From positions 18,006 to 82,005 of the forward strand of contig JASBTQ010000047.1 in assembly GCA_030148335.1 (NCBI GenBank): DNA of 64,000 nt, given 5' to 3'. Source of the DNA: Allomuricauda sp. GTDB taxonomy: Bacteria > Bacteroidota > Bacteroidia > Flavobacteriales > Flavobacteriaceae. Shown one piece after another: positions 1 through 64,000 of this stretch. The notes beneath the pieces were generated by a model. It searched no databases and was not told the DNA's origin. It saw only the letters and a list, made by a program, of their open reading frames with translations. Position 1 is the stretch's first letter, and each line of letters opens with the position of its first letter. The translations under genes and the position numbers were made by a program.

Positions 1-52
1 GTTTTGAATGCAGTGCGCCTACAGCGGATGCAATGGTAACCCTAGATACCTA

Positions 53-2614
53 TCAGTCCATTTTTTCCATTTTCACAAAGCGGTACAGATCATCCGTGGC
101 CTGCAGCAACTTTCCTTTCAATGAGGCATTCAAGTCCGGGTTTTCTTCCAAATAACGTTCCACCATCGAATATGCTTCTGGGGATTGGTACTGGCCCACC
201 GTATTGCTGAGCCATCCCTTTGGGAAAAAGATATCTCCGGTTTTCTGGATTTCTTCGAGCAATTCCAGGGCCAACGGCACATGCTTGATGGCTGACTCCT
301 GTCGCAAGGGGTGGTGGACATACCCGCAAGCGGCAAGTACCCACGATTCCTTTTCGCGGTTGCTTGTCTCACTCAAGGACACAAAAAAAGCATCCCTTAT
401 CGATTCGTCCGCGGAAAGTGCAGGTCTTAAAAAATCAAAGCGTTTCAACTTGTCGGGGTTGGATAGTTGCGCCCTCGCCCTATCCAAAATCTTTTCCGCA
501 TCTGTATGCCCAAAAAGTGCTAAGGTCATCGCCATATCGGTGAAGTCGTCTTCATTCAATTTAAGGTCCGGTATGGTCACTGACTTGTCCCAAACCTTGT
601 ACAGCTTCGCTTTAGCCCCATCCGAATAGGCCAATCCCTTCCATAGGCCAAAGAGGTTTTTCTTGATATTAGGCGTGTGTTGTCCATTTTTCAACTCTTC
701 CCACAGCATTTTTTCCAGCATGGGTTGCTCCTTTTGTCGATCTTCAGCAGTGAGATAGCTCCAGAAAAGACCACTGACCTGACCGCACAACATTCCGTGG
801 ATCAACTCATTCTGCTCTGTTTGGGTTCCTTTCATGAAGAAATCAAGGCCATCTTTTGGCAAAATAGTCCCTGAGACAACGTTCTCATAGGTATTCAGGT
901 AGGCATGCCCTCTCGCCACCTCATCCGTTAAGCCTTGAATTATGGGAAAATCGGATGTTTTTATCGGAAAAATTCCATAGCCAAAAGCATTGGAATTGTA
1001 GAGAATGGCCTCTGGCCTGGGCTTTCCGGCAGCTTGGGCCACGATGGCCGTACTGTCCGATATCGAAACTGGTAGCACAAGCATACTGTCCGGATAGACC
1101 AGGGTGATCTCAAAGGATTGGGGCCACAGTTTTTCACTGCCATCCTCAGCCTTTTGAGCAATAGAAAGGCGCTTTATTGTTCCGTTTTCATACGTGATTT
1201 CCTCATTGAAAATGGGCCTTCCGGATTGGTTCACCCAAACCTCGCTCCATTTCTTCAGGTCATCGGGTGTTTTCTCATCCAATATTTCCACCAAGTCTTT
1301 CCAAGTGGCATTGCCATAGACAAATCGGGAGATATATTCCCGAATGCCGTCCCTAAACCTTGCCTCACCTACCGCAGTTTCCAGTTGCCGCATCATGATC
1401 GGGGCCTTGTTGTAGATAATACCGCCATACAGACTGCCCGCATTCTTCAGGTTGTCCAATGGTTGGCGGATAGGGTTGGTGCCACGGGTCCTGTCCTCCC
1501 CATAGGCTCCTCGGTAGTGTGCGGTCATGAACTGCAACTGGTGGTTGACATCAGGAAAGGTGGGGTTGATGATCTTGTCCGCCATAAAATTGGCGAACAC
1601 CTCTTTCATCCACACATCGTTGAACCAATCCATGGTGACCAGGTCGCCAAACCACATGTGCGCAGTCTCGTGCGCTATGAGCTTGGCCCTACCCAAGTGC
1701 TGCCGTTCGGTGGCACTCGCATCCAGAAACAGGGAAGATTCTCGATATTGTATCGCCCCCACATGCTCCATTCCTCCATATTGAAAGCCTGGAATGGCTG
1801 CAAAATCCAATTTCTGGAACGGAAATTCATACTCAGTGTAACCCTGCAAAAAATCAATGGAACGCTGGTGCAGGTCATACACAATGGGCAAACTGGGTTT
1901 GACCTTCGCGGTATCGGTCTCCCGATAAAGAAAGGACATATCGAAGATGCCCGGGTTCTCCGTGGATGATTCAAACTTGCCCGCGACCATCGAAAAAAGA
2001 TAAGTACTCATAGGGTCACTCTTCGCAAACCGATAATACACTTTGCTCCCTTGTTCCGTTCTTTTTTCCAAAACAGCACCGCAAAGCACTTTCCAATCTT
2101 TGGGCGCGGTCACGTCCAAAACATATTTCGCCTTGATGTTGGGCTGATCAAAACAGGGAAATAGGGTACTCGCCCGTTCCGGCACCAACAAGGTATAAAG
2201 GTAGTCCTCGTTTCGGTTCAGGGACTGCTCCCCTGCATCGAACAAAATTTCGATAGTATTGCTGCCCTTTAGACCATCTGAGATGATCAAGTGCTCTTTT
2301 TCATGGTGGATTTCTTGCTGCTTACCATTAATGGTAAGCTGTTTCAACAGCGAGGCATCTGCATTAAAATCAAGGTAGAGTGGCTGGGAAAGGTCGTGGA
2401 TCTCGAGGTCCAATTTCAACTTTGCGGGAATTGGCTGTGTTTTATCCTCTGGAATATCGAAAGAAAGCCCATAGACCACATCGGAAACCTGTTCTTTACG
2501 GTACTCGGCCATCGCAAGGGGTATGCCCACATCCAATAGATCGATGCGCTTGGGCTGCTGGCAGGCAAGCAAGAAAAGAGAAACTCCGAGGAACGGTAAA
2601 ATGGTCTTTTTCAT
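53..2614 (-). CDS. M1 family zinc aminopeptidase (PepN-like), probable lipoprotein
   Basis: GGMEH (GAMEN variant) and HETAH followed by the distal E in WMKEVF. Start moved to ATG 2614 (MKKTILPFLGVSLFLLAC, lipobox), because the longer ORF overlaps the upstream gene. Confidence 0.92.
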   Translation of the reverse strand: MKKTILPFLGVSLFLLACQQPKRIDLLDVGIPLAMAEYRKEQVSDVVYGLSFDIPEDKTQPIPAKLKLDLEIHDLSQPLYLDFNADASLLKQLTINGKQQEIHHEKEHLIISDGLKGSNTIEILFDAGEQSLNRNEDYLYTLLVPERASTLFPCFDQPNIKAKYVLDVTAPKDWKVLCGAVLEKRTEQGSKVYYRFAKSDPMSTYLFSMVAGKFESSTENPGIFDMSFLYRETDTAKVKPSLPIVYDLHQRSIDFLQGYTEYEFPFQKLDFAAIPGFQYGGMEHVGAIQYRESSLFLDASATERQHLGRAKLIAHETAHMWFGDLVTMDWFNDVWMKEVFANFMADKIINPTFPDVNHQLQFMTAHYRGAYGEDRTRGTNPIRQPLDNLKNAGSLYGGIIYNKAPIMMRQLETAVGEARFRDGIREYISRFVYGNATWKDLVEILDEKTPDDLKKWSEVWVNQSGRPIFNEEITYENGTIKRLSIAQKAEDGSEKLWPQSFEITLVYPDSMLVLPVSISDSTAIVAQAAGKPRPEAILYNSNAFGYGIFPIKTSDFPIIQGLTDEVARGHAYLNTYENVVSGTILPKDGLDFFMKGTQTEQNELIHGMLCGQVSGLFWSYLTAEDRQKEQPMLEKMLWEELKNGQHTPNIKKNLFGLWKGLAYSDGAKAKLYKVWDKSVTIPDLKLNEDDFTDMAMTLALFGHTDAEKILDRARAQLSNPDKLKRFDFLRPALSADESIRDAFFVSLSETSNREKESWVLAACGYVHHPLRQESAIKHVPLALELLEEIQKTGDIFFPKGWLSNTVGQYQSPEAYSMVERYLEENPDLNASLKGKLLQATDDLYRFVKMEKMD

Positions 2615-2657
2615 TTGTTGGTTCAATTCTTTTATAAAGGTATGGTGCAATGTGCAA

Positions 2658-3419
2658 TCAATCGGTGACCACATAATTGACCTTGTCCACCCCAGTGTTT
2701 CCTGTAGTGGAATCGTAGGCATACACCGTCACTTCATAATACCCGGTCTCCGTGACCTGCATCCGACCATCAAAAATATTTCGTGAAGGGTTGTCCAAGG
2801 GTATTCTTGCCACGGTGGTCCCGTCCTTTTTCAGGATGGCCACTACTTCCATGGGCGTTGAATCCCAAATGCCCCCTTTTTCTATGGGACAACCGCACAT
2901 CATCACCATATTGGCACGGATGTCCAACCCATCCCCAATGGATTGTTTCGAAATGTATTGATGGGTGTTGGGCGTAAGGATATCGATGACAAAACCTGGA
3001 ATTTCCACCACTACCCCATCACCCAAAATGTCCTTTCCGGGGATGAGCCACAGTTCGGTGCTGGCATGTACCTGCGCATTTTTCTTATTGTAGGGGGAAA
3101 TCACTTCTACCCGCACAAAGGTGGGTTCGTCTATGTCCACCACGGCCAAAAAGCCTGCCGTTTTATCGTCCGTGAGTTGGGTGTTGCGGTCCATAGGGGT
3201 CTTCATGATGAGGTCGGTGTTCCCAGTACTGCCCGTGGTGATTCCTTCGGCCAGTATTTCGTTGTTCACAGCATTCCTGACAATCACGTAGGCCCCACCA
3301 ATGGAGCTGCCAATAAATTTGGCGTCCTTGGCCTTGGCCCTGACCATCAGTTTGGTCTCAGTGGCGGACACGTTTACACTCAGGGCTAGAAACAGAGTCA
3401 GTAGAATGAATTTTTTCAT
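2658..3419 (-). CDS. Secreted hypothetical protein with MMCGCP motif
   Basis: 253 aa ORF with an N-terminal signal peptide (MKKFILLTLFLALSVNVSA) and beta-rich composition. Confidence 0.8.
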   Translation of the reverse strand: MKKFILLTLFLALSVNVSATETKLMVRAKAKDAKFIGSSIGGAYVIVRNAVNNEILAEGITTGSTGNTDLIMKTPMDRNTQLTDDKTAGFLAVVDIDEPTFVRVEVISPYNKKNAQVHASTELWLIPGKDILGDGVVVEIPGFVIDILTPNTHQYISKQSIGDGLDIRANMVMMCGCPIEKGGIWDSTPMEVVAILKKDGTTVARIPLDNPSRNIFDGRMQVTETGYYEVTVYAYDSTTGNTGVDKVNYVVTD

Positions 3420-3624
3420 GGGTTGATGGTGGTTTTATGGAACGGAAGGCGTATTTGGCTTTCCCCATTAAACTTAGTGTTTTTTATTGATTTTTGGTAA
3501 TTTGGTGGGATGAATGGATTTTACAATTTACGCGGAAATAGTCAAAGTTCATTCACCCTTTTTCAGTTTCTTACTGTCTATGAACAGTCATTACAACTAA
3601 CAGCATGTTAACCAATCGATAAAA

Positions 3625-4524
3625 ATGAAACAATCACTCCCACTTCTCGGTTTGCTCCTTTTCATTTTGACCGCATGTAACCACACAAAAACAGAACCCC
3701 AAAAAATGGAACCCACTGCAACAGAAGAACTGGCCTTTACCAACGGATATTCCGAAGTGAACGGCCTAAAAATGTATTATGAGATTTACCTGCCGGCCGG
3801 TCTGGCGGGTGGGCAAGGAAAACCTTTAGTCCTGATCCATGGGGGCGGTTCCACCATTGCCTCCAACTTTGGAAAGGTCGTTCAGCTGTTTGCCAAAAAC
3901 AGACAGGTGATTGCCATGGAGCTTCAAGCTCATGGGCGTACGAATGACAGGGGTACGGACTCGTCCTTTGAACAGGATGCCGACGATGTTGCAACACTCC
4001 TCCATAACCTAAAAGTGGACAAAGCCGACTTTTTCGGTTTTAGCAATGGTGGGACAACGACTTTGCAGATCGCCATCCGCCATCCAGAATTGGTCCACAA
4101 AATGGTCTTGGGCTCCACACTCGCCAAACGCAATGGGGTTCCCGAATGGTTTTGGGGTTTTATGAAGCAGTCAAAACTGGAACACATGCCCGAGCAACTC
4201 AAAACTGCATACAAAGAAGTGGCATCGGATACCACTGGCTTGCAGCTGATGCATGATAGGGACGCCAAACGGATGGTGAATTTCAAAGACATTAATGACG
4301 AGCAGATCGAAGCTATTCAAGTACCCACACTGATCATTATTGGCGACAAGGACATTATCACTCCTGAACACGCCATGGAACTCCACCGACAAATTGCCCA
4401 TTCGGAACTGGCCATTATCCCAGGTGGACATGGTGAATATATCGGGGAAATCACCACCATCCAACCGGATTTCAAAGAAAGTCAACTCGTTGTTCCCATG
4501 ATTGAAAAATTTCTGGATAAATAA
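3625..4524 (+). CDS. Alpha/beta hydrolase, probable lipoprotein
   Basis: LIHGGG oxyanion motif, GFSNGG nucleophile elbow, GDKD acid, GGH His; lipobox LTAC. Confidence 0.9.
   Translation: MKQSLPLLGLLLFILTACNHTKTEPQKMEPTATEELAFTNGYSEVNGLKMYYEIYLPAGLAGGQGKPLVLIHGGGSTIASNFGKVVQLFAKNRQVIAMELQAHGRTNDRGTDSSFEQDADDVATLLHNLKVDKADFFGFSNGGTTTLQIAIRHPELVHKMVLGSTLAKRNGVPEWFWGFMKQSKLEHMPEQLKTAYKEVASDTTGLQLMHDRDAKRMVNFKDINDEQIEAIQVPTLIIIGDKDIITPEHAMELHRQIAHSELAIIPGGHGEYIGEITTIQPDFKESQLVVPMIEKFLDK
3788..3810. repeat. Short GC-rich palindromic (REP-like) element inserted in frame in the hydrolase gene
   Basis: ACCTGCCGG-CCGGT-CTGGCGGGT forms a 9-bp stem (2 G-U pairs) and adds LPAGLAG between YEIY and GQGKPLV. 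Confidence 0.55.
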
Positions 4525-4535
4525 GTATAAAAAAT

Positions 4536-4970
4536 GTGATGAAGCTATCCAAGCGACTTGAAACTATTGTGGACGCTTTACCCATAAAGCCCGATATACG
4601 CATTTTGGAAATTGGCTGCGGTCCCGGTGTGGCCGCAAGGGAAATAGCCGGACGAATCGGAAAGGGGCATGTGCTTGCCATAGACCGTTCCCGAAAAGCC
4701 ATAGATCTGGCCATCAAAAATTCCAAGGATGAAATTGAATCCGGTCGATTGTCTTTCAGGTGTGTAGCCGTTGAACACTTTGAATTGGAAACGGACGAAA
4801 AACCATATGATTTGGCCTTTGCCGTTCGCGTTGGGGCATTGGATGGTCGCCATCCCCAAGTGGGCAAACTTGCACTACCGAGAATTGCGAAGTCCTTGAC
4901 AAAAAATGGAAAGCTGTTCATTGATGGTGGAAACCCTCTCAAAGAAATACCACTGGAAAACTATCGCTAA
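4536..4970 (+). CDS. Class I SAM-dependent methyltransferase (short)
   Basis: ILEIGCGPG motif I and VLAID motif II. Confidence 0.85.
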   Translation: MMKLSKRLETIVDALPIKPDIRILEIGCGPGVAAREIAGRIGKGHVLAIDRSRKAIDLAIKNSKDEIESGRLSFRCVAVEHFELETDEKPYDLAFAVRVGALDGRHPQVGKLALPRIAKSLTKNGKLFIDGGNPLKEIPLENYR

Positions 4971-5046
4971 ACTGTTGTCCGTATATGCCAGCATAAAACA
5001 AAACTTTCAACTCCCCAATGAGGGACAAACAAAAACAAACTTCAAC

Positions 5047-5529
5047 ATGAGCCGAAAAATTGTAGAAAACATCATCGCACAGTTAAGGGACATCCAAAAT
5101 GGGAAGACTTGGTACGATGACAACTTGGAGAACAAAATCGAACCCATATCAGAAACCCAGGCTTTTGAAAGACCCATTCCCGAAATCCATAGCGTGGCGG
5201 AATTGATTTCCCACATTTGGGTCTGGCGGATGCACGCGATCAAACTACTCCGAGGGCAGGAATCCAACCTGAGCGTGGATAGTCCCGAAAACTGGAAAGG
5301 CAACGAGGAACTGAAAAAAATCGGGTGGAAAAAACTAAAGACAGATCTGCGTGGGAGCCAAGCGGAGTTGATCGCTTTTCTATCGGATAAGGATGATGAC
5401 TACTTGGAGAGCAATACCTATAAACCCCATCATAGCCTAAAATATCTGGTGGAAGGAATCATCCATCACGACCTGTACCATTTGGGGCAAATCGGCATTA
5501 CGATCAAACTACTGGATATCAATAGGTAG
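5047..5529 (+). CDS. DinB family protein
   Basis: HSVAELISH and IIHHDLYHLGQI His motifs; start moved to ATG 5047. Confidence 0.88.
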   Translation: MSRKIVENIIAQLRDIQNGKTWYDDNLENKIEPISETQAFERPIPEIHSVAELISHIWVWRMHAIKLLRGQESNLSVDSPENWKGNEELKKIGWKKLKTDLRGSQAELIAFLSDKDDDYLESNTYKPHHSLKYLVEGIIHHDLYHLGQIGITIKLLDINR

Positions 5530-5531
5530 AT

Positions 5532-6170
5532 TCAATTCACCTTGCCCATTAGGTTGGTCCCCAACATGACCATGTAAAGAATCACCACACCATTAACAAT
5601 CAAAAAGGCGAGCTCCAATTTGGATAAAAAGGCATTCATGCCCAGAGAACGGTTGGAACTTTGGGTCATTTCTGCCCCTTCCTTGAACTGCACGCCCTCC
5701 AGATCGTCCAAATTCTTCCTGATCTCTTTGAGTTCCCTACCTATGTCCTGCCGTATGTCCAGTGTAGGTCCATTAGGTCTTTTGAGTACATTTTCAAGGG
5801 ACATCAATTCCACGTAGTTCTTTTGAAGATCGAAAAAAAAGCCAGCCTCACTTCGGGTGAGCTCGGTCTTGGAAAAATGGAACAACAGTCGGTCTATGGA
5901 ATCATTTTGATGGCTTCTGTTCAAGTCACTTGTATTTTGGCCCATGGACAATTGTTTTTGGTGGAACAGTTTGCTGAGCCGGTAGATGTAATCCTGGGCC
6001 ACGACACGGTCGTTATAAACGGAATTCACATTGCGCCGTACGTTTGAGAGGTATTTGTAATCGATCAAGTTGGCGATCAAAATCAACAAAAAGGATACCC
6101 CGAGCACCAAAACAAACTTTAGACGGCGCCCCTTTCTGGGTCTTCCCGATATGATCTTGGGTTCAAACAA
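5532..6170 (-). CDS. Stand-alone MCP four-helix-bundle sensor-like membrane protein
   Basis: Two TM segments flank a helical domain containing SVYNDRVVAQ (4HB_MCP-like); no cytoplasmic signalling domain. Start uncertain. Confidence 0.7.
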   Translation of the reverse strand: MFEPKIISGRPRKGRRLKFVLVLGVSFLLILIANLIDYKYLSNVRRNVNSVYNDRVVAQDYIYRLSKLFHQKQLSMGQNTSDLNRSHQNDSIDRLLFHFSKTELTRSEAGFFFDLQKNYVELMSLENVLKRPNGPTLDIRQDIGRELKEIRKNLDDLEGVQFKEGAEMTQSSNRSLGMNAFLSKLELAFLIVNGVVILYMVMLGTNLMGKVN

Positions 6171-6286
6171 GTCGATTTCCTTTTTAAATCATCATTCCAT
6201 GCATTTGCGATTAGTACATCCCGGCCCCATTTTGAGCAAATCCAAAAAGAACAAGGAGCCGGGAACAGTACATCACATCAATCCAT

Positions 6287-6631
6287 CTATATTTTGAGCA
6301 ACTCTCCGGATTCCAGAGCTTTCTCAACATTCGCCGCTACTTGCCAGTGGCTGCCAAAAAATCGGTTTCCATCGGCCCTTTTGATCTTGACGACCTTGGT
6401 ACCGTCCTTCTTCTCTTTAATGGAAGTCACAACGACTTTCTGCCCCTGTACACTTTTATAGTTGGCAATTCCGCCTCTTTTGATAATAAAATTGGCCCTG
6501 GGAAATTCCAAATGTGCATATTGGGACGAATCGGGGCTCCCTATCTCAAAGGTATCCCCCACTGCTACCTCTTGGGCCTGAAGATTAACGGCCGTTATAA
6601 ACAATCCCAAAAACAAAAGATATTTCTTCAT
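6287..6631 (-). CDS. Small secreted hypothetical protein
   Basis: Signal peptide ending LQAQ, IIKRGGIANYK core, 114 aa. Confidence 0.75.
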   Translation of the reverse strand: MKKYLLFLGLFITAVNLQAQEVAVGDTFEIGSPDSSQYAHLEFPRANFIIKRGGIANYKSVQGQKVVVTSIKEKKDGTKVVKIKRADGNRFFGSHWQVAANVEKALESGELLKI

Positions 6632-6664
6632 AACTAACAGAATTTAAGGTTTATATAATTGAAT

Positions 6665-7099
6665 CTAAATTGTTCCCTTTTTGAGTAAGGCCAGTTCTTC
6701 ATCTTCACCCACCTCCCATTTCACTTCCTTGATTTCCAAACTCAGGGGACTGTTGGGCATCCCAACCAGCACAACATCGCCTATGCTCCTGCCTATCAGG
6801 GCAGCACCGAGGGTGCTCTTCACAGAGATTTGGTCTTCTTTCTTGTCGCCATCATCGTGCAGCATCACCTGGAAAGTGTTCCACCAGCCCGATTTGGAGG
6901 CCACGGTCACTTTGGAGCGGAGCCGTACCACACCTTTTGGCAGCTCGGATGCACTGCAGACCGTGGTGTTTTCCAGTTGTTCCCTCAGCGCATCCAAGGT
7001 CTCTTTGTGGGCATAATCCTGATAGTACCTGTGAAAGTTCAATACCTTTTTTATGGCCACATAATCCGATTTTTCCATCATCAGATCATTCCTTTTCAT
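6665..7099 (-). CDS. GreA/GreB-family (Rnk-like) elongation factor
   Basis: VVRLRSKVTV and ISVKSTLGAALIGRSIGD match the Gre C-terminal domain; short N-terminus as in Rnk; ATG 7099. Confidence 0.85.
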   Translation of the reverse strand: MKRNDLMMEKSDYVAIKKVLNFHRYYQDYAHKETLDALREQLENTTVCSASELPKGVVRLRSKVTVASKSGWWNTFQVMLHDDGDKKEDQISVKSTLGAALIGRSIGDVVLVGMPNSPLSLEIKEVKWEVGEDEELALLKKGTI

Positions 7100-7122
7100 G
7101 GTCGGTTTTTGGCAAAAGATGG

Positions 7123-7137
7123 GCAAACCGTATACCT
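7123..7137 (-). promoter_or_regulatory. Sigma-54 -24/-12 promoter
   Basis: Minus strand reads AGGTATACGGTTTGC, an exact GG-N10-GC, about 24 bp upstream of the Rnk-like start and downstream of a GAFTGA activator gene. Confidence 0.7.
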
Positions 7138-7177
7138 AAAATCGCTTCAAGGAATCGATGGATTGTAATTAACTAAA

Positions 7178-7190
7178 AATCAATTGATTA
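7178..7190. promoter_or_regulatory. IHF-like DNA-bending site
   Basis: AATCAATTGATTA matches WATCAANNNNTTR and lies between the enhancer repeats and the sigma-54 promoter. Confidence 0.5.
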
Positions 7191-7224
7191 TAAATTGGCT
7201 GAAATGTGGATTGGAAAAACTTGC

Positions 7225-7260
7225 TGGGTAGTTTTTACCCACATGGGGAGTTTTTACCCG
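7225..7260. promoter_or_regulatory. Tandem palindromic enhancer (UAS) sites
   Basis: TGGGTAGTTTTTACCCA (7225-7241) and TGGGGAGTTTTTACCCG (7244-7260): 19-bp period with dyad symmetry. Confidence 0.65.
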
Positions 7261-7265
7261 ATGGA

Positions 7266-8585
7266 TTATTTGAGCTTTTCCCGAAGGGTCTTGCGGTCTA
7301 TACCCAGAATTTCGGCTGCCTTGGTCTTATTGTTCCCTGTGGAGACCAACACTTTCGTAATATGTTCCCTTTCCACCTCTTTCAGGGGCTTCAATACTTC
7401 TTCTGAAAAGTCAATCTTGTACTTCACTTGGTCCGGTAAATGCTTGACATCTACCTGCACATCGCACATGATAACGGCCCTTTGGACCACATTTTCCAAT
7501 TCCCGAATGTTTCCCGGCCAAGGATAGCGTTCCAAAATCTTCAATGCTTCTGGTGATATTCGAACCAAACGGTCCCTGTATTCCACGCCGTATTTTTGCA
7601 GGAACTTGTCGACGAGTAAACGAATATCCGTGACCCGCTCCCTGAGCGGAGGGACCACTATGGAAACCACCGTCAACCGATAGTACAGGTCTTCCCTGAA
7701 AAGTTTTTTTTGGATAAGCTCCTCCAGATTACTGTTCGTGGCCGCTATGACCCTTACATTGAGTTTTTCGGGTTTCTGCGACCCCACTTTGGTCACTTCC
7801 TTTTCTTGGAGCACGCGCAACAATTTTCCTTGAACGGCCAAGGATGCATTTCCAATCTCGTCCAAAAAAATGGTGCCATTGTCCGCCGCTTGGAAAAAGC
7901 CCTTCCGGGTCTCATTGGCCCCTGTGAAGGCACCTTTGGTGTAGCCAAAAAGCTCTGCTTCCAGAAGGTTTTCAGGAATGGCCCCACAATTGACAGGAAT
8001 GAAGGGTGCCCTGGCAAACCTTCCCGAATAATGAATGGATCGTGCCACGAGTTCCTTCCCTGTGCCACTTTCCCCTTGAATCAGGATGGTGGCGTGGTTG
8101 TCCTTCACCCGTTCGATGATCTCAACAATCTCTGAAAATGCTTCGGAAGCCCCGATCATTTCCCCATAACCAGTGCTCCCTTTAGGTGTACTTTTCCTAA
8201 CAGGTGCCTTCTTTGTCCTATTTTCCAAGGATTTCTTGACCGCATCTGCCAATTCGTTCTTGGTGAAGGGTTTGGTCAGATACTCCGTTACCCCAGATCG
8301 GAAAACGTCCATGGCATCGTCAATCGAAGGAAAGCCCGTGACGACCAATTTTGGCATATCTGGAAAATGCTCCGCAGTATATTTTATGAGTTGGATACCG
8401 TTGATCTCCGGCATATTGATGTCGGTGATGAGCAAATCAATTTCAGTGTCCTTGAGAATGTACAGGGCCTCCTTTACCGAAACCGCACTATAGGTATGGT
8501 AATGCATGGAATTCAGGTGCCGGTGCAAGAGCTCCAAGATCTGGATATCATCATCCACCAGCAATATGTTCTCCTTTTTGAGCAT
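7266..8585 (-). CDS. NtrC-family sigma-54-dependent response regulator
   Basis: Receiver (LLVDDD, DINMP), GESGTGKE, GAFTGA, FLDEIG, WPGNIREL and a Fis-type HTH. Confidence 0.96.
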   Translation of the reverse strand: MLKKENILLVDDDIQILELLHRHLNSMHYHTYSAVSVKEALYILKDTEIDLLITDINMPEINGIQLIKYTAEHFPDMPKLVVTGFPSIDDAMDVFRSGVTEYLTKPFTKNELADAVKKSLENRTKKAPVRKSTPKGSTGYGEMIGASEAFSEIVEIIERVKDNHATILIQGESGTGKELVARSIHYSGRFARAPFIPVNCGAIPENLLEAELFGYTKGAFTGANETRKGFFQAADNGTIFLDEIGNASLAVQGKLLRVLQEKEVTKVGSQKPEKLNVRVIAATNSNLEELIQKKLFREDLYYRLTVVSIVVPPLRERVTDIRLLVDKFLQKYGVEYRDRLVRISPEALKILERYPWPGNIRELENVVQRAVIMCDVQVDVKHLPDQVKYKIDFSEEVLKPLKEVEREHITKVLVSTGNNKTKAAEILGIDRKTLREKLK

Positions 8586-8590
8586 GGCCG

Positions 8591-9742
8591 CTAAACGGTT
8601 TTGGGAAATTTGATGGTAAAGATAGTGCCTTTGGGCTTATTGGGGGCGTGCCCGATCGTTCCTTGATGGCTCTTCACAATGCCGTGCACCACACTGAGTC
8701 CCAATCCGCTTCCCTCCCCTACGGGTTTGGTGGTGAAGAAAGGGGCAAAAATGGTCTCCGCCTTGTCCTTGGGTATGCCGCTGCCCTCATCGGATATTTT
8801 CAGGACCACATTTCCGTCCTTCTCCCTCACATCGACCAAAATAGTGCTCTGTGGCGGGGAAAAATAAATGGCGTTCACAATAAGGTTGAACAATACTTGG
8901 GTGAGTTGGATCTTGTCCATTTTCAGGACAATGTCCTTTTTGTCGGTAATGAGCTTGCAGTTGATTTCGTTCTGTCGCAACGTGGTGCGCAGCAGGTCTA
9001 TGGCATCCTCAATGACGGGCACAATGTTCAGGCTGGTTCTTTCCTGGGGCATTTCGCAGGCGAAGAACATGAGCTTTTTGACCACTTCGCGTGAAAAAAT
9101 GGTGTTGGTGATGATCTTGTCCAGATCTTTTTCGGCCTTTGGGTCTCCTTCCACACTTTCTTTCAGCAATTCCGTAAAACCCAATATGTTCGCCAATGGC
9201 GTGTTGAGCTCATGGGCAATTCCGGCGGTTATTTCCCCAAGGATGCGCAATCGGTCAGCTTGTTCCACTTGTCGACGGATGCTTTCCTGGTTATCCTTGA
9301 TCTCTTTTCGCTCCAGCAGGTTTCCCACCTCAAGGCATACATTGTCCAACAATTGTTTTTCTTCCACCAAAAAGTCGTCCATGGTATATTTAGGGGAAGG
9401 ATAGCCGATTTTTATGTGTCCATTTTCCTCATTGAAGACTTTTATGGGAGATTGCAGAAACACGTAGGCATCCGCTCTTTTTTCCGTTTTGATTGTTCCC
9501 AAAGAGGAGGTCAGTTCCACATAGGTCTCCTCATTGAACTGCCAAGCTCTTTGCAGACAGTATGTGATGGCCCGAAGTACTTCATCAATATGTTCATAAT
9601 CACTGTTTACGATTAGCGAGGTGACCTCATAGAGGCAGGTCAGCTCCTTGATGCGTTCCTTCAATTTTTGTTCTGCGGTGTGCACGGGTATTCTCTTTGC
9701 TGAAAAATACGAATTCCGATCCATAAAATGGCCTTGCATCAA
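8591..9742 (-). CDS. Soluble sensor histidine kinase
   Basis: H-box IAHELNTPL, N-box NLIVNA, DEGSG, FFTTK, GSGLGL; no TM segment. Start may lie a few codons downstream. Confidence 0.92.
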   Translation of the reverse strand: MMQGHFMDRNSYFSAKRIPVHTAEQKLKERIKELTCLYEVTSLIVNSDYEHIDEVLRAITYCLQRAWQFNEETYVELTSSLGTIKTEKRADAYVFLQSPIKVFNEENGHIKIGYPSPKYTMDDFLVEEKQLLDNVCLEVGNLLERKEIKDNQESIRRQVEQADRLRILGEITAGIAHELNTPLANILGFTELLKESVEGDPKAEKDLDKIITNTIFSREVVKKLMFFACEMPQERTSLNIVPVIEDAIDLLRTTLRQNEINCKLITDKKDIVLKMDKIQLTQVLFNLIVNAIYFSPPQSTILVDVREKDGNVVLKISDEGSGIPKDKAETIFAPFFTTKPVGEGSGLGLSVVHGIVKSHQGTIGHAPNKPKGTIFTIKFPKTV

Positions 9743-10011
9743 TGGTCCTTTCGGGCACGCAGTTGATGGATTTCCTCATCCGCAGCCTGAATAAGATTTT
9801 TCAAGTGAGGTACATCTTTCTTGGGGCACGATTGTGCCAAATGGTACCGGGAACTCTCTATCAATCTTTGGCAGTAGGCAATCTTTTCATTGACGGACAA
9901 TTTGGATATGGCCTGCATGTATAGATGGTCCAATTGCTGCAATGAAGTCTTTTTGGGACTATTTCGGAAAAAATTCAACATCATTAAATCAAAAAGGGTT
10001 GGTTGGTTCAT
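9739..10011 (-). CDS. Small hypothetical protein coupled to the kinase gene
   Basis: 90 aa helical ORF filling the gap between the two two-component systems, with a 4-bp overlap onto the kinase ORF. Confidence 0.55.
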   Translation of the reverse strand: MNQPTLFDLMMLNFFRNSPKKTSLQQLDHLYMQAISKLSVNEKIAYCQRLIESSRYHLAQSCPKKDVPHLKNLIQAADEEIHQLRARKDH

Positions 10012-10050
10012 CTTAGAGTCGCCACAAAAACCAAGCCATGATCATCAATG

Positions 10051-10752
10051 CTATTTTTCTTCCACACGGAGCATAAACCCTCTCCGGTTGACATTCACAA
10101 TACTTATGCGGGGATCTTTTCCCAAATGTTTCCTCAGGTGGGATATGAAAACATTGAGGCTCTTTTTATTGAAATAATCGTTTTTGTCCCAAATGGTGGT
10201 GAGTATTTCCTTGTGGGCACAGAGTTGGTTCTGGTTCATGGCCAATAGGGCGAGTAGGTCAAATTCCTTTCCGGTCAACTTTACGATTTCCCCTTTGTAC
10301 CTGAGTTCGAAATTCTCCGTGTTCAGTGTATAGTCACCAATTTGATATTGGGAAAGCTGGGGTTCCTCATCGGTCTCGGTCACCAAGCGGGCCAGTAATG
10401 CATTGATCCGCACCACCAACTCTTCCTCGTCTATGGGTTTTTTCAAATAGTCCACGGCTCCCAATGAAAACCCTTTTAGCACATCTATCTTGAGCGATCG
10501 GGCCGTAAGGAAGATAAAAGGCAGATCGGGATTGATGCCCTTAATTTTTTGGGAAAGTTCAAATCCATCCATGTCCGGCAACATCACATCCAGAATGGCT
10601 AGGTCAAAGACATTGGTCTCCGTCTTTAGAAGGGCATCTTGGGCATTTTTTGCCCATGTGACCACAAAGCCTTTCATGCCCAAATATTCTGAAAGCAGAT
10701 ACCCCAGTGAAGCATCGTCCTCTACCAAGATCAAGTTGTATTTTCTATCCAT
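10051..10752 (-). CDS. OmpR/PhoB-family response regulator
   Basis: LVEDD, DVMLP, FLTA, KP; winged helix with SLNVFISHLRK. Confidence 0.95.
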   Translation of the reverse strand: MDRKYNLILVEDDASLGYLLSEYLGMKGFVVTWAKNAQDALLKTETNVFDLAILDVMLPDMDGFELSQKIKGINPDLPFIFLTARSLKIDVLKGFSLGAVDYLKKPIDEEELVVRINALLARLVTETDEEPQLSQYQIGDYTLNTENFELRYKGEIVKLTGKEFDLLALLAMNQNQLCAHKEILTTIWDKNDYFNKKSLNVFISHLRKHLGKDPRISIVNVNRRGFMLRVEEK

Positions 10753-12019
10753 TTTTGGTCAATTTTAGGGAAATGATAAATGTGGTACCCTCCCCCAGTT
10801 TACTCTCCACGGTGATCTTACCGCGGTGCATTCTGATTATTTTTTGCACATAGGACAGGCCCAATCCGTACCCTTTTACCTTGTGCACATCACCATTTTT
10901 TACCCTATAGTATTTCCTAAAAATCTTTTTTTGGTCCTGCTTTGCAATTCCCTGTCCATTGTCCGAAACGGTAATCAGAAGCCTTCCTTTTTCTTTGTGG
11001 GCTTCCAGTCGCACCACGGGATCATCGGAGTATTTTTTTGCGTTTTCCAATAGGTTTCCGATCACATTTTCCAAATGGAACTTTTCGGCACGTAGGGAAA
11101 AAGGGCCTTCTTGCAGTTGATAACCGAAATCAACCTTCTCATGCTTGGCAAGCAGGGCAAAATCCTCACATAATTTAAACAATATAGGCCTAAAATCAAT
11201 CTCGATGAACTGCATGAGTTTTTTTCCTGATTCCAGGCTGGACAGTTCCAACACCTTATCGATATGCCCTTTCAACCGTTCTGTTTCCCTTCGGATGACT
11301 TCCACAACGGGCTTTTTATCTTCCGTGACATTCCCTTCCAGAATCTTGCTGGCCAACCCTATGGAAAACACGGGTGTTTTCAGTTCGTGGGTCAGGTTGT
11401 TGATAAAATCGTTCGTAGTCGTGATCAGGCTGCTCTGCCAATAGAACGATCGCAATACCCAAATCACGACCAGTATAATTGCAACAAGAAAAATAAGGCT
11501 CGGGATGGTGAGCCCTTTCAACTGTCCTAAGAAATACTTGTTCAGGTCCTGAAAACCAAGTTCCAAAATCACCTCCTTCTCCAAAAGCTTGGGCAGATAG
11601 CCTTCAATCTTGATGGGATAGGTCAACATTCCCTCTCCCCGGAGATGTTGTTTTGTCGAGCTCAGGTATTCCGTGGAATCTCTGGTAAAGAGTGAATAGG
11701 TGAACGGAGCATCTATCCCGGAAACGCCCAATTGGTAGGAAATGTAATCGTTGAGATAGAACTGTGATGCCTTTTGGAGACTGTCCAAGCCTATCTTCAC
11801 CTCCGAAGTGTCCCTTCTGATGGTGTTCCCTATGGTGTAGGTAAGGGAATTGAGTTCCGAGAGTTCCTTGCCAATATTTGTTCTGGCCCCGTCCATCTTT
11901 TCAGAAAACTGTGCCTTGGCCAGTCCCAACCCCACTCTCAAATATTGGTACTGTACCACAAAAAGGCCCACCACGGACACCACAAAAACAAAAACATACA
12001 GATTCCTTTTGGTCAGCAT
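10745..12019 (-). CDS. Membrane sensor histidine kinase
   Basis: Two TM segments, THELKTP, NLLENAKKY, DNGQG, GYGLGL; ATG 12019. Confidence 0.94.
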   Translation of the reverse strand: MLTKRNLYVFVFVVSVVGLFVVQYQYLRVGLGLAKAQFSEKMDGARTNIGKELSELNSLTYTIGNTIRRDTSEVKIGLDSLQKASQFYLNDYISYQLGVSGIDAPFTYSLFTRDSTEYLSSTKQHLRGEGMLTYPIKIEGYLPKLLEKEVILELGFQDLNKYFLGQLKGLTIPSLIFLVAIILVVIWVLRSFYWQSSLITTTNDFINNLTHELKTPVFSIGLASKILEGNVTEDKKPVVEVIRRETERLKGHIDKVLELSSLESGKKLMQFIEIDFRPILFKLCEDFALLAKHEKVDFGYQLQEGPFSLRAEKFHLENVIGNLLENAKKYSDDPVVRLEAHKEKGRLLITVSDNGQGIAKQDQKKIFRKYYRVKNGDVHKVKGYGLGLSYVQKIIRMHRGKITVESKLGEGTTFIISLKLTKNG

Positions 12020-12070
12020 GGTGCTAAATAAACAAAAAAACACCAGCTATTTACGCCTTGGTTAAGCGTA

Positions 12071-12107
12071 TTAATCTTTCATTAGTCTTTTTGTCTTTTC
12101 CTTAATC
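12071..12107. promoter_or_regulatory. Direct repeats TTA(A/G)TC, possible OmpR-type regulator boxes
   Basis: TTAATC at 12071, TTAGTC at 12082 and TTAATC at 12102, in roughly helical-turn phase next to the two-component operon. Confidence 0.4.
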
Positions 12108-12137
12108 CATTCCTATCCCCCAGAACCCTATCTTGGT

Positions 12138-12209
12138 GCTGAGTTTAGTTAGATACAATACATTCACGGTAGCGAATCCATTAAGCCGACCCTAAAGGGT
12201 CGGTTTTTT
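12138..12209 (+). ncRNA. Candidate small RNA (about 70 nt)
   Basis: TATCTTGG (-7-like box, 12129-12136) followed by a short ORF-less stretch ending in a strong orphan terminator. The 5' end is inferred. Confidence 0.4.
12185..12209 (+). terminator. Rho-independent terminator
   Basis: GCCGACCC-TAAA-GGGTCGGT stem followed by a T tract. Confidence 0.85.
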
Positions 12210-12281
12210 GTTTGTCCCTTTGGCCACATTGGGTGTTCATATAACTTCTTATCGTTTATCTTTACACTCCAAATTTTAGGC

Positions 12282-13025
12282 ATGTTCAGTTTTTTTCAGA
12301 AGAAAACCTATCTGGTGGATTATCTACATGGTCTGGTGGATATGCACAACCATATCCTTCCCGGCATTGATGACGGAGCAAAAACGGTGGATGACTCCAT
12401 GAGGCTGATCAAAGGGTTCGGTGAAATGGGTGTGACCCATTTTATCTGCACGCCCCACATCATGCACAATCATTATGACAATACCCCAAAGACCATCAAA
12501 GAGGCCCATAAGACCTTGATGGCCACATTGGAAAAGAGTGATCTTTCCCATACTTACATCGCTTATGCGGCAGAGCATATGATCGATGACAATTTCGAGC
12601 CGATTCTGGAAAGCGGGCAGGTCATAGCCTTGAAGGACTCCTTTCTTTTGGTCGAAATGTCATACCTGCAGCCTTCGTTCAATTTTGACATTGCCGTGGA
12701 GAAGATGGCCAAGCTCAAATATTTTCCTGTCCTGGCCCATCCAGAGCGGTACATGTACTTTCATCAAAAATATGGGACTTATAAAAAAATGAAGGCCAAT
12801 GGCATACACTTCCAATTGAACTTGTTGTCACTGACGCCCGAATCCTACGGAAGTGGTGTACAAAAAATGGCCCTGAAATTTTTACAGGACCATTTGGTTG
12901 ATTTTGTGGGTTCCGATGTGCACAATGTGCGTCAATTGGAGCTCTTGAAAGAAACGAGGCTCCATAACAAGACTTTGAACCTTTTGCTTCCGGTCATAGA
13001 AAATACAATCGAGACTTTTTATTGA
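12282..13025 (+). CDS. PHP-family tyrosine phosphatase (CpsB/YwqE-like, Wzb role)
   Basis: DMHNHILPGIDDG, CTPH, LAHPERY, GSDVH. Confidence 0.93.
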   Translation: MFSFFQKKTYLVDYLHGLVDMHNHILPGIDDGAKTVDDSMRLIKGFGEMGVTHFICTPHIMHNHYDNTPKTIKEAHKTLMATLEKSDLSHTYIAYAAEHMIDDNFEPILESGQVIALKDSFLLVEMSYLQPSFNFDIAVEKMAKLKYFPVLAHPERYMYFHQKYGTYKKMKANGIHFQLNLLSLTPESYGSGVQKMALKFLQDHLVDFVGSDVHNVRQLELLKETRLHNKTLNLLLPVIENTIETFY

Positions 13026-15413
13026 TCAAGAAAAGCTCCACCATTTTTTGATGGTCTTTCCGTAGCCGTAGCCATATTTTCCGCCATAGCCCAAGTTGGA
13101 TTGCTTTACCCCATTTACTACGAAGGATAGGTTTTTGAGCTTGCCTTCTTTTTTGAGCTTCAAGGGATAATCCATGACTTTTTTCTCTGTTGACATAGCT
13201 TTGACCACGTACAGAATTTGGTCGGCGTACTCGCTGATCAATAATGTGTCCGTCACGACCATCAAAGGTGCGGTGTCCACAATCACATAATCATATATCT
13301 TTGATGCCCTGTCAAAAAGTTCCCCCATCCTATCGTTCATTAATAATTCTGCTGGATTAGGTGGAATCGTGCCAGAAAAGATGATATCTATTCTGTTTTC
13401 ATTGATTTGTGTTGGGGTTGCAATATCATCAATATCCAGGCCAGAATTGACCAAATATTCGGTCAAACCTTTTTTGGAAGCTCTCTTCTCCCCCATCGTC
13501 AATTCGTCTCTTGAAAAGAAATCATAAAGCTTGGGATTTCTAATATCCGCCCCGATCAGGAGTACCTTTTTGCCCGTGTTGGCATAGACCGTGGCCAAGT
13601 TGGATGAAACAAATGTTTTTCCTTCACCCGGGATGCTTGATGTAATGAATATGAGGCTGCCCTTTGATTGACCTCCTTTGGAACTTTGGATGTAATTTAA
13701 ATTGGTCCGCAGTATCCTAAGGGATTCTGCCAAAACGGAACGGTCATCCTTTTTGATTATCTTACTTTCTTTGTTGCCCACTTTGGGCAATTCAGCTATC
13801 ACGGGTATATCATCCCCCACCAAACCTTCCAATTCTTGCTTGCTGTGGATTTTGTTGTCCAAGATACCACCTACATATATGAACAAAAAGGGAAGCATGA
13901 TGCCCAGGCCAAAACAGGCTATGTAGTTCATCATCTTGTTAGGTGAAACAGGAGCCGAACTTGTGCTATAGGCAGCATCCACAATCGAGGATGGAGGGGA
14001 TGCGGAAGCAAACGCTATCTGTGCCTCCTCCCTTTTCTCAAGAAGGTACAGGTACAAGGATTCCGTAGTCTCCAATTTTCTTGTGATGTCCCTAAGCGCC
14101 CTTTCGTTACTTGGAGCCGAATAAATTCTACTATTGATCCTGGACTGTTGTTTGGCCAAGCTATTCATTTGGAGTTCCAGACTGTTCGTGGTGTTGTTCA
14201 AACTTGAGAGCAGGCTTCGCTTTAGACTACTCAACTCCCTATCCAAGTTTTGGACCACAGGGTTAAGGTCACTGGAGCTTTCAAGAATCCTATTTCGCTC
14301 TGCGACAAGTTGGTTGTACCTTGCTGTTGTTCCGGACACCGATGGATCGGAAAGACCAAGGTTCGATGGCAATACTTCATATCCGTTCTGGTTCTCCACA
14401 ATATCTTTCATGGAAGTGGCTATGTTCAACTGCAATGATGCGTTCTCCAACTCTTGCCTGTTGGCCATTCCCACATTCAGATTGATATTGGACTCTGATG
14501 ATATATCGGTTATGCCCTTATCGGTTTTAAATTCTTCGGCAGATTGATCTACATTGTAGAGATTGGAATAAATCTCTGTGATCCTTGCGTCAATGAAGTT
14601 GGAGGTCTTGTCCGCCGCCATTTTCTTGTCATCTATGGCATTTTGGTTATACACCTCAACCAACGTGTTGATAATGTCCTGTGCCCTTTTCTGTATCCTA
14701 TCCTGCAAGTACAGGGTCAAAATATTCGACCCCTTTTCAACTGGATTGATCATTATCCGGGCCCTATAATTATCTGCAACTACGGAAACAGGATTGATGA
14801 CCACCTTGAATTCGTCCCCTTTGAAAGCTGCTATCTTTTCCGTGTTGGGAGTAATCACCATATCCCCAAGAGGTGTTGAAATATTGGAACCATAAGTGTT
14901 TGACTTATAGGGTGCCCCTTCCTCCCGCTTGAAACCGAAAGTGGCATTTGAGGTCAGGTTGAGATAGAAAGTGAAGCCTGATTTATGTACCACCGAGTCC
15001 GACTCAACAAAATTCAGATTGAATGGAAGATTATTATAAATCTCTGAATCCAGTATATTCCCAAGTTTGAAAACTTTTGTGTTCAGTTGAAGCTTGTTTA
15101 CAACTTCTATGAGGTTGGATCTGGATTTAATGATTTCAATTTCGTCTATGATGGGGTTCCGCTGTCCCTGAAATGCACCCAAATCCTGAAAAATTGCCAA
15201 TTCCGAAGTGCTGTTTTCCTCCGTAACGATCTTTATCCTGGCTAAGGCATCATATTGGGGCGCAGTGTATCTATTGTAAACAAACCCTAACAATAGAAAC
15301 AAAACCACAGATATAACGAACCAATACCACTTGCTAGTGTATTGCCTTATTACTTCCTTAAAGTCAATTTTATCAAAAGAGAATTTTCCGCTTTGTGAAC
15401 TTATTTCACTCAT
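13026..15413 (-). CDS. wzc: Polysaccharide co-polymerase / BY-kinase
   Basis: Two TM segments, coiled coil, Walker A PGEGKT, VIVDTAP and the C-terminal Tyr cluster GYGGKYGYGYG. Confidence 0.95.
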   Translation of the reverse strand: MSEISSQSGKFSFDKIDFKEVIRQYTSKWYWFVISVVLFLLLGFVYNRYTAPQYDALARIKIVTEENSTSELAIFQDLGAFQGQRNPIIDEIEIIKSRSNLIEVVNKLQLNTKVFKLGNILDSEIYNNLPFNLNFVESDSVVHKSGFTFYLNLTSNATFGFKREEGAPYKSNTYGSNISTPLGDMVITPNTEKIAAFKGDEFKVVINPVSVVADNYRARIMINPVEKGSNILTLYLQDRIQKRAQDIINTLVEVYNQNAIDDKKMAADKTSNFIDARITEIYSNLYNVDQSAEEFKTDKGITDISSESNINLNVGMANRQELENASLQLNIATSMKDIVENQNGYEVLPSNLGLSDPSVSGTTARYNQLVAERNRILESSSDLNPVVQNLDRELSSLKRSLLSSLNNTTNSLELQMNSLAKQQSRINSRIYSAPSNERALRDITRKLETTESLYLYLLEKREEAQIAFASASPPSSIVDAAYSTSSAPVSPNKMMNYIACFGLGIMLPFLFIYVGGILDNKIHSKQELEGLVGDDIPVIAELPKVGNKESKIIKKDDRSVLAESLRILRTNLNYIQSSKGGQSKGSLIFITSSIPGEGKTFVSSNLATVYANTGKKVLLIGADIRNPKLYDFFSRDELTMGEKRASKKGLTEYLVNSGLDIDDIATPTQINENRIDIIFSGTIPPNPAELLMNDRMGELFDRASKIYDYVIVDTAPLMVVTDTLLISEYADQILYVVKAMSTEKKVMDYPLKLKKEGKLKNLSFVVNGVKQSNLGYGGKYGYGYGKTIKKWWSFS

Positions 15414-15425
15414 CAACAATCAAAA

Positions 15426-16178
15426 TTAACGTACAAGAATCAAAGTAGAGGTAATGGCCAAGGAAAGCAAAGAAATGAAAATCGTGGTCCTATTATCCAA
15501 GGATGAGGCAGAAACTGCAGACTTGTTGGGCTCTACGTAGACTACATCATTCTGTGTCAAATAAAAGGCTGGGGATTTCATAGCTTCCTTTGAGGTAAGG
15601 TCAATCTTGTTGTACACCTTTACCCCATCAAAATCCCTGATGACCATTATGTTTTCCCTTTTTCCCTTAATGGTAAGGTCACCCGCAAGCCCCAACGCTT
15701 CCAATATGGTGATTTGCTCACCGATAATAGGGTATGTGCCCGGATTTCTTACTTCACCAAGGATGGTGACAGTAAAGTTACGCAAGCGTACATTTATGAT
15801 AGGATCCTTTAAATAGGATGACAGTTCTTTGCGCAACAGGGATTTTACTTCTTCGGGAGACAGTCCTAAAATCTTTACTTTTCCGATTACAGGAAAATCG
15901 ATTTCCCCGTTCTTGTCCACCAAATAATCCAAACTTTCCGACTGGCCATTGGCCGAAACACCGATGGTGAGGTTAAATGGGGCACTTGCCTCTGGGTTGA
16001 GGGTCGCCACGTAAATACTGACCACATCATCGACCTTGAACTTGGGTTCAAATGCGTTGTCGGCCACAATGGTCTCAAAATTCTGGGAATCTTGGAAATA
16101 CACTATTTTCTTGGGAGACCCACATGAGGCAATAAGTAGAATGAGAACCACACCTGCCAAACTTAATTTTGGTTTCAT
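15426..16178 (-). CDS. wza: Polysaccharide export outer-membrane lipoprotein
   Basis: Lipobox IASC, poly_export motif VDKNGEIDFPVIG, SLBB motif GEVRNPG. Confidence 0.93.
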   Translation of the reverse strand: MKPKLSLAGVVLILLIASCGSPKKIVYFQDSQNFETIVADNAFEPKFKVDDVVSIYVATLNPEASAPFNLTIGVSANGQSESLDYLVDKNGEIDFPVIGKVKILGLSPEEVKSLLRKELSSYLKDPIINVRLRNFTVTILGEVRNPGTYPIIGEQITILEALGLAGDLTIKGKRENIMVIRDFDGVKVYNKIDLTSKEAMKSPAFYLTQNDVVYVEPNKSAVSASSLDNRTTIFISLLSLAITSTLILVR

Positions 16179-16191
16179 AAGGATGTCTATA

Positions 16192-18138
16192 TTAATTGTT
16201 TAGTTGGGATACTTCCTTCAAATGCCCTTCTTGTTTGATTGTGGAGCTTTTAGGATTGTCCAATTTACAAAAATCGGAATTGTTAGAAATATATTCGGGA
16301 ACAATACTTTTCATCAACTGTACCACATTGTCCTTGAAAAACAAATTGGAGATGCACAATTCATCGATCTTTGTCCGTGTCGCACTGTAATCAACTTCCC
16401 TTACCTTGCTGATCATGATCTTATCATGATATGTGGGCAATGTGTTCTCTCCATTGGCCAGCAACTCTTCATACAGTTTTTCACCTGGTCTCAGCCCCGT
16501 GATCTTGATGTCTATATCATCTGGGTAGTGGAGTCCCGAAAGTCTGATCATATTCTTGGCCAGGTCCATGATCCTTACGGATTCCCCCATGTCAAAAATA
16601 AATATCTCGCCCCCTTTGCCCATTGCCCCGGCTTCCAAAACCAATTGGGAAGCTTCGGGAATGGTCATGAAGTAACGTGTGATATCCTTATGGGTCACAG
16701 TCAATGGACCTCCTTTTTCAATTTGCTTTCTAAAAAGTGGGATTACAGAACCATTGGAACCCAATACATTACCGAAACGGGTCGTAATGAATTTTGTTTT
16801 TCCCTCTTGTTGCCTACAACTGATGTACATTTCTGCGATCCGCTTTGTGGCCCCCATGATATTAGTGGGGTTCACCGCCTTATCCGTAGAAACAAAAACA
16901 AACTTTTCCACATCATATTCCAAGGCAAGGTCTGCGATGGTCTTGGTTCCTGCCACATTTATCTTAACGGCTTCATACGGATTTTGTTCCATCAACGGAA
17001 CGTGTTTGTATGCCGCTGCATGAAAAATCCTGTCAGGGCGGTATTCTTCGAACAAAGTTCGCATTTTGTTCTTATCGCGTATGTCCCCTATGATCGGCAC
17101 AAAATTAAAGAACCCAGCTTGTTTCAGTTCCTGTTGAAGGTCATATAGCGCAGATTCGGCCTGATCTACAACAACAAGGGTCCTGTAATTGTATTTACAG
17201 ATCTGTCTTACCAATTCACTACCAATAGACCCCGCTCCTCCAGTAACCATAATGACCTTATCCTCAAAGTCCTTGGAAACCTTGCTGTTTTTGATCTCAA
17301 TCGGAGGTCTGTCCAGAAGATCTTCAATTTGTACCCTTTTAATCTGCGATACCTTGAGTTCTCCATTTATCCAATCCTCAACAGGAGGCACAATTTTCAC
17401 CTTGACGGGAAGATCCACAACTTCATTGACCAGTGTTCTCAATTGTTTTGGGCGGATACTCTGGATGGAGAATATAATTTCCGAGACTTTGTGGAACTTC
17501 ACAAACTCCTCGGTCAAAATGGATTTGTCAAATACTTTTACCCCATTGATCTGTTTGCCCACTTTTTGTTGGTTGTTGTCCACAAACCCTATTACCTTCA
17601 CACCCATCTGTGAATGGTTGGTCAAGGTATTGTAGGTGATGATGCCTGATTCGCCTGCCCCATAGATGATTAAATTTTTGACCGGTCCTTGATTCCCGTT
17701 CATTAGGTTCTCATATCCAATTTTGAACAGGTATCTGGAAGCTGCCAGACTTATAAAGGTCAATAGGCTATTGATGATGATGATTGAAAGAGGGATGGTG
17801 AACCCATCGATCAAATTGTAATACCTATTGGCCATCACCACAGCTATCGTACCAATGCTCGCCAAACAAACGGCATTGAAAATAGCATATACGTCTTTGA
17901 TTCCAGTGTGTCTGACCACTCCTTTGTAGCTCCCCGAAATAAGGAAAGCCAACATAAAGAGAAGCACCACTACTGGAAGTTGGGCACGAAAACTTTGTAC
18001 ATCAAAGTCAAAACTAAGGTTGAACCTTATGAAATAAGCCAAAATAAATGAGGCCGAAACGATGCACAGATCAATAAAAAGCACCGTCCATTTGGAAGCA
18101 TAACGTTTACCGCTCCTTAAAAAGTAGTCCTTTATCAT
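16192..18138 (-). CDS. UDP-GlcNAc 4,6-dehydratase (PglF/CapD family)
   Basis: Four TM segments, GAGESG, TGGAGSIG, HAAAYKHVP, STDKAV, RFGNVLGS. Confidence 0.95.
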   Translation of the reverse strand: MIKDYFLRSGKRYASKWTVLFIDLCIVSASFILAYFIRFNLSFDFDVQSFRAQLPVVVLLFMLAFLISGSYKGVVRHTGIKDVYAIFNAVCLASIGTIAVVMANRYYNLIDGFTIPLSIIIINSLLTFISLAASRYLFKIGYENLMNGNQGPVKNLIIYGAGESGIITYNTLTNHSQMGVKVIGFVDNNQQKVGKQINGVKVFDKSILTEEFVKFHKVSEIIFSIQSIRPKQLRTLVNEVVDLPVKVKIVPPVEDWINGELKVSQIKRVQIEDLLDRPPIEIKNSKVSKDFEDKVIMVTGGAGSIGSELVRQICKYNYRTLVVVDQAESALYDLQQELKQAGFFNFVPIIGDIRDKNKMRTLFEEYRPDRIFHAAAYKHVPLMEQNPYEAVKINVAGTKTIADLALEYDVEKFVFVSTDKAVNPTNIMGATKRIAEMYISCRQQEGKTKFITTRFGNVLGSNGSVIPLFRKQIEKGGPLTVTHKDITRYFMTIPEASQLVLEAGAMGKGGEIFIFDMGESVRIMDLAKNMIRLSGLHYPDDIDIKITGLRPGEKLYEELLANGENTLPTYHDKIMISKVREVDYSATRTKIDELCISNLFFKDNVVQLMKSIVPEYISNNSDFCKLDNPKSSTIKQEGHLKEVSQLNN

Positions 18139-19268
18139 CTGAGTACGTTTTTAATGATATCACAAATCCTTTCAAGGTCGCCTTCCTCCATGCTGGATCC
18201 ACTGGGCAGGCAAAGACCCTTTTCAAAAAGATCTTCACTGATGCCGTTCACATAGGAAATGGATTTTTCAAAAACCGGTTGCAAATGCATGGGCTTCCAC
18301 AATGGTCTGGATTCAATGTTTTCCTTTTCCAGAGCGGTCCTGATGTTTTCCCTGGTTTCAAAAGAAGGGGTCAATATGCAGGTCAGCCATCTGTTCGAAA
18401 AACTTCCTGCAGATTCCTTGGCAAAAGCTATTTCAGAAATATGGGAAAGATTTTCCACATAGTATTCAAAATTGGCCCTCCTTGTCGCTACCCTATCCTC
18501 CAAGACTTCCATCTGTCCTATTCCTATCCCTGCCAACACATTGCTCATGCGATAATTATAACCAATATGCGAATGCTGGTAATGTGGGGAATTGTCCCTG
18601 GCTTGGGTAGCCAAAAAAACCGCCTTGTTCTTTAGATTTTCATCCTTGCAAAGTAAGGCGCCCCCTCCTGAAGTGGTAATAATTTTGTTTCCGTTGAACG
18701 ACAGAATGGAAATATCCCCAAAACTACCACAATGTTGACCGCTGTATGTACTGCCCAATGCCTCTGCGCTATCTTCAAGAACCGGGATTCCATATTTCTG
18801 GGCCACAGCATGAACTTCATTCACCTTATAGGGCATCCCATACAGGTGAACAGCCACTATGGCCTTGGGCTTTTTCCCCGTTGCGAGTCTATCTTTGATT
18901 GCATCTTCCAAAAGATGCGGGCAAATATTCCAGGTATCGTTTTCACTATCAATGAAGATTGGCGAAGCTCCAAGATAAGTGATTGGGTTGGCAGAAGCTG
19001 CAAAGGTGAAGCTTTGACAAAGCACCTCATCGCCGGTTCCCACCCCCAAAAGTTGTAGCCCCAAATGGATTGCCCCGGTGCCGGAAGTCAAACATGCTGC
19101 ATGCACACCATTCCCAACATATTGTTCAATGGCATTCTCAAACTCATGTACATTGGGTCCAAGGGGTGCTATCCAATTTGTTTCAAAGGCGTCGTTGACA
19201 TAGGCCCTTTCATTCCCACCCATGTGTGGTGGAGATAGCCATATTTTCTTCAGTACTGTGGTTTCCAT
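18135..19268 (-). CDS. DegT/DnrJ PLP sugar aminotransferase (PglE/EpsN-like)
   Basis: EDSAEALG, SFNGNKIITTSGGG, GYNYRMSN; ATG 19268. Confidence 0.94.
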   Translation of the reverse strand: METTVLKKIWLSPPHMGGNERAYVNDAFETNWIAPLGPNVHEFENAIEQYVGNGVHAACLTSGTGAIHLGLQLLGVGTGDEVLCQSFTFAASANPITYLGASPIFIDSENDTWNICPHLLEDAIKDRLATGKKPKAIVAVHLYGMPYKVNEVHAVAQKYGIPVLEDSAEALGSTYSGQHCGSFGDISILSFNGNKIITTSGGGALLCKDENLKNKAVFLATQARDNSPHYQHSHIGYNYRMSNVLAGIGIGQMEVLEDRVATRRANFEYYVENLSHISEIAFAKESAGSFSNRWLTCILTPSFETRENIRTALEKENIESRPLWKPMHLQPVFEKSISYVNGISEDLFEKGLCLPSGSSMEEGDLERICDIIKNVLR

Positions 19269-19510
19269 TTCAGTTTTGGGTTGATACAAGTAGGTGAGGT
19301 TTTTATTTTCGAAGGTAAAAGTAACAGTAAAATTGGCCTTTCAAATCATTTCAACCCACTATTCGCCGAACATGAAAAAAAATCGATTAAGTGTCCATCT
19401 GCAATAAAAACACTGTCCAAAATCAGCACCGACCCTTCGATAAAACAAATTTAGCTGAATAAATTGGCCCCATTTTATAATCTTTGCAATACAAAAGAAA
19501 CCTGGAAAAA

Positions 19511-20545
19511 ATGAAGATACTGGTCACTGGTGCGGCAGGGTTTATCGGTTACCATGTAGTGCTTAAGCTATTGGGGCACCAACATACCGTGGTCGGTCTG
19601 GACAATCTTAACGATTATTACGATGTCAATCTGAAACTTGCACGTCTGGAACAATTGGGAATAAGTTCAAAAGATGCGCAGGACTTCCATAAAATATCAT
19701 CCAGTTCCAAATACAATGGTTTCCATTTTGTGCGCATGGACTTGGAAGATCGTGGGCAGCTTCCCAAATTGTTTGAAAAGGAAAATTTCACCGTAGTGTG
19801 CAATCTTGCTGCGCAAGCGGGAGTGCGCTACAGTCTTGAAAACCCCGAATCATACATTGACAGTAACATAGTAGGGTTCTTGAATGTTTTGGAATGTTGC
19901 AGAAACTACAAAGTGCAGCACTTGGTCTATGCCAGCAGTTCCAGTGTATATGGGCTCAACAAAAAAGTTCCCTTCGAGACCACTGACCCTGTGGACCATC
20001 CCATCAGCTTGTATGCCGCTTCCAAAAAAAGCAATGAACTCATGGCCCACACCTATAGTCATCTATATGGATTAAAGACCACAGGACTCCGCTTTTTCAC
20101 TGTTTATGGCCCATGGGGCAGACCCGACATGGCACTCTTCCTCTTCACCAAAGCAATCGTGGAAGGAAATCCCATACAAGTTTTCAATAACGGAAAAATG
20201 GAGCGGGACTTTACTTATATAGATGATATTGTGGAAGGGGTGACCAAAATCATCGAGGATGGGTATGTTGGAACCTCTACTGAAAGAACAACATATAAAA
20301 TATATAATATTGGCAACAGTAAGTCCGTAAAACTCATGGATTTTATTGAAGCCCTGGAAAAAAGCCTCGCCCTAGAGGCCCAAAAAGAATTCTTGCCCAT
20401 GCAGCCGGGCGACGTTGAAAAAACATGGGCGAATGTTGACGACCTTGCAAGGGATTATGGCTATAGACCCGATACCTTGGTCAAACATGGCATATCAAAA
20501 TTTGTGGAGTGGTACAAGGAATACCATAAGATAGACACCCAATGA
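19511..20545 (+). CDS. UDP-glucuronate 4-epimerase-like NAD-dependent epimerase
   Basis: TGAAGFIG, LAAQAGVRYS, YAASK, FFTVYGPWGRPDMA. Confidence 0.92.
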   Translation: MKILVTGAAGFIGYHVVLKLLGHQHTVVGLDNLNDYYDVNLKLARLEQLGISSKDAQDFHKISSSSKYNGFHFVRMDLEDRGQLPKLFEKENFTVVCNLAAQAGVRYSLENPESYIDSNIVGFLNVLECCRNYKVQHLVYASSSSVYGLNKKVPFETTDPVDHPISLYAASKKSNELMAHTYSHLYGLKTTGLRFFTVYGPWGRPDMALFLFTKAIVEGNPIQVFNNGKMERDFTYIDDIVEGVTKIIEDGYVGTSTERTTYKIYNIGNSKSVKLMDFIEALEKSLALEAQKEFLPMQPGDVEKTWANVDDLARDYGYRPDTLVKHGISKFVEWYKEYHKIDTQ

Positions 20546-20737
20546 CCCTGTTCCACTTCTCCAAGACTTACCACGAGGGGGATTCAGACCCTATTTTCCC
20601 ATGATCAGGGCTGTACCAAAGAGTTTTTACATGCGGCACTAAAAATGCAGTTTAACCGTTTTATGAAAAGTTCATCTAAAACCAATATGGTTTTGATATG
20701 TTTTCTTGATATTTGCCTGAAATTCCCTTAATCGTCT

Positions 20738-21736
20738 ATGGATATATCTCATCTCAACCTCAATCAAAACAATCATATATTGGTCACTGGAGGTGCCGGC
20801 TTCATTGGATCTAATCTTTGTGAAGCTTTGCTGGGGAATGGCAACAGGGTAACTTGCCTTGACAATTTCGCAACAGGAAAACGGGAAAATATAGCCCATT
20901 TGATGGACGATGCAAACTTCACATTGATAGAAGGGGACATCAGGATTTTGGAAGATTGTAGAAGGGCCTGTGAAAATGTTGATTTTGTATTGCACCAAGC
21001 GGCACTTGGATCTGTACCAAGATCCATCAATGACCCCATCACCAGCAACGATGTCAATGTTTCCGGTTTCCTGAACATGTTGGTGGCCGCACGGGATGCC
21101 CAAGTCAAACGATTTGTATATGCCGCCAGTTCCTCAACTTATGGTGATTCCGAATCTCTGCCAAAGGTAGAGGATGTCATTGGTAGGCCATTGTCCCCCT
21201 ACGCCATTACCAAATATGTCAATGAACTGTATGCGGATATATTCTCCAAGACCTATGGCCTATCTTCCATTGGCTTGCGATACTTCAATGTATTTGGGAG
21301 AAAACAGGACCCCAATGGGGCCTATGCTGCCGTTATCCCTAAATTTGTAATGCAACTCATGCAACATGAGTCGCCCGTTATAAATGGTGACGGTTCCTTT
21401 TCCAGGGATTTTACATATATAGACAATGTGATCGAAATGAACATCAGGGCGATAATCTCTGAGAATGAAATGGCATTGAACACCGTTTACAATGTGGCTT
21501 TCGGGGAAAGGACCGACCTGAACGAACTGGTCGCATTGCTCAAAGAATATTTGGGCGAATTTGATGCCAAGATTAAAAATATTGAAATAGCATATGGCCC
21601 AAGTCGTCAAGGGGACGTTCCCCATTCCCTTGCATCGATTGAAAAAGCAAAAAAATTATTGGGCTATAACCCCAAATATGATATGAGGTCAGGGTTGAAA
21701 GAGGCCGTGAACTGGTATTGGGAGAACTTGAAATAG
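20738..21736 (+). CDS. UDP-GlcNAc(A) 4-epimerase (WbpP/TviC-like)
   Basis: TGGAGFIG, HQAALGSVPRS, YAITK, YAAVIPK. Confidence 0.92.
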   Translation: MDISHLNLNQNNHILVTGGAGFIGSNLCEALLGNGNRVTCLDNFATGKRENIAHLMDDANFTLIEGDIRILEDCRRACENVDFVLHQAALGSVPRSINDPITSNDVNVSGFLNMLVAARDAQVKRFVYAASSSTYGDSESLPKVEDVIGRPLSPYAITKYVNELYADIFSKTYGLSSIGLRYFNVFGRKQDPNGAYAAVIPKFVMQLMQHESPVINGDGSFSRDFTYIDNVIEMNIRAIISENEMALNTVYNVAFGERTDLNELVALLKEYLGEFDAKIKNIEIAYGPSRQGDVPHSLASIEKAKKLLGYNPKYDMRSGLKEAVNWYWENLK

Positions 21737-21757
21737 AAATAGAAACATAAAAAGAGA

Positions 21758-23083
21758 ATGAACTTAACAATTATCGGAACAGGCTATGTGGGCCTGGTTA
21801 CAGGGACTTGTTTTGCCGAAATGGGAAATACGGTTACCTGTGTTGATATTGACAGCAAAAAAATTGAAAATCTAAGGCAGGGCATCATCCCCATATACGA
21901 ACCTGGGTTGGAAGCCATGGTACAACGCAATGTAGATAATGGGACCTTGTTCTTCAGTACAAAATTAGAAGACTCCCTTGGAGAATGCGACATGGCCTTC
22001 ATTGCCGTGGGAACCCCTATGGGAGAAGATGGATCGGCCGACCTGAAATATGTTCTGGACGTTGCGGCCGAAATAGGCAGGCACATGTCCCAGCCATTGA
22101 TCATCGTGGACAAATCAACGGTGCCCGTTGGCACCGCGGACAAAGTCAAAGAAGTTATACAACAAGAGCTTGAAAAGAGAGGAAAGGACATTGAATTCCA
22201 TGTAGTTTCCAATCCAGAGTTTCTCAAAGAAGGTGACGCCATCAGTGATTTTATGAAACCTGACCGGGTCGTGGTAGGAACGGAGGACACGGACACCGCA
22301 GAGAAAATGCGCCAGTTGTACAGCCCATTTTTTAGAAGCAGTATGGACCGTATGCTCGTCATGGATGTTCGTTCCGCAGAGATGACCAAATATGTGGCGA
22401 ATGCCATGTTGGCCACCAAGATTTCATTTATGAATGAAGTGGCCAACATCTGTGAACTTGTAGGGGCAGATGTGAACAAAGTCCGTATCGGAATTGGTTC
22501 GGACAGCCGTATCGGTTACAGTTTCATCTACCCAGGAAGTGGCTATGGTGGATCTTGTTTCCCAAAAGATGTAAAGGCATTGAAGAAAACTGCTGAACAA
22601 CACGGGTACAATGCCCAATTGCTACATGCAGTGGAAGATGTGAACGACAGGCAGAAATTTGTTGTGGCCAACAAGGTCATCAATCACTTTGGTGAAAACC
22701 TTGAAGGCAGGACCTTTGCCATTTGGGGGCTGTCGTTCAAGCCGGGCACCGATGATATGCGTGAAGCCCCTTCCATCTATATCATCAAAAAATTGACCGA
22801 GCTCGGGGCCAAGATAAAGGCATATGACCCAAAAGCCATCCATGAGGCCAAGGAGTTTTATTTGAAGGATGTACCGAATATCGAGTATGTACCGTCCAAA
22901 TACGAAGCTTTAAGGAGCGCTGATGCCCTCCTCTTGCTCACCGAATGGAAAGAATTTCGATCACCTGATTTCAAATCTCTCAAAGAAAATCTGAAGACCC
23001 CGATAATTTTTGATGGCCGTAACCAATATGATGGTGAAAGGCTTGAACAACTTGGGTTCACATACCATCAAATCGGGAAATAG
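21758..23083 (+). CDS. ugd: UDP-glucose 6-dehydrogenase
   Basis: [25 protein letters not shown]. Confidence 0.93.
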
Positions 23084-23129
23084 TGAAGCCAAAAACCTAT
23101 CCAAAAAACTCGCTAGACAATAATCATAT

Positions 23130-24410
23130 ATGAACAATATCAAAATTGCCGTAATAGGTTTGGGATATGTTGGATTGCCACTGGCACGTCTGTTTGCCAC
23201 AAAATATCCTGTTGTGGGCTTTGACATCAATGAAACCCGTGTAAACGAACTACGATCTGGCAGGGATGTTACCCTTGAAGTTGAAGATGATATATTGAAA
23301 TCCGCTTTGGTGGACAAGCTGCCGGAAACCAAAGGGCTATACTGTTCTTGCCAATTGGAGGACATTTCCAGTTGCAACATTTATGTGGTCACCGTTCCTA
23401 CCCCTGTGGACAGGAACAACAGACCCGATCTGACACCGTTGTACAAAGCCAGTGAAACGGTGGGAAAGGTACTCAAAAAAGGAGATATCGTCATTTATGA
23501 ATCCACTGTTTATCCAGGGGCTACCGAGGAAGAATGTATCCCTGTACTTGAACGTGTTAGTGGGCTTACGTTCAACAAAGATTTTTACGCTGGATATTCC
23601 CCTGAACGCATCAATCCTGGGGACAAGGAACATACTGTTGAGAAGATATTGAAGGTTACTTCTGGCTCCACTCCGGAAATCGGAAAGATTGTCGATGACC
23701 TGTATGCTTCCGTGATCACGGCCGGAACGCACTTGGCCCCTACCATCAAAGTCGCAGAAGCGGCCAAGGTGATTGAAAATTCACAGAGGGACATCAACAT
23801 AGCCTTTGTGAACGAACTGGCCAAAATCTTCAACCTGATGGATATCGATACCCATGCGGTACTGAAGGCCGCTGGCACCAAATGGAACTTCCTGCCCTTT
23901 AAGCCCGGATTGGTGGGTGGGCACTGCATTGGGGTAGATCCTTATTATTTGGCCCAACGTGCACAGGAGTTTGGCTATCATCCCGAGATCATCCTCGCAG
24001 GAAGACGCTTGAACGACAGTATGGGAGGCTATGTTGCTTCCGAGATCATCAAACTGATGGTAAAAAAAGACCTTCGGATCAAGGGCTCAAAAATATTGGT
24101 GCTTGGAATCACTTTTAAAGAAAACTGTCCAGATGTCCGAAACACCCGGGCCGTGGATGTGATAAAGAACTTAATGGACTATGGCACCGAAGTTACCATA
24201 TATGATCCTTGGGCGGATCCCTCGGAGGTTGCCCATGAATACGGCCTTGACACCACCAAGGAAATGCCGCAGGGCACATTTGATGCGGTGGTACTTACCG
24301 TGGCACACCATAAATTTATGGAGATGGGGCTACGGTCCCTGCTTAACAATAACGGAATTCTGTACGATGTCAAGGGAGTTGTCAAAGAAGCTGTTGAAGG
24401 CAGCTTATAA
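23130..24410 (+). CDS. UDP-N-acetylhexosamine 6-dehydrogenase (TviB/WbpO-like)
   Basis: [26 protein letters not shown]. Confidence 0.93.
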
Positions 24411-24446
24411 TCGGCAATCAAAACCAGCCAGAAACAAAATACTGCC

Positions 24447-25964
24447 ATGAGTCAAATTAAAAAAGGGGCTTTGCTTAACTATACCACAATTGTTCTAACG
24501 AACGTTGTCGGGTTATTATTGACTCCTTTTATTATCCGGAAATTGGGGGATGCCGAATTTGGACTTTACACTTTGATCGGTGCCTTTGTAGGCTATATTT
24601 CCATTATGGATTTTGGACTGGGGAATACCGTTGTTCGTTTTGTGGCCAAATATAGAGCTGAAAAGGATAAGGAAGGAGAAGAAAACTTTTTGGCCACCAC
24701 ACTGATAATCTATGGCATCATATCGGTTTGTGTTATTATAATTGGTATTATTTGTTATATAAACATTGAACACATTTTCAAGGACTCCCTTACTCTTGGT
24801 CAAATTGATAGTGCCAAAATCATGTTTGCCATATTGATATTCACTTTGGCCATAAATCTGCCTTCAAATACATTTCAGGCCGCTTGTTTCGGATATGAGC
24901 AATTTGTTTTTCCAAAACTTGCCAAAATCATCCAATACATCGTTCGCTCTGCCTTGGTGGTCGGCCTTTTGCTTTGGGGAGGAAAAGCAGTCGCACTGGT
25001 GATGCTCGATGCAACCTTGAATATCATTTCATTTGGAATAATAATATATTATGCCTTGGTCAAATTGAAGATTCGCATCAAATTGCATAAGTTCAATAAG
25101 TCCCTTCTTAAAAGAATTTTTGCCTATTCTATCTGGATTTTTGTCTTTGCCATTGTGGGGCAGTTCCAATGGAGGGTCGGTCAAATGGTCCTTGGTGTCG
25201 TGACCAATACCACCGTTGTAGCTATTTTTGCTGTAGGTGTGATGCTGGGTACTTATTACGGTGCATTTTCCACTGCAATATCTGGTGTGTTTTTACCTCG
25301 TGCCACACAAATGTCCGTTGCGAACGCAACTGGAGAGGAACTTACCGATATGATGATCAAAATAGGCAGATTGTCTTTCATAGCCCTAATGTTCATTCTG
25401 GGTGCCTTTATGCTTTATGGGAAGCAGTTTGTTTTTCTATGGGTGGGAGAATCTTATTATGATTCTTGGGTCATTGCCCTTATTATTATGTTTGCCTATA
25501 CCCTGCCACTGGTTCAAGCTTTTGGGAATTCCATTCTTGAAGCCAAAAACAAATTACGTTTCAAAGCCTGTATTTATTTGATATTCCTAATTCTGGGAAC
25601 CACATTTGGTGGATACTTGGCCCGAGAATATGAGGCTATAGGGATGATCATCGGTTCTGTTACAGGTTGGGTAATTGTCCAGAATATTATGAATATTTAT
25701 TATTATAAGGTTATCCAATTAAATATTCCTCGATTTTTTAGAGAATTGGGAAATAAAACCTTACCAGCTTTTTTATTGGCCGTGGCCATAGGGTGGATTA
25801 TTAATTATATTCCAGGCTCTAGCTGGATTAATTTTATAATCAAGGCTATTCTTTACTCATTGATATATGCATCCCTTATGTTTTTTATTGGGCTTAATGT
25901 ATATGAGAAAAATTTATTTAAAAATGGCATTAACGATATAATGAAAAAGCTTAAAATCAGATGA
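24447..25964 (+). CDS. wzx: Oligosaccharide flippase
   Basis: About 12-14 TM segments, LGDAEFGLY and DFGLG MOP-family motifs, locus position. Confidence 0.88.
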   Translation: MSQIKKGALLNYTTIVLTNVVGLLLTPFIIRKLGDAEFGLYTLIGAFVGYISIMDFGLGNTVVRFVAKYRAEKDKEGEENFLATTLIIYGIISVCVIIIGIICYINIEHIFKDSLTLGQIDSAKIMFAILIFTLAINLPSNTFQAACFGYEQFVFPKLAKIIQYIVRSALVVGLLLWGGKAVALVMLDATLNIISFGIIIYYALVKLKIRIKLHKFNKSLLKRIFAYSIWIFVFAIVGQFQWRVGQMVLGVVTNTTVVAIFAVGVMLGTYYGAFSTAISGVFLPRATQMSVANATGEELTDMMIKIGRLSFIALMFILGAFMLYGKQFVFLWVGESYYDSWVIALIIMFAYTLPLVQAFGNSILEAKNKLRFKACIYLIFLILGTTFGGYLAREYEAIGMIIGSVTGWVIVQNIMNIYYYKVIQLNIPRFFRELGNKTLPAFLLAVAIGWIINYIPGSSWINFIIKAILYSLIYASLMFFIGLNVYEKNLFKNGINDIMKKLKIR

Positions 25965-27247
25965 AAGAGTTAAGGCTTAACGATATTTCGATTACCAAGA
26001 ATGGGCAAAGAGTTGAGTACAATTATATATACTCAAAAAATTTAAGCCACTTTTTCAGTGCCAAAAGCCCCTTTTATGTAGAATATGACCAAGATTTTAA
26101 TGAGACTCCGGAAAGCCTCCTTGTAATCCCATTTTTGTCCAACATCATGCCGATGAGCTGGTTTGTGGGATTTGACGTTTATATTAAGGAATGTGACAAT
26201 ACTTTTTATAATTCACTAAAAATACTAAAGGCCCAATTTTTGGAATTTTTTCCAGAAAATGACCTTGGTGGTGCTTTATATGTCGAAAATCTTGTTGATA
26301 ATAAGATTGATGGAAATAATACTTCCCTTCTATTCAGTGGAGGGCTTGATTCCTATGACTCGTTGATCAGGAATATAAACAAGAACCCTTATTTAATTTC
26401 TATACATGGAGCCGATGTCAAAATAAATGATAAAGTGCGATGGGAAAAATTTGTCAGATTCAATGGTGAAGAAAATATTCTCAACCCTTCCCGTTTATTT
26501 TATGTAGAGTCCAATCTCAGGGAGTTCTACACGTATAAGGTCGATCTTTTGACAGATTTAGGATGGTGGGGGGGCATCCAACATGGAATGGCCCTGCTCG
26601 GAGTTTTGGCGCCAATCAGCTATAAGTACGGAATTACGGATATTCGAATCGCTGCATCTGCTACACATGAAGTCAGCTATAGCTGGGGTTCTTCTCCTAA
26701 AATTGACGAAAACATGAAATGGGCAAATACACATGTCACACATGATGGGTACGATCAACGACGTACTGATAAAATTGACAATGTGGTGGATTATGTCAAT
26801 AGAACAGGAGAGCAAATGAAATTACGGGTCTGTTATGCTGATGAACGGGTGGATTACAATTGCAGTAAATGCCATAAATGCCAACGTACCATTTTAAGTT
26901 TGATTCTTTCCAATGCCAATCCCAAAGATTATGGGTTTGATATTCCACCGAACTTTTATGACTTGATCTTTAAAAATTTTCATGATAATGCTGTTATGAC
27001 CGTTGGCATCAAATACCAGTGGACATGTTTACAGGATAAAGCAAAAACAATAGATCAATTCTTTGCGCACAACGATAGGGAATTCGAAAAATCGCAGCTA
27101 AAAAGGTTTGCTGACTTGAATCTGGACGAAACAGTCAATAAAAATGCGGCAAAAGTGAAAAAACAGGGCAAGCATCGCTTGGCGCTCCGCGAAAAATTCC
27201 CCTTACTTTACAAAATATATCAAAAAATTAAAAAAACTTTAAAATGA
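25961..27247 (+). CDS. PP-loop ATPase with QueC-like Cys cluster, function unknown
   Basis: LFSGGLDS and C-x9-C-x2-C-x2-C (VCYADERVDYNCSKCHKC). Confidence 0.75.
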   Translation: MKELRLNDISITKNGQRVEYNYIYSKNLSHFFSAKSPFYVEYDQDFNETPESLLVIPFLSNIMPMSWFVGFDVYIKECDNTFYNSLKILKAQFLEFFPENDLGGALYVENLVDNKIDGNNTSLLFSGGLDSYDSLIRNINKNPYLISIHGADVKINDKVRWEKFVRFNGEENILNPSRLFYVESNLREFYTYKVDLLTDLGWWGGIQHGMALLGVLAPISYKYGITDIRIAASATHEVSYSWGSSPKIDENMKWANTHVTHDGYDQRRTDKIDNVVDYVNRTGEQMKLRVCYADERVDYNCSKCHKCQRTILSLILSNANPKDYGFDIPPNFYDLIFKNFHDNAVMTVGIKYQWTCLQDKAKTIDQFFAHNDREFEKSQLKRFADLNLDETVNKNAAKVKKQGKHRLALREKFPLLYKIYQKIKKTLK

Positions 27248-28218
27248 AATACGGATTATTGACATATGTCGAAAACCGAAAGTTTTTCAACGTCGGTGAT
27301 AATATACAAAGTCTTGCAGCAAAACAATTTCTTCCAAAAGTAGATGTTTATTTAAATCGCGAGCGCCTTAATGAATATAAGGGAGATAAAATAAAAATGA
27401 TACTAAACGGATGGTTTACCCATAACATCCATAATTGGGTGCCTTCAGATGACATTGATCCCATTTTTGTCTCATTTCACATGAACAATACTGCCGCGCC
27501 ATACATGCTAAGCGAAAAGGGCATTGCCTATTTGAAAAAGCATGCGCCTATAGGTTGTAGGGATCAATTTACGGCAGACACACTTAAAGAAAAAGGAATC
27601 GAGGCCTACTTTACAGGCTGTCTAACCTTGACCCTCGATTCTTATAAAGTCGATGATTCTGAAAGGGAAGATAAAATTTATATCGTTGACCCTCTTTATA
27701 GCTATCCAAGGCCTGAAAAAGTGTTTTATAATCCGAAGCTGACCCTCAAAAATATTTTGAATGGCAAAGCCTTTCAGCTTGGGAAAAAGAAACGACACCT
27801 TAGGAATTTCATTGGTGATGACATTCTTGGTAGTTCAGAATTCATCAATCAAGAACCACCCTCGAACACCTACACCGATGCCCAAAAATTTCAAATGGCC
27901 GAAGATTTATTGAACAAATATGCACGTGCCAAAATGGTCATTACTTCACGAATACACTGCGCACTGCCTTGTTTGGCCTTGGGCACGCCGGTAATTTTCG
28001 TCAATGGTTTTGACAGTTTTGTCGATTCTTGCAGGTTTGATGGGATTTTGGAATTGTTCAACCGTATAGACATCAATAGCCAAACAGGAGAATTTTCATC
28101 AAATTTTGGCCTCAAGGGAAAAATAACCAAAGATACCATGGTAAAGAATCTCGAAAAACATCACGATTTGGCCAATGCCTTGAAAAAGACAGTCAAGGAA
28201 GCCTTGGAAAATGATTAA
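27244..28218 (+). CDS. Polysaccharide pyruvyl transferase family protein
   Basis: NVGDNIQ, IGCRD, ITSRIHCALPCLALGTP. Confidence 0.88.
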   Translation: MKYGLLTYVENRKFFNVGDNIQSLAAKQFLPKVDVYLNRERLNEYKGDKIKMILNGWFTHNIHNWVPSDDIDPIFVSFHMNNTAAPYMLSEKGIAYLKKHAPIGCRDQFTADTLKEKGIEAYFTGCLTLTLDSYKVDDSEREDKIYIVDPLYSYPRPEKVFYNPKLTLKNILNGKAFQLGKKKRHLRNFIGDDILGSSEFINQEPPSNTYTDAQKFQMAEDLLNKYARAKMVITSRIHCALPCLALGTPVIFVNGFDSFVDSCRFDGILELFNRIDINSQTGEFSSNFGLKGKITKDTMVKNLEKHHDLANALKKTVKEALEND

Positions 28219-28224
28219 GGAAGT

Positions 28225-29307
28225 ATGAGACTTCTTTATATAACCAACCAGATCAGTGGACCAGGAGGATTGGAAAGGGTCCTTTCTGTAAAGGCTTCCA
28301 TATTGGCGGAAGATTATAATTATGATGTCTACATATTGTCGTTGAACGACAGTGATCGGCCTCCATTTTATTCCTTTAGTCCAAAGATCACGTTTCTTTC
28401 TATTCAAGTAGGTGGCAACCCTCTTTTCTATCTTCGCAGCTATAAAAAAGGGATACAAAAAACAGTAGATGCCATTCAACCAGACTTGATCTCGGTTTGC
28501 GATGATGGATTGAAAGGCTTTTTTATTCCCACCATCATCAAAACAAATGCAAGAATAATATATGAGAGACATGCCTCCATTCATTTGAATGTACAAAACT
28601 CTTTGAAAGGTAGGTCTGTGAACTATTTAATGCAAAGACAAATCCAAAAATTTGATAAGTTCATTGTACTGACTCCAAGTAATTGTCTTGAATGGGATTC
28701 AACGAATGTAATTGCAATTCCCAATCCATTAAGTTTTGAGAGCAAATCAGAAAACCCCTTGGACCAAAAAAGAATCATTGTTGTCGGAAGCCATTCATGG
28801 AACAAGGGATATGACCTGCTATTGAAAATTTGGAAGCCATTGGAAGACTTGCATCCGGATTGGCGATTGGATGTTTTTGGAAAAGAGGATGCCAATAGGA
28901 CTTTTATTGGAATGGCAAAAGAAATGGATTTGCAAAGGGTTTATTTTCATAACCCCGTAAAAGATATACAAAATGAGTACGAACAGTCTTCCATATTGAT
29001 TCTAACATCCCGATCCGAAGGTTTTGGAATGGTTTTGATCGAAGCAATGGAATGTGGGGTTCCATGTGTGGCCTTTGATTGCCCTTCCGGTCCTGGAGAT
29101 ATTATTTCCAATGGCCAGGATGGTTTTTTGGTTCCAGAGATTGACACCCATGAATTTGAAAAAAAATTACATAAATTGATGAGCGATGGTAAATTGAGAG
29201 AGTCTTTCGGCAAAACTGCTAAAAGAAATGCCAAACGCTACACACCCCAAGAAATTGTAAGGCAATGGGATGAGTTGTTCAAATACGTAATTGGTGTACC
29301 ATCCTAA
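28225..29307 (+). CDS. Glycosyltransferase family 4
   Basis: GGLERV and EGFGMVLIEAM (E-x7-E). Confidence 0.93.
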   Translation: MRLLYITNQISGPGGLERVLSVKASILAEDYNYDVYILSLNDSDRPPFYSFSPKITFLSIQVGGNPLFYLRSYKKGIQKTVDAIQPDLISVCDDGLKGFFIPTIIKTNARIIYERHASIHLNVQNSLKGRSVNYLMQRQIQKFDKFIVLTPSNCLEWDSTNVIAIPNPLSFESKSENPLDQKRIIVVGSHSWNKGYDLLLKIWKPLEDLHPDWRLDVFGKEDANRTFIGMAKEMDLQRVYFHNPVKDIQNEYEQSSILILTSRSEGFGMVLIEAMECGVPCVAFDCPSGPGDIISNGQDGFLVPEIDTHEFEKKLHKLMSDGKLRESFGKTAKRNAKRYTPQEIVRQWDELFKYVIGVPS

Positions 29308-29519
29308 TCTTGTTCCATACATTTAATGATTTTCCAAATCATTCGTTTTTCCAATTCCAGTATTTTGAACAACTCTCTGAATGCTATCATATCGTTTTTG
29401 GACTGCAGTTTAACCAATGTATTGGCTGTTCAAAGAGAACTGTTCACCACCATTGTTACAATATTTAAATTAGATGCGGAAATTCCCCATTAACATACCA
29501 ATTTTTGAACCCGACCTTA

Positions 29520-30629
29520 ATGAAGACCATTGTTATCTTAACGGACCAACTCCATAAAATAGGGGGAATCAATAGTCTGATTCCATTAAAAGCCAATTTT
29601 TGGGTAGAGCAAAAAAAATATGCTGTACATATCATAACCACGGAACAGGAAAACAACCTCCCTCTATATAATTTCAACCCCAAAGTCAAACTCCATGATA
29701 TTGGTATAGATTACGACCGTACCCAAAGTTATTTTGGGAAAAAGAACTTTCCCAAGGTTCTTAAAAACATTCGAGCACTACAAAAATTACTTGATAAATT
29801 GGACCCGAATCTATTGATCATTGCAAATCATATACCCGTCACATTATTTTTTCCTTTGCTCCGCACCAAGGCCAAGGTATTAAAGGAATATCATTTTACA
29901 CAATACTTTCGTTCTAAAAGGAAGCTTACTTTATTCAAAAGGTTCGAAAAATATGTGGAATCCCAACTTGATTTTCAGGTGGTACTGAACGAGGAAGAAA
30001 AGACATTCTATACTTCAAGTAAGGTTGTTCATATTCCCAATCCCATCCCTTTTTCAAAGCTGGAACAGCCTCAATTTGGTGAAAGGGAAAAGGTTGCAAT
30101 CGCCGCAGGTCGGATTTCCCCCGTAAAGCGATTTGACGTTCTTTTACGAATCTGGTCAGATTTCAAAAAAAATGACACAGAGTGGAAATTGGAAATATAT
30201 GGGGAAGGATTAAATTCTGATGTGGAATCCCTAAAAAACCAAATGGTCTCCCTGGGAGTAGCTGATTCTGTAAAAATTCTTGACCGAGTCAACAACCTAC
30301 CTGAAGTTATGGGGAACAAGGGAATGTATTTAATGACATCCGCTGAGGAATGTTTCCCTATGGTCTTACTGGAAGCCCAAGCCACCGGCCTGCCCATCAT
30401 CTCTTTTGATTGTCCCACTGGGCCAAGAAACATTATTGAATCGGGAAAAAATGGTCTGCTGGTTGAAATGGACAACCAAAAATCATTTGTTAAAGCAATC
30501 ACCCTGCTTGCAAATGATGAAAATCAAAGGTTAAACCTGGCAACTGAAGGTTTTCGTACTGTTCAACGGTATCTATTGACCAATGTAATGGATGTTTGGG
30601 AGAATAAAATAATTAAGCAAAGTCCGTGA
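29520..30629 (+). CDS. Glycosyltransferase family 4
   Basis: GRISPVK and ECFPMVLLEA; ATG 29520. Confidence 0.92.
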   Translation: MKTIVILTDQLHKIGGINSLIPLKANFWVEQKKYAVHIITTEQENNLPLYNFNPKVKLHDIGIDYDRTQSYFGKKNFPKVLKNIRALQKLLDKLDPNLLIIANHIPVTLFFPLLRTKAKVLKEYHFTQYFRSKRKLTLFKRFEKYVESQLDFQVVLNEEEKTFYTSSKVVHIPNPIPFSKLEQPQFGEREKVAIAAGRISPVKRFDVLLRIWSDFKKNDTEWKLEIYGEGLNSDVESLKNQMVSLGVADSVKILDRVNNLPEVMGNKGMYLMTSAEECFPMVLLEAQATGLPIISFDCPTGPRNIIESGKNGLLVEMDNQKSFVKAITLLANDENQRLNLATEGFRTVQRYLLTNVMDVWENKIIKQSP

Positions 30630-31051
30630 AAAAATTGCTTTTTCTTTTAAACATGTGCAATAGAATCATTTATCCTGGGTCTTTTCAGAAAACATTGATT
30701 TGGGGCAGAGAGTACAATAAATATTTTTTAGAGAACCTCAAAACCTTCTCAACAAATAAACAATTATTGTCTTCTGGGGCCAAAGATGGTTTAAATGACT
30801 TTTCGGACAAGTCCTCAATCCAATTTAACATTTATCATCGGTTGGTAAATGGACTGGTTTTGAGCCCATCAAATTGTTGTATATTACATCATGAATTGAT
30901 TTGCAAAATCCATAGCCTAAGGCAAAAAAATGTAATTTTTGAAAGCATGGCTAATGAAATGATTTGTGCTAGTTTCTTTGCATACAGATATACCTCTTCA
31001 AGTTATAAGGATAGGGTTAATATCGTGGGAATATCCAGAAATTGCTGTTAA
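30626..31051 (+). other. Orphan ORF or eroded gene remnant
   Basis: GTGA overlap with the upstream GT and a stop 3 bp before wzy, but atypical composition (7 Cys) and no recognisable motif. Confidence 0.3.
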
Positions 31052-31054
31052 CCT

Positions 31055-32152
31055 ATGTTTTCTTTTCTTCCAATAGAATCATATTACCCAGTTTACATCA
31101 ACATTTGTTTAATACTGGTATTATTCACTTTATTGCATACTTGGATTCTTAAAATTGATGATTCTAAGAATTTAATATTTATCAATTTTGCAGGTCTCTT
31201 CCTATTAGCTTTTATAATTCTCTATATGGGACAGAGAGAAATAAGTGGTGTATATTTTGGTGATACTATAAATTATGCCCGGGCATTCCAAAATTATGCG
31301 ATTGGTGAACCAATTAATGAAGATTCAGATTTAGGATGGCATATGTTCATGAAATTCATGTCCTCTATTGTCTCCCTTTCCACCTTCTTTACAATTTCAG
31401 CATTTATATATGTTTTTCCTCTTTATAAGATATCCAAACAATATTTTGGGGAGTATTGGTATTATTCATTTATTATGTTCCTTGTTTCTTTCTCTTTTTG
31501 GACCTATGGCGTAAACGGAGTGAGGAATGGTGCAGCTTGTTCTTTGTTTTTATGGGGATTGTGTTATGAACGAAAAAAAATAGTGATGGTTATAATGTTT
31601 TATTTGGCCATATCCTTCCATAAGACCCTATTACTGCCCGTATTGGCCTATTTAATTACATATATATACAACAAGCCAAAATTCTTTTTTATTGGCTGGC
31701 TGCTATGTATTCCACTTTCACTTGCAGCAAGTGGACTCTGGATTAGCTTGTTTGCCAGTTTAGGTTTTGGGGATGATCGGCTTGCTGGATATTTAACCAG
31801 CAGTTCAGGTGAGGGTACCTTTTCCAGCACCGGTTTTCGATGGGATTTTCTATTCCATTCTGCTTTTGCTGTCTTTGCAGGCTGGTATTTTGTCTTTAGA
31901 AGAAAGTACCAAGATTCTACATATAACAAACTCTTGATTACCTATCTGATCTGCAATGGATTCTGGATTTTGGTCATACAGGCAAATTTTTCCAACCGTT
32001 TTGCTTACCTATCGTGGTTTATGATGGCCATTATCATAATTTATCCTTTGCTGAAGAAGCAATTCTTTCGAAACCAGCACTTCATGATAGGCAAGATAAT
32101 GTTGGTCTATTTTTCCTTTACTTATTTAATGTACTACATCTATTATTTGTAG
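31055..32152 (+). CDS. EpsG-family polysaccharide polymerase (Wzy-like)
   Basis: About 10 TM segments, GDTINY, NGVRNG, SFHKT, SNRFAY. Confidence 0.85.
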   Translation: MFSFLPIESYYPVYINICLILVLFTLLHTWILKIDDSKNLIFINFAGLFLLAFIILYMGQREISGVYFGDTINYARAFQNYAIGEPINEDSDLGWHMFMKFMSSIVSLSTFFTISAFIYVFPLYKISKQYFGEYWYYSFIMFLVSFSFWTYGVNGVRNGAACSLFLWGLCYERKKIVMVIMFYLAISFHKTLLLPVLAYLITYIYNKPKFFFIGWLLCIPLSLAASGLWISLFASLGFGDDRLAGYLTSSSGEGTFSSTGFRWDFLFHSAFAVFAGWYFVFRRKYQDSTYNKLLITYLICNGFWILVIQANFSNRFAYLSWFMMAIIIIYPLLKKQFFRNQHFMIGKIMLVYFSFTYLMYYIYYL

Positions 32153-32238
32153 AACCTGTGCTTCGCTGTCGAAAACACCAATTTTGGCCACTAGTCATCT
32201 CTAGATTGATTCATTTGCTGCCACGTCCAAGTCTAAAT

Positions 32239-32263
32239 AAAAAAGGTGCCCTAAATGGACACC
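32239..32263 (-). terminator. Rho-independent terminator of the beta-helix gene
   Basis: Minus strand reads GGTGTCC-ATTTA-GGGCACC-TTTTTT. Confidence 0.7.
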
Positions 32264-32307
32264 CAAACTTATTCAATGGTTCTGGCTCTCAAACCAAGCA
32301 CTTTGAT

Positions 32308-34365
32308 TTATTGTTGACACGTATTGTTTGAAATTGAAACGCTGCCCGTTGATTCATTGCCCACACAATCATATCTAGAAGCTACGTCGATAATGTTGTC
32401 CTTTATGACTATATTGTTGGAGCCGCCCCTCAAATTGATACCGTCTCTAGCCTCTGGAGATATGGAATTGTCAGAAATCTCAATATAGGATGCATTGAAA
32501 GTCTCTATCCCGCCTTTTGAATTATTGCCTTTATACAACACTCCAGATGTATTTGAAATAACAGAGGAACCGCTACCCAAAAAATTATTTCCTTCAACTA
32601 TAACATTGGTTGCATCAGAGGAGCCTTTATTTAATTCAACAAAGTAAGTACTATTCTTTTGGACATTGATTTCATTGTTCCTAATCTGAACATTCTTGCC
32701 TGTTGTCAGATGCCCGGTTATGCCCCGTCCTTCATTCATATTCGTGATTCTGTTATCGTTGATCAATATGTCCTCGGCTTCTTTAAATTGAATTCCAGTA
32801 CTACAATTATTTATAATATTTCCACTTACTTCCATATCCTTATAATATGCAGCAATAGCTAAACCATACCCTTCAATTGTGTTATTGGCAATCTTATTGT
32901 TAAAAACTGTTTCTCCCGACCCGCCCGCTCTAATTGCTGGCCGCTTAGCAGATTCGGCACTGGCCGTGAAAGTATTGTTCCTTATTTGGGTATCAGAGGT
33001 CAAGGAAATAGAAACCATGTTCTCAAAGTCATTGTTCTCAACAATGATATTTTGACCAATATATACAACTAAAGCACCTGCCCTGCTTCTCCTTTCCGTA
33101 TTATTGCGAATTGTCACATTATAAACTTTTTGATACTCTAAAAGATCGTTCGTTGCTGAATCTCTTGTCCTTACAGGTTCCAAATTAATGGCATAACCCA
33201 CAACACCTCCATCAGAAATGGCAGTTGGCAATCCATGATTCAAAAATGTATTTCCATCAATTTCTATGTCATATCCATCTGTAATAGCTATGCTTATCCT
33301 TCTATTGGAATCAAACACACAGGATTTAACAACAACATTGTGAGTTGGGTCATAATTAGGCTCAAAACTATGGCCTTCCGAGTTGATGTTGAGTCCGCCC
33401 ATAGATCCTTTAGTGAATTTAATGCCATCGAGAACAACATTTTTACCAGATCGTATAGTCAAAAGATGTGCCCCCTCTTCGGCATTTTCCCTTGAGTATT
33501 GTCGAAGGTCCCTATCGCCAATCAACACCCCGCCGATAACCCTAACATTTTCAACCTCTCTTATAGCCAGTAGCGTGGCCGAGTCGGTATTTTCTGTCGG
33601 ATATACTCTCAGCAGCGTATTGTCAGTCATGGATAAAGTGAAATTAGAAGGGACATTAACCGCTTCAGTAGTTGGATAAAAGTTTTGATTGGTATTTGTT
33701 GAAGTGACTTTGGTCACCTCAAAATAAGCATCAAACTCATCGACCAAAAAAGTATCAGCACCCAACTCTTTTACAAAATACATTAGACCTTCAAAATTAG
33801 TGTTGTTTTTCAATGCTCTGTCCGAGTCCACATTTTCCCCTTGAACAATATCCCACCGTTCAGGATAGAATTGAAACTCCGGACCACTCAACTGAACATC
33901 GCCTTCAACATTGAGATCTTTATTCAAAAGGTTTCCATCAATAATACCTTGGCCCAAGAAATTCAATGTGCCATTTATTATTTCTCCTCCTTTAAATGTC
34001 AGTGTAACTCCCGTGGGCAGTGTTATGGTCTGTCCTTTCAAATCCATTTGACAATCAATCTCAATGGTGGAATTGCTTGTTGCTTCGGTCAACTGGAAAT
34101 CACAAGGGGTCGTGCTAATTTTCAGTCCTTCTCCAGAATCAAAATCAGATCCGGTGTCGCCATCATCAGAACCATCATCGTTATCAGGATCTGTGCCTTC
34201 TCCATCCGTTCCATCCCCTTCCGGCTCCTTCGGATCATCCTTGGGATCCTCAAGGCCAACCAAGTCTATCAAATCCTCATTCTGTGAACAGGATATAAAA
34301 GAAGTGTTTAGCAATACAAAAAACAAGAATGTAAATATCAGCGAAAGTGGGGTCATTCTTTTCAT
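32308..34365 (-). CDS. Right-handed parallel beta-helix lipoprotein (pectin-lyase-like fold)
   Basis: Lipobox FISC, D/E/G-rich linker and repeated I-x-N-N-x-I/F beta-helix rungs. Confidence 0.85.
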   Translation of the reverse strand: MKRMTPLSLIFTFLFFVLLNTSFISCSQNEDLIDLVGLEDPKDDPKEPEGDGTDGEGTDPDNDDGSDDGDTGSDFDSGEGLKISTTPCDFQLTEATSNSTIEIDCQMDLKGQTITLPTGVTLTFKGGEIINGTLNFLGQGIIDGNLLNKDLNVEGDVQLSGPEFQFYPERWDIVQGENVDSDRALKNNTNFEGLMYFVKELGADTFLVDEFDAYFEVTKVTSTNTNQNFYPTTEAVNVPSNFTLSMTDNTLLRVYPTENTDSATLLAIREVENVRVIGGVLIGDRDLRQYSRENAEEGAHLLTIRSGKNVVLDGIKFTKGSMGGLNINSEGHSFEPNYDPTHNVVVKSCVFDSNRRISIAITDGYDIEIDGNTFLNHGLPTAISDGGVVGYAINLEPVRTRDSATNDLLEYQKVYNVTIRNNTERRSRAGALVVYIGQNIIVENNDFENMVSISLTSDTQIRNNTFTASAESAKRPAIRAGGSGETVFNNKIANNTIEGYGLAIAAYYKDMEVSGNIINNCSTGIQFKEAEDILINDNRITNMNEGRGITGHLTTGKNVQIRNNEINVQKNSTYFVELNKGSSDATNVIVEGNNFLGSGSSVISNTSGVLYKGNNSKGGIETFNASYIEISDNSISPEARDGINLRGGSNNIVIKDNIIDVASRYDCVGNESTGSVSISNNTCQQ

Positions 34366-34831
34366 GTCGAAATAATTGATTCAGCAAATTTGATTCATTT
34401 AACATTAAAAACGATAAAAAGTAGTTTTTATTCGATGTAATACCACCTTTTTACGGAGGCGAGTTTCTTTTTGGACTTCATTAAGGCTTTATTTAACAGA
34501 AAAATCGATGAAATGCACTATATCAACAGAGGTGATTAAAAAAAATAAAAATTCCGTTCATCCATGAAATGAAACCTTAAATCTAAAAACGAACAAATGT
34601 TGTACAGCCTGCTGAATATAAAATTACTTTTATACCGAGGAATAGTACCATCAATTTATTCCCTATTTATAAACATAATTGTACACACCAATTCAAAAAT
34701 TTCAATCTGCTTTAAAAATATATAAGTTAGAGATTTTCGATTATATGTGTCCATGGTTTATGGTTGTAATTATAGAAGGTAGAGCTATTCAAAACTTTGA
34801 GCGAGGATGAACATAATCAAATTCAAATAAA

Positions 34832-35248
34832 TTGGAACCAGGTTTGAGCAGTAAGAATATAGTTTTGTTTGACGGTGTTTGCAATCTTTGTAATGGTTTC
34901 ATCGACTTTGTCATAAAAAGGGACATATCAAGAAGTATTTTCTATGCTTCACTTCAAGACGAGGTTTCAAAAACTATTGTAAATGAGTTTGAAATACAAT
35001 TGGGGGGAAGCTATTCAACCATATACTATTATAGTAAAGGAAATTTATACAGTGAATCAACAGCTATCCTCAATATATTGAAAGAATTGAATCCGAGGTA
35101 CAGATTTTTGGCCAATGTTTTTCTGTTAGTTCCCAATTTCATTAGAAACCTAGTATATAAGGGCATTTCCAGGAACAGGTATCTTCTATTTGGCAAAAAA
35201 GACACCTGTAGAATGCCATCCCCCGAAGAACGGAATCAATTTATTTAA
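34832..35248 (+). CDS. DCC1-like thiol-disulfide oxidoreductase
   Basis: FDGVCNLC (DxxCxxC) and the YKGISRNRY tail; TTG start uncertain. Confidence 0.88.
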   Translation: MEPGLSSKNIVLFDGVCNLCNGFIDFVIKRDISRSIFYASLQDEVSKTIVNEFEIQLGGSYSTIYYYSKGNLYSESTAILNILKELNPRYRFLANVFLLVPNFIRNLVYKGISRNRYLLFGKKDTCRMPSPEERNQFI

Positions 35249-35258
35249 TTAATTCAAA

Positions 35259-35738
35259 ATGGATAAAAGATTACTATTTACTTCCCTTATTGTGCCACTC
35301 CTCATGGTTTTTTTTCTTGTCAGAAACATTGCATTGGAAAAGTCCGATCATTTGGATAGCTGGATGGGCGGTGGTATGCGGATGTTTGGCAAAATTGACA
35401 AAATGCTCTATCGGGTATCGGGCATGACAGTGATTCACAATGACAGCACTTATTTTGTCAATTTTCGAAATATTGCTGACCTTGAAAACATGGATATGGC
35501 AGTCAGGATCATGCCCAGTGACAAAAGATTACAACGCCTTTATTTAATCCTGAAAGATATGGATTGGTGTTATGATCGGTCAAAAGACGAAATTAACTTA
35601 TCAACTCCCGATTGTCTCACAAAAATTTCTCCAGATCAAATCTTGGAAATTCAAGTATACCGAACCGATTTCAATGACGATACCAATCAGATATCCTTCA
35701 AACTAATCAATTCATTCAGAGGTGAAAAGATCGAATAA
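35259..35738 (+). CDS. Single-TM hypothetical protein (SdpA-like / HTTM partner)
   Basis: N-terminal TM followed by WMGGGMRMF; overlaps the next gene. Confidence 0.6.
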   Translation: MDKRLLFTSLIVPLLMVFFLVRNIALEKSDHLDSWMGGGMRMFGKIDKMLYRVSGMTVIHNDSTYFVNFRNIADLENMDMAVRIMPSDKRLQRLYLILKDMDWCYDRSKDEINLSTPDCLTKISPDQILEIQVYRTDFNDDTNQISFKLINSFRGEKIE

Positions 35739-36654
35739 TAACATCGCCGGAATGCTAGCCAAAGTAAATCGACTCAGTGCATTTAGAACACCTGACGACA
35801 TTTTTTTGACATGCCTACAAGTTTTACTCGTAATTTTCTTGATATTCATGAATGACAATGGATATCTTTCAATCTTTATGCCTGTCATTTTGTTTCCAGG
35901 GATTTTGTTCAGGGAGTTGAGATCAAATAAGTTTTATTGGACTTTCATCCTTTTGTTCGGTGTCACATTCTATTTAATTCTAGATTTGGTAGGTTATGTA
36001 CCAAATCATAAACATATATTTGCCTATGTAACTTTGGCCGTGACCGTTTCCCTGTTTCTATACAATAAATCTCACGGTCTGTCTCTGGACTTTCTTAAAT
36101 CACAGTCACAAATAATCATTGGATTATGTTTTCTTTTTGCCACAATAGGGAAGTTTTTGGCTCCAGAATTTTTAAGTAGCCTTTTTTTTGATTTTACAAA
36201 TACCACAGACCCAAGATTCTTTGGGTCGACATCAACTATAGGTCATGTTGACATCAATTTGTTAAAAGAAAATGAAGCAACATTTACTTCCTTCTTAAAA
36301 TCCAATAACCCAAATGAAAACTTTGTTTTGCATGGTGCGGACAGTATTAAAGGTTTTAGTAGGTTTTTAACTTACTGGACAATATCAATAGAGGGCTTGA
36401 TAGGAATCAGTTTTCTGATTCCTCAAAAGTTCAGGTTGTCAGAATATCGAAATTTATTTCTTGTGCTCTTTATCTTAACAACTTATCCAATTGCAACAGT
36501 GACAGGTTTCGCAATCATTTTGGCATTCATGGGTTTTGTACAATCTTTAGAGGACAGAAAGCTAACAGTGTACTCGGTATTCTATTTAGGCGTCCTTTTA
36601 TTATTGCCATTAAATTCCTTTCCTTTTACAAGATTATATACCCTGTTCTTTTGA
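35722..36654 (+). CDS. HTTM-like multi-TM protein (SdpB / vitamin K-dependent carboxylase-like)
   Basis: PNHKHIFAY and QIIIGLCFLFATIGKFLAPEF resemble the HTTM NH-x-Y and Q...A-x2-K motifs. Confidence 0.6.
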   Translation: MKRSNNNIAGMLAKVNRLSAFRTPDDIFLTCLQVLLVIFLIFMNDNGYLSIFMPVILFPGILFRELRSNKFYWTFILLFGVTFYLILDLVGYVPNHKHIFAYVTLAVTVSLFLYNKSHGLSLDFLKSQSQIIIGLCFLFATIGKFLAPEFLSSLFFDFTNTTDPRFFGSTSTIGHVDINLLKENEATFTSFLKSNNPNENFVLHGADSIKGFSRFLTYWTISIEGLIGISFLIPQKFRLSEYRNLFLVLFILTTYPIATVTGFAIILAFMGFVQSLEDRKLTVYSVFYLGVLLLLPLNSFPFTRLYTLFF

Positions 36655-36729
36655 AATCATATCAACAGTTAGGTAAAAGTATTCTTTTGAACAAAGTATC
36701 AACAATTGCCAAAGTGATCAGACCCTACA

Positions 36730-37887
36730 ATGAAAAAAAAAATAATTAGGATTACCACTGTTCCCATATCCCTGATGGGGCTATTGCAGGGGCAGTCCAA
36801 ATTCATGGGACAATTCTATGATGTCGTGGGAATTTCTTCGGACGATAGCAAACTGGCCAAAGTAGGCGAAAAGGAAGCGATTAGGGTCATACCGGTCGAA
36901 ATGACCAGAAAAATCACACCACTAAAAGACCTAGCAGCTCTAATCGCTCTTTGGCGCATATTCAAAAAAGAAAAGCCATTTATTGTACATTCCCATACTC
37001 CTAAAGCAGGAACCCTTGGAATGATGGCTGCAAAACTTGCCAGAGTGCCCCATCGTTTGCACACCGTAGCAGGCTTGCCCTTGGTCGAGGCCAAAGGTTT
37101 CAAGCGAAGGTTATTGAATATGGTCGAATGGATTACCTATAGCTGTTCAACCATGATATATCCAAATTCAATAGGTCTTAAGAAAATAATATTGGATCAT
37201 AGCTTTACAAGACCAGAAAAACTCAAGGTCATTGGCCATGGCAGTTCCAATGGAATAGACACTTCCTATTTCGACCCACAATTGAACGATGTGTCCGAAC
37301 TTGCCCAACTCAGAAACAGATTGAAAATTTCCTGTGATGATTTTGTTTTTGTTTTTGTTGGCCGAATAGTTGGGGATAAAGGGATCAATGAACTTATCGT
37401 TGCGTTCAGGAAAATATTGGAGGAATACCAGAACGTCCAATTGCTCTTGGTCGGCAATCTTGAAAAAGAACTTGACCCCCTTATGCCCGAGACCGAAGAA
37501 TTTATCAGAACATCGGACAAGATCAAATGGGACGGTTGGGTAGATGATGTACGTCCCTATTTTGGAATCAGTGATTGCCTTGCCTTTCCAAGTTACAGGG
37601 AAGGATTTCCAAATGTGGTCATGCAAGCCGGGGCCATGGAGCTATATAGTATAGTAACCGACATCAATGGGTGCAACGAGATTATAGAAGAAGGAATCAA
37701 TGGAACCATTGTTACCCCTAAGGACCCAACAGCATTATACGTGGCAATGAAACAGGTTTTGATAGACCGGGATAAACTCGCCCGAACTAAACCTATATGT
37801 AGGCAGCTGATCAAAGACCGTTTTGAAAGACAGTTCATTTGGAACGAACTATTAAAAGAATATCGAAAATTGGAAGGTAGCGTTTAA
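36730..37887 (+). CDS. Glycosyltransferase family 4 (CapM-like)
   Basis: HSHTPKAG, GRIVGDKG, PSYREGFPNV. Confidence 0.93.
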   Translation: MKKKIIRITTVPISLMGLLQGQSKFMGQFYDVVGISSDDSKLAKVGEKEAIRVIPVEMTRKITPLKDLAALIALWRIFKKEKPFIVHSHTPKAGTLGMMAAKLARVPHRLHTVAGLPLVEAKGFKRRLLNMVEWITYSCSTMIYPNSIGLKKIILDHSFTRPEKLKVIGHGSSNGIDTSYFDPQLNDVSELAQLRNRLKISCDDFVFVFVGRIVGDKGINELIVAFRKILEEYQNVQLLLVGNLEKELDPLMPETEEFIRTSDKIKWDGWVDDVRPYFGISDCLAFPSYREGFPNVVMQAGAMELYSIVTDINGCNEIIEEGINGTIVTPKDPTALYVAMKQVLIDRDKLARTKPICRQLIKDRFERQFIWNELLKEYRKLEGSV

Positions 37888-37961
37888 ACGACATCAATTG
37901 GTCTGGATATGCACCATGAAAAATTATGTCCAGTCAATACATAACCCCACTTACATAAGAA

Positions 37962-38984
37962 ATGAAAGACAAAATACAGTACTTCAACAATTTAAGGGCA
38001 ATTGCATGTATTCTGGTCATTTTAACCCATGCTTCCATGCCTGCTTCAAATCCAGCATTTGGTATATTTTTGGCTGGGTTCTCACTTTTGAGTTCGCCGA
38101 GCTCGGAACTATTTGTGACTATTTCCGCAAGCCTGCTGGCGCCTGCCAAACAAGGAATGTTTGAATTTTATAAAAAAAGGTTTTCAAAGCTTATTGGCCC
38201 CTTTCTATTCTGGTCCGTTGTTGTTGTCTTAATCGACTTTTTGCAGGGGGACGTAACCTTGAATGAAGCAGGCACCAAATTGTTATTGTTCCCTATTAGT
38301 CCTGTTACGGGTGTATATTGGTTTGTTTATGCAATTTGTGGGCTATACTTGATCATTCCCATCGTTTCACCATGGTTGGAGTCGGCCACAAAAAGAATGT
38401 TTTACTTTATTTTGGCCCTATGGTCGTTGACACTGTTGTTTCCATATCTGAATCTAATTTTTGATAAATCGATTTACTCCATCGATGGTGATTATTATTT
38501 CATTTTAAATTACCTAGGGGGATTTGTGGGATTTTTGTTTCTAGGTGTTTTTCTTCGAAAATATCCCGTAGTGTTCAAAAACAAAAGGAACTCTATAATG
38601 TCCCTACTAGCTATATTTTTATTCGGCTCACTACCTGTCATTTATGGTGTATTTTTTGATAGGGATGTGCTTTTGATTTCACGAGAAAATTTATCAATTA
38701 CAAGTATGCTGTATGTTGCAGGAATATTTATTTTTTTCCAGAACTTTAGGCTTCCATTCTTCATTGAAAGTTTTTTTAATCTCATTGCAAAATATTCCTA
38801 CGGGATTTATCTCATACATTTACTTGTGGTAAGGGATTTAGTGTGGAATGTACTGGAAAAAAATAGAATTTATCACCCCATTGTGGAAACTCCGTTAATA
38901 ACCGCAACATCATTATTTTTATGCTTGATAATAGTTCTATTGATATCCAAATTGCCTAAGAGCCAAAACATAATTGGTGCATGA
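37962..38984 (+). CDS. Acyltransferase family 3 (membrane O-acyltransferase)
   Basis: NLRAIACILVILTH, KKRFSKL, YWFV, SYGIYLIH; about 10 TM segments. Confidence 0.9.
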   Translation: MKDKIQYFNNLRAIACILVILTHASMPASNPAFGIFLAGFSLLSSPSSELFVTISASLLAPAKQGMFEFYKKRFSKLIGPFLFWSVVVVLIDFLQGDVTLNEAGTKLLLFPISPVTGVYWFVYAICGLYLIIPIVSPWLESATKRMFYFILALWSLTLLFPYLNLIFDKSIYSIDGDYYFILNYLGGFVGFLFLGVFLRKYPVVFKNKRNSIMSLLAIFLFGSLPVIYGVFFDRDVLLISRENLSITSMLYVAGIFIFFQNFRLPFFIESFFNLIAKYSYGIYLIHLLVVRDLVWNVLEKNRIYHPIVETPLITATSLFLCLIIVLLISKLPKSQNIIGA

Positions 38985-39018
38985 TTGAAAATTATCTATC
39001 TGGTATACTTTATTTAAT

Positions 39019-40035
39019 ATGATTGAACTTTCATTTATCCTTCCAATGTACAATGTTGCAGATTATCTCAACAAATGCGTTAATTCAGTTTTGAATACAA
39101 ATCTTGATCCAGCTTCTTTTGAAATCATTTTTGTGGATGATGAATCTCCAGACAGTTCAAAAGAAATTGCAAGTATAATCATGAGGGAAAATCCAAGATA
39201 TAACTTCAAGCTGGTATCGCAGAAGAACAAGGGACTGGGCGGAGCCCGCAATACAGGCATTGATAACGCCAGCGGGAACTACTTGATTTTTCTTGACCCA
39301 GATGATTTTATCGTGGACACAGACTTGAGAAAGACCATACATGAAGCACATTCGAACAATTTGGAAATTTTGGAATTCAATGCGTTACTGATCAGTCCAG
39401 AAGGGAAGGATTTACAGAAAGTGAAGGTTAAAAATCATGAAAATGTACTATCAGGTGTTCAGTATTCCAATCAATATTATTGTTCGGGATCGGCTTGCAA
39501 TAAATTGTATTCACTACAATTTTTGAACAAATACAACCTACGGTTTATGGAAAAGGTTTATGGAGAAGATTTTGAGTTCAATACCAGAGCCTTTTACCAT
39601 GCATTGAGGTCTAAAGGATGTAATAAAGTTGTGTCTGCATTTTTGCAATCTCCTAATTCAATAACCCGAAACAATGACGTAAGCAAGAAAATAAAATATC
39701 TGGAAGATTATGTGAAAATCCTAACCAATCTTCAAACATACTTTTCAAAACTACCTGCCTTGACTTTGGAGTCCAACAAATATTATCATTCGAGAATGGC
39801 ATTGATAAACACAAACTCATTCATACTCATTCTTAAGAATAGGTTTTCTTTAAATTTTGCAGTACAATATCGTAACAGACTGGCTAGCAGCAATCTTTTG
39901 TACATCAAAAGAAATACTATGGTCAAAAAGAAAAATTTATTGCGAATGTTCTTATTCAGCAATAAAAATATGTTTGTGCTAGCATTTAAAATCAACTCCA
40001 TGCTTCGTGGAATAAAATCTACAAAGGGTATTTAA
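39019..40035 (+). CDS. Glycosyltransferase family 2
   Basis: ILPMYN, VDDESPD, GLGGARN, FLDPDD, EDFEF. Confidence 0.93.
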   Translation: MIELSFILPMYNVADYLNKCVNSVLNTNLDPASFEIIFVDDESPDSSKEIASIIMRENPRYNFKLVSQKNKGLGGARNTGIDNASGNYLIFLDPDDFIVDTDLRKTIHEAHSNNLEILEFNALLISPEGKDLQKVKVKNHENVLSGVQYSNQYYCSGSACNKLYSLQFLNKYNLRFMEKVYGEDFEFNTRAFYHALRSKGCNKVVSAFLQSPNSITRNNDVSKKIKYLEDYVKILTNLQTYFSKLPALTLESNKYYHSRMALINTNSFILILKNRFSLNFAVQYRNRLASSNLLYIKRNTMVKKKNLLRMFLFSNKNMFVLAFKINSMLRGIKSTKGI

Positions 40036-40286
40036 ATTATTGACCACAACTTCTGAACACCACTACTTAAAAGTATTTCTGCACTTTAAGTCCTTCCAAG
40101 TTCATCAACTACATTCGTCCAAAGTAAATTGTCAATATGGTCATATGCCTCAATATATCTAAGTTTTTGATAGCTTGGACTATAAAACTCCCTATTCTAT
40201 GGAGACATATTGTATTTTTATCATACAGACCTGAAGGTTTTTCAGCCTGATTGAATATGGCCCCTAAATCACAGTTAATCGATACC

Positions 40287-40889
40287 ATGTATAGGAATTT
40301 GCTCAAACGAATTATTGATTTATTTATCGCATTGGCCCTACTCTTGTTGTTGGCCCCTTTTGTCCTGAGTCTCACTTTAATTCTCATGTTAACCAACAAA
40401 GGCACTCCATTTTTCCTCCAACCACGTCCAGGAAAAAATGGCAAGATATTTAAGATCATCAAGTTTAAGACGATGAGGGACCTGGACCCAGGTTCAACAG
40501 TGGATGTACATAACCTAAACCGGGTAACAAAGGCAGGACACCTTATCCGCAAATATTCCTTGGATGAACTTTTGCAATTGGTGAACGTGTTAAAAGGTGA
40601 TATGAGCCTGGTCGGCCCAAGACCCTTATTGGTAGAATACTTGCCATTGTACAATGAGGTCCAGGGCAAAAGGCATTTGGTAAGGCCTGGGATTACGGGA
40701 TGGGCCCAAGTAAATGGGAGGAACAGTATCAGTTGGACCCAAAAATTTGAGTTGGATGTTTGGTATGTTGACCATCTTTCATTTTCATTGGACCTAAAAA
40801 TATTGTATCTGACACTGATCAAAGTGGTCAAGAAAAAGGACATCAACCAAGGGATTGATAAAACAATGCCCGTTTGGGAAGGAAATTGA
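40287..40889 (+). CDS. Initiating phosphoglycosyl transferase (PglC-like) 1
   Basis: KFKTM, SLDEL, GDMSLVGPRP, PGITGWAQ; ATG 40287. Confidence 0.94.
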   Translation: MYRNLLKRIIDLFIALALLLLLAPFVLSLTLILMLTNKGTPFFLQPRPGKNGKIFKIIKFKTMRDLDPGSTVDVHNLNRVTKAGHLIRKYSLDELLQLVNVLKGDMSLVGPRPLLVEYLPLYNEVQGKRHLVRPGITGWAQVNGRNSISWTQKFELDVWYVDHLSFSLDLKILYLTLIKVVKKKDINQGIDKTMPVWEGN

Positions 40890-40947
40890 GTAATATTCTT
40901 TGTAATTTTTTACCCTCAAAATACTCTTATCAACACGACACTATCCT

Positions 40948-41568
40948 ATGAAAAAAATAAAAATCTACGGTGCAGGTGGGCATTCCAAAGTAATCATGGA
41001 CATAGCGGAGAGCCTTGGTCACACCATTACCAAAGTATACGACGATTTTCCCGACCAGACGAGTTTAAATGATGGACTAGAGATACAAGAGCTTTCCGTC
41101 GACAAGGAAACCTTTTTTTCCGACAGCGAGCCCATGATAGTTGCCATCGGGGACAACCATGTACGGGCGAAACTGGCCAATGAATTGAACTCCTGTTTTG
41201 AAACTCTTGTGCATCCCACTGCTGTTATAAGTCGCCATGCCCAATTGGGGGAGGGAACGGTGGTAAATGTTGGTGGCATCGTTCAGGCAGGAAGTACCAT
41301 AGGTCGCCATGTCATCATCAATACGGGCGCCCTGGTGGACCATGACAATACCATTGGCGACTTTGTACATATATCACCAAATGTTTCCCTCGCGGGCCAA
41401 GTCACCATAGGAGAAGGAACGCATATTGGTACAGGTGCAATCGTTATCCCAAAGATAAATGTCGGAAAATGGTGTATTGTGGGAGCAGGTGCAGTGATCA
41501 TCAGGGATGTTCCCGATTTTGCCGTTGTAGTGGGCAATCCTGGAAGGGTCATAAAATATAACAAATAA
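40948..41568 (+). CDS. PglD/NeuD-family sugar N-acetyltransferase
   Basis: YGAGGH, AIGDN, hexapeptide repeats, VDHD, VGNPG. Confidence 0.93.
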   Translation: MKKIKIYGAGGHSKVIMDIAESLGHTITKVYDDFPDQTSLNDGLEIQELSVDKETFFSDSEPMIVAIGDNHVRAKLANELNSCFETLVHPTAVISRHAQLGEGTVVNVGGIVQAGSTIGRHVIINTGALVDHDNTIGDFVHISPNVSLAGQVTIGEGTHIGTGAIVIPKINVGKWCIVGAGAVIIRDVPDFAVVVGNPGRVIKYNK

Positions 41569-41772
41569 AAGTATGTTAATATCTCAGGGAAACCTTCCAA
41601 AAATGGAAAGAACCTGAACCAAGACATTTTACGCATTATACCAATATTTTAAAGAACAATAAATAAAGGAGCCTATGATATAAAGATCTAAAACATTGTA
41701 AAACGAGAATTCGACAAATGACAATGTATTTGAGAACACTTTAAAACCATAATCACCAAACCATAACCACCT

Positions 41773-42840
41773 ATGGATTTTAAGCTCGAAGTACTAAATC
41801 TTGACGATAAGGATGGATTGCATACTTATACGAACCTGATCAAGGAAGAATGGGATAATAATCCCTACTATCTATACGATTATTTCCGCCATCACCGTAA
41901 TGGCACGAACAGGCTTATTGCCTTTAACTTTACGGTCGGTGGCAAATCGACCGTTGTAATGCCGATGGTTGTCAGGGAAATAGAGATGACGGACGAACCC
42001 TTGCTGGATGTAATCTCCCCCTATGGCTATAGTGGGCCCTTGTTCAAAAAAGATACGGCCCAACAAGTGGTAGAAACCTTTTGGAGTGCAGTTGACGACT
42101 GGTATCGGGAGAACCACATCATAACAGAGTTTGTAAGGTTCCACCTTAATGGTAACCATCAACACTATTCAGGCACCATATTGCCTACTCTTGACAATGT
42201 GTATGGAACGCTCATGGACACTTTCGATGCCCAATGGGAATCCTTTTTGCCAAAAGTAAGGAACAACTACCGAAAAGCGGCCAAGGCCGATCTTACAATG
42301 GGGTTTTTCTCCAATGACCACATTACCAAAGAGCACGTTTCAGATTTTTACCATATCTATGTCAGTACCATGGTACGCAACGAGGCTTCCAAAGCAATGT
42401 TCTTCTCTTTGGAACATTTTGAAAATCTGATACTTAACCACAATGAAAACTTTAGCTTGGTTTTTGTGTACACCAATGGCATTCCTGTGTCAACAGAATT
42501 GATAATCCATTTGGATGGCTGTATCTATGGCTATTTGGGCGGGACCTTGTCCGACTATTTCAATTACAGGCCCAACGACTTTTTGAGAGTGGAAGTGATC
42601 CGCTGGGGAATTGAAAGGGGTGATAAACACTATATACTGGGAGGCGGAATTACGAATGGGGATGGACTTTACAAATTCAAGAAGTCGCTTTTTCCAAATT
42701 CGTCGGACAGGATCTTTTATACCGGCAGAAAAATAGTAGACGTGGACGGGTATAATAGATTAAGTGAGCTTTCGTCGACCACTAGTAAAGAAACGGGAAA
42801 CCTTCCATTTTTCCCAATGTATCGGAAGAGCTCCATTTAA
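41773..42840 (+). CDS. FemAB-like GNAT protein A
   Basis: SPYGYSGP, KVRNNYRKA basic helix, LGGG...LYKFK. Confidence 0.85.
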   Translation: MDFKLEVLNLDDKDGLHTYTNLIKEEWDNNPYYLYDYFRHHRNGTNRLIAFNFTVGGKSTVVMPMVVREIEMTDEPLLDVISPYGYSGPLFKKDTAQQVVETFWSAVDDWYRENHIITEFVRFHLNGNHQHYSGTILPTLDNVYGTLMDTFDAQWESFLPKVRNNYRKAAKADLTMGFFSNDHITKEHVSDFYHIYVSTMVRNEASKAMFFSLEHFENLILNHNENFSLVFVYTNGIPVSTELIIHLDGCIYGYLGGTLSDYFNYRPNDFLRVEVIRWGIERGDKHYILGGGITNGDGLYKFKKSLFPNSSDRIFYTGRKIVDVDGYNRLSELSSTTSKETGNLPFFPMYRKSSI

Positions 42841-42851
42841 ATAGAAAAAGG

Positions 42852-43886
42852 ATGTTAGAAGTGATCACCCATAAAAATGATTGGGACCGGATAGTGAAAC
42901 GTTTCGGTGAAATTGACTTTTACCATTCCTTTGACTATCATAAGGCCAATGTAAAGGAGGATGAAACGCCTGTGTTGCTTTTCTATACTTCCAATGGGGT
43001 TTCCATCGCATTTCCTTTGGTGGTTCGCCCCATCAATGACAGTGGCTATTTTGATGTAACATCTGTATATGGTTATGTTGGTCCTTTGGTAACAAAAATA
43101 GATGGGTGGAAGGATACGCTATCCGAATGGCATCAACAGTTGGTTATATTTTTTGCAAAGAACAGAATAGTCAGTGCTTTTTCCAGTATGAACCCATTCA
43201 TCAGCGAACAGAACAGTCTTCTTTTAGGACTCGGCGAGGTTGAGAACTTGGGACGAATTGTGTATCTCGATCTGGAAAAGTCCGGTAATCATATGAAAGA
43301 GTACTCTCAAACGACCATGAGGTACGTCAAACGGAACCAGCAACTTTTTGATATCCTGGAGGGAAAAACGGAAAAGGATGCCCTACTGTTCATGGATATC
43401 TATTACCAAACTATGGATAGGATCCATGCAGATCCCAACTACTACTTCAAGCTCCCCTATTTCATGGGTTTGGTCCAGAATGATGAGTTTGACGCCCGGT
43501 TTGTATTTGCCGTTTCCAAGGATTCGAAGGAAGTTGCTGCCGGGGCCTTCATTGTGTCTACCCAAAACCGTATCATACAATATCACCTATCAGGCACCTC
43601 AGACAAATATCGTCACCTCTCCCCCATCCGCACAGTGATCGACCATGTCAGGAAATTGGGTGTTTCAAATGGCCATCGCTATTTTAATCTTGGTGGCGGT
43701 GTTGGCAGCAAAAATGACTCGCTATATGAGTTCAAGACCTCTTTCTCCCAAAACAGTGTCCCTTTTCAGGTATGGAAGTTTATTGCCGATTGGGAAGCTT
43801 ATGACAGGCTTTGCCAAAAGTATCCCTCCGAACCCAATTCGGGAAAACCCAATTATTTTCCAAAATACCGGAGCAACTTAAAATAA
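42852..43886 (+). CDS. FemAB-like GNAT protein B (peptidoglycan-bridge glycyltransferase-like family)
   Basis: SVYGYVGP, YHLSG, NLGGG...LYEFK, YFPKYR. Confidence 0.85.
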   Translation: MLEVITHKNDWDRIVKRFGEIDFYHSFDYHKANVKEDETPVLLFYTSNGVSIAFPLVVRPINDSGYFDVTSVYGYVGPLVTKIDGWKDTLSEWHQQLVIFFAKNRIVSAFSSMNPFISEQNSLLLGLGEVENLGRIVYLDLEKSGNHMKEYSQTTMRYVKRNQQLFDILEGKTEKDALLFMDIYYQTMDRIHADPNYYFKLPYFMGLVQNDEFDARFVFAVSKDSKEVAAGAFIVSTQNRIIQYHLSGTSDKYRHLSPIRTVIDHVRKLGVSNGHRYFNLGGGVGSKNDSLYEFKTSFSQNSVPFQVWKFIADWEAYDRLCQKYPSEPNSGKPNYFPKYRSNLK

Positions 43887-43945
43887 GGTGCTGAAAGTAT
43901 TCAATTTTGACAGGAATCGGCCACCCCTGGACCATTCGTAACAAT

Positions 43946-44605
43946 TCACTCGACAACTTGGTCCTGGTTACTGGAAAAAACACCTTCGGACATTTGTTTT
44001 TTGCGATAGCTGTCAAAATGTTCGATAAAGGCGTCGGGATCTTCTGCAACATCTTTTCCTGTGACTGCCTTTTTGAAAGTTTCCACCAAAATCTTAATAT
44101 CCATGCCCAGGCTCACATTCCTGACATATTCCACATCCAGACCGAACCTTTCCTCCCACGTGAGATAGTTCCTTCCTGAAATCTGGGCAAGGCCTGTTAT
44201 ACCCGGCCGTACAGTATGCCTCAGTTTTTCGACCTCATTGTAGTAGGGAAGATAGAAGGTCCGCAATGGCCTTGGACCTACCAAGCTCATATCACCTTTA
44301 AGTATATTGAAGAGTTGGGGAATCTCGTCCAAAGAGGTTTTCCTTATCAACCTCCCCATTTTGGTGATCCGTTGATTGTCCGGAAGCAGATTGCCTGTTT
44401 TGTCCCTTTTATCGTTCATGGTCTTGAACTTAAGGATAGTGAAGATCTTTTCATCCTTTCCAGGCCTATCCTGCCTAAAAAAAGGATTGCCCTGAAAGTC
44501 GATCCATAAAACAATGGTTATGACAATGAAAAAAGGGGAAAGTAGTATAATCCCAAAAAGAGATATCAGAAAGTCAAGAAACCTTTTTAAACCATTCTTA
44601 TACAC
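43946..44605 (-). CDS. Initiating phosphoglycosyl transferase (PglC-like) 2
   Basis: KFKTM, SLDEIPQ, GDMSLVGPRP, PGITGLAQ. The GTG start at 44605 avoids overlap; ATG 44647 is the alternative. Confidence 0.92.
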   Translation of the reverse strand: MYKNGLKRFLDFLISLFGIILLSPFFIVITIVLWIDFQGNPFFRQDRPGKDEKIFTILKFKTMNDKRDKTGNLLPDNQRITKMGRLIRKTSLDEIPQLFNILKGDMSLVGPRPLRTFYLPYYNEVEKLRHTVRPGITGLAQISGRNYLTWEERFGLDVEYVRNVSLGMDIKILVETFKKAVTGKDVAEDPDAFIEHFDSYRKKQMSEGVFSSNQDQVVE

Positions 44606-44615
44606 ATCAACTTGT

Positions 44616-45275
44616 TTAATGTTTCTGTTGCTTTTGCCAATTCCCATCCTCCATCATCTTCATTGTATCAATTATAATATCCAGCCCTTTAAGGGAGAAT
44701 TTCGGGTACAAGGTTTCAAACGTATCCGTTTGTTCGATTCGGATGGGTTCCTGACACAGGATGACGCCCCTGTCAAACTTGTCATCTATGATATGGGTCG
44801 TTATTCCAGATACCTTCACGCCATAGTCCAATGCATCCTGAATTGCAGTTTTTGTTGCCAAAAAACTAGGGAACAGTGACGGATGGATGTTAACAATCCT
44901 ATTGGGAAAAGCTTGTAGCATGTCATCAAGGACCAAATGTTGGAATCCCAATAGGAACACGTGTGTGATTTTTTCCTGTTCCAATATCCTCAGGATTTCC
45001 ATCTGATGTTTTTTTTTGTTTCCAAACTTGTCCTTTGGCAAAAAAACTGTCTTTATCCCATACTTTTCCGCTTCAATGGCCGCACCACATTCTTCTTGTT
45101 CATAAATCAATACGCCTATTTTGTCGGTAAGATCTCTTTCTGCATACCAATTGATGGCATCCTTCGCATTTTTGCCCCAAAAACTGCACAAAAAGGCCCA
45201 TTTGATTGTTTGCCCGCTCATGATTCCCTTGGATTGATCGTATTGTTCTTTGTAGGCTCCCACATATTTTTTCAA
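44616..45275 (-). CDS. N10-formyl-THF-dependent formyltransferase (PurN fold, probably a sugar N-formyltransferase)
   Basis: IVNIHPSL and THIIDDKFDRG catalytic motifs; lacks the PurN SGxGSN loop. Confidence 0.8.
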   Translation of the reverse strand: MKKYVGAYKEQYDQSKGIMSGQTIKWAFLCSFWGKNAKDAINWYAERDLTDKIGVLIYEQEECGAAIEAEKYGIKTVFLPKDKFGNKKKHQMEILRILEQEKITHVFLLGFQHLVLDDMLQAFPNRIVNIHPSLFPSFLATKTAIQDALDYGVKVSGITTHIIDDKFDRGVILCQEPIRIEQTDTFETLYPKFSLKGLDIIIDTMKMMEDGNWQKQQKH

Positions 45276-45521
45276 TTCATTATCAATAACTTAACTTAGA
45301 TTTCATCCCTGTTTTGCCCAAAGACAGAAGCGTTTTCCTTCCCTGGCTCATCAGCCAACTAATATAAGCGTAAGTACCGATACCAAACAAGTCATTGGGA
45401 GTAACCAATAACAGCTGGGCAATAGTTATGGTTGTTTATCGATCAAAGCTTCAACATCAGCCTTTTTGTGGTTTTTGACTTCCTTTTTAGCATTATTTTT
45501 ATCCAGTATCAAGGACAACCT

Positions 45522-46967
45522 ATGCTTTTCAACTCTTTTGAATTTCTGATTTTCTTCCCAGTTGTATTAATCTTGTACTATGTGTTGCCACATCGAAGCC
45601 GTTGGTTGTTTTTGGTACTGGCCAGTTATTATTTTTATGCTGTCGGGGAGCCATACCTGATTGGTTTGCTCATGTTTTCCACGTTGACAGATTATTATTG
45701 TGGGCTGAAAATCGGAACCACTGAAAACCAGAGAACCAAAAGAATCTTTTTATGGACCAGTATCATAATCAATATAGGGATTCTGGTCAGCTTTAAATAT
45801 TTGTTTTTTCTATGGGACTCGTTCAATGGATTGTTGGAACAGTTCGGAATCCAAGTAGAGGCAGCTGAAAAGATACAAGGGTATCGAATTGACCAGGTCC
45901 TTTTACCCATCGGAATCAGTTTCTACACTTTCCAAACCATGAGCTATACCATAGACGTGTACAGGGGAAATGTAAATCCTGAGAAACACTTTGGCCGATT
46001 TGCCCTCTTCGTGGCCTTTTTTCCACAATTGGTGGCCGGTCCTATCGAACGGGCCTCCCGAATGTTGCCACAATTCAAAAAAATTGTACTCCCTGATGCC
46101 GATCAAATAAAGAGAGGCCTCATTTTTATGGCTTGGGGTTTTTTCATGAAGATTGTCGTGGCAGACCGATTGGGCATGTATGTTGATGTTGCCTATGCCG
46201 ATCCCGAGGGAAACAGGGGCCTGCCCTTGATCCTGGCCGCTTTCTTTTTCGTCTTTCAGATCTATTTTGATTTTGCAGCCTATACCTATATTGCCATTGG
46301 TGCTGCAAAGTGCATGGGAATCACCTTGATCAACAACTTTAACAGGCCGCTGTTCTCCCAGAGCATTTCCCAGTTTTGGCAACGTTGGCACATCTCACTG
46401 ACCCATTGGATCCGGGACTATTTATATCGTCCCCTTACAAGAAATGCAAATATCGACCGGGCATTGGCCGTTTTGATCGTCTTTTCTGTCATGGGACTAT
46501 GGCACGGGGCCAACTGGACCTTTGTCGTGTGGGGAATTCTCAATGCCGTGTTCTTGATTGTAGAAATGATGACCTACACCCTTCGAAAACGAATATTTGA
46601 ATTTTTGGGCGCGGGTCCAAGGATAAGGGGACTTTTGGGTTGGGGGGCTGCATTTTCATTTATGCTTCTCTCCCTTATATTCTTTAGGGCACCAAGTATT
46701 GGGGATGCCGTGACATATTTCCAGAATCTCTTTATTTGGCCCAACCTTCACTTTAACATCCTCAACAATTATTTTGAGCTGATTTTGAGCTTTGCTTTGA
46801 TTTTAGGGGTACAGTTGGTGCATTATTACAAAGGAAACAATAAAATTTATGAATTGGTCGAGGCGAAATCTGTATGGGCCAGATGGTCCATTTATTTTAT
46901 CTATCTGATACTTATATTGCTGTTCGGGGTGAACAGCCAACAGAGTTTCATCTATTTTCAATTTTGA
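45522..46967 (+). CDS. MBOAT acyltransferase 1 (AlgI/DltB/PatA-like)
   Basis: MLFNS start, PIGISFYTFQ, FPQLVAGPIER, FWQRWHISL, GLWHGA, C-terminal FIYFQF. Confidence 0.95.
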   Translation: MLFNSFEFLIFFPVVLILYYVLPHRSRWLFLVLASYYFYAVGEPYLIGLLMFSTLTDYYCGLKIGTTENQRTKRIFLWTSIIINIGILVSFKYLFFLWDSFNGLLEQFGIQVEAAEKIQGYRIDQVLLPIGISFYTFQTMSYTIDVYRGNVNPEKHFGRFALFVAFFPQLVAGPIERASRMLPQFKKIVLPDADQIKRGLIFMAWGFFMKIVVADRLGMYVDVAYADPEGNRGLPLILAAFFFVFQIYFDFAAYTYIAIGAAKCMGITLINNFNRPLFSQSISQFWQRWHISLTHWIRDYLYRPLTRNANIDRALAVLIVFSVMGLWHGANWTFVVWGILNAVFLIVEMMTYTLRKRIFEFLGAGPRIRGLLGWGAAFSFMLLSLIFFRAPSIGDAVTYFQNLFIWPNLHFNILNNYFELILSFALILGVQLVHYYKGNNKIYELVEAKSVWARWSIYFIYLILILLFGVNSQQSFIYFQF

Positions 46968-46974
46968 TCCTACC

Positions 46975-47931
46975 ATGAAGAAATTAATTATAAAGACAAT
47001 TTTTTTCTGTTCGATTCTGGGGGGAGGCTATTTTCTACTGGTTGATCAACTCTCCAAAGGCTATGTGGACATGACTTACCAGAAATTCACCCAGGAAGCC
47101 GGCAGCCTCATCATTGGCCTTTCCAGGGCAGATCTTGGCATTGATCCCGAAACCATTGAGGACCATATACCAGAAGAAACCTTTAACGGACCTTTGATAA
47201 ACTTTGCCTCCAACCAATACAATTTTGGGGAAACTTATTTCAAGGCCATAAAGAGGAAGCTCAATACAGCACCTGGAAAACGAATTTTCATAATCACGGT
47301 TTCTCCAGGAAGTTTTACGGCACCAATGGGTTTCGGGTACAAGGGAATCGCTGCAATGGATTCAAAAACGGGAATTGGAAAAACCAAGGATTTCACATCC
47401 AACCCCAATTACAGTTATATAATGAACTGTTACGGAAACGGGCTATACACTGCCCTGATTGAAAATCGAGATTGGGATAACCTCACCGCCCACAACAATG
47501 GTTGGAACGAAATATCCCTAGAATCCAAGTCCACACCCATAGGCAAGACGCTCATGGGAGATTGGAAAAGACAGAATCTTGCCTACTATCATCGGCAATT
47601 GTCCCAGTTAGAAATAAAGCCCTACCGCAAGGAATGGTTTGTGAAAACCATTGAGTTTCTCAAAAGTGAGGGGTCAGTCTATTTGGTAAGAATGCCAGTT
47701 GACCGGGAAATTCTTAATTTCGAAAACCAAAGTTGGAAGGAATTCAACAGCTATATCCGGGGTGTCGCATTGGAGAAAAATATCCCCTATTTTGATTATT
47801 CCCAGGAAGGAGGAAAGTTTGCAACCTATGATGGCTCTCACCTATACTCCGAAACGGCCAAGGAATTCAGCACTCAATTGGCAAAGGATATCCTAAGAAA
47901 TGGCTGGACCACGGAGGCGTATGAACCCTGA
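46975..47931 (+). CDS. Membrane-anchored SGNH-like acyl relay protein 1 (DltD-like)
   Basis: N-terminal TM, IIGLSRA (block I Ser), DGSHL (DxxH); 7 bp after the MBOAT gene. Confidence 0.75.
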   Translation: MKKLIIKTIFFCSILGGGYFLLVDQLSKGYVDMTYQKFTQEAGSLIIGLSRADLGIDPETIEDHIPEETFNGPLINFASNQYNFGETYFKAIKRKLNTAPGKRIFIITVSPGSFTAPMGFGYKGIAAMDSKTGIGKTKDFTSNPNYSYIMNCYGNGLYTALIENRDWDNLTAHNNGWNEISLESKSTPIGKTLMGDWKRQNLAYYHRQLSQLEIKPYRKEWFVKTIEFLKSEGSVYLVRMPVDREILNFENQSWKEFNSYIRGVALEKNIPYFDYSQEGGKFATYDGSHLYSETAKEFSTQLAKDILRNGWTTEAYEP

Positions 47932-47953
47932 AACCGATATCTAGAAATCCAGT

Positions 47954-48958
47954 ATGAAGTTCAGTTCCTCATATCAGAACAAAACTTTCAAGTCCATTTG
48001 GTTGAAACATTTCCACCCAGAAGGGGAATTATTGGCCCAGGAATTTATTACAGGTGTTGAGTTTTGCAAATCCAGGACCGCTCTCCTATGGATGAATGTC
48101 GGGGGTACAAATACCAAGGGGGTGTCCTATGGGGTCAATCCAAAGGGGGACCTTGGGGCCCTGAAGAACAAAGTGCTTCTTATCCATGATGTTCCCGATC
48201 TGCAAGCACCCGAGGCCAGGTCTGTTCATGGATTCCGCTTTAAAAAGGTTCCACAATACCCAGGCTTTTTTTGCGATTTTGGAGCTTGTACCACCCTAGA
48301 AGACTACATGGCCCAACAAATCAGTAAACGCACCAGTTCAAAACTCAGAAACTACAGGAACAGATTGCATAGGGACCATAAGATAGCTTACAGAATGGTA
48401 TGGGGCGATATTTCCTTTGAGGAATATGAAACCTTGTTCGAGCAATTTCACTCCCTATTGCTCAAGAGGTTTGAAGACAAACAAATTGTGAACAATAATC
48501 TCGACCCCTCTGAATGGCAATTTTATAAGGCAGTGACCTTTCCCATGCTGAAGGACAAAGAGGCCGGCATGTTTGTCACCTATATTGAGGACCGTCCCGT
48601 AGCGATCACACTTTTAAATTTTTCGGAGAATCGGGCCTTTGATGTCATAAGGGTCTTTGATATAGCCTTTTCCAAGTACCGTATCGGGACCCTCAGCCTA
48701 ATGGAACAGATTGAATGGTGTATTGGGAACAATTTCAAGATCCTGGATTTCTCAAAAGGATTTTACGAGTATAAAAAACAATGGTGCAATAGCTCATATA
48801 TGTTTGAATATCACATTTGGTACGATTCCAGAAATTTGAAGAGCAACCTCCTGGCCAGGACATTGGCCCTTAAGTTCATTCTCAAGTTCTGGGCGCGAAA
48901 ATATAACCTCCAGGAAACCGTTCATAAAATACGATATAGGTTTAGACCAAAATCTTGA
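47954..48958 (+). CDS. GNAT array paralogue 1 (Acetyltransf_6/FemAB-like, short form)
   Basis: DVP, QYPG, SKRTSSKLRNYRNRL, KRFEDK, DFSKGFYEYKKQW. Confidence 0.85.
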   Translation: MKFSSSYQNKTFKSIWLKHFHPEGELLAQEFITGVEFCKSRTALLWMNVGGTNTKGVSYGVNPKGDLGALKNKVLLIHDVPDLQAPEARSVHGFRFKKVPQYPGFFCDFGACTTLEDYMAQQISKRTSSKLRNYRNRLHRDHKIAYRMVWGDISFEEYETLFEQFHSLLLKRFEDKQIVNNNLDPSEWQFYKAVTFPMLKDKEAGMFVTYIEDRPVAITLLNFSENRAFDVIRVFDIAFSKYRIGTLSLMEQIEWCIGNNFKILDFSKGFYEYKKQWCNSSYMFEYHIWYDSRNLKSNLLARTLALKFILKFWARKYNLQETVHKIRYRFRPKS

Positions 48959-48974
48959 AATACTAAAATATACG

Positions 48975-49952
48975 ATGAGCAAAGGTTCCAACATGCAGAT
49001 CCATGAATGCATCTTTCAGTTCTATCTGGAACATCGCGTCCATGGTATGTGTACCGGAAAGGTCCACAACAGGCTTTTGGGCGGCTCTCTAAACTCCATT
49101 ACCCTGGACCGTGCAAACATCTACAAGGGCCTTAATCTGGTCAAGGATATACCGGATTACCTCTATTTTGAGACCAAATTGCCCGTTGGAATAAAATCCC
49201 TGCGTGTTCCCCAATACCATGGCTCCTTGGTAAACTTGGAAGCATATACTGGAATTGAGGATTTTCTTCGAGGACAATTGAGCAGGCGTAACATAAAGAA
49301 TTTCAAGGCAAAAAAGAAAAAACTGGAAAGCTTGGGGGCGGTGGAGTACAAAGTATTGATGGGGCCTTTACAGGAAAGAGTCTATAAAGAGGCTTTTGAA
49401 ACCTTCCATGAACTTTTAAAAAGAAGGTTCGACAAAAAGAAGATCCTGAACCGGTATCTCATGGACTGGCAGGGGCTGTACCTTCAGGCATATCCAAGAT
49501 TGGTGGAGGGAAAGGCCCTATTGTTCCTTATCCAAGTGGACGGAAAACCCATCGGGATGGCCCTGGATTATATTCTTGAATCCAGTGTCTTCAGCCATAT
49601 ACAGACCTTTGACCAGGAGTATTCCAAATATAATGTGGGGGACCTCATGCTGTATTTTCAATTGGAATGGTGCCTGGACCACGAAAAATCGATTCTCGAC
49701 CTTTCCAAGGGCGAGAGCGCATATAAGGAAAAATGGTGCAACCATAGGTACCGTCTATACCATGATCTGATCTATCCCAAGAATTCCCTTTCACTGACCC
49801 TATGTGCACGTGCCTTGGCCCTGAAGTATAACACGATTCAAAAACTAAGGGACCTTGGGGTATTGGGAAATATAATCAACGTTGACCAATGGCTCTATAA
49901 AAGGCATAGGAAAACATTCAACGATCCAATTCAGTCCAATAGCCCCCTTTAG
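48975..49952 (+). CDS. GNAT array paralogue 2 (short form)
   Basis: DIPDY, QYHG, RRFDKK, DLSKGESAYKEKW. Confidence 0.85.
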   Translation: MSKGSNMQIHECIFQFYLEHRVHGMCTGKVHNRLLGGSLNSITLDRANIYKGLNLVKDIPDYLYFETKLPVGIKSLRVPQYHGSLVNLEAYTGIEDFLRGQLSRRNIKNFKAKKKKLESLGAVEYKVLMGPLQERVYKEAFETFHELLKRRFDKKKILNRYLMDWQGLYLQAYPRLVEGKALLFLIQVDGKPIGMALDYILESSVFSHIQTFDQEYSKYNVGDLMLYFQLEWCLDHEKSILDLSKGESAYKEKWCNHRYRLYHDLIYPKNSLSLTLCARALALKYNTIQKLRDLGVLGNIINVDQWLYKRHRKTFNDPIQSNSPL

Positions 49953-49954
49953 CC

Positions 49955-51184
49955 ATGTTCAAAGGTAAGCACAAACTTTTCAGAGCCGTGGATTTTCATG
50001 AATCCACCCTTCTACACAGAAAGGGAGCTTCACTATTTGAATCCTTGAGCAATATGTTTACCGGGGAGTGTATCCAATTTGTGGAAACGGAAAACACGGC
50101 ATCCCAAAAGAATCTGGATAAGCCCTTGCTCCTATCCAGCATGCCCGGATATATGAAGGGACAATATGTTCGTGGTGGCAGCTTGAAGGTCAAAACGATA
50201 AAAACCTTCCCCGGTTCCCTGATCAACCTAAAGGCGTACCCAAATTATAGATCCTATCTGGATATGCGTTTCACCGGCAAGCAACGAGCCCAGTTCAGAA
50301 GCTCCAAAGCCCTGCTCCACCATTGCTTTGAAATTGTGCACATGGTGTATTTCGGGGCCATTGACAAGCCAGAATACGACCGGCTTTTTGAGACACTGAA
50401 AGAAATGCATTTGGTCCGTTTGGCGCATAAGGGCTGTACGGATGACACCGCTGGGATGTGGGCCCTGTACCAAGCAAGTGCCTACCAACAAATTTTGGAC
50501 CAAGAGGCCTGCCTTTCGGTAGTCTATCACGGGGATAGACCTATTGCCATAAGCCTAAATTTTATCCTAGGGAAGGTTGTGCACGGTTTTAACCGAAGCT
50601 TTGACATGGCCTATTCCAAATTCGGCCTGGGAACCATCGAGTTGTTGAACATGGTGGAATGGTGTTTTGGGCAGGGATTCGAAATCCTTGATTTCATGAA
50701 AGGGGAATACAATTATAAAAACAAATTCACTGACACTCCCTATTCTTTTACCCTTCAATTGGTTTTTGGAAACAATATTTGGTGGCCAAAACTAAAAGGA
50801 TTGTCCTTATATTATAGCCTTTCAGTATTTTATACCCTCTATAATGTTATACGGTCCGTAGGACTTCTTAAATTATGGCACACTCTGTCCAAACCAAGGA
50901 ACATAAAACCCCAATTGAATGGCCAGGTTCATCTACGGGAATTGGAACATACCGGACAGGGCCCATTGGAGCATGATAGCTTTATGGTGGATTGGTCTGA
51001 AATTGCCTCCCCCAATCTTAGAAAGGCCATTTGTGATTTTTGCCATAAAAACAAAAAGCCCTTAAAAAGTATAAACCTGTTCTCCTTTTCGGAAACACCT
51101 TCCACCATTATATTGATGGAGGGATCTCAAATGCTGTTGATCATGGGAAACAAGGACCAAAATTTCCGAAAATCCAAATCATGA
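49955..51184 (+). CDS. GNAT array paralogue 3 (long form)
   Basis: SMPGY, GSLINL, RLAHK, DFMKGEYNYKNKF, plus an extra C-terminal domain. Confidence 0.85.
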   Translation: MFKGKHKLFRAVDFHESTLLHRKGASLFESLSNMFTGECIQFVETENTASQKNLDKPLLLSSMPGYMKGQYVRGGSLKVKTIKTFPGSLINLKAYPNYRSYLDMRFTGKQRAQFRSSKALLHHCFEIVHMVYFGAIDKPEYDRLFETLKEMHLVRLAHKGCTDDTAGMWALYQASAYQQILDQEACLSVVYHGDRPIAISLNFILGKVVHGFNRSFDMAYSKFGLGTIELLNMVEWCFGQGFEILDFMKGEYNYKNKFTDTPYSFTLQLVFGNNIWWPKLKGLSLYYSLSVFYTLYNVIRSVGLLKLWHTLSKPRNIKPQLNGQVHLRELEHTGQGPLEHDSFMVDWSEIASPNLRKAICDFCHKNKKPLKSINLFSFSETPSTIILMEGSQMLLIMGNKDQNFRKSKS

Positions 51185-52365
51185 GAAAATATTCATTTTT
51201 TGAGGAATTATTGATATCGGGTACCATCAAGAATCATTGCAGATCTATCGATATTGGACCGCATTTGCGAACGATTCCCATTTCTTCGGGTTCTTCCACC
51301 ATAGCCGAGGCAGGGGTGGCGTGTTCCTATTGGGACATACCCGATTATATGAAGGCTACCTTTCACGGGGACAACGGGAAGGTATTTGAAAGATCAGTTG
51401 CCCTTTATGAAGGCTCCTACATCGAATTGGGCAAATACCAGGGCTTTGACCATTTTATTAGGCAAAAGTTAAGCTCCAACCGAAGAGCCAAAATAAGGGC
51501 CGCCAAGCGGAACCTAGAGCATATATTTCCAATCGATTATGCCTATTATTATGGTGTGGAACTATCGGACAGCACATATTTCGGGCTTATGAAAGCCTTA
51601 AAGGAAATGATTACCAAGCGGTTTGAGGAAAAGCAGATGAAACATACCGCCTTGGAAGACTGGGACAATTTCATTAAGTGGGGCAGAATTTTGATAGCGG
51701 AAAAACGAGCAGTAATGTTCGTAATCTACAGTGATGGCCAGCCCATACATATCGCCTTTAATTATGTTTGGGAAAAACTGGTTTTTGCATTTGTCAGGGG
51801 ATTCGATGTTAATTACTCGAGATTTCACCTGGGGTTTATCGATATGTTAATCCAGATTGAATGGAGCTTCAACAACCAATTCCAAATCCATGACTTTTTA
51901 AGGGGAAACTTGGACTATAAGATAATGTTCGCGGATACCACCTATTTATACCGGGCCCATTTTATTATACCTTCTGTAAAACGTAATCCTCTGGCCCTCC
52001 TGCCATGGATAGGGTGCTCCCTCAAATTTGATGTCTATTATAACCTCAAGAGAAAATTTGGGGTTCTTTACTATGGCATGCCCTTTTTACCAAAAAGACG
52101 GAAGAAAAAAGTTTCAGTTTATCAATTGGATGCACCCAGTCAGGAGGAATCCATCCAATTGGCAAAAAATCATATGCCTAAAGTAAATTTGGAAACGGAA
52201 CCCCATGAATATCTTAAAAGAGCGGCCTATCATTTTCTGTACAATACTAAGACACCCATAAAAGAATTGGAGGTCTATGGGATTCCTGGGCAACAGGACA
52301 TCTATTTTTTCAAAGGGAACGGGCAGGTCAAAAAAGTACAATTTTCAAACTCGAAAAAAAGCTAA
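51181..52365 (+). CDS. GNAT array paralogue 4 (long form)
   Basis: DIPDY, YEGSYIEL, KRFEEK, DFLRGNLDYKIMF. Confidence 0.85.
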   Translation: MRKYSFFEELLISGTIKNHCRSIDIGPHLRTIPISSGSSTIAEAGVACSYWDIPDYMKATFHGDNGKVFERSVALYEGSYIELGKYQGFDHFIRQKLSSNRRAKIRAAKRNLEHIFPIDYAYYYGVELSDSTYFGLMKALKEMITKRFEEKQMKHTALEDWDNFIKWGRILIAEKRAVMFVIYSDGQPIHIAFNYVWEKLVFAFVRGFDVNYSRFHLGFIDMLIQIEWSFNNQFQIHDFLRGNLDYKIMFADTTYLYRAHFIIPSVKRNPLALLPWIGCSLKFDVYYNLKRKFGVLYYGMPFLPKRRKKKVSVYQLDAPSQEESIQLAKNHMPKVNLETEPHEYLKRAAYHFLYNTKTPIKELEVYGIPGQQDIYFFKGNGQVKKVQFSNSKKS

Positions 52366-53561
52366 TGGAATCCATGGAGTCCAAAACCATCGTTTTTTTA
52401 AAGCAGTTGGCTTCCATGGGGAGCTTTCCGGCCTGTATTTCTAAAATCAGGGATACCAGAACCGGAGAAGTCCTGTTCGAACAATCGGTCGAAAAACGTC
52501 CAATGGATACTCGAGATCATATGATCTTGAAGGATGTCCCAAGCTACCTAGAAATCGAATGGGAGGAGACAAAAATAAAAATCAAGACCCAAAGCCTTGC
52601 CACCCAAAAGACCTATGTGGTAGATCTCGATCATTACAGGAATTCGGATGCCTATCTTCAAAAACACTTTGGGCCCAAGAGCCGTTCCGCATTGAGACGG
52701 TACAAAAAACGGTTGGAACAGTGCTTTAGAGTCGAATATTGGGTCCATTATGGAGCCATGGACAAAATCGGATATAATGCCCTCTTCGAGCAGGTCCGAG
52801 ACCTGATGGAACGGAGGTTCGAACAAAAAAAGGAACGGAATTACGAACTCCAGCACTTGGAAGAAATAAAGAATGATGTATATCCAAGACTCCTTGAAAA
52901 ACAAGCCTCCATTTTTGTGATCACCGCCAACGGCAGACCGATCAGTATCCGAATCAACCTGATGAGGGGCACCCTAGCCTATTATATCCTAAGTGCCTAT
53001 GATCCTGATTACGACATCTTTCGCCTAGGGAAACTGGACATGTGGCAAAACATCCATTGGTTTTTGGAAAACGGCTATAAAAAATATGACCTCCTAAAAG
53101 GGTATGCCTATATCAAGGAGCAATGGGCAGATTCCATTTATGACAATAATCTGATCTTGGTCAACCGGGACGCTTCCCTTAAGGGCAGGATGGGACTCTT
53201 GCTTTGTTATAGGAGAAAAAAGGCATTACTGGTACTTGTACGGGCCGCCAAATCCCTTGGCCTAGACCGGTCCATCAGAAAAATGAAGAGACAATCGGCT
53301 CCCAAATGGGAGATGGACCCACCCGAAATTCGGCCAATCTCTTGTACCAATCAACAAGCGGATTTATTTGATGCCCTACCTGATTGGCATTCACAGGAAA
53401 AGAAATTGAACCGACCCTTATTCACCTTAGCCTATAAGCACAGTTTTCCTGTGAAGAAAATCAAGGTATCCATAAAAAAGGATGACCCAAGGCAGTTTTT
53501 GATCGAAATCGGGGACGCCTGCTATTTGTTCATTTTTGGTAAAGACAAATCAATCCCATGA
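52365..53561 (+). CDS. GNAT array paralogue 5 (long form)
   Basis: DVPSY, KSRSALRRYKKRL, RRFEQK, DLLKGYAYIKEQW. Confidence 0.85.
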   Translation: MESMESKTIVFLKQLASMGSFPACISKIRDTRTGEVLFEQSVEKRPMDTRDHMILKDVPSYLEIEWEETKIKIKTQSLATQKTYVVDLDHYRNSDAYLQKHFGPKSRSALRRYKKRLEQCFRVEYWVHYGAMDKIGYNALFEQVRDLMERRFEQKKERNYELQHLEEIKNDVYPRLLEKQASIFVITANGRPISIRINLMRGTLAYYILSAYDPDYDIFRLGKLDMWQNIHWFLENGYKKYDLLKGYAYIKEQWADSIYDNNLILVNRDASLKGRMGLLLCYRRKKALLVLVRAAKSLGLDRSIRKMKRQSAPKWEMDPPEIRPISCTNQQADLFDALPDWHSQEKKLNRPLFTLAYKHSFPVKKIKVSIKKDDPRQFLIEIGDACYLFIFGKDKSIP

Positions 53562-54505
53562 AATTACGCTTCCTTCTGGATATTGTTCTCTCCCATGGCC
53601 ATGACCGTCTCGGGCCCCTCTCCGCTTGTGCGGAGATCGATGACCCCAAGACCTTCAAAATGGCCCTCAGGGACGGCGAATCCATGAACTCGCCTTTTTT
53701 TATTTGTGATCTGCCTTCTTATCAACAGTTGGTACTGCAAGGAGAATTGAAAACACTCAAAAAATTGGACTCCCCTCTGTACCAAGGATTTTTGCTAGAC
53801 CTTACCCCCTATGAAAATTTGGATGGGTATTTAAAATCCCATTTTCCCACCACAACGCGGATGTTCAGAAGACACGGAAAAAGACTTCGGGAGGAAGTGG
53901 GTTCCACAACCAAGATTTATTATGGGAGCAGCATGGATGAAGCGGAACTGACCCTGTTGTTTGACCGTCTTAAAACATTCCTTACAAACCGATTTGAGCA
54001 AAAGGAATCCGAGAACTACGAACTTCCATTGTTGCCCCTATATAAAAAAATGCTCAGGACCCTTGTCCCCAAGGGAGAAGCTGTGATATTTGCCCGGTTC
54101 CATGGCAAAAACCCCATAGGGATCGGAATCGGTTTTGTAAATGCAAACATCCTTTATCTGTTCAATATTGGCTTTGATGTCCAATATGGCCAATACGGAT
54201 TGGGCAACCAATTACTCTTGGATGTTCTGGGATGGTGCTTTGAAAAAAGGATTTCCATGGTGGATATGGGAAGAGGCGATTTTTTCCATAAACGAAAATG
54301 GGTAAACGGTTCCTATATCTATAGGGAAATTACCTTTTTCAAGGCCAAAAATGTCTTGGAAATGTCCAAGGCCTTTACCATCTGGACCATCAATACGATT
54401 CGCTATCACACCATCGCTTTCCTGAAAAAAATGGGGGGACAACAAATGGCCAGAAAATTTTTCCTATGGAAATACAGGCTGTGGAACCACCATAAACAGG
54501 ATTGA
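53558..54505 (+). CDS. GNAT array paralogue 6 (short form)
   Basis: DLPSY, YQGFLLDL, NRFEQK, DMGRGDFFHKRKW. Confidence 0.85.
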   Translation: MKLRFLLDIVLSHGHDRLGPLSACAEIDDPKTFKMALRDGESMNSPFFICDLPSYQQLVLQGELKTLKKLDSPLYQGFLLDLTPYENLDGYLKSHFPTTTRMFRRHGKRLREEVGSTTKIYYGSSMDEAELTLLFDRLKTFLTNRFEQKESENYELPLLPLYKKMLRTLVPKGEAVIFARFHGKNPIGIGIGFVNANILYLFNIGFDVQYGQYGLGNQLLLDVLGWCFEKRISMVDMGRGDFFHKRKWVNGSYIYREITFFKAKNVLEMSKAFTIWTINTIRYHTIAFLKKMGGQQMARKFFLWKYRLWNHHKQD

Positions 54506-54559
54506 TTTCACCGACAATAATAATGAAACAGAAATTCAAACCATGAAATCGTTTTTGGG

Positions 54560-55747
54560 ATGCTACATAAAATAAACATATTCCAAGCCCTTTATGAACG
54601 GGAGGGCCTGCCCAATGGACTTCCGGAACCAATGGTCAATGGTAGGCACTTTGATACTGGTCAAAACCCTAGCGTTCCCCAAAGCAATATGGACAGTTAC
54701 TCCTTACGTTTGATGCCTTATTATGTGCAATTTGCAAACATCCCCAACCAATATTGCCTAAAAAAAGTCCCTCAATTCAACTGGGGGCATTCCATAGACC
54801 TGAAGGGGTTCCCATCCGTTGATGACTACATGGAGTCCCAATTCAAGTCCAAGACAAGAAGTATCATCAAAAGATATATCAAGAGATTGGAAATATGTTT
54901 TCCCATATCCTACAGATACTATTATGGAGAAATGGAACATGGGGAATATACCAGAATATTTGAATCCTTGGAGCAAATGATTCTCAACCGTTTCGAACAA
55001 AGGGAAGAAACCCATAAGGAAATGTGGAGATGGAAGGCCTTAAAAGATTCCACATATGACCTGATACTTTCAAAGAAAGCATCGTTCTTCGTCATTTTTG
55101 ATGGAAATACCCCCATTGAAATATCGTTGAACTATCATCTGGAAGGAATTTTGTTCAGTTCCATTTCATCGTTCGACACAGACTACACCAAATTTGGACT
55201 TGGGCATGTCGAAATCTACAAACAATTGGAATGGTGTCTGCAAAATGGTTGTTCCATTTTTGAAATGGGGGTGGGCGGCATGGACTATAAAAGGAGGTGG
55301 AGCAACCGTATCTATCAGTTCGACCATTGCATCCTGTTTCCCAAAAAAACCTCGTTTTCCAAGTTCGTAAGTACCATGGAATATTGGCGCATACAAGTAA
55401 AGGAATATCTCAAATCAAAAAAAATCAATGAACTGAAGGATACGTTGTTGCGCAAATTGGATCTTAAAAGAAAGCATAATGAAGCGGGGGAGATGCCATT
55501 CTCCCATTCCCTTTTGGGACATCCTCCCAAAAATATGGAACTGTATCCACTCTCGTTTTCCGAATCCTTGCCCAATGGCCTAAAAAAAGCGCTGTACGAT
55601 TTACTGTATTTACAAGAAGTGAGCCGCGAGAAAATCGAACTTTTCAAGGGTGGTGGCCATTATTATGCCAAATTGGAATCCAAGTGGTTTTTGCTTCAAA
55701 GGGAAAATGTTGGTGCGTCTGCACATTCTGTCCCATTTGAACCTTAG
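54560..55747 (+). CDS. GNAT array paralogue 7 (long form)
   Basis: LMPYY, KTRSIIKRYIKRL, NRFEQR, EMGVGGMDYKRRW. Confidence 0.85.
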   Translation: MLHKINIFQALYEREGLPNGLPEPMVNGRHFDTGQNPSVPQSNMDSYSLRLMPYYVQFANIPNQYCLKKVPQFNWGHSIDLKGFPSVDDYMESQFKSKTRSIIKRYIKRLEICFPISYRYYYGEMEHGEYTRIFESLEQMILNRFEQREETHKEMWRWKALKDSTYDLILSKKASFFVIFDGNTPIEISLNYHLEGILFSSISSFDTDYTKFGLGHVEIYKQLEWCLQNGCSIFEMGVGGMDYKRRWSNRIYQFDHCILFPKKTSFSKFVSTMEYWRIQVKEYLKSKKINELKDTLLRKLDLKRKHNEAGEMPFSHSLLGHPPKNMELYPLSFSESLPNGLKKALYDLLYLQEVSREKIELFKGGGHYYAKLESKWFLLQRENVGASAHSVPFEP

Positions 55748-55926
55748 AACGTACATTTTTGCCTTACATCATAATATATTGCAAGTTCGGTTCTTTTTTT
55801 GATTATTTGTTTGGACATTGGAGGATATTTTTGGCAAATTTACGACTGATGGACAGCAAAAGAATACCCCCAACAAACACATTTACGAGTATGATCCTTG
55901 CGGATTGATAACCTATATAAACAAGT

Positions 55927-57033
55927 ATGGACGGTACTGATTTAAAAGTGGTCATCCTTACCAAGAAAGAAATTAGCGACTACTTACAGAAACCTGCCCT
56001 TGAGCGTGAGTATAGTCTTCCTTTTTCTGCGAACAAAGCCCATTGGTTAATCGAAAAACCGGGAATGGACGATGCCGACTTTTGTGCCATCATGGCAACA
56101 ACGGGCAAGGAAATCCTAAGTTTCACCCATTTGGTTCCCGACCTATTGTCCAATCGGGAAGGCTATGGGCAAGAGGAGAGAAAAATATACTGGATGCCCC
56201 AATGGTGGGCCTCGGAAACGGCCAAGAGCACTGTGGTCTCAACCTATGTCTTCAGTGAGTCCCTAAAAGCCACGTCCAATAAGATATTGGTAAAGGCATA
56301 TGAACAGAATGCAGAGGCCTTTTATACAAAACAGCCTTTCTCTATGGTTCAGACCAATCAGAGGCATGTCGTATTCATTGGTCTGGCCAGTGACGTTTTG
56401 GCGCAGAGGCTGCCGGTTCTAAGTAAAGTCAAATTCTTTACAAAAGGACTGGAAAAAACGTCCGTAAAAATATATGCCTGGTTGAACCGATCACGAATCA
56501 ATACGTTGGGTCATGACCTAAAAATAAAATACTTCCACCGACTGGATGTCGATTCTTGGAACTTCATTAAACCTTTTGTTGAAAATGACATTGTCCAAAA
56601 GAGCAGGGAATACATCAATTGGCAAATTGACCATAAACAATACTTATCGACACCTTTGGATAAGAAAAAATCCAACATAGGGTTGGTAAGGGGATATGGG
56701 TCCAAGATAGGTATGGTCAATTATATGGTGACCAGGGACAATGCCCATATCGGATTTGTTTCTTTCCATTATATAGGGCGTACCGCATATATGAAATATG
56801 TTCTTGCCCACCCGGATGAAATGGCAAGTGTATGTGCGACCCTCTACGAACATCTGAACAAGTTGGGGGTCATTTACTTTTTTACGGACAACGCCTCATT
56901 GGCCAAACATTTTTTGGACAACTTTTCAACAGTTTACCACTACACACAGACCAAAAAATCCATGGCGCACAATTCCATTTATGATATGGTGGGCAACGCT
57001 GTCGTAACAGAGCAAGATGGACATTTTATATAG
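55927..57033 (+). CDS. Hypothetical protein, possible tandem-GNAT fold (not a paralogue of the array)
   Basis: 368 aa soluble ORF with IYWMPQWW and KSREYINW motifs; 5 bp before the adenylation gene. Confidence 0.6.
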   Translation: MDGTDLKVVILTKKEISDYLQKPALEREYSLPFSANKAHWLIEKPGMDDADFCAIMATTGKEILSFTHLVPDLLSNREGYGQEERKIYWMPQWWASETAKSTVVSTYVFSESLKATSNKILVKAYEQNAEAFYTKQPFSMVQTNQRHVVFIGLASDVLAQRLPVLSKVKFFTKGLEKTSVKIYAWLNRSRINTLGHDLKIKYFHRLDVDSWNFIKPFVENDIVQKSREYINWQIDHKQYLSTPLDKKKSNIGLVRGYGSKIGMVNYMVTRDNAHIGFVSFHYIGRTAYMKYVLAHPDEMASVCATLYEHLNKLGVIYFFTDNASLAKHFLDNFSTVYHYTQTKKSMAHNSIYDMVGNAVVTEQDGHFI

Positions 57034-57038
57034 AATAT

Positions 57039-58550
57039 ATGAAAATCCTCCAGACACTACAAGAATCCATGAAAGAACATTCCTTAAGGAATGCATTCTT
57101 GATCAATGGCACTTATTATACCTATGGCCAATTGGGTTCCAAGATTTCAGGTATCAGGAGACTTGTGCAGGACCAGGTCCCCTCTTCTGAAAAATTCATA
57201 GGAGTGGTCACCAATGATGATCTGGAAACCTATGCAAGTATGATTGCCCTGTGGTTTGAAGGTAAGGCCTATGTCCCCATCAACCCCATTTACCCAAAAA
57301 CACGCAACAAAGAGATTCTGGAACAAACGGAAAGTACTTATATCTTGGATTCGTCCGACACCAAATATCTTGATGATGGGTTCCATGTTCTTTCCGCTGG
57401 AAACCTATCAACACAAGGAATGGATCTGTGTCCCAAAACTGTTCATCCTGAAAGTTTTGCCTATGTGATCTTCACTTCTGGGAGTACGGGTGTTCCTAAA
57501 GGTGCCCCGATTACATTCAAAAATTTAGATAGCTTTGCATCCGCCATAGACGAGAACCTGTCTTTCTCCCTTTACCCGTCCGACCGTTGCCTACAAATGT
57601 TCGAGCTGACCTTCGACATGTCGGTGGTCTCCTTTCTCGCCCCCTTATTGAAAGGTGCCTGTGTGTATACCCTGTCCAAAAAGGGCATCAAATATTTTGA
57701 GATCGTGAAATTGTTGTCGGAATATCAATTGACGGTTTTGATCATGGTCCCTTCCATCATCCACTACCTACGCCCTTATTTCAAGGAAATCCATTGCCCG
57801 AGCGTCAGGTATTCATGTTTTGCCGGTGGGAAACTCTTCGGGGAAATTGCAAAGGAATGGAACAAGTGCATTCCCAATGCACAGATCATCAACTATTATG
57901 GCCCCACCGAAACGACCATATATTGTGGTGGGTACCTCTTCAACAAGGAAGGGGGCAACAAGCATGAAAATGACGTACTGTCCATCGGAAAGCCATTTCC
58001 CAATACATCTTATATGATCATTGACGAAAATGGTGAAGAACTTGGTGTGGGAAAAACCGGGGAGCTTTGCATAGCCGGGGAGCAATTATTTCCGGGATAT
58101 ATCAAAAACGAGGAGAAGAACAAACAGGTCTTTTTTACTGTGGAACACGGGGGTCGTTCACATAGGTTCTACAAAACAGGAGATCTGTGCTATAAAGATG
58201 CCGACGGGGATTATATGTATGTGGGCCGGGCTGATTTTCAAGTGAAAATAAGAGGATTCCGAGTGGAATTAGGAGAAATAGAATACCATGTAAAAACAAA
58301 ATTGGTGGGCATGGATGTGGTGGTCATCGACGTTCCTGATGGTATGGGCAATCTGGAATTGGGCTTGGCCGTTTGCAGCAACAAAATTGACCTGGAACCT
58401 GTCATTTCCCACTTAAAGGAAGTTTTGCCACCCTATATGATCCCTACCCAATTTCTGTTCCTTGACCAATTTCCCCATAGCGTAAATGATAAAGTGGACA
58501 TGAAAGAACTCAGGGCACGGTTCACAGACTTAAAAACCAAACACATTTGA
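57039..58550 (+). CDS. Stand-alone amino-acid adenylation enzyme (DltA-like carrier-protein ligase)
   Basis: FTSGSTGVPKG, FDMSV, NYYGPTE, GELCIAG, YKTGD, GRADFQVKIRGFRVELGEIE, LPPYMIP, NDK. Confidence 0.93.
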   Translation: MKILQTLQESMKEHSLRNAFLINGTYYTYGQLGSKISGIRRLVQDQVPSSEKFIGVVTNDDLETYASMIALWFEGKAYVPINPIYPKTRNKEILEQTESTYILDSSDTKYLDDGFHVLSAGNLSTQGMDLCPKTVHPESFAYVIFTSGSTGVPKGAPITFKNLDSFASAIDENLSFSLYPSDRCLQMFELTFDMSVVSFLAPLLKGACVYTLSKKGIKYFEIVKLLSEYQLTVLIMVPSIIHYLRPYFKEIHCPSVRYSCFAGGKLFGEIAKEWNKCIPNAQIINYYGPTETTIYCGGYLFNKEGGNKHENDVLSIGKPFPNTSYMIIDENGEELGVGKTGELCIAGEQLFPGYIKNEEKNKQVFFTVEHGGRSHRFYKTGDLCYKDADGDYMYVGRADFQVKIRGFRVELGEIEYHVKTKLVGMDVVVIDVPDGMGNLELGLAVCSNKIDLEPVISHLKEVLPPYMIPTQFLFLDQFPHSVNDKVDMKELRARFTDLKTKHI

Positions 58551-58551
58551 T

Positions 58552-58857
58552 ATGGAAACTACTGAAATAAAAGAGTCCTTGAAAGCTATATTCACGGACA
58601 CGTTAGGACACAATTCATTCGAACTCGAAGATGATACCACTGCAAAGGATGTGGATGGATGGGATTCTGTGACGCACATGATGCTCATCAACGAAATCGA
58701 AAAGAAATACAATATAAAGTTTTCTTTGATGGATCTAATGAACTTGGAAAACATCGGGAGCTTGATCAAGGCTATCAAGAGTAAAGTGGGGTCTTCCCTT
58801 ATCTATGTTGCACTGTGCGAGCTATTGGAACTTGAATCTTTGGTCCTTCTAGTATAG
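58552..58857 (+). CDS. Acyl/aminoacyl carrier protein (DltC-like) with C-terminal extension
   Basis: GWDSV phosphopantetheine site (Ser39); 1 bp after the ligase gene. Confidence 0.9.
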   Translation: METTEIKESLKAIFTDTLGHNSFELEDDTTAKDVDGWDSVTHMMLINEIEKKYNIKFSLMDLMNLENIGSLIKAIKSKVGSSLIYVALCELLELESLVLLV

Positions 58858-58932
58858 CTCTCTCCCAACAAATCTAAGATGGGTATTTCCATGTTTGTAT
58901 CATGGGTGATCATCAATCTATATCTATAAGGA

Positions 58933-59904
58933 TTATGGGGCGGTGTCCAACAAATTGGCTTTCAGGTCCTTTACAATGATCTCTGCCACCAAATCCCTCC
59001 CATGGTTGTTCCAATGCCTATCGTAGACCAAAGTGGTCTTTCTTTTTGACGCGTTCAGATCAGCACCAAAATCAATGTATTCAAACCCGTTTGTGTCCAA
59101 GTAGTCCAAAAAGAGTTGTGGTGTCGTGCTCTGATCCATCAAAAGGACGGTTTTTTGCTTATTGTAACCATAAAGTGCTACCAGGTTCTTGAAATTTTCC
59201 AGATATATTTCGTGCGCTCTTCCCACCTCTTTTTCATCCTTTTCCGGTTGTTCCTTTGCATTCCCGCCTTTTGCCACGGCCATGATGTCCCTGACTAGGT
59301 TCCTAGCTGGATTTAAAGCACCTATCTCGGAAAAGTAAACCAACAATTTACTTTTCTTGAGCAATTTATTGACAGGTGATTCCAGGTTCAGTCTGGATTC
59401 TTCAATAAAATATTCTCCACGCGTGAGGTCGTTTGAAAACATCAGCTTGATATAGATCCTATCGATTAATCCAAAATCCTCTTCATATGCCTTGATCAAA
59501 TGGAGCTGATCGGCCATATCATAGCCCGCATAACCATATTCAAATACCTTGACCCTGTCGTTGAGTCTTTGTTCAATTTTTCTACCTATTGATATTTTAT
59601 AAGGTTGATGAAACCCTTCAATGAATGAATCCCCCACCAATGCCACCTCAATCCCTTGCTCTGTAGGTATGAACTCTTGGTACGAATTGAATCCAGAGCT
59701 GTTGATGTTGTACCTGATGAAATTTTGGTTCCTGTTGCCTGTCACAGAATAGCCTTCTTGGTTAGGAACCCATTTTTCCACGCTTTTCCCATCAACAAAA
59801 CGGGTGGGTTTGTCCTCGCCCAGGTAAAATATCCTCACCAAGATCTCCAAAGAAATCAGTATGAGGACTGAATAAATTCCTAATTGTGTTATTAATTTTT
59901 TCAT
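58933..59904 (-). CDS. Membrane-anchored SGNH acyl relay protein 2 (AlgJ/AlgX/PatB-like)
   Basis: N-terminal TM, LVGDSF and DRHWN (DxH). Confidence 0.8.
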   Translation of the reverse strand: MKKLITQLGIYSVLILISLEILVRIFYLGEDKPTRFVDGKSVEKWVPNQEGYSVTGNRNQNFIRYNINSSGFNSYQEFIPTEQGIEVALVGDSFIEGFHQPYKISIGRKIEQRLNDRVKVFEYGYAGYDMADQLHLIKAYEEDFGLIDRIYIKLMFSNDLTRGEYFIEESRLNLESPVNKLLKKSKLLVYFSEIGALNPARNLVRDIMAVAKGGNAKEQPEKDEKEVGRAHEIYLENFKNLVALYGYNKQKTVLLMDQSTTPQLFLDYLDTNGFEYIDFGADLNASKRKTTLVYDRHWNNHGRDLVAEIIVKDLKANLLDTAP

Positions 59905-59909
59905 CTTTT

Positions 59910-61364
59910 CTAAAATTGAAAATAAATGAAAGACCTGTCGAAACCACTGTCATAAAACAACAGCATGGTGAAAATCACCAAAGTATAGACCAAAAACCTC
60001 ACCGCTTTGGACTTGAACTTGAACGGGTTGCGCTCATCCCTTCGGATTCTATATTCGTAGAGGACAAATGCCGCCAACAGTATAAAATAGTCGACCATTC
60101 GATATCCATTGGGATGATGGTAGGTCTCATACTGGAAATTTGTGAATATTCCCTTTATGAACTGGAAAGAATCCGTCAACGATTCCGACCTGAAAAAGAT
60201 GCGGGAAAAGGTCACAATGCCAAAGGTCAAGATCAGCTGCCCCAGCTCAGTGAGCGTGGGGAAAAAAGTATGCTCTCCCACCACATTGTCCTTATACATC
60301 GTATTGCGGCCCATCAGAAATACCGGTATATAGGCCAAGGCATGAAAACCTCCCCAAAAGATAAAGGTCCAGTTGGCACCATGCCAAAATCCACTGACCA
60401 AAAAAATGATACAGATGTTCCTGACCGATTTTAGTTTGGTCACCCTAGAGCCGCCCAAAGGAATATATAGATAATGCCTGAACCAAGTGGAGAGCGACAC
60501 GTGCCATCGCTGCCAATACTCGGCAACGTTCCTAGAAAAATTAGGAAACTTGAAATTGGACATCAGCTCCACCCCGAACATTTTTGAGGTACCAATGGCT
60601 ATATCCGAATAGCCGCTGAAATCCCCATATACCTGAAAGCTGAACAAGGTCACGCCCAAAATAAGGGTGGATGCAGAATAAGTGTCGTAATTAAGAAAGA
60701 TATCATCCACAATCGGCGCTATCCCGTCTGCTATCACCATCTTTTTGAACAAGCCCCACAAAATCAGTTTTAGTCCAGCAACTATTTGGTCATAACTGAA
60801 AATCCTTTTATGGGTGATCTGATGGAGAAGATTCGATGCCCTTTCAATCGGGCCTGCGACCAATTGTGGAAAAAAAGCGACAAAAGTGGCAAACGACAAG
60901 AAATCTCGGCACGGTTTCACTTTGTTATAATACACATCCAAAGAATAGGACATGGTCTGGAAGGTATAAAAGGAAATTCCAACGGGAAGGATAATCTGCA
61001 GTGTCCATGTGCTTTGTATCGTGTACCCGAACGTTTCAAAAAGATCCACAAAGGAGTCCACAAAGAAATTATAGTACTTAAAAAACCCCAGCAATGATAT
61101 GTTGAAGACCATACTGACCCACAACCATATTCTTTGTTTGTTCCTTTTCTCCTTGTACTTATAGATCATGAGGCCTACAAAGTAGTCAACCGCTGTACTG
61201 GCCAAGATCAAGAACAGGAACCTCCAATCCCAAAGACCATAAAAATAATAGCTTCCCACTAGTATCAAGGCATTCTGCACCTTGACCCTTTTATGAAAGA
61301 CAAACCAATAAAGCACAAACATTATTGGTAGGAATATAAAATACTCTAGCGAGTTGAACAGCAT
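59910..61364 (-). CDS. MBOAT acyltransferase 2 (AlgI/DltB/PatA-like)
   Basis: PVGISFYTFQ, FPQLVAGPIER, YGDFSGYSDIA, GFWHGA, C-terminal FIYFQF. Confidence 0.95.
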   Translation of the reverse strand: MLFNSLEYFIFLPIMFVLYWFVFHKRVKVQNALILVGSYYFYGLWDWRFLFLILASTAVDYFVGLMIYKYKEKRNKQRIWLWVSMVFNISLLGFFKYYNFFVDSFVDLFETFGYTIQSTWTLQIILPVGISFYTFQTMSYSLDVYYNKVKPCRDFLSFATFVAFFPQLVAGPIERASNLLHQITHKRIFSYDQIVAGLKLILWGLFKKMVIADGIAPIVDDIFLNYDTYSASTLILGVTLFSFQVYGDFSGYSDIAIGTSKMFGVELMSNFKFPNFSRNVAEYWQRWHVSLSTWFRHYLYIPLGGSRVTKLKSVRNICIIFLVSGFWHGANWTFIFWGGFHALAYIPVFLMGRNTMYKDNVVGEHTFFPTLTELGQLILTFGIVTFSRIFFRSESLTDSFQFIKGIFTNFQYETYHHPNGYRMVDYFILLAAFVLYEYRIRRDERNPFKFKSKAVRFLVYTLVIFTMLLFYDSGFDRSFIYFQF

Positions 61365-61381
61365 GAATGCACTAGATATAA

Positions 61382-62551
61382 TTAAAACTCTATAATCTCA
61401 AGCTCTGACCTCCTGTTCTTGGCATGTTTCTCCTCAGTACAATAAACTCCATCCTTACATTCATTGACCAGTTTGGTCTCCCCATAAGCATCATGGCTGA
61501 TACGTTCTGCTGAAATTCCCTTGGATACCACATATTCCACCGTGCGTTCCGCTCTGCGCTCCGATAGCCATTGATTGTATTGATGGGTTCCCCTTGCGTC
61601 TGTATGCGCAGTAACTTTGATGGCGATGTTGGGCTCATTTTCCATAATGGACACCAATTCGTCCAACAACTCCTTGTCTTTTTGGGTGAGGTACGAAGAA
61701 TTCAGCTTAAAGTAAACGCTCCCCAAATTATTGATTTTAGTTTGTAGTGCGGCACGTCTGGCCTCTTCCACATCCTTTTTTGCCTTTTCAACAGCGGCCA
61801 GTTCTGCGGCTTCCTTTTCTTTTTGCAGGCGTTCGGCCAGTAACCGTGCTTCTTTTTCTGCATTCGCTATGGAATCCTGGACCTTTTGCTGTTCTTTCTC
61901 CATTTCCTCCAACAAGACCAATTTTTCCTCCCCTTTTCTGGAAAGTTCTTTTTCCACTTCAAAACGATAGGTTACCCCTAGTGCATGCTGGATATGGTTG
62001 GTGGCATTTTCCGTGCTCATGGCCCATTTTCCAGTCGTGTTGACATCCAACCCCCAATGGTCCGAGAACCATGTCCTAAAACCCATTACTGCATTGTAGG
62101 TGCCCCTACCTTGGTCATTGGCATCGGTATAACCCGCACCAATTCCGACATAAGGATCAAAAAAACCTGTCTCGCCCAAGATCTTGTTCAAATCATAACT
62201 TATACGAAAATCCACAGAAAGATAATCTACATCATCCGCTAGTTCAATTTCATCAACGACCTTCCCTCTCTTATATACATTATACGATCCTATCGCCTCA
62301 AATCCTACACCGTTTTTCAGATAACGCCCTATATGTATGCGGGATGGATAGGGAGCTATGTTCCATGCATCCCTAATATCAAAAAGCTCCCTGAATTCGT
62401 CCCCAGAGTCATCAACGATGTTCATTCCCAAACCTACCAGCCAATAACTTTCGACGATACTATCCTTTCTTACCAAACTCCTTTCTTGTGCATGGAGCTG
62501 GAGCACAAAAATGAACAGGAATGCGCTTATTCTCAAATGAACTATTTTCAA
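61382..62551 (-). CDS. OmpA-family outer membrane protein
   Basis: Signal peptide, beta-barrel ending YRF, coiled linker, HTDARG...NQWLSERRA...NRR. Confidence 0.93.
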   Translation of the reverse strand: MKIVHLRISAFLFIFVLQLHAQERSLVRKDSIVESYWLVGLGMNIVDDSGDEFRELFDIRDAWNIAPYPSRIHIGRYLKNGVGFEAIGSYNVYKRGKVVDEIELADDVDYLSVDFRISYDLNKILGETGFFDPYVGIGAGYTDANDQGRGTYNAVMGFRTWFSDHWGLDVNTTGKWAMSTENATNHIQHALGVTYRFEVEKELSRKGEEKLVLLEEMEKEQQKVQDSIANAEKEARLLAERLQKEKEAAELAAVEKAKKDVEEARRAALQTKINNLGSVYFKLNSSYLTQKDKELLDELVSIMENEPNIAIKVTAHTDARGTHQYNQWLSERRAERTVEYVVSKGISAERISHDAYGETKLVNECKDGVYCTEEKHAKNRRSELEIIEF

Positions 62552-62668
62552 AAAGATATACTTTACAATTTCGTTGCTAAAGCTATATCAACTCGTCCTA
62601 TGGTTAAACTTTGCACTTTTAAGTGCGTTTTTATTCGACAAGAAGCAGGAAAGGATTTTGCAATATTC

Positions 62669-63112
62669 TCAATCGACCTGTTGAAAAACGATTGCTTTAT
62701 CGGTAAGGGGCATTTTATATAGATAAAAAGGGGTAGTGATAGGCTTCATTTCCTCAGGCTTCCCAGTCTTGCCATCCATTAGTATGCCTACAACAAACTC
62801 AGTCTCGGTTTCCTTGATCTTGGACAATTGTATCGATTTTTGACCCTGTTGCTCGCCCAAGCATACCAAGAGGACCATTTCCTTGGAAAAATCGATCATG
62901 GGCACAGGGAGCCCAGGTTTTCGGGTCCTGTTGATCTGTGAATAGAATTTGTTCAGTGATTTGGTATCGCGGATTTCCTTGGTTTCAAATACCTCCACCC
63001 CGGAATAGCCATCCTGTTCCAACAAGACCAAGCCTTCAATCTCTTTGCCCAAATGTTTTTGGGCGTTGCAGGAGAGCAGACATATGCAGGTGAGGAACAG
63101 AACGTGTTTCAT
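62669..63112 (-). CDS. PrcB C-terminal-like lipoprotein
   Basis: Lipobox LLSC, IDFSKEMVLLVCLGEQ, ITTPF. Confidence 0.65.
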   Translation of the reverse strand: MKHVLFLTCICLLSCNAQKHLGKEIEGLVLLEQDGYSGVEVFETKEIRDTKSLNKFYSQINRTRKPGLPVPMIDFSKEMVLLVCLGEQQGQKSIQLSKIKETETEFVVGILMDGKTGKPEEMKPITTPFYLYKMPLTDKAIVFQQVD

Positions 63113-63114
63113 GA

Positions 63115-64000
63115 TCAAAAGGTATTCTTAAAACGTGACTTGTATGCCTTTTCGTAGATTTCCTCGTACAAGGGCAGAATATGCACAATGTCAAACTTGG
63201 TTGCCACATTGTAAGCATTCTGCTTGAACTGTTCCAAGACCTTATCATCCTTCAATATCTTCAAAGCCTTTGCCGCCATATCTTCCACATCGCCCACATT
63301 GGCCAGATATCCCGACACACCATCAACGTTCACCTCTGGAATACCGCCTGTGTTGCTGGAAACAACGGCCACCTTGTTGATCATGGCCTCCAAAGCCGCC
63401 AACCCAAAGCTCTCCGTTTCGGAAGGCAAAAGGAAGAGGTCTGAAAAACAAAGAATACGATCAATCTCGGTACTGTTACCCAAAAACAATACTTTTTCCT
63501 TCAGGCCGAGCCTATCGCACAACTGCTCCGCTTTTTCTTTTTCGGGGCCCTCGCCCACCATGATCAGCTTTGCTGGAATTTCTTTCTGGATGCGATGGAA
63601 TACATTGATCACATCGGGAATGCGCTTTACCTTCCTGAAATTACTGATATGGGTGATGATGCGTTCATTTTCTTTGGCCATCAAACTGCGCTGGCAGTCG
63701 GAATAATCCGGACTGTACTTGGACGTTTCGATAAAGTTGGGAATCACCTCGATTTCCCTTTCAATATCGAACAGTTCCAAAGTACTTTTTTTAAGGGCCT
63801 CCGAAACCGAGGTCACCACATCGGACTTGTTGATACTGAACGTTACCGCTGGCTTATAAAAAGGATGTTTGCCAACCAAAGTAATGTCCGTTCCGTGCAG
63901 GGTTGTGATCATAGGGATAAAGATGCCATATTCCTGGAGCATCTTTTTGGCCATATACCCGGCATAGGCATGGGGAATGGCATAGTGCACATGTAGCAGT
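63115..64000 (-). CDS. bshA: N-acetyl-alpha-D-glucosaminyl L-malate synthase (5' end outside the window)
   Basis: HVHYAIPHA, TTLHGTDITLVG, HISNFRKVKR, ESFGLAALEAM. Confidence 0.9.
   Translation of the reverse strand, partial: LLHVHYAIPHAYAGYMAKKMLQEYGIFIPMITTLHGTDITLVGKHPFYKPAVTFSINKSDVVTSVSEALKKSTLELFDIEREIEVIPNFIETSKYSPDYSDCQRSLMAKENERIITHISNFRKVKRIPDVINVFHRIQKEIPAKLIMVGEGPEKEKAEQLCDRLGLKEKVLFLGNSTEIDRILCFSDLFLLPSETESFGLAALEAMINKVAVVSSNTGGIPEVNVDGVSGYLANVGDVEDMAAKALKILKDDKVLEQFKQNAYNVATKFDIVHILPLYEEIYEKAYKSRFKNTF

What the first reader, a model, noticed from the sequence alone, without database searches (positions are those of the whole stretch)
47954..55747. Seven tandem, intact, strongly diverged FemAB-like GNAT paralogues
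Seen: seven consecutive genes with a shared skeleton: (D)-hydrophobic-P-x-Y, a Lys/Arg-rich helix (SKRTSSKLRNYRNRL, SRRNIKNFKAKKKKL, SSNRRAKIRAAKRNL, PKSRSALRRYKKRL), RF-x-x-K and D-x3-G-x4-K-x2-W/F. Several are translationally coupled (ATGA at 51181 and 53558, TAATG at 52365), and none is frameshifted. The presumed active-site motif differs in each: DFSKGFYEYK, DLSKGESAYK, DFMKGEYNYK, DFLRGNLDYK, DLLKGYAYIK, DMGRGDFFHK, EMGVGGMDYK. Established: FemX-type enzymes use a basic helix and a conserved Lys to use aminoacyl-tRNA. Inference: an old expansion retained with distinct donor/acceptor specificities (sequential steps as in FemX/A/B, or a diversity repertoire), or a hetero-oligomer.
Basis: partly seen in the sequence, partly recalled or inferred. 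Interest (0 to 1): 0.85.

Follow-up and report, generated by a model that had tools for sequence, protein, structure and literature searches.

The report
Ordered seven-enzyme FemX-like transferase array
Seven intact, related enzyme genes sit in a fixed order beside a capsule gene cluster, keep that order across several genera of Flavobacteriaceae, and likely use charged tRNAs to add amino acids step by step to a surface sugar polymer, which would be a gene-encoded peptide assembly line.

Summary
Seven intact genes (47954-55747), 22-33% identical, all pass the PF13480 cut-off; none hits PF02388 FemAB. The g7 model matches aminoacyl-tRNA transferases best (FemX Z 16.8, amino-sugar transferase Sbb17 Z 15.8) across both GNAT domains. 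The FemX-type basic helix (net +4 or more in 189 of 191 homologues) and a Lys mapped to FemX Lys305 (191 of 191) are kept. The acyl-CoA motif A is present in only 2 of 191. The array is old and selected. In 11 arrays the proteins group by gene position (5 label changes, the minimum), not by genome (62), and dN/dS is 0.07-0.22. The subfamily occurs in 77 of 300 family genomes. Lone copies are nearly all g1-type. Arrays like this one follow a dedicated MBOAT-SGNH pair near capsule genes; the neighbouring adenylation/carrier cassette is optional. Best reading: non-redundant tRNA-dependent transferases that likely aminoacylate a surface-glycan precursor, with g1 priming and the others extending. 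Donor, acceptor and order of steps are untested. The closest precedents are FemX/A/B and the Caulobacter HfsK paralogues. I found no paper on this array.

The parts
47954..48958 (+). g1, founder-type PF13480 double-GNAT transferase (N-terminal W..HF motif; no C-terminal domain; DFSKGFYEYK)
48975..49952 (+). g2, short paralogue without the C-terminal domain (DLSKGESAYK)
49955..51184 (+). g3, paralogue of the g3/g4 clade with the C-terminal domain (DFMKGEYNYK)
51181..52365 (+). g4, second member of the g3/g4 clade (DFLRGNLDYK)
52365..53561 (+). g5 (DLLKGYAYIK)
53558..54505 (+). g6, C-terminal domain lost in this lineage (DMGRGDFFHK)
54560..55747 (+). g7 (EMGVGGMDYK, identical in 16 of 16 clade members); modelled as a FemX-like tandem GNAT plus basic helix pair plus a C-terminal domain
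55481..55714 (+). 78-residue C-terminal alpha/beta domain of g7 (also in g3, g4, g5); confident model, no clear fold match
45432..46967 (+). MBOATa, membrane acyltransferase ending in FIYFQF; a subfamily found directly before arrays of this type
46975..47931 (+). SGNHa, putative SGNH-type partner (GLSR and DGSH motifs, N-terminal hydrophobic segment; no Pfam hit); its orthologue tracks the 6-7 gene arrays
55927..58857 (+). Optional cassette: PF00583-like GNAT (55927-57033), DltA-like adenylation enzyme (57039-58550), carrier protein (58552-58857)
   Evidence: not found in 4 array-bearing genomes
58933..61364 (-). Second MBOAT-SGNH pair (MBOATb 59910-61364, SGNHb 58933-59904), convergent on the array
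41773..43886 (+). Two FemAB-like genes inside the capsule cluster, next to a PglD-like acetyltransferase and initiating sugar transferases
13026..45275 (.). Wzx/Wzy capsule locus (wzc, wza, capD/PglF-like, DegT aminotransferase, UDP-sugar dehydrogenases, wzx, EpsG-type wzy, glycosyltransferases, formyltransferase); candidate source of the acceptor

Best explanation
The seven genes are non-redundant, position-conserved paralogues that likely act as aminoacyl-tRNA-dependent transferases at the inner face of the membrane and likely build a short amino-acid side chain on a surface-glycan precursor, one enzyme per step. Inferred order: a FemAB-like neighbour and/or g1, the only copy with a complete N-terminus and the type found alone, acylates the amino sugar made by the CapD/DegT pathway. 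g2-g7, each with its own D..G..K loop, then add further residues, as FemX, FemA and FemB do on the staphylococcal cross-bridge (recalled). The MBOATa-SGNHa pair would acylate the same polymer outside the membrane. Shown: gene anatomy, orthology by position, purifying selection, predicted fold, conserved residues and neighbourhood. Inferred: donor (about 0.65), glycan acceptor (about 0.7), sequential action (about 0.5).
For: Fold: the top six VIA matches to the g7 model are all aa-tRNA transferases, aligned over 205-229 residues (FemX 6snr Z16.8 rmsd 4.1; Sbb17 9wqx Z15.8; FemXWv 4ii9 Z15.7; FemA Z14.7; L-PGS Z14.1; MprF Z13.3). Acyl-CoA GNATs align to one domain only, about 140 residues, Z<=13.0; Foldseek agrees. 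Residues: g7 K244 maps through the neighbouring FemAB-like family to FemXWv K305, and helix 96-110 to the FemX basic helix. K244 is in 191 of 191, R144 in 189, and the helix is net +4 or more in 189. Double GNAT, basic helix and Lys305 are the features named for this enzyme class in PMC12945691 (section 7). Non-redundancy: position label 5 changes vs genome label 62 on a 70-protein tree; dN/dS 0.07-0.22 in 12 of 12 orthologue pairs; clade-specific loop motifs. Priming role of g1: 23 of 24 single-copy loci are g1-type. The W..HF motif is in 58 of 62 g1-type proteins and 0 of 115 in the other named clades. A FemAB-like gene directly precedes g1 in 20 of 58 loci, and P0009 is a FemAB-g1 fusion. 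Context: 47 of 58 loci hold a glycan-synthesis gene, 36 hold an MBOAT, and 1 holds neither. No copy has a membrane span; a basic amphipathic segment follows domain 2. Precedents: Orf11 glycylates an amino sugar from Gly-tRNA (PMC12945691). Caulobacter HfsK and its paralogue CC2278 modify holdfast and do not cross-complement (PMC5362036).
Against: No biochemical evidence; no member of this subfamily has a solved structure. The Lys mapping rests on a modest profile match (probability 47%, E 2e-4). Z gaps to acyl-CoA tandem GNATs are only about 4, and rmsd is about 4 A. The strong positive charge (median +13 to +23) could serve membrane or polyanion binding rather than tRNA binding. Copy number varies from 1 to 8 per locus. 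A second array type has less stable order, with lineage-specific duplicates and fragments. In two genomes the array starts at g2 and the g1-type gene lies outside it (L045; L111/L113). One relative's g6 has an in-frame stop (G012, a 75%-complete assembly). The array stays the same while the neighbouring capsule genes differ between loci, so the acceptor may not be the adjacent capsule. I found no glycan structure for any array-bearing strain.
Confidence: 0.42

Rival explanations
1. Parallel tailoring: each paralogue is an aa-tRNA transferase with its own sugar position, polymer or amino acid, and no peptide chain is built.
For: Same fold and residue evidence as the main reading; clade-specific loops; HfsK paralogues act additively (PMC5362036).
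Against: A repeat unit rarely offers six or seven amine or hydroxyl sites (general knowledge). The g1-first rule and the loss of the N-terminal motif in all other copies suggest different acceptor classes.
Confidence: 0.2
2. Thioester chemistry: the enzymes use acyl-CoA or an aminoacyl/acyl carrier protein (the adjacent DltA/DltC-like pair) as donor, not tRNA.
For: The adenylation enzyme and carrier lie next to the array in the window and in several loci. Tandem acyl-CoA GNATs score Z 12-13. The invariant G215 sits where motif A ends.
Against: The full motif A (R/Q-x-x-G-x-G/A, recalled) is in 2 of 191. The cassette's GNAT was not found in 5 of 5 array-bearing genomes tested (no positive control in that call). 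The adenylation enzyme was not found in 4 of 4 such genomes, with control G009 positive. G006 keeps all seven genes without the cassette. Pairwise identities of the cassette do not track the array (Spearman 0.02, vs 0.89-0.95 within the array; 5 loci, non-independent pairs).
Confidence: 0.14
3. The array builds an aminoacyl or peptidyl group in the cytoplasm that MBOATa exports through its Tyr shuttle and SGNHa esterifies onto the polymer.
For: MBOATa lies directly before an array of this type in 12 of 12 loci that hold it. The SGNHa orthologue is in 5 of 5 congeners with 6-7 copies and 0 of 31 with 0-4. All 42 MBOATs end in FIYFQF, the shuttle motif of PMC12148441. MBOATa (13 of 13) lacks the Asp of DFSGYSDIA, as the aminoacyl-carrying DltB does.
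Against: G089 has MBOATa-SGNHa with no array beside it (L105). Many arrays of the second type lack MBOATa. MBOATa and SGNHa identities do not track the array (Spearman 0.32 and 0.0). Three MBOATb-type proteins also lack the Asp. No carrier is always present.
Confidence: 0.1
4. The paralogues form a hetero-oligomer in which only some subunits are catalytic.
For: Translational coupling at three junctions; fixed order; an uncharacterised C-terminal domain; a FemAB-g1 fusion exists.
Against: Every clade keeps K244, R144 and the basic helix. Arrays lose or duplicate single members, which a fixed complex would tolerate poorly.
Confidence: 0.07
5. The acceptor is a membrane lipid (amino-lipids or aminoacyl-phospholipid), not a glycan.
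For: MprF/L-PGS domains score Z 13-14. A basic amphipathic segment follows the catalytic domain. Flavobacteriaceae carry many unidentified amino-lipids (recalled).
Against: 47 of 58 loci carry glycan-synthesis genes. The distribution is patchy, as for surface-glycan loci. No flippase domain is present.
Confidence: 0.06
6. Neutral or recent tandem expansion of redundant copies.
For: Copy number varies, and some copies in other arrays are fragments.
Against: 22-33% identity with no DNA-level similarity; position-specific clades across genera; dN/dS 0.07-0.22.
Confidence: 0.01

Closest known systems
FemX/FemA/FemB peptidoglycan peptidyl transferases (PF02388; PDB 4II9, 6SNR, 1LRZ)
   Same: Tandem GNAT fold, basic helix and catalytic-site Lys; paralogues acting in sequence (recalled for S. 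aureus).
   Different: No PF02388 hit; about 10% identity; shorter D..G..K loop; reduced N-terminal domain in g7; extra C-terminal domain; Gram-negative capsule-locus context; six to seven ordered copies.
Orf11/Sbb17/Sba18 amino-sugar aminoacyl transferases (streptothricin-type antibiotics; PDB 9WQX)
   Same: Second-best fold match (Z 15.8, 205 residues). Orf11 adds Gly from tRNA to an amino sugar (PMC12945691).
   Different: Enzymes of small-molecule pathways in Streptomyces; 8% identity; no ordered array described in the review read.
HfsK and paralogues CC2278/CC1244 (Caulobacter holdfast); UppA/UppQ (Agrobacterium, BcsL-like)
   Same: Double-GNAT proteins with FemX as closest structure; about 30% identical paralogues; orthologues cluster with EPS genes; no cross-complementation; C-terminus needed for membrane association (PMC5362036). 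UppA/UppQ are needed for unipolar polysaccharide (bioRxiv 10.1101/2021.04.22.440995).
   Different: Two or three dispersed copies rather than an ordered operon; c-di-GMP binding not tested here; donor unknown there too. Their sequences were not compared with g1-g7, and PF13480 membership of HfsK is recalled.
MBOAT-SGNH acyl-export pairs (PatAB, AlgIJ, DltBD with DltAC)
   Same: Both flanking MBOATs carry the FxYxxF shuttle (PMC12148441); a DltA/DltC-like cassette is adjacent.
   Different: The cassette is optional, and the papers I read describe no such pair tied to a Fem-like array.

Membership tests
PF13480 Acetyltransf_6 (BcsL/CelD-like GNAT) | Score above the Pfam gathering cut-off | tested here: met
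   7 of 7, 30-60 bits vs cut-off 22; Atlas neighbours all PF13480
FemAB family (PF02388) | Score above the PF02388 cut-off | tested here: not met
   0 of 7 at E<=0.01; the genes at 41773 and 42852 do pass
FemX-type aa-tRNA transferases (works-like claim) | Tandem GNAT fold | tested here: met
   g7 model pLDDT 90, Z 16.8 over 229 residues; only g7 was modelled full-length
FemX-type aa-tRNA transferases (works-like claim) | Positively charged tRNA-binding helix on domain 2 | tested here: met
   Net +4 or more in 189 of 191, and in the top tenth of 15-mers in all 191; aligned to the FemX helix through
FemX-type aa-tRNA transferases (works-like claim) | Lys equivalent to FemXWv Lys305 | tested here: met
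   K244 in 191 of 191; two-step alignment, second step probability 47%
FemX-type aa-tRNA transferases (works-like claim) | Uses aminoacyl-tRNA as donor | not testable with these tools
   needs an assay
FemABX proper | Acts on peptidoglycan precursors | not testable with these tools
   Context is capsule/EPS rather than cell wall
Acyl-CoA GNATs | Motif A pyrophosphate loop R/Q-x-x-G-x-G/A (recalled) | tested here: not met
   2 of 191
HfsK-like EPS GNATs | Sequence relationship to HfsK; c-di-GMP binding | not tested
Dlt-like system | Adenylation enzyme and carrier always present with MBOAT-SGNH | tested here: not met
   Present in the window and G009; not found in G006, G032, G101, G290 (94-99% complete)

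The most novel reading that the evidence does not exclude
The array is a gene-order-encoded, tRNA-fed peptide assembly line. Six or seven Fem-like enzymes each add one defined amino acid, and the product ends up on a Gram-negative surface glycan, possibly exported by a dedicated MBOAT-Tyr-SGNH shuttle. Gain or loss of array members would rewrite the peptide between strains.
Probability: 0.22. Interest if true: 0.87.

Novelty: new variant of a known kind. Interest (0 to 1): 0.62.

Why it matters
PF13480/HfsK-type GNATs shape bacterial surface polysaccharides, yet in the papers I read their donor and product are unknown. This array gives a natural series, from one to seven copies with position-specific orthologues in named isolates, to settle that. 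If sequential, it would extend Fem chemistry from cell-wall bridges to a longer, programmable peptide on a Gram-negative glycan. That would bear on adhesion, phage receptors and polysaccharide turnover in abundant aquatic Flavobacteriaceae, and supply tRNA-dependent ligases with distinct specificities.

Tried and rejected
Sequence search of solved structures with the array profiles found nothing. The C-terminal domain alone gave no Pfam family shared by more than 1 of 141 members and no fold match (best Z 4.1, no Foldseek E<=0.001); this does not show a new fold. The g1+g2 complex prediction returned no verdict (score 0.00) and is used neither for nor against binding. A search for longer fused forms (766-2185 aa) found none among 3514 candidates, weak evidence, since P0009 is such a fusion. 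My recall that selidamide acyltransferases belong to this family was wrong: the paper gives PF00583, so I dropped them as a counter-example. The promoter/terminator scan was at chance level (35 vs 38 expected; 18 vs 19). RNA-library contigs do not cover some bins outside the array; a hole proves nothing. Source names for cluster members could not be obtained. Literature searches found no paper on this array; the library lacks most subscription journals. Earlier scan findings: none. Rejected: recent duplication, assembly artefact, peptidoglycan FemAB membership, and obligatory dependence on the adenylation/carrier cassette.
Full report
Observation. The seven ORFs are present, intact and on one strand. 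Gaps are 16, 2, -4, -1, -4 and 54 bp. They are 22-33% identical and share no detectable DNA similarity. All seven pass the PF13480 cut-off and none hits PF02388; two genes in the neighbouring capsule cluster (41773, 42852) do hit FemAB. The 84%-complete assembly holds no further copy. Contigs from two other runs reproduce the order (X3, one contig 47948-54444; X4). Contigs from two RNA libraries of one study match parts of the array at 90-99% identity (X19 has depth in 12 of the 13 bins over the array). This is a weak hint of expression only, since DNA in the library is not excluded.

Setting. Upstream lie an MBOAT (MBOATa) and a putative SGNH-type protein (SGNHa). Beyond them is a Wzx/Wzy capsule locus with CapD-, DegT- and PglD-like amino-sugar enzymes, two initiating sugar transferases, a formyltransferase and the two FemAB-like genes. 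Downstream lie a PF00583-like GNAT, a DltA-like adenylation enzyme and a carrier protein, then a second, convergent MBOAT-SGNH pair. The organism is a Flavobacteriaceae member, inferred from named relatives.

Distribution. The subfamily was found in 20 of 36 congeners (1-7 copies) and 77 of 300 family genomes (at most 6 matches scored per genome). In a draw of 400 phylum genomes, only one of the 372 outside the family matched, and weakly. A scan of 50%-identity representatives gave 476 hits at E<=1e-30. I fetched 60 stretches and dropped two as overlaps, leaving 58 loci from 57 genomes. They were chosen for high copy number or score, so they are not a random sample. 47 of 58 hold a glycan-synthesis gene, 36 hold an MBOAT, and one holds neither.

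Age and selection. A tree of 191 members groups proteins by array position. I then took 11 arrays of the window's type (70 proteins). I left out four outlying copies and the split or irregular arrays L038/L039, L045, L049, L051 and L025, and set two labels in the five-gene L052 from clade knowledge. Labels from gene order need 5 changes, the minimum, with each position at 98-100 SH-aLRT; genome labels need 62. Five of nine held-out named loci (including Flavivirga, Jejuia and Hyunsoonleella) show the order g1-g2-g3/4(-g3/4)-g5-g6-g7 by clade profiles; the other four are other array types with mixed assignments. G006 has all seven in order at 38-50% identity. dN/dS by a simple counting method is 0.07-0.22 in 12 of 12 orthologue pairs from two genome pairs; dS is near saturation in the second pair, and g4 was not in the first. 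Against a simple picture: a second array type (FemAB-g1-then several g7-like copies) shows local duplications and fragments, and one relative's g6 has an in-frame stop.

g1 is special. 23 of 24 single-copy loci are g1-type. Every multi-copy locus but L038, whose g1 lies on the same genome's other contig, contains a g1-type gene. An N-terminal W..HF motif occurs in 58 of 62 g1-type proteins and in 0 of 115 members of the other named clades. A FemAB-like gene directly precedes g1 in 20 of 58 loci, and one database protein fuses the two. In two genomes the array begins at g2 and the g1-type gene lies outside it.

Fold and residues. The g7 model (pLDDT 90, pTM 0.89) matches aa-tRNA transferases over both domains: FemX Z 16.8, Sbb17 15.8, FemXWv 15.7, FemA 14.7, L-PGS 14.1, MprF 13.3. 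Acyl-CoA GNATs match one domain at Z<=13.0 (Foldseek agrees). Via the FemAB-like neighbours, K244 aligns with FemXWv K305, R144 with R205, and helix 96-110 with the FemX basic helix (the second step has only 47% probability). K244 and G215 are invariant in 191, the helix is net +4 or more in 189, and motif A (recalled pattern) is complete in 2. The loop between D/E235 and K244 differs between clades and is conserved within them. No copy has a membrane span. A basic amphipathic segment follows domain 2 (median net +8). A 78-residue C-terminal domain in most clades folds confidently but has no clear match.

Partners. MBOATa forms its own clade of 13 and precedes an array of this type in 12 of 12 loci holding it. 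The SGNHa orthologue marks exactly the five congeners with 6-7 copies, and none of the 31 with 0-4. One family genome has the pair without an adjacent array, and its identities do not track the array's. All 42 MBOATs end in FIYFQF, the acyl-Tyr shuttle described in PMC12148441. MBOATa, like DltB, lacks the Asp seen in most MBOATb copies; this is a hint only. The adenylation/carrier cassette is optional: G006 keeps seven genes without it, and it was not found in four array-bearing genomes.

Mechanism. Shown: anatomy, orthology by position, selection, predicted fold, residues and context. Inferred: the enzymes likely take aminoacyl-tRNA and likely act on a nucleotide- or lipid-linked glycan precursor, with g1 or a FemAB-like neighbour priming an amino sugar and g2-g7 extending it (0.42). 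Rivals: parallel tailoring (0.2), thioester donor (0.14), export of the product by MBOATa-SGNHa (0.1), hetero-oligomer (0.07), lipid acceptor (0.06), neutral expansion (0.01).

Known systems and papers. PMC12945691 (passages and section 7) defines the Fem-type features and the amino-sugar precedent Orf11. PMC5362036 (passages) describes HfsK and two paralogues: FemX as closest structure, EPS context, HfsK and CC2278 not cross-complementing, donor unknown. bioRxiv 10.1101/2021.04.22.440995 (passages) covers UppA/UppQ. PMC12148441 (passages) gives the MBOAT shuttle. PMC8784127 and PMC13647313 (passages) were read for a counter-example that I dropped. I read no supplements; HfsK figure S1 may show similar gene clusters. 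Searches found no description of this array, in a library that lacks most subscription journals.

Verdict. Real, old and under selection. It works like a Fem-type transferase by fold and residues and is not a PF02388 member. It is a new variant of a known kind, and the ordered multi-enzyme array is the surprising part. Interest 0.62; the assembly-line reading (probability about 0.22) would merit 0.87.

Noticed in passing
window 45432-46967: MBOATa subfamily has DF[SA]AYT-x-IAIG (13 of 13) without the Asp of DFSGYSDIA; DltB also lacks it. It may carry a non-acetyl group.
   Followed up: partly
window 55927-58857: DltA/DltC-like pair with a PF00583-like GNAT in a Gram-negative capsule context; swapped independently of the array, and duplicated in L085.
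   Followed up: partly
L021:1632-4244, L039:8674-11283: The FemAB-like gene (window 41773) is fused to an N-terminal FAD/NAD(P)-binding domain (PF13454 in L021; similar N-termini in L039, L042, L053). Other fusions join FemAB to PglD (L048) or to a second FemAB-like unit (L070). It stands alone in the window.
   Followed up: partly
window 55481-55714: 78-residue domain with a confident model and no Pfam or fold match, in about three quarters of subfamily members.
   Followed up: partly
L042, L044, L048, L050, L053: A second array type, FemAB-g1 followed by five g7-like copies with local duplications, often beside JmjC/cupin and HTTM-domain genes.
   Followed up: partly
L105 (G089:C1): MBOATa-SGNHa pair with no GNAT array beside it.
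   Followed up: partly
window 34832-36654: DCC1-like gene plus two uncharacterised membrane genes inside the capsule locus; the same trio occurs in L106.
   Followed up: no
window 24447-40035: The capsule core is AT-richer (GC 0.35-0.39) than the array (0.41-0.44) and the genome (0.45), so it was probably exchanged separately.
   Followed up: partly
window 30626-31051: Short ORF with no Pfam hit between a glycosyltransferase and the EpsG-type polymerase; possibly spurious or a remnant.
   Followed up: no
L114 (G363:C50): Two tandem distant relatives in a capsule locus outside Flavobacteriaceae.
   Followed up: no
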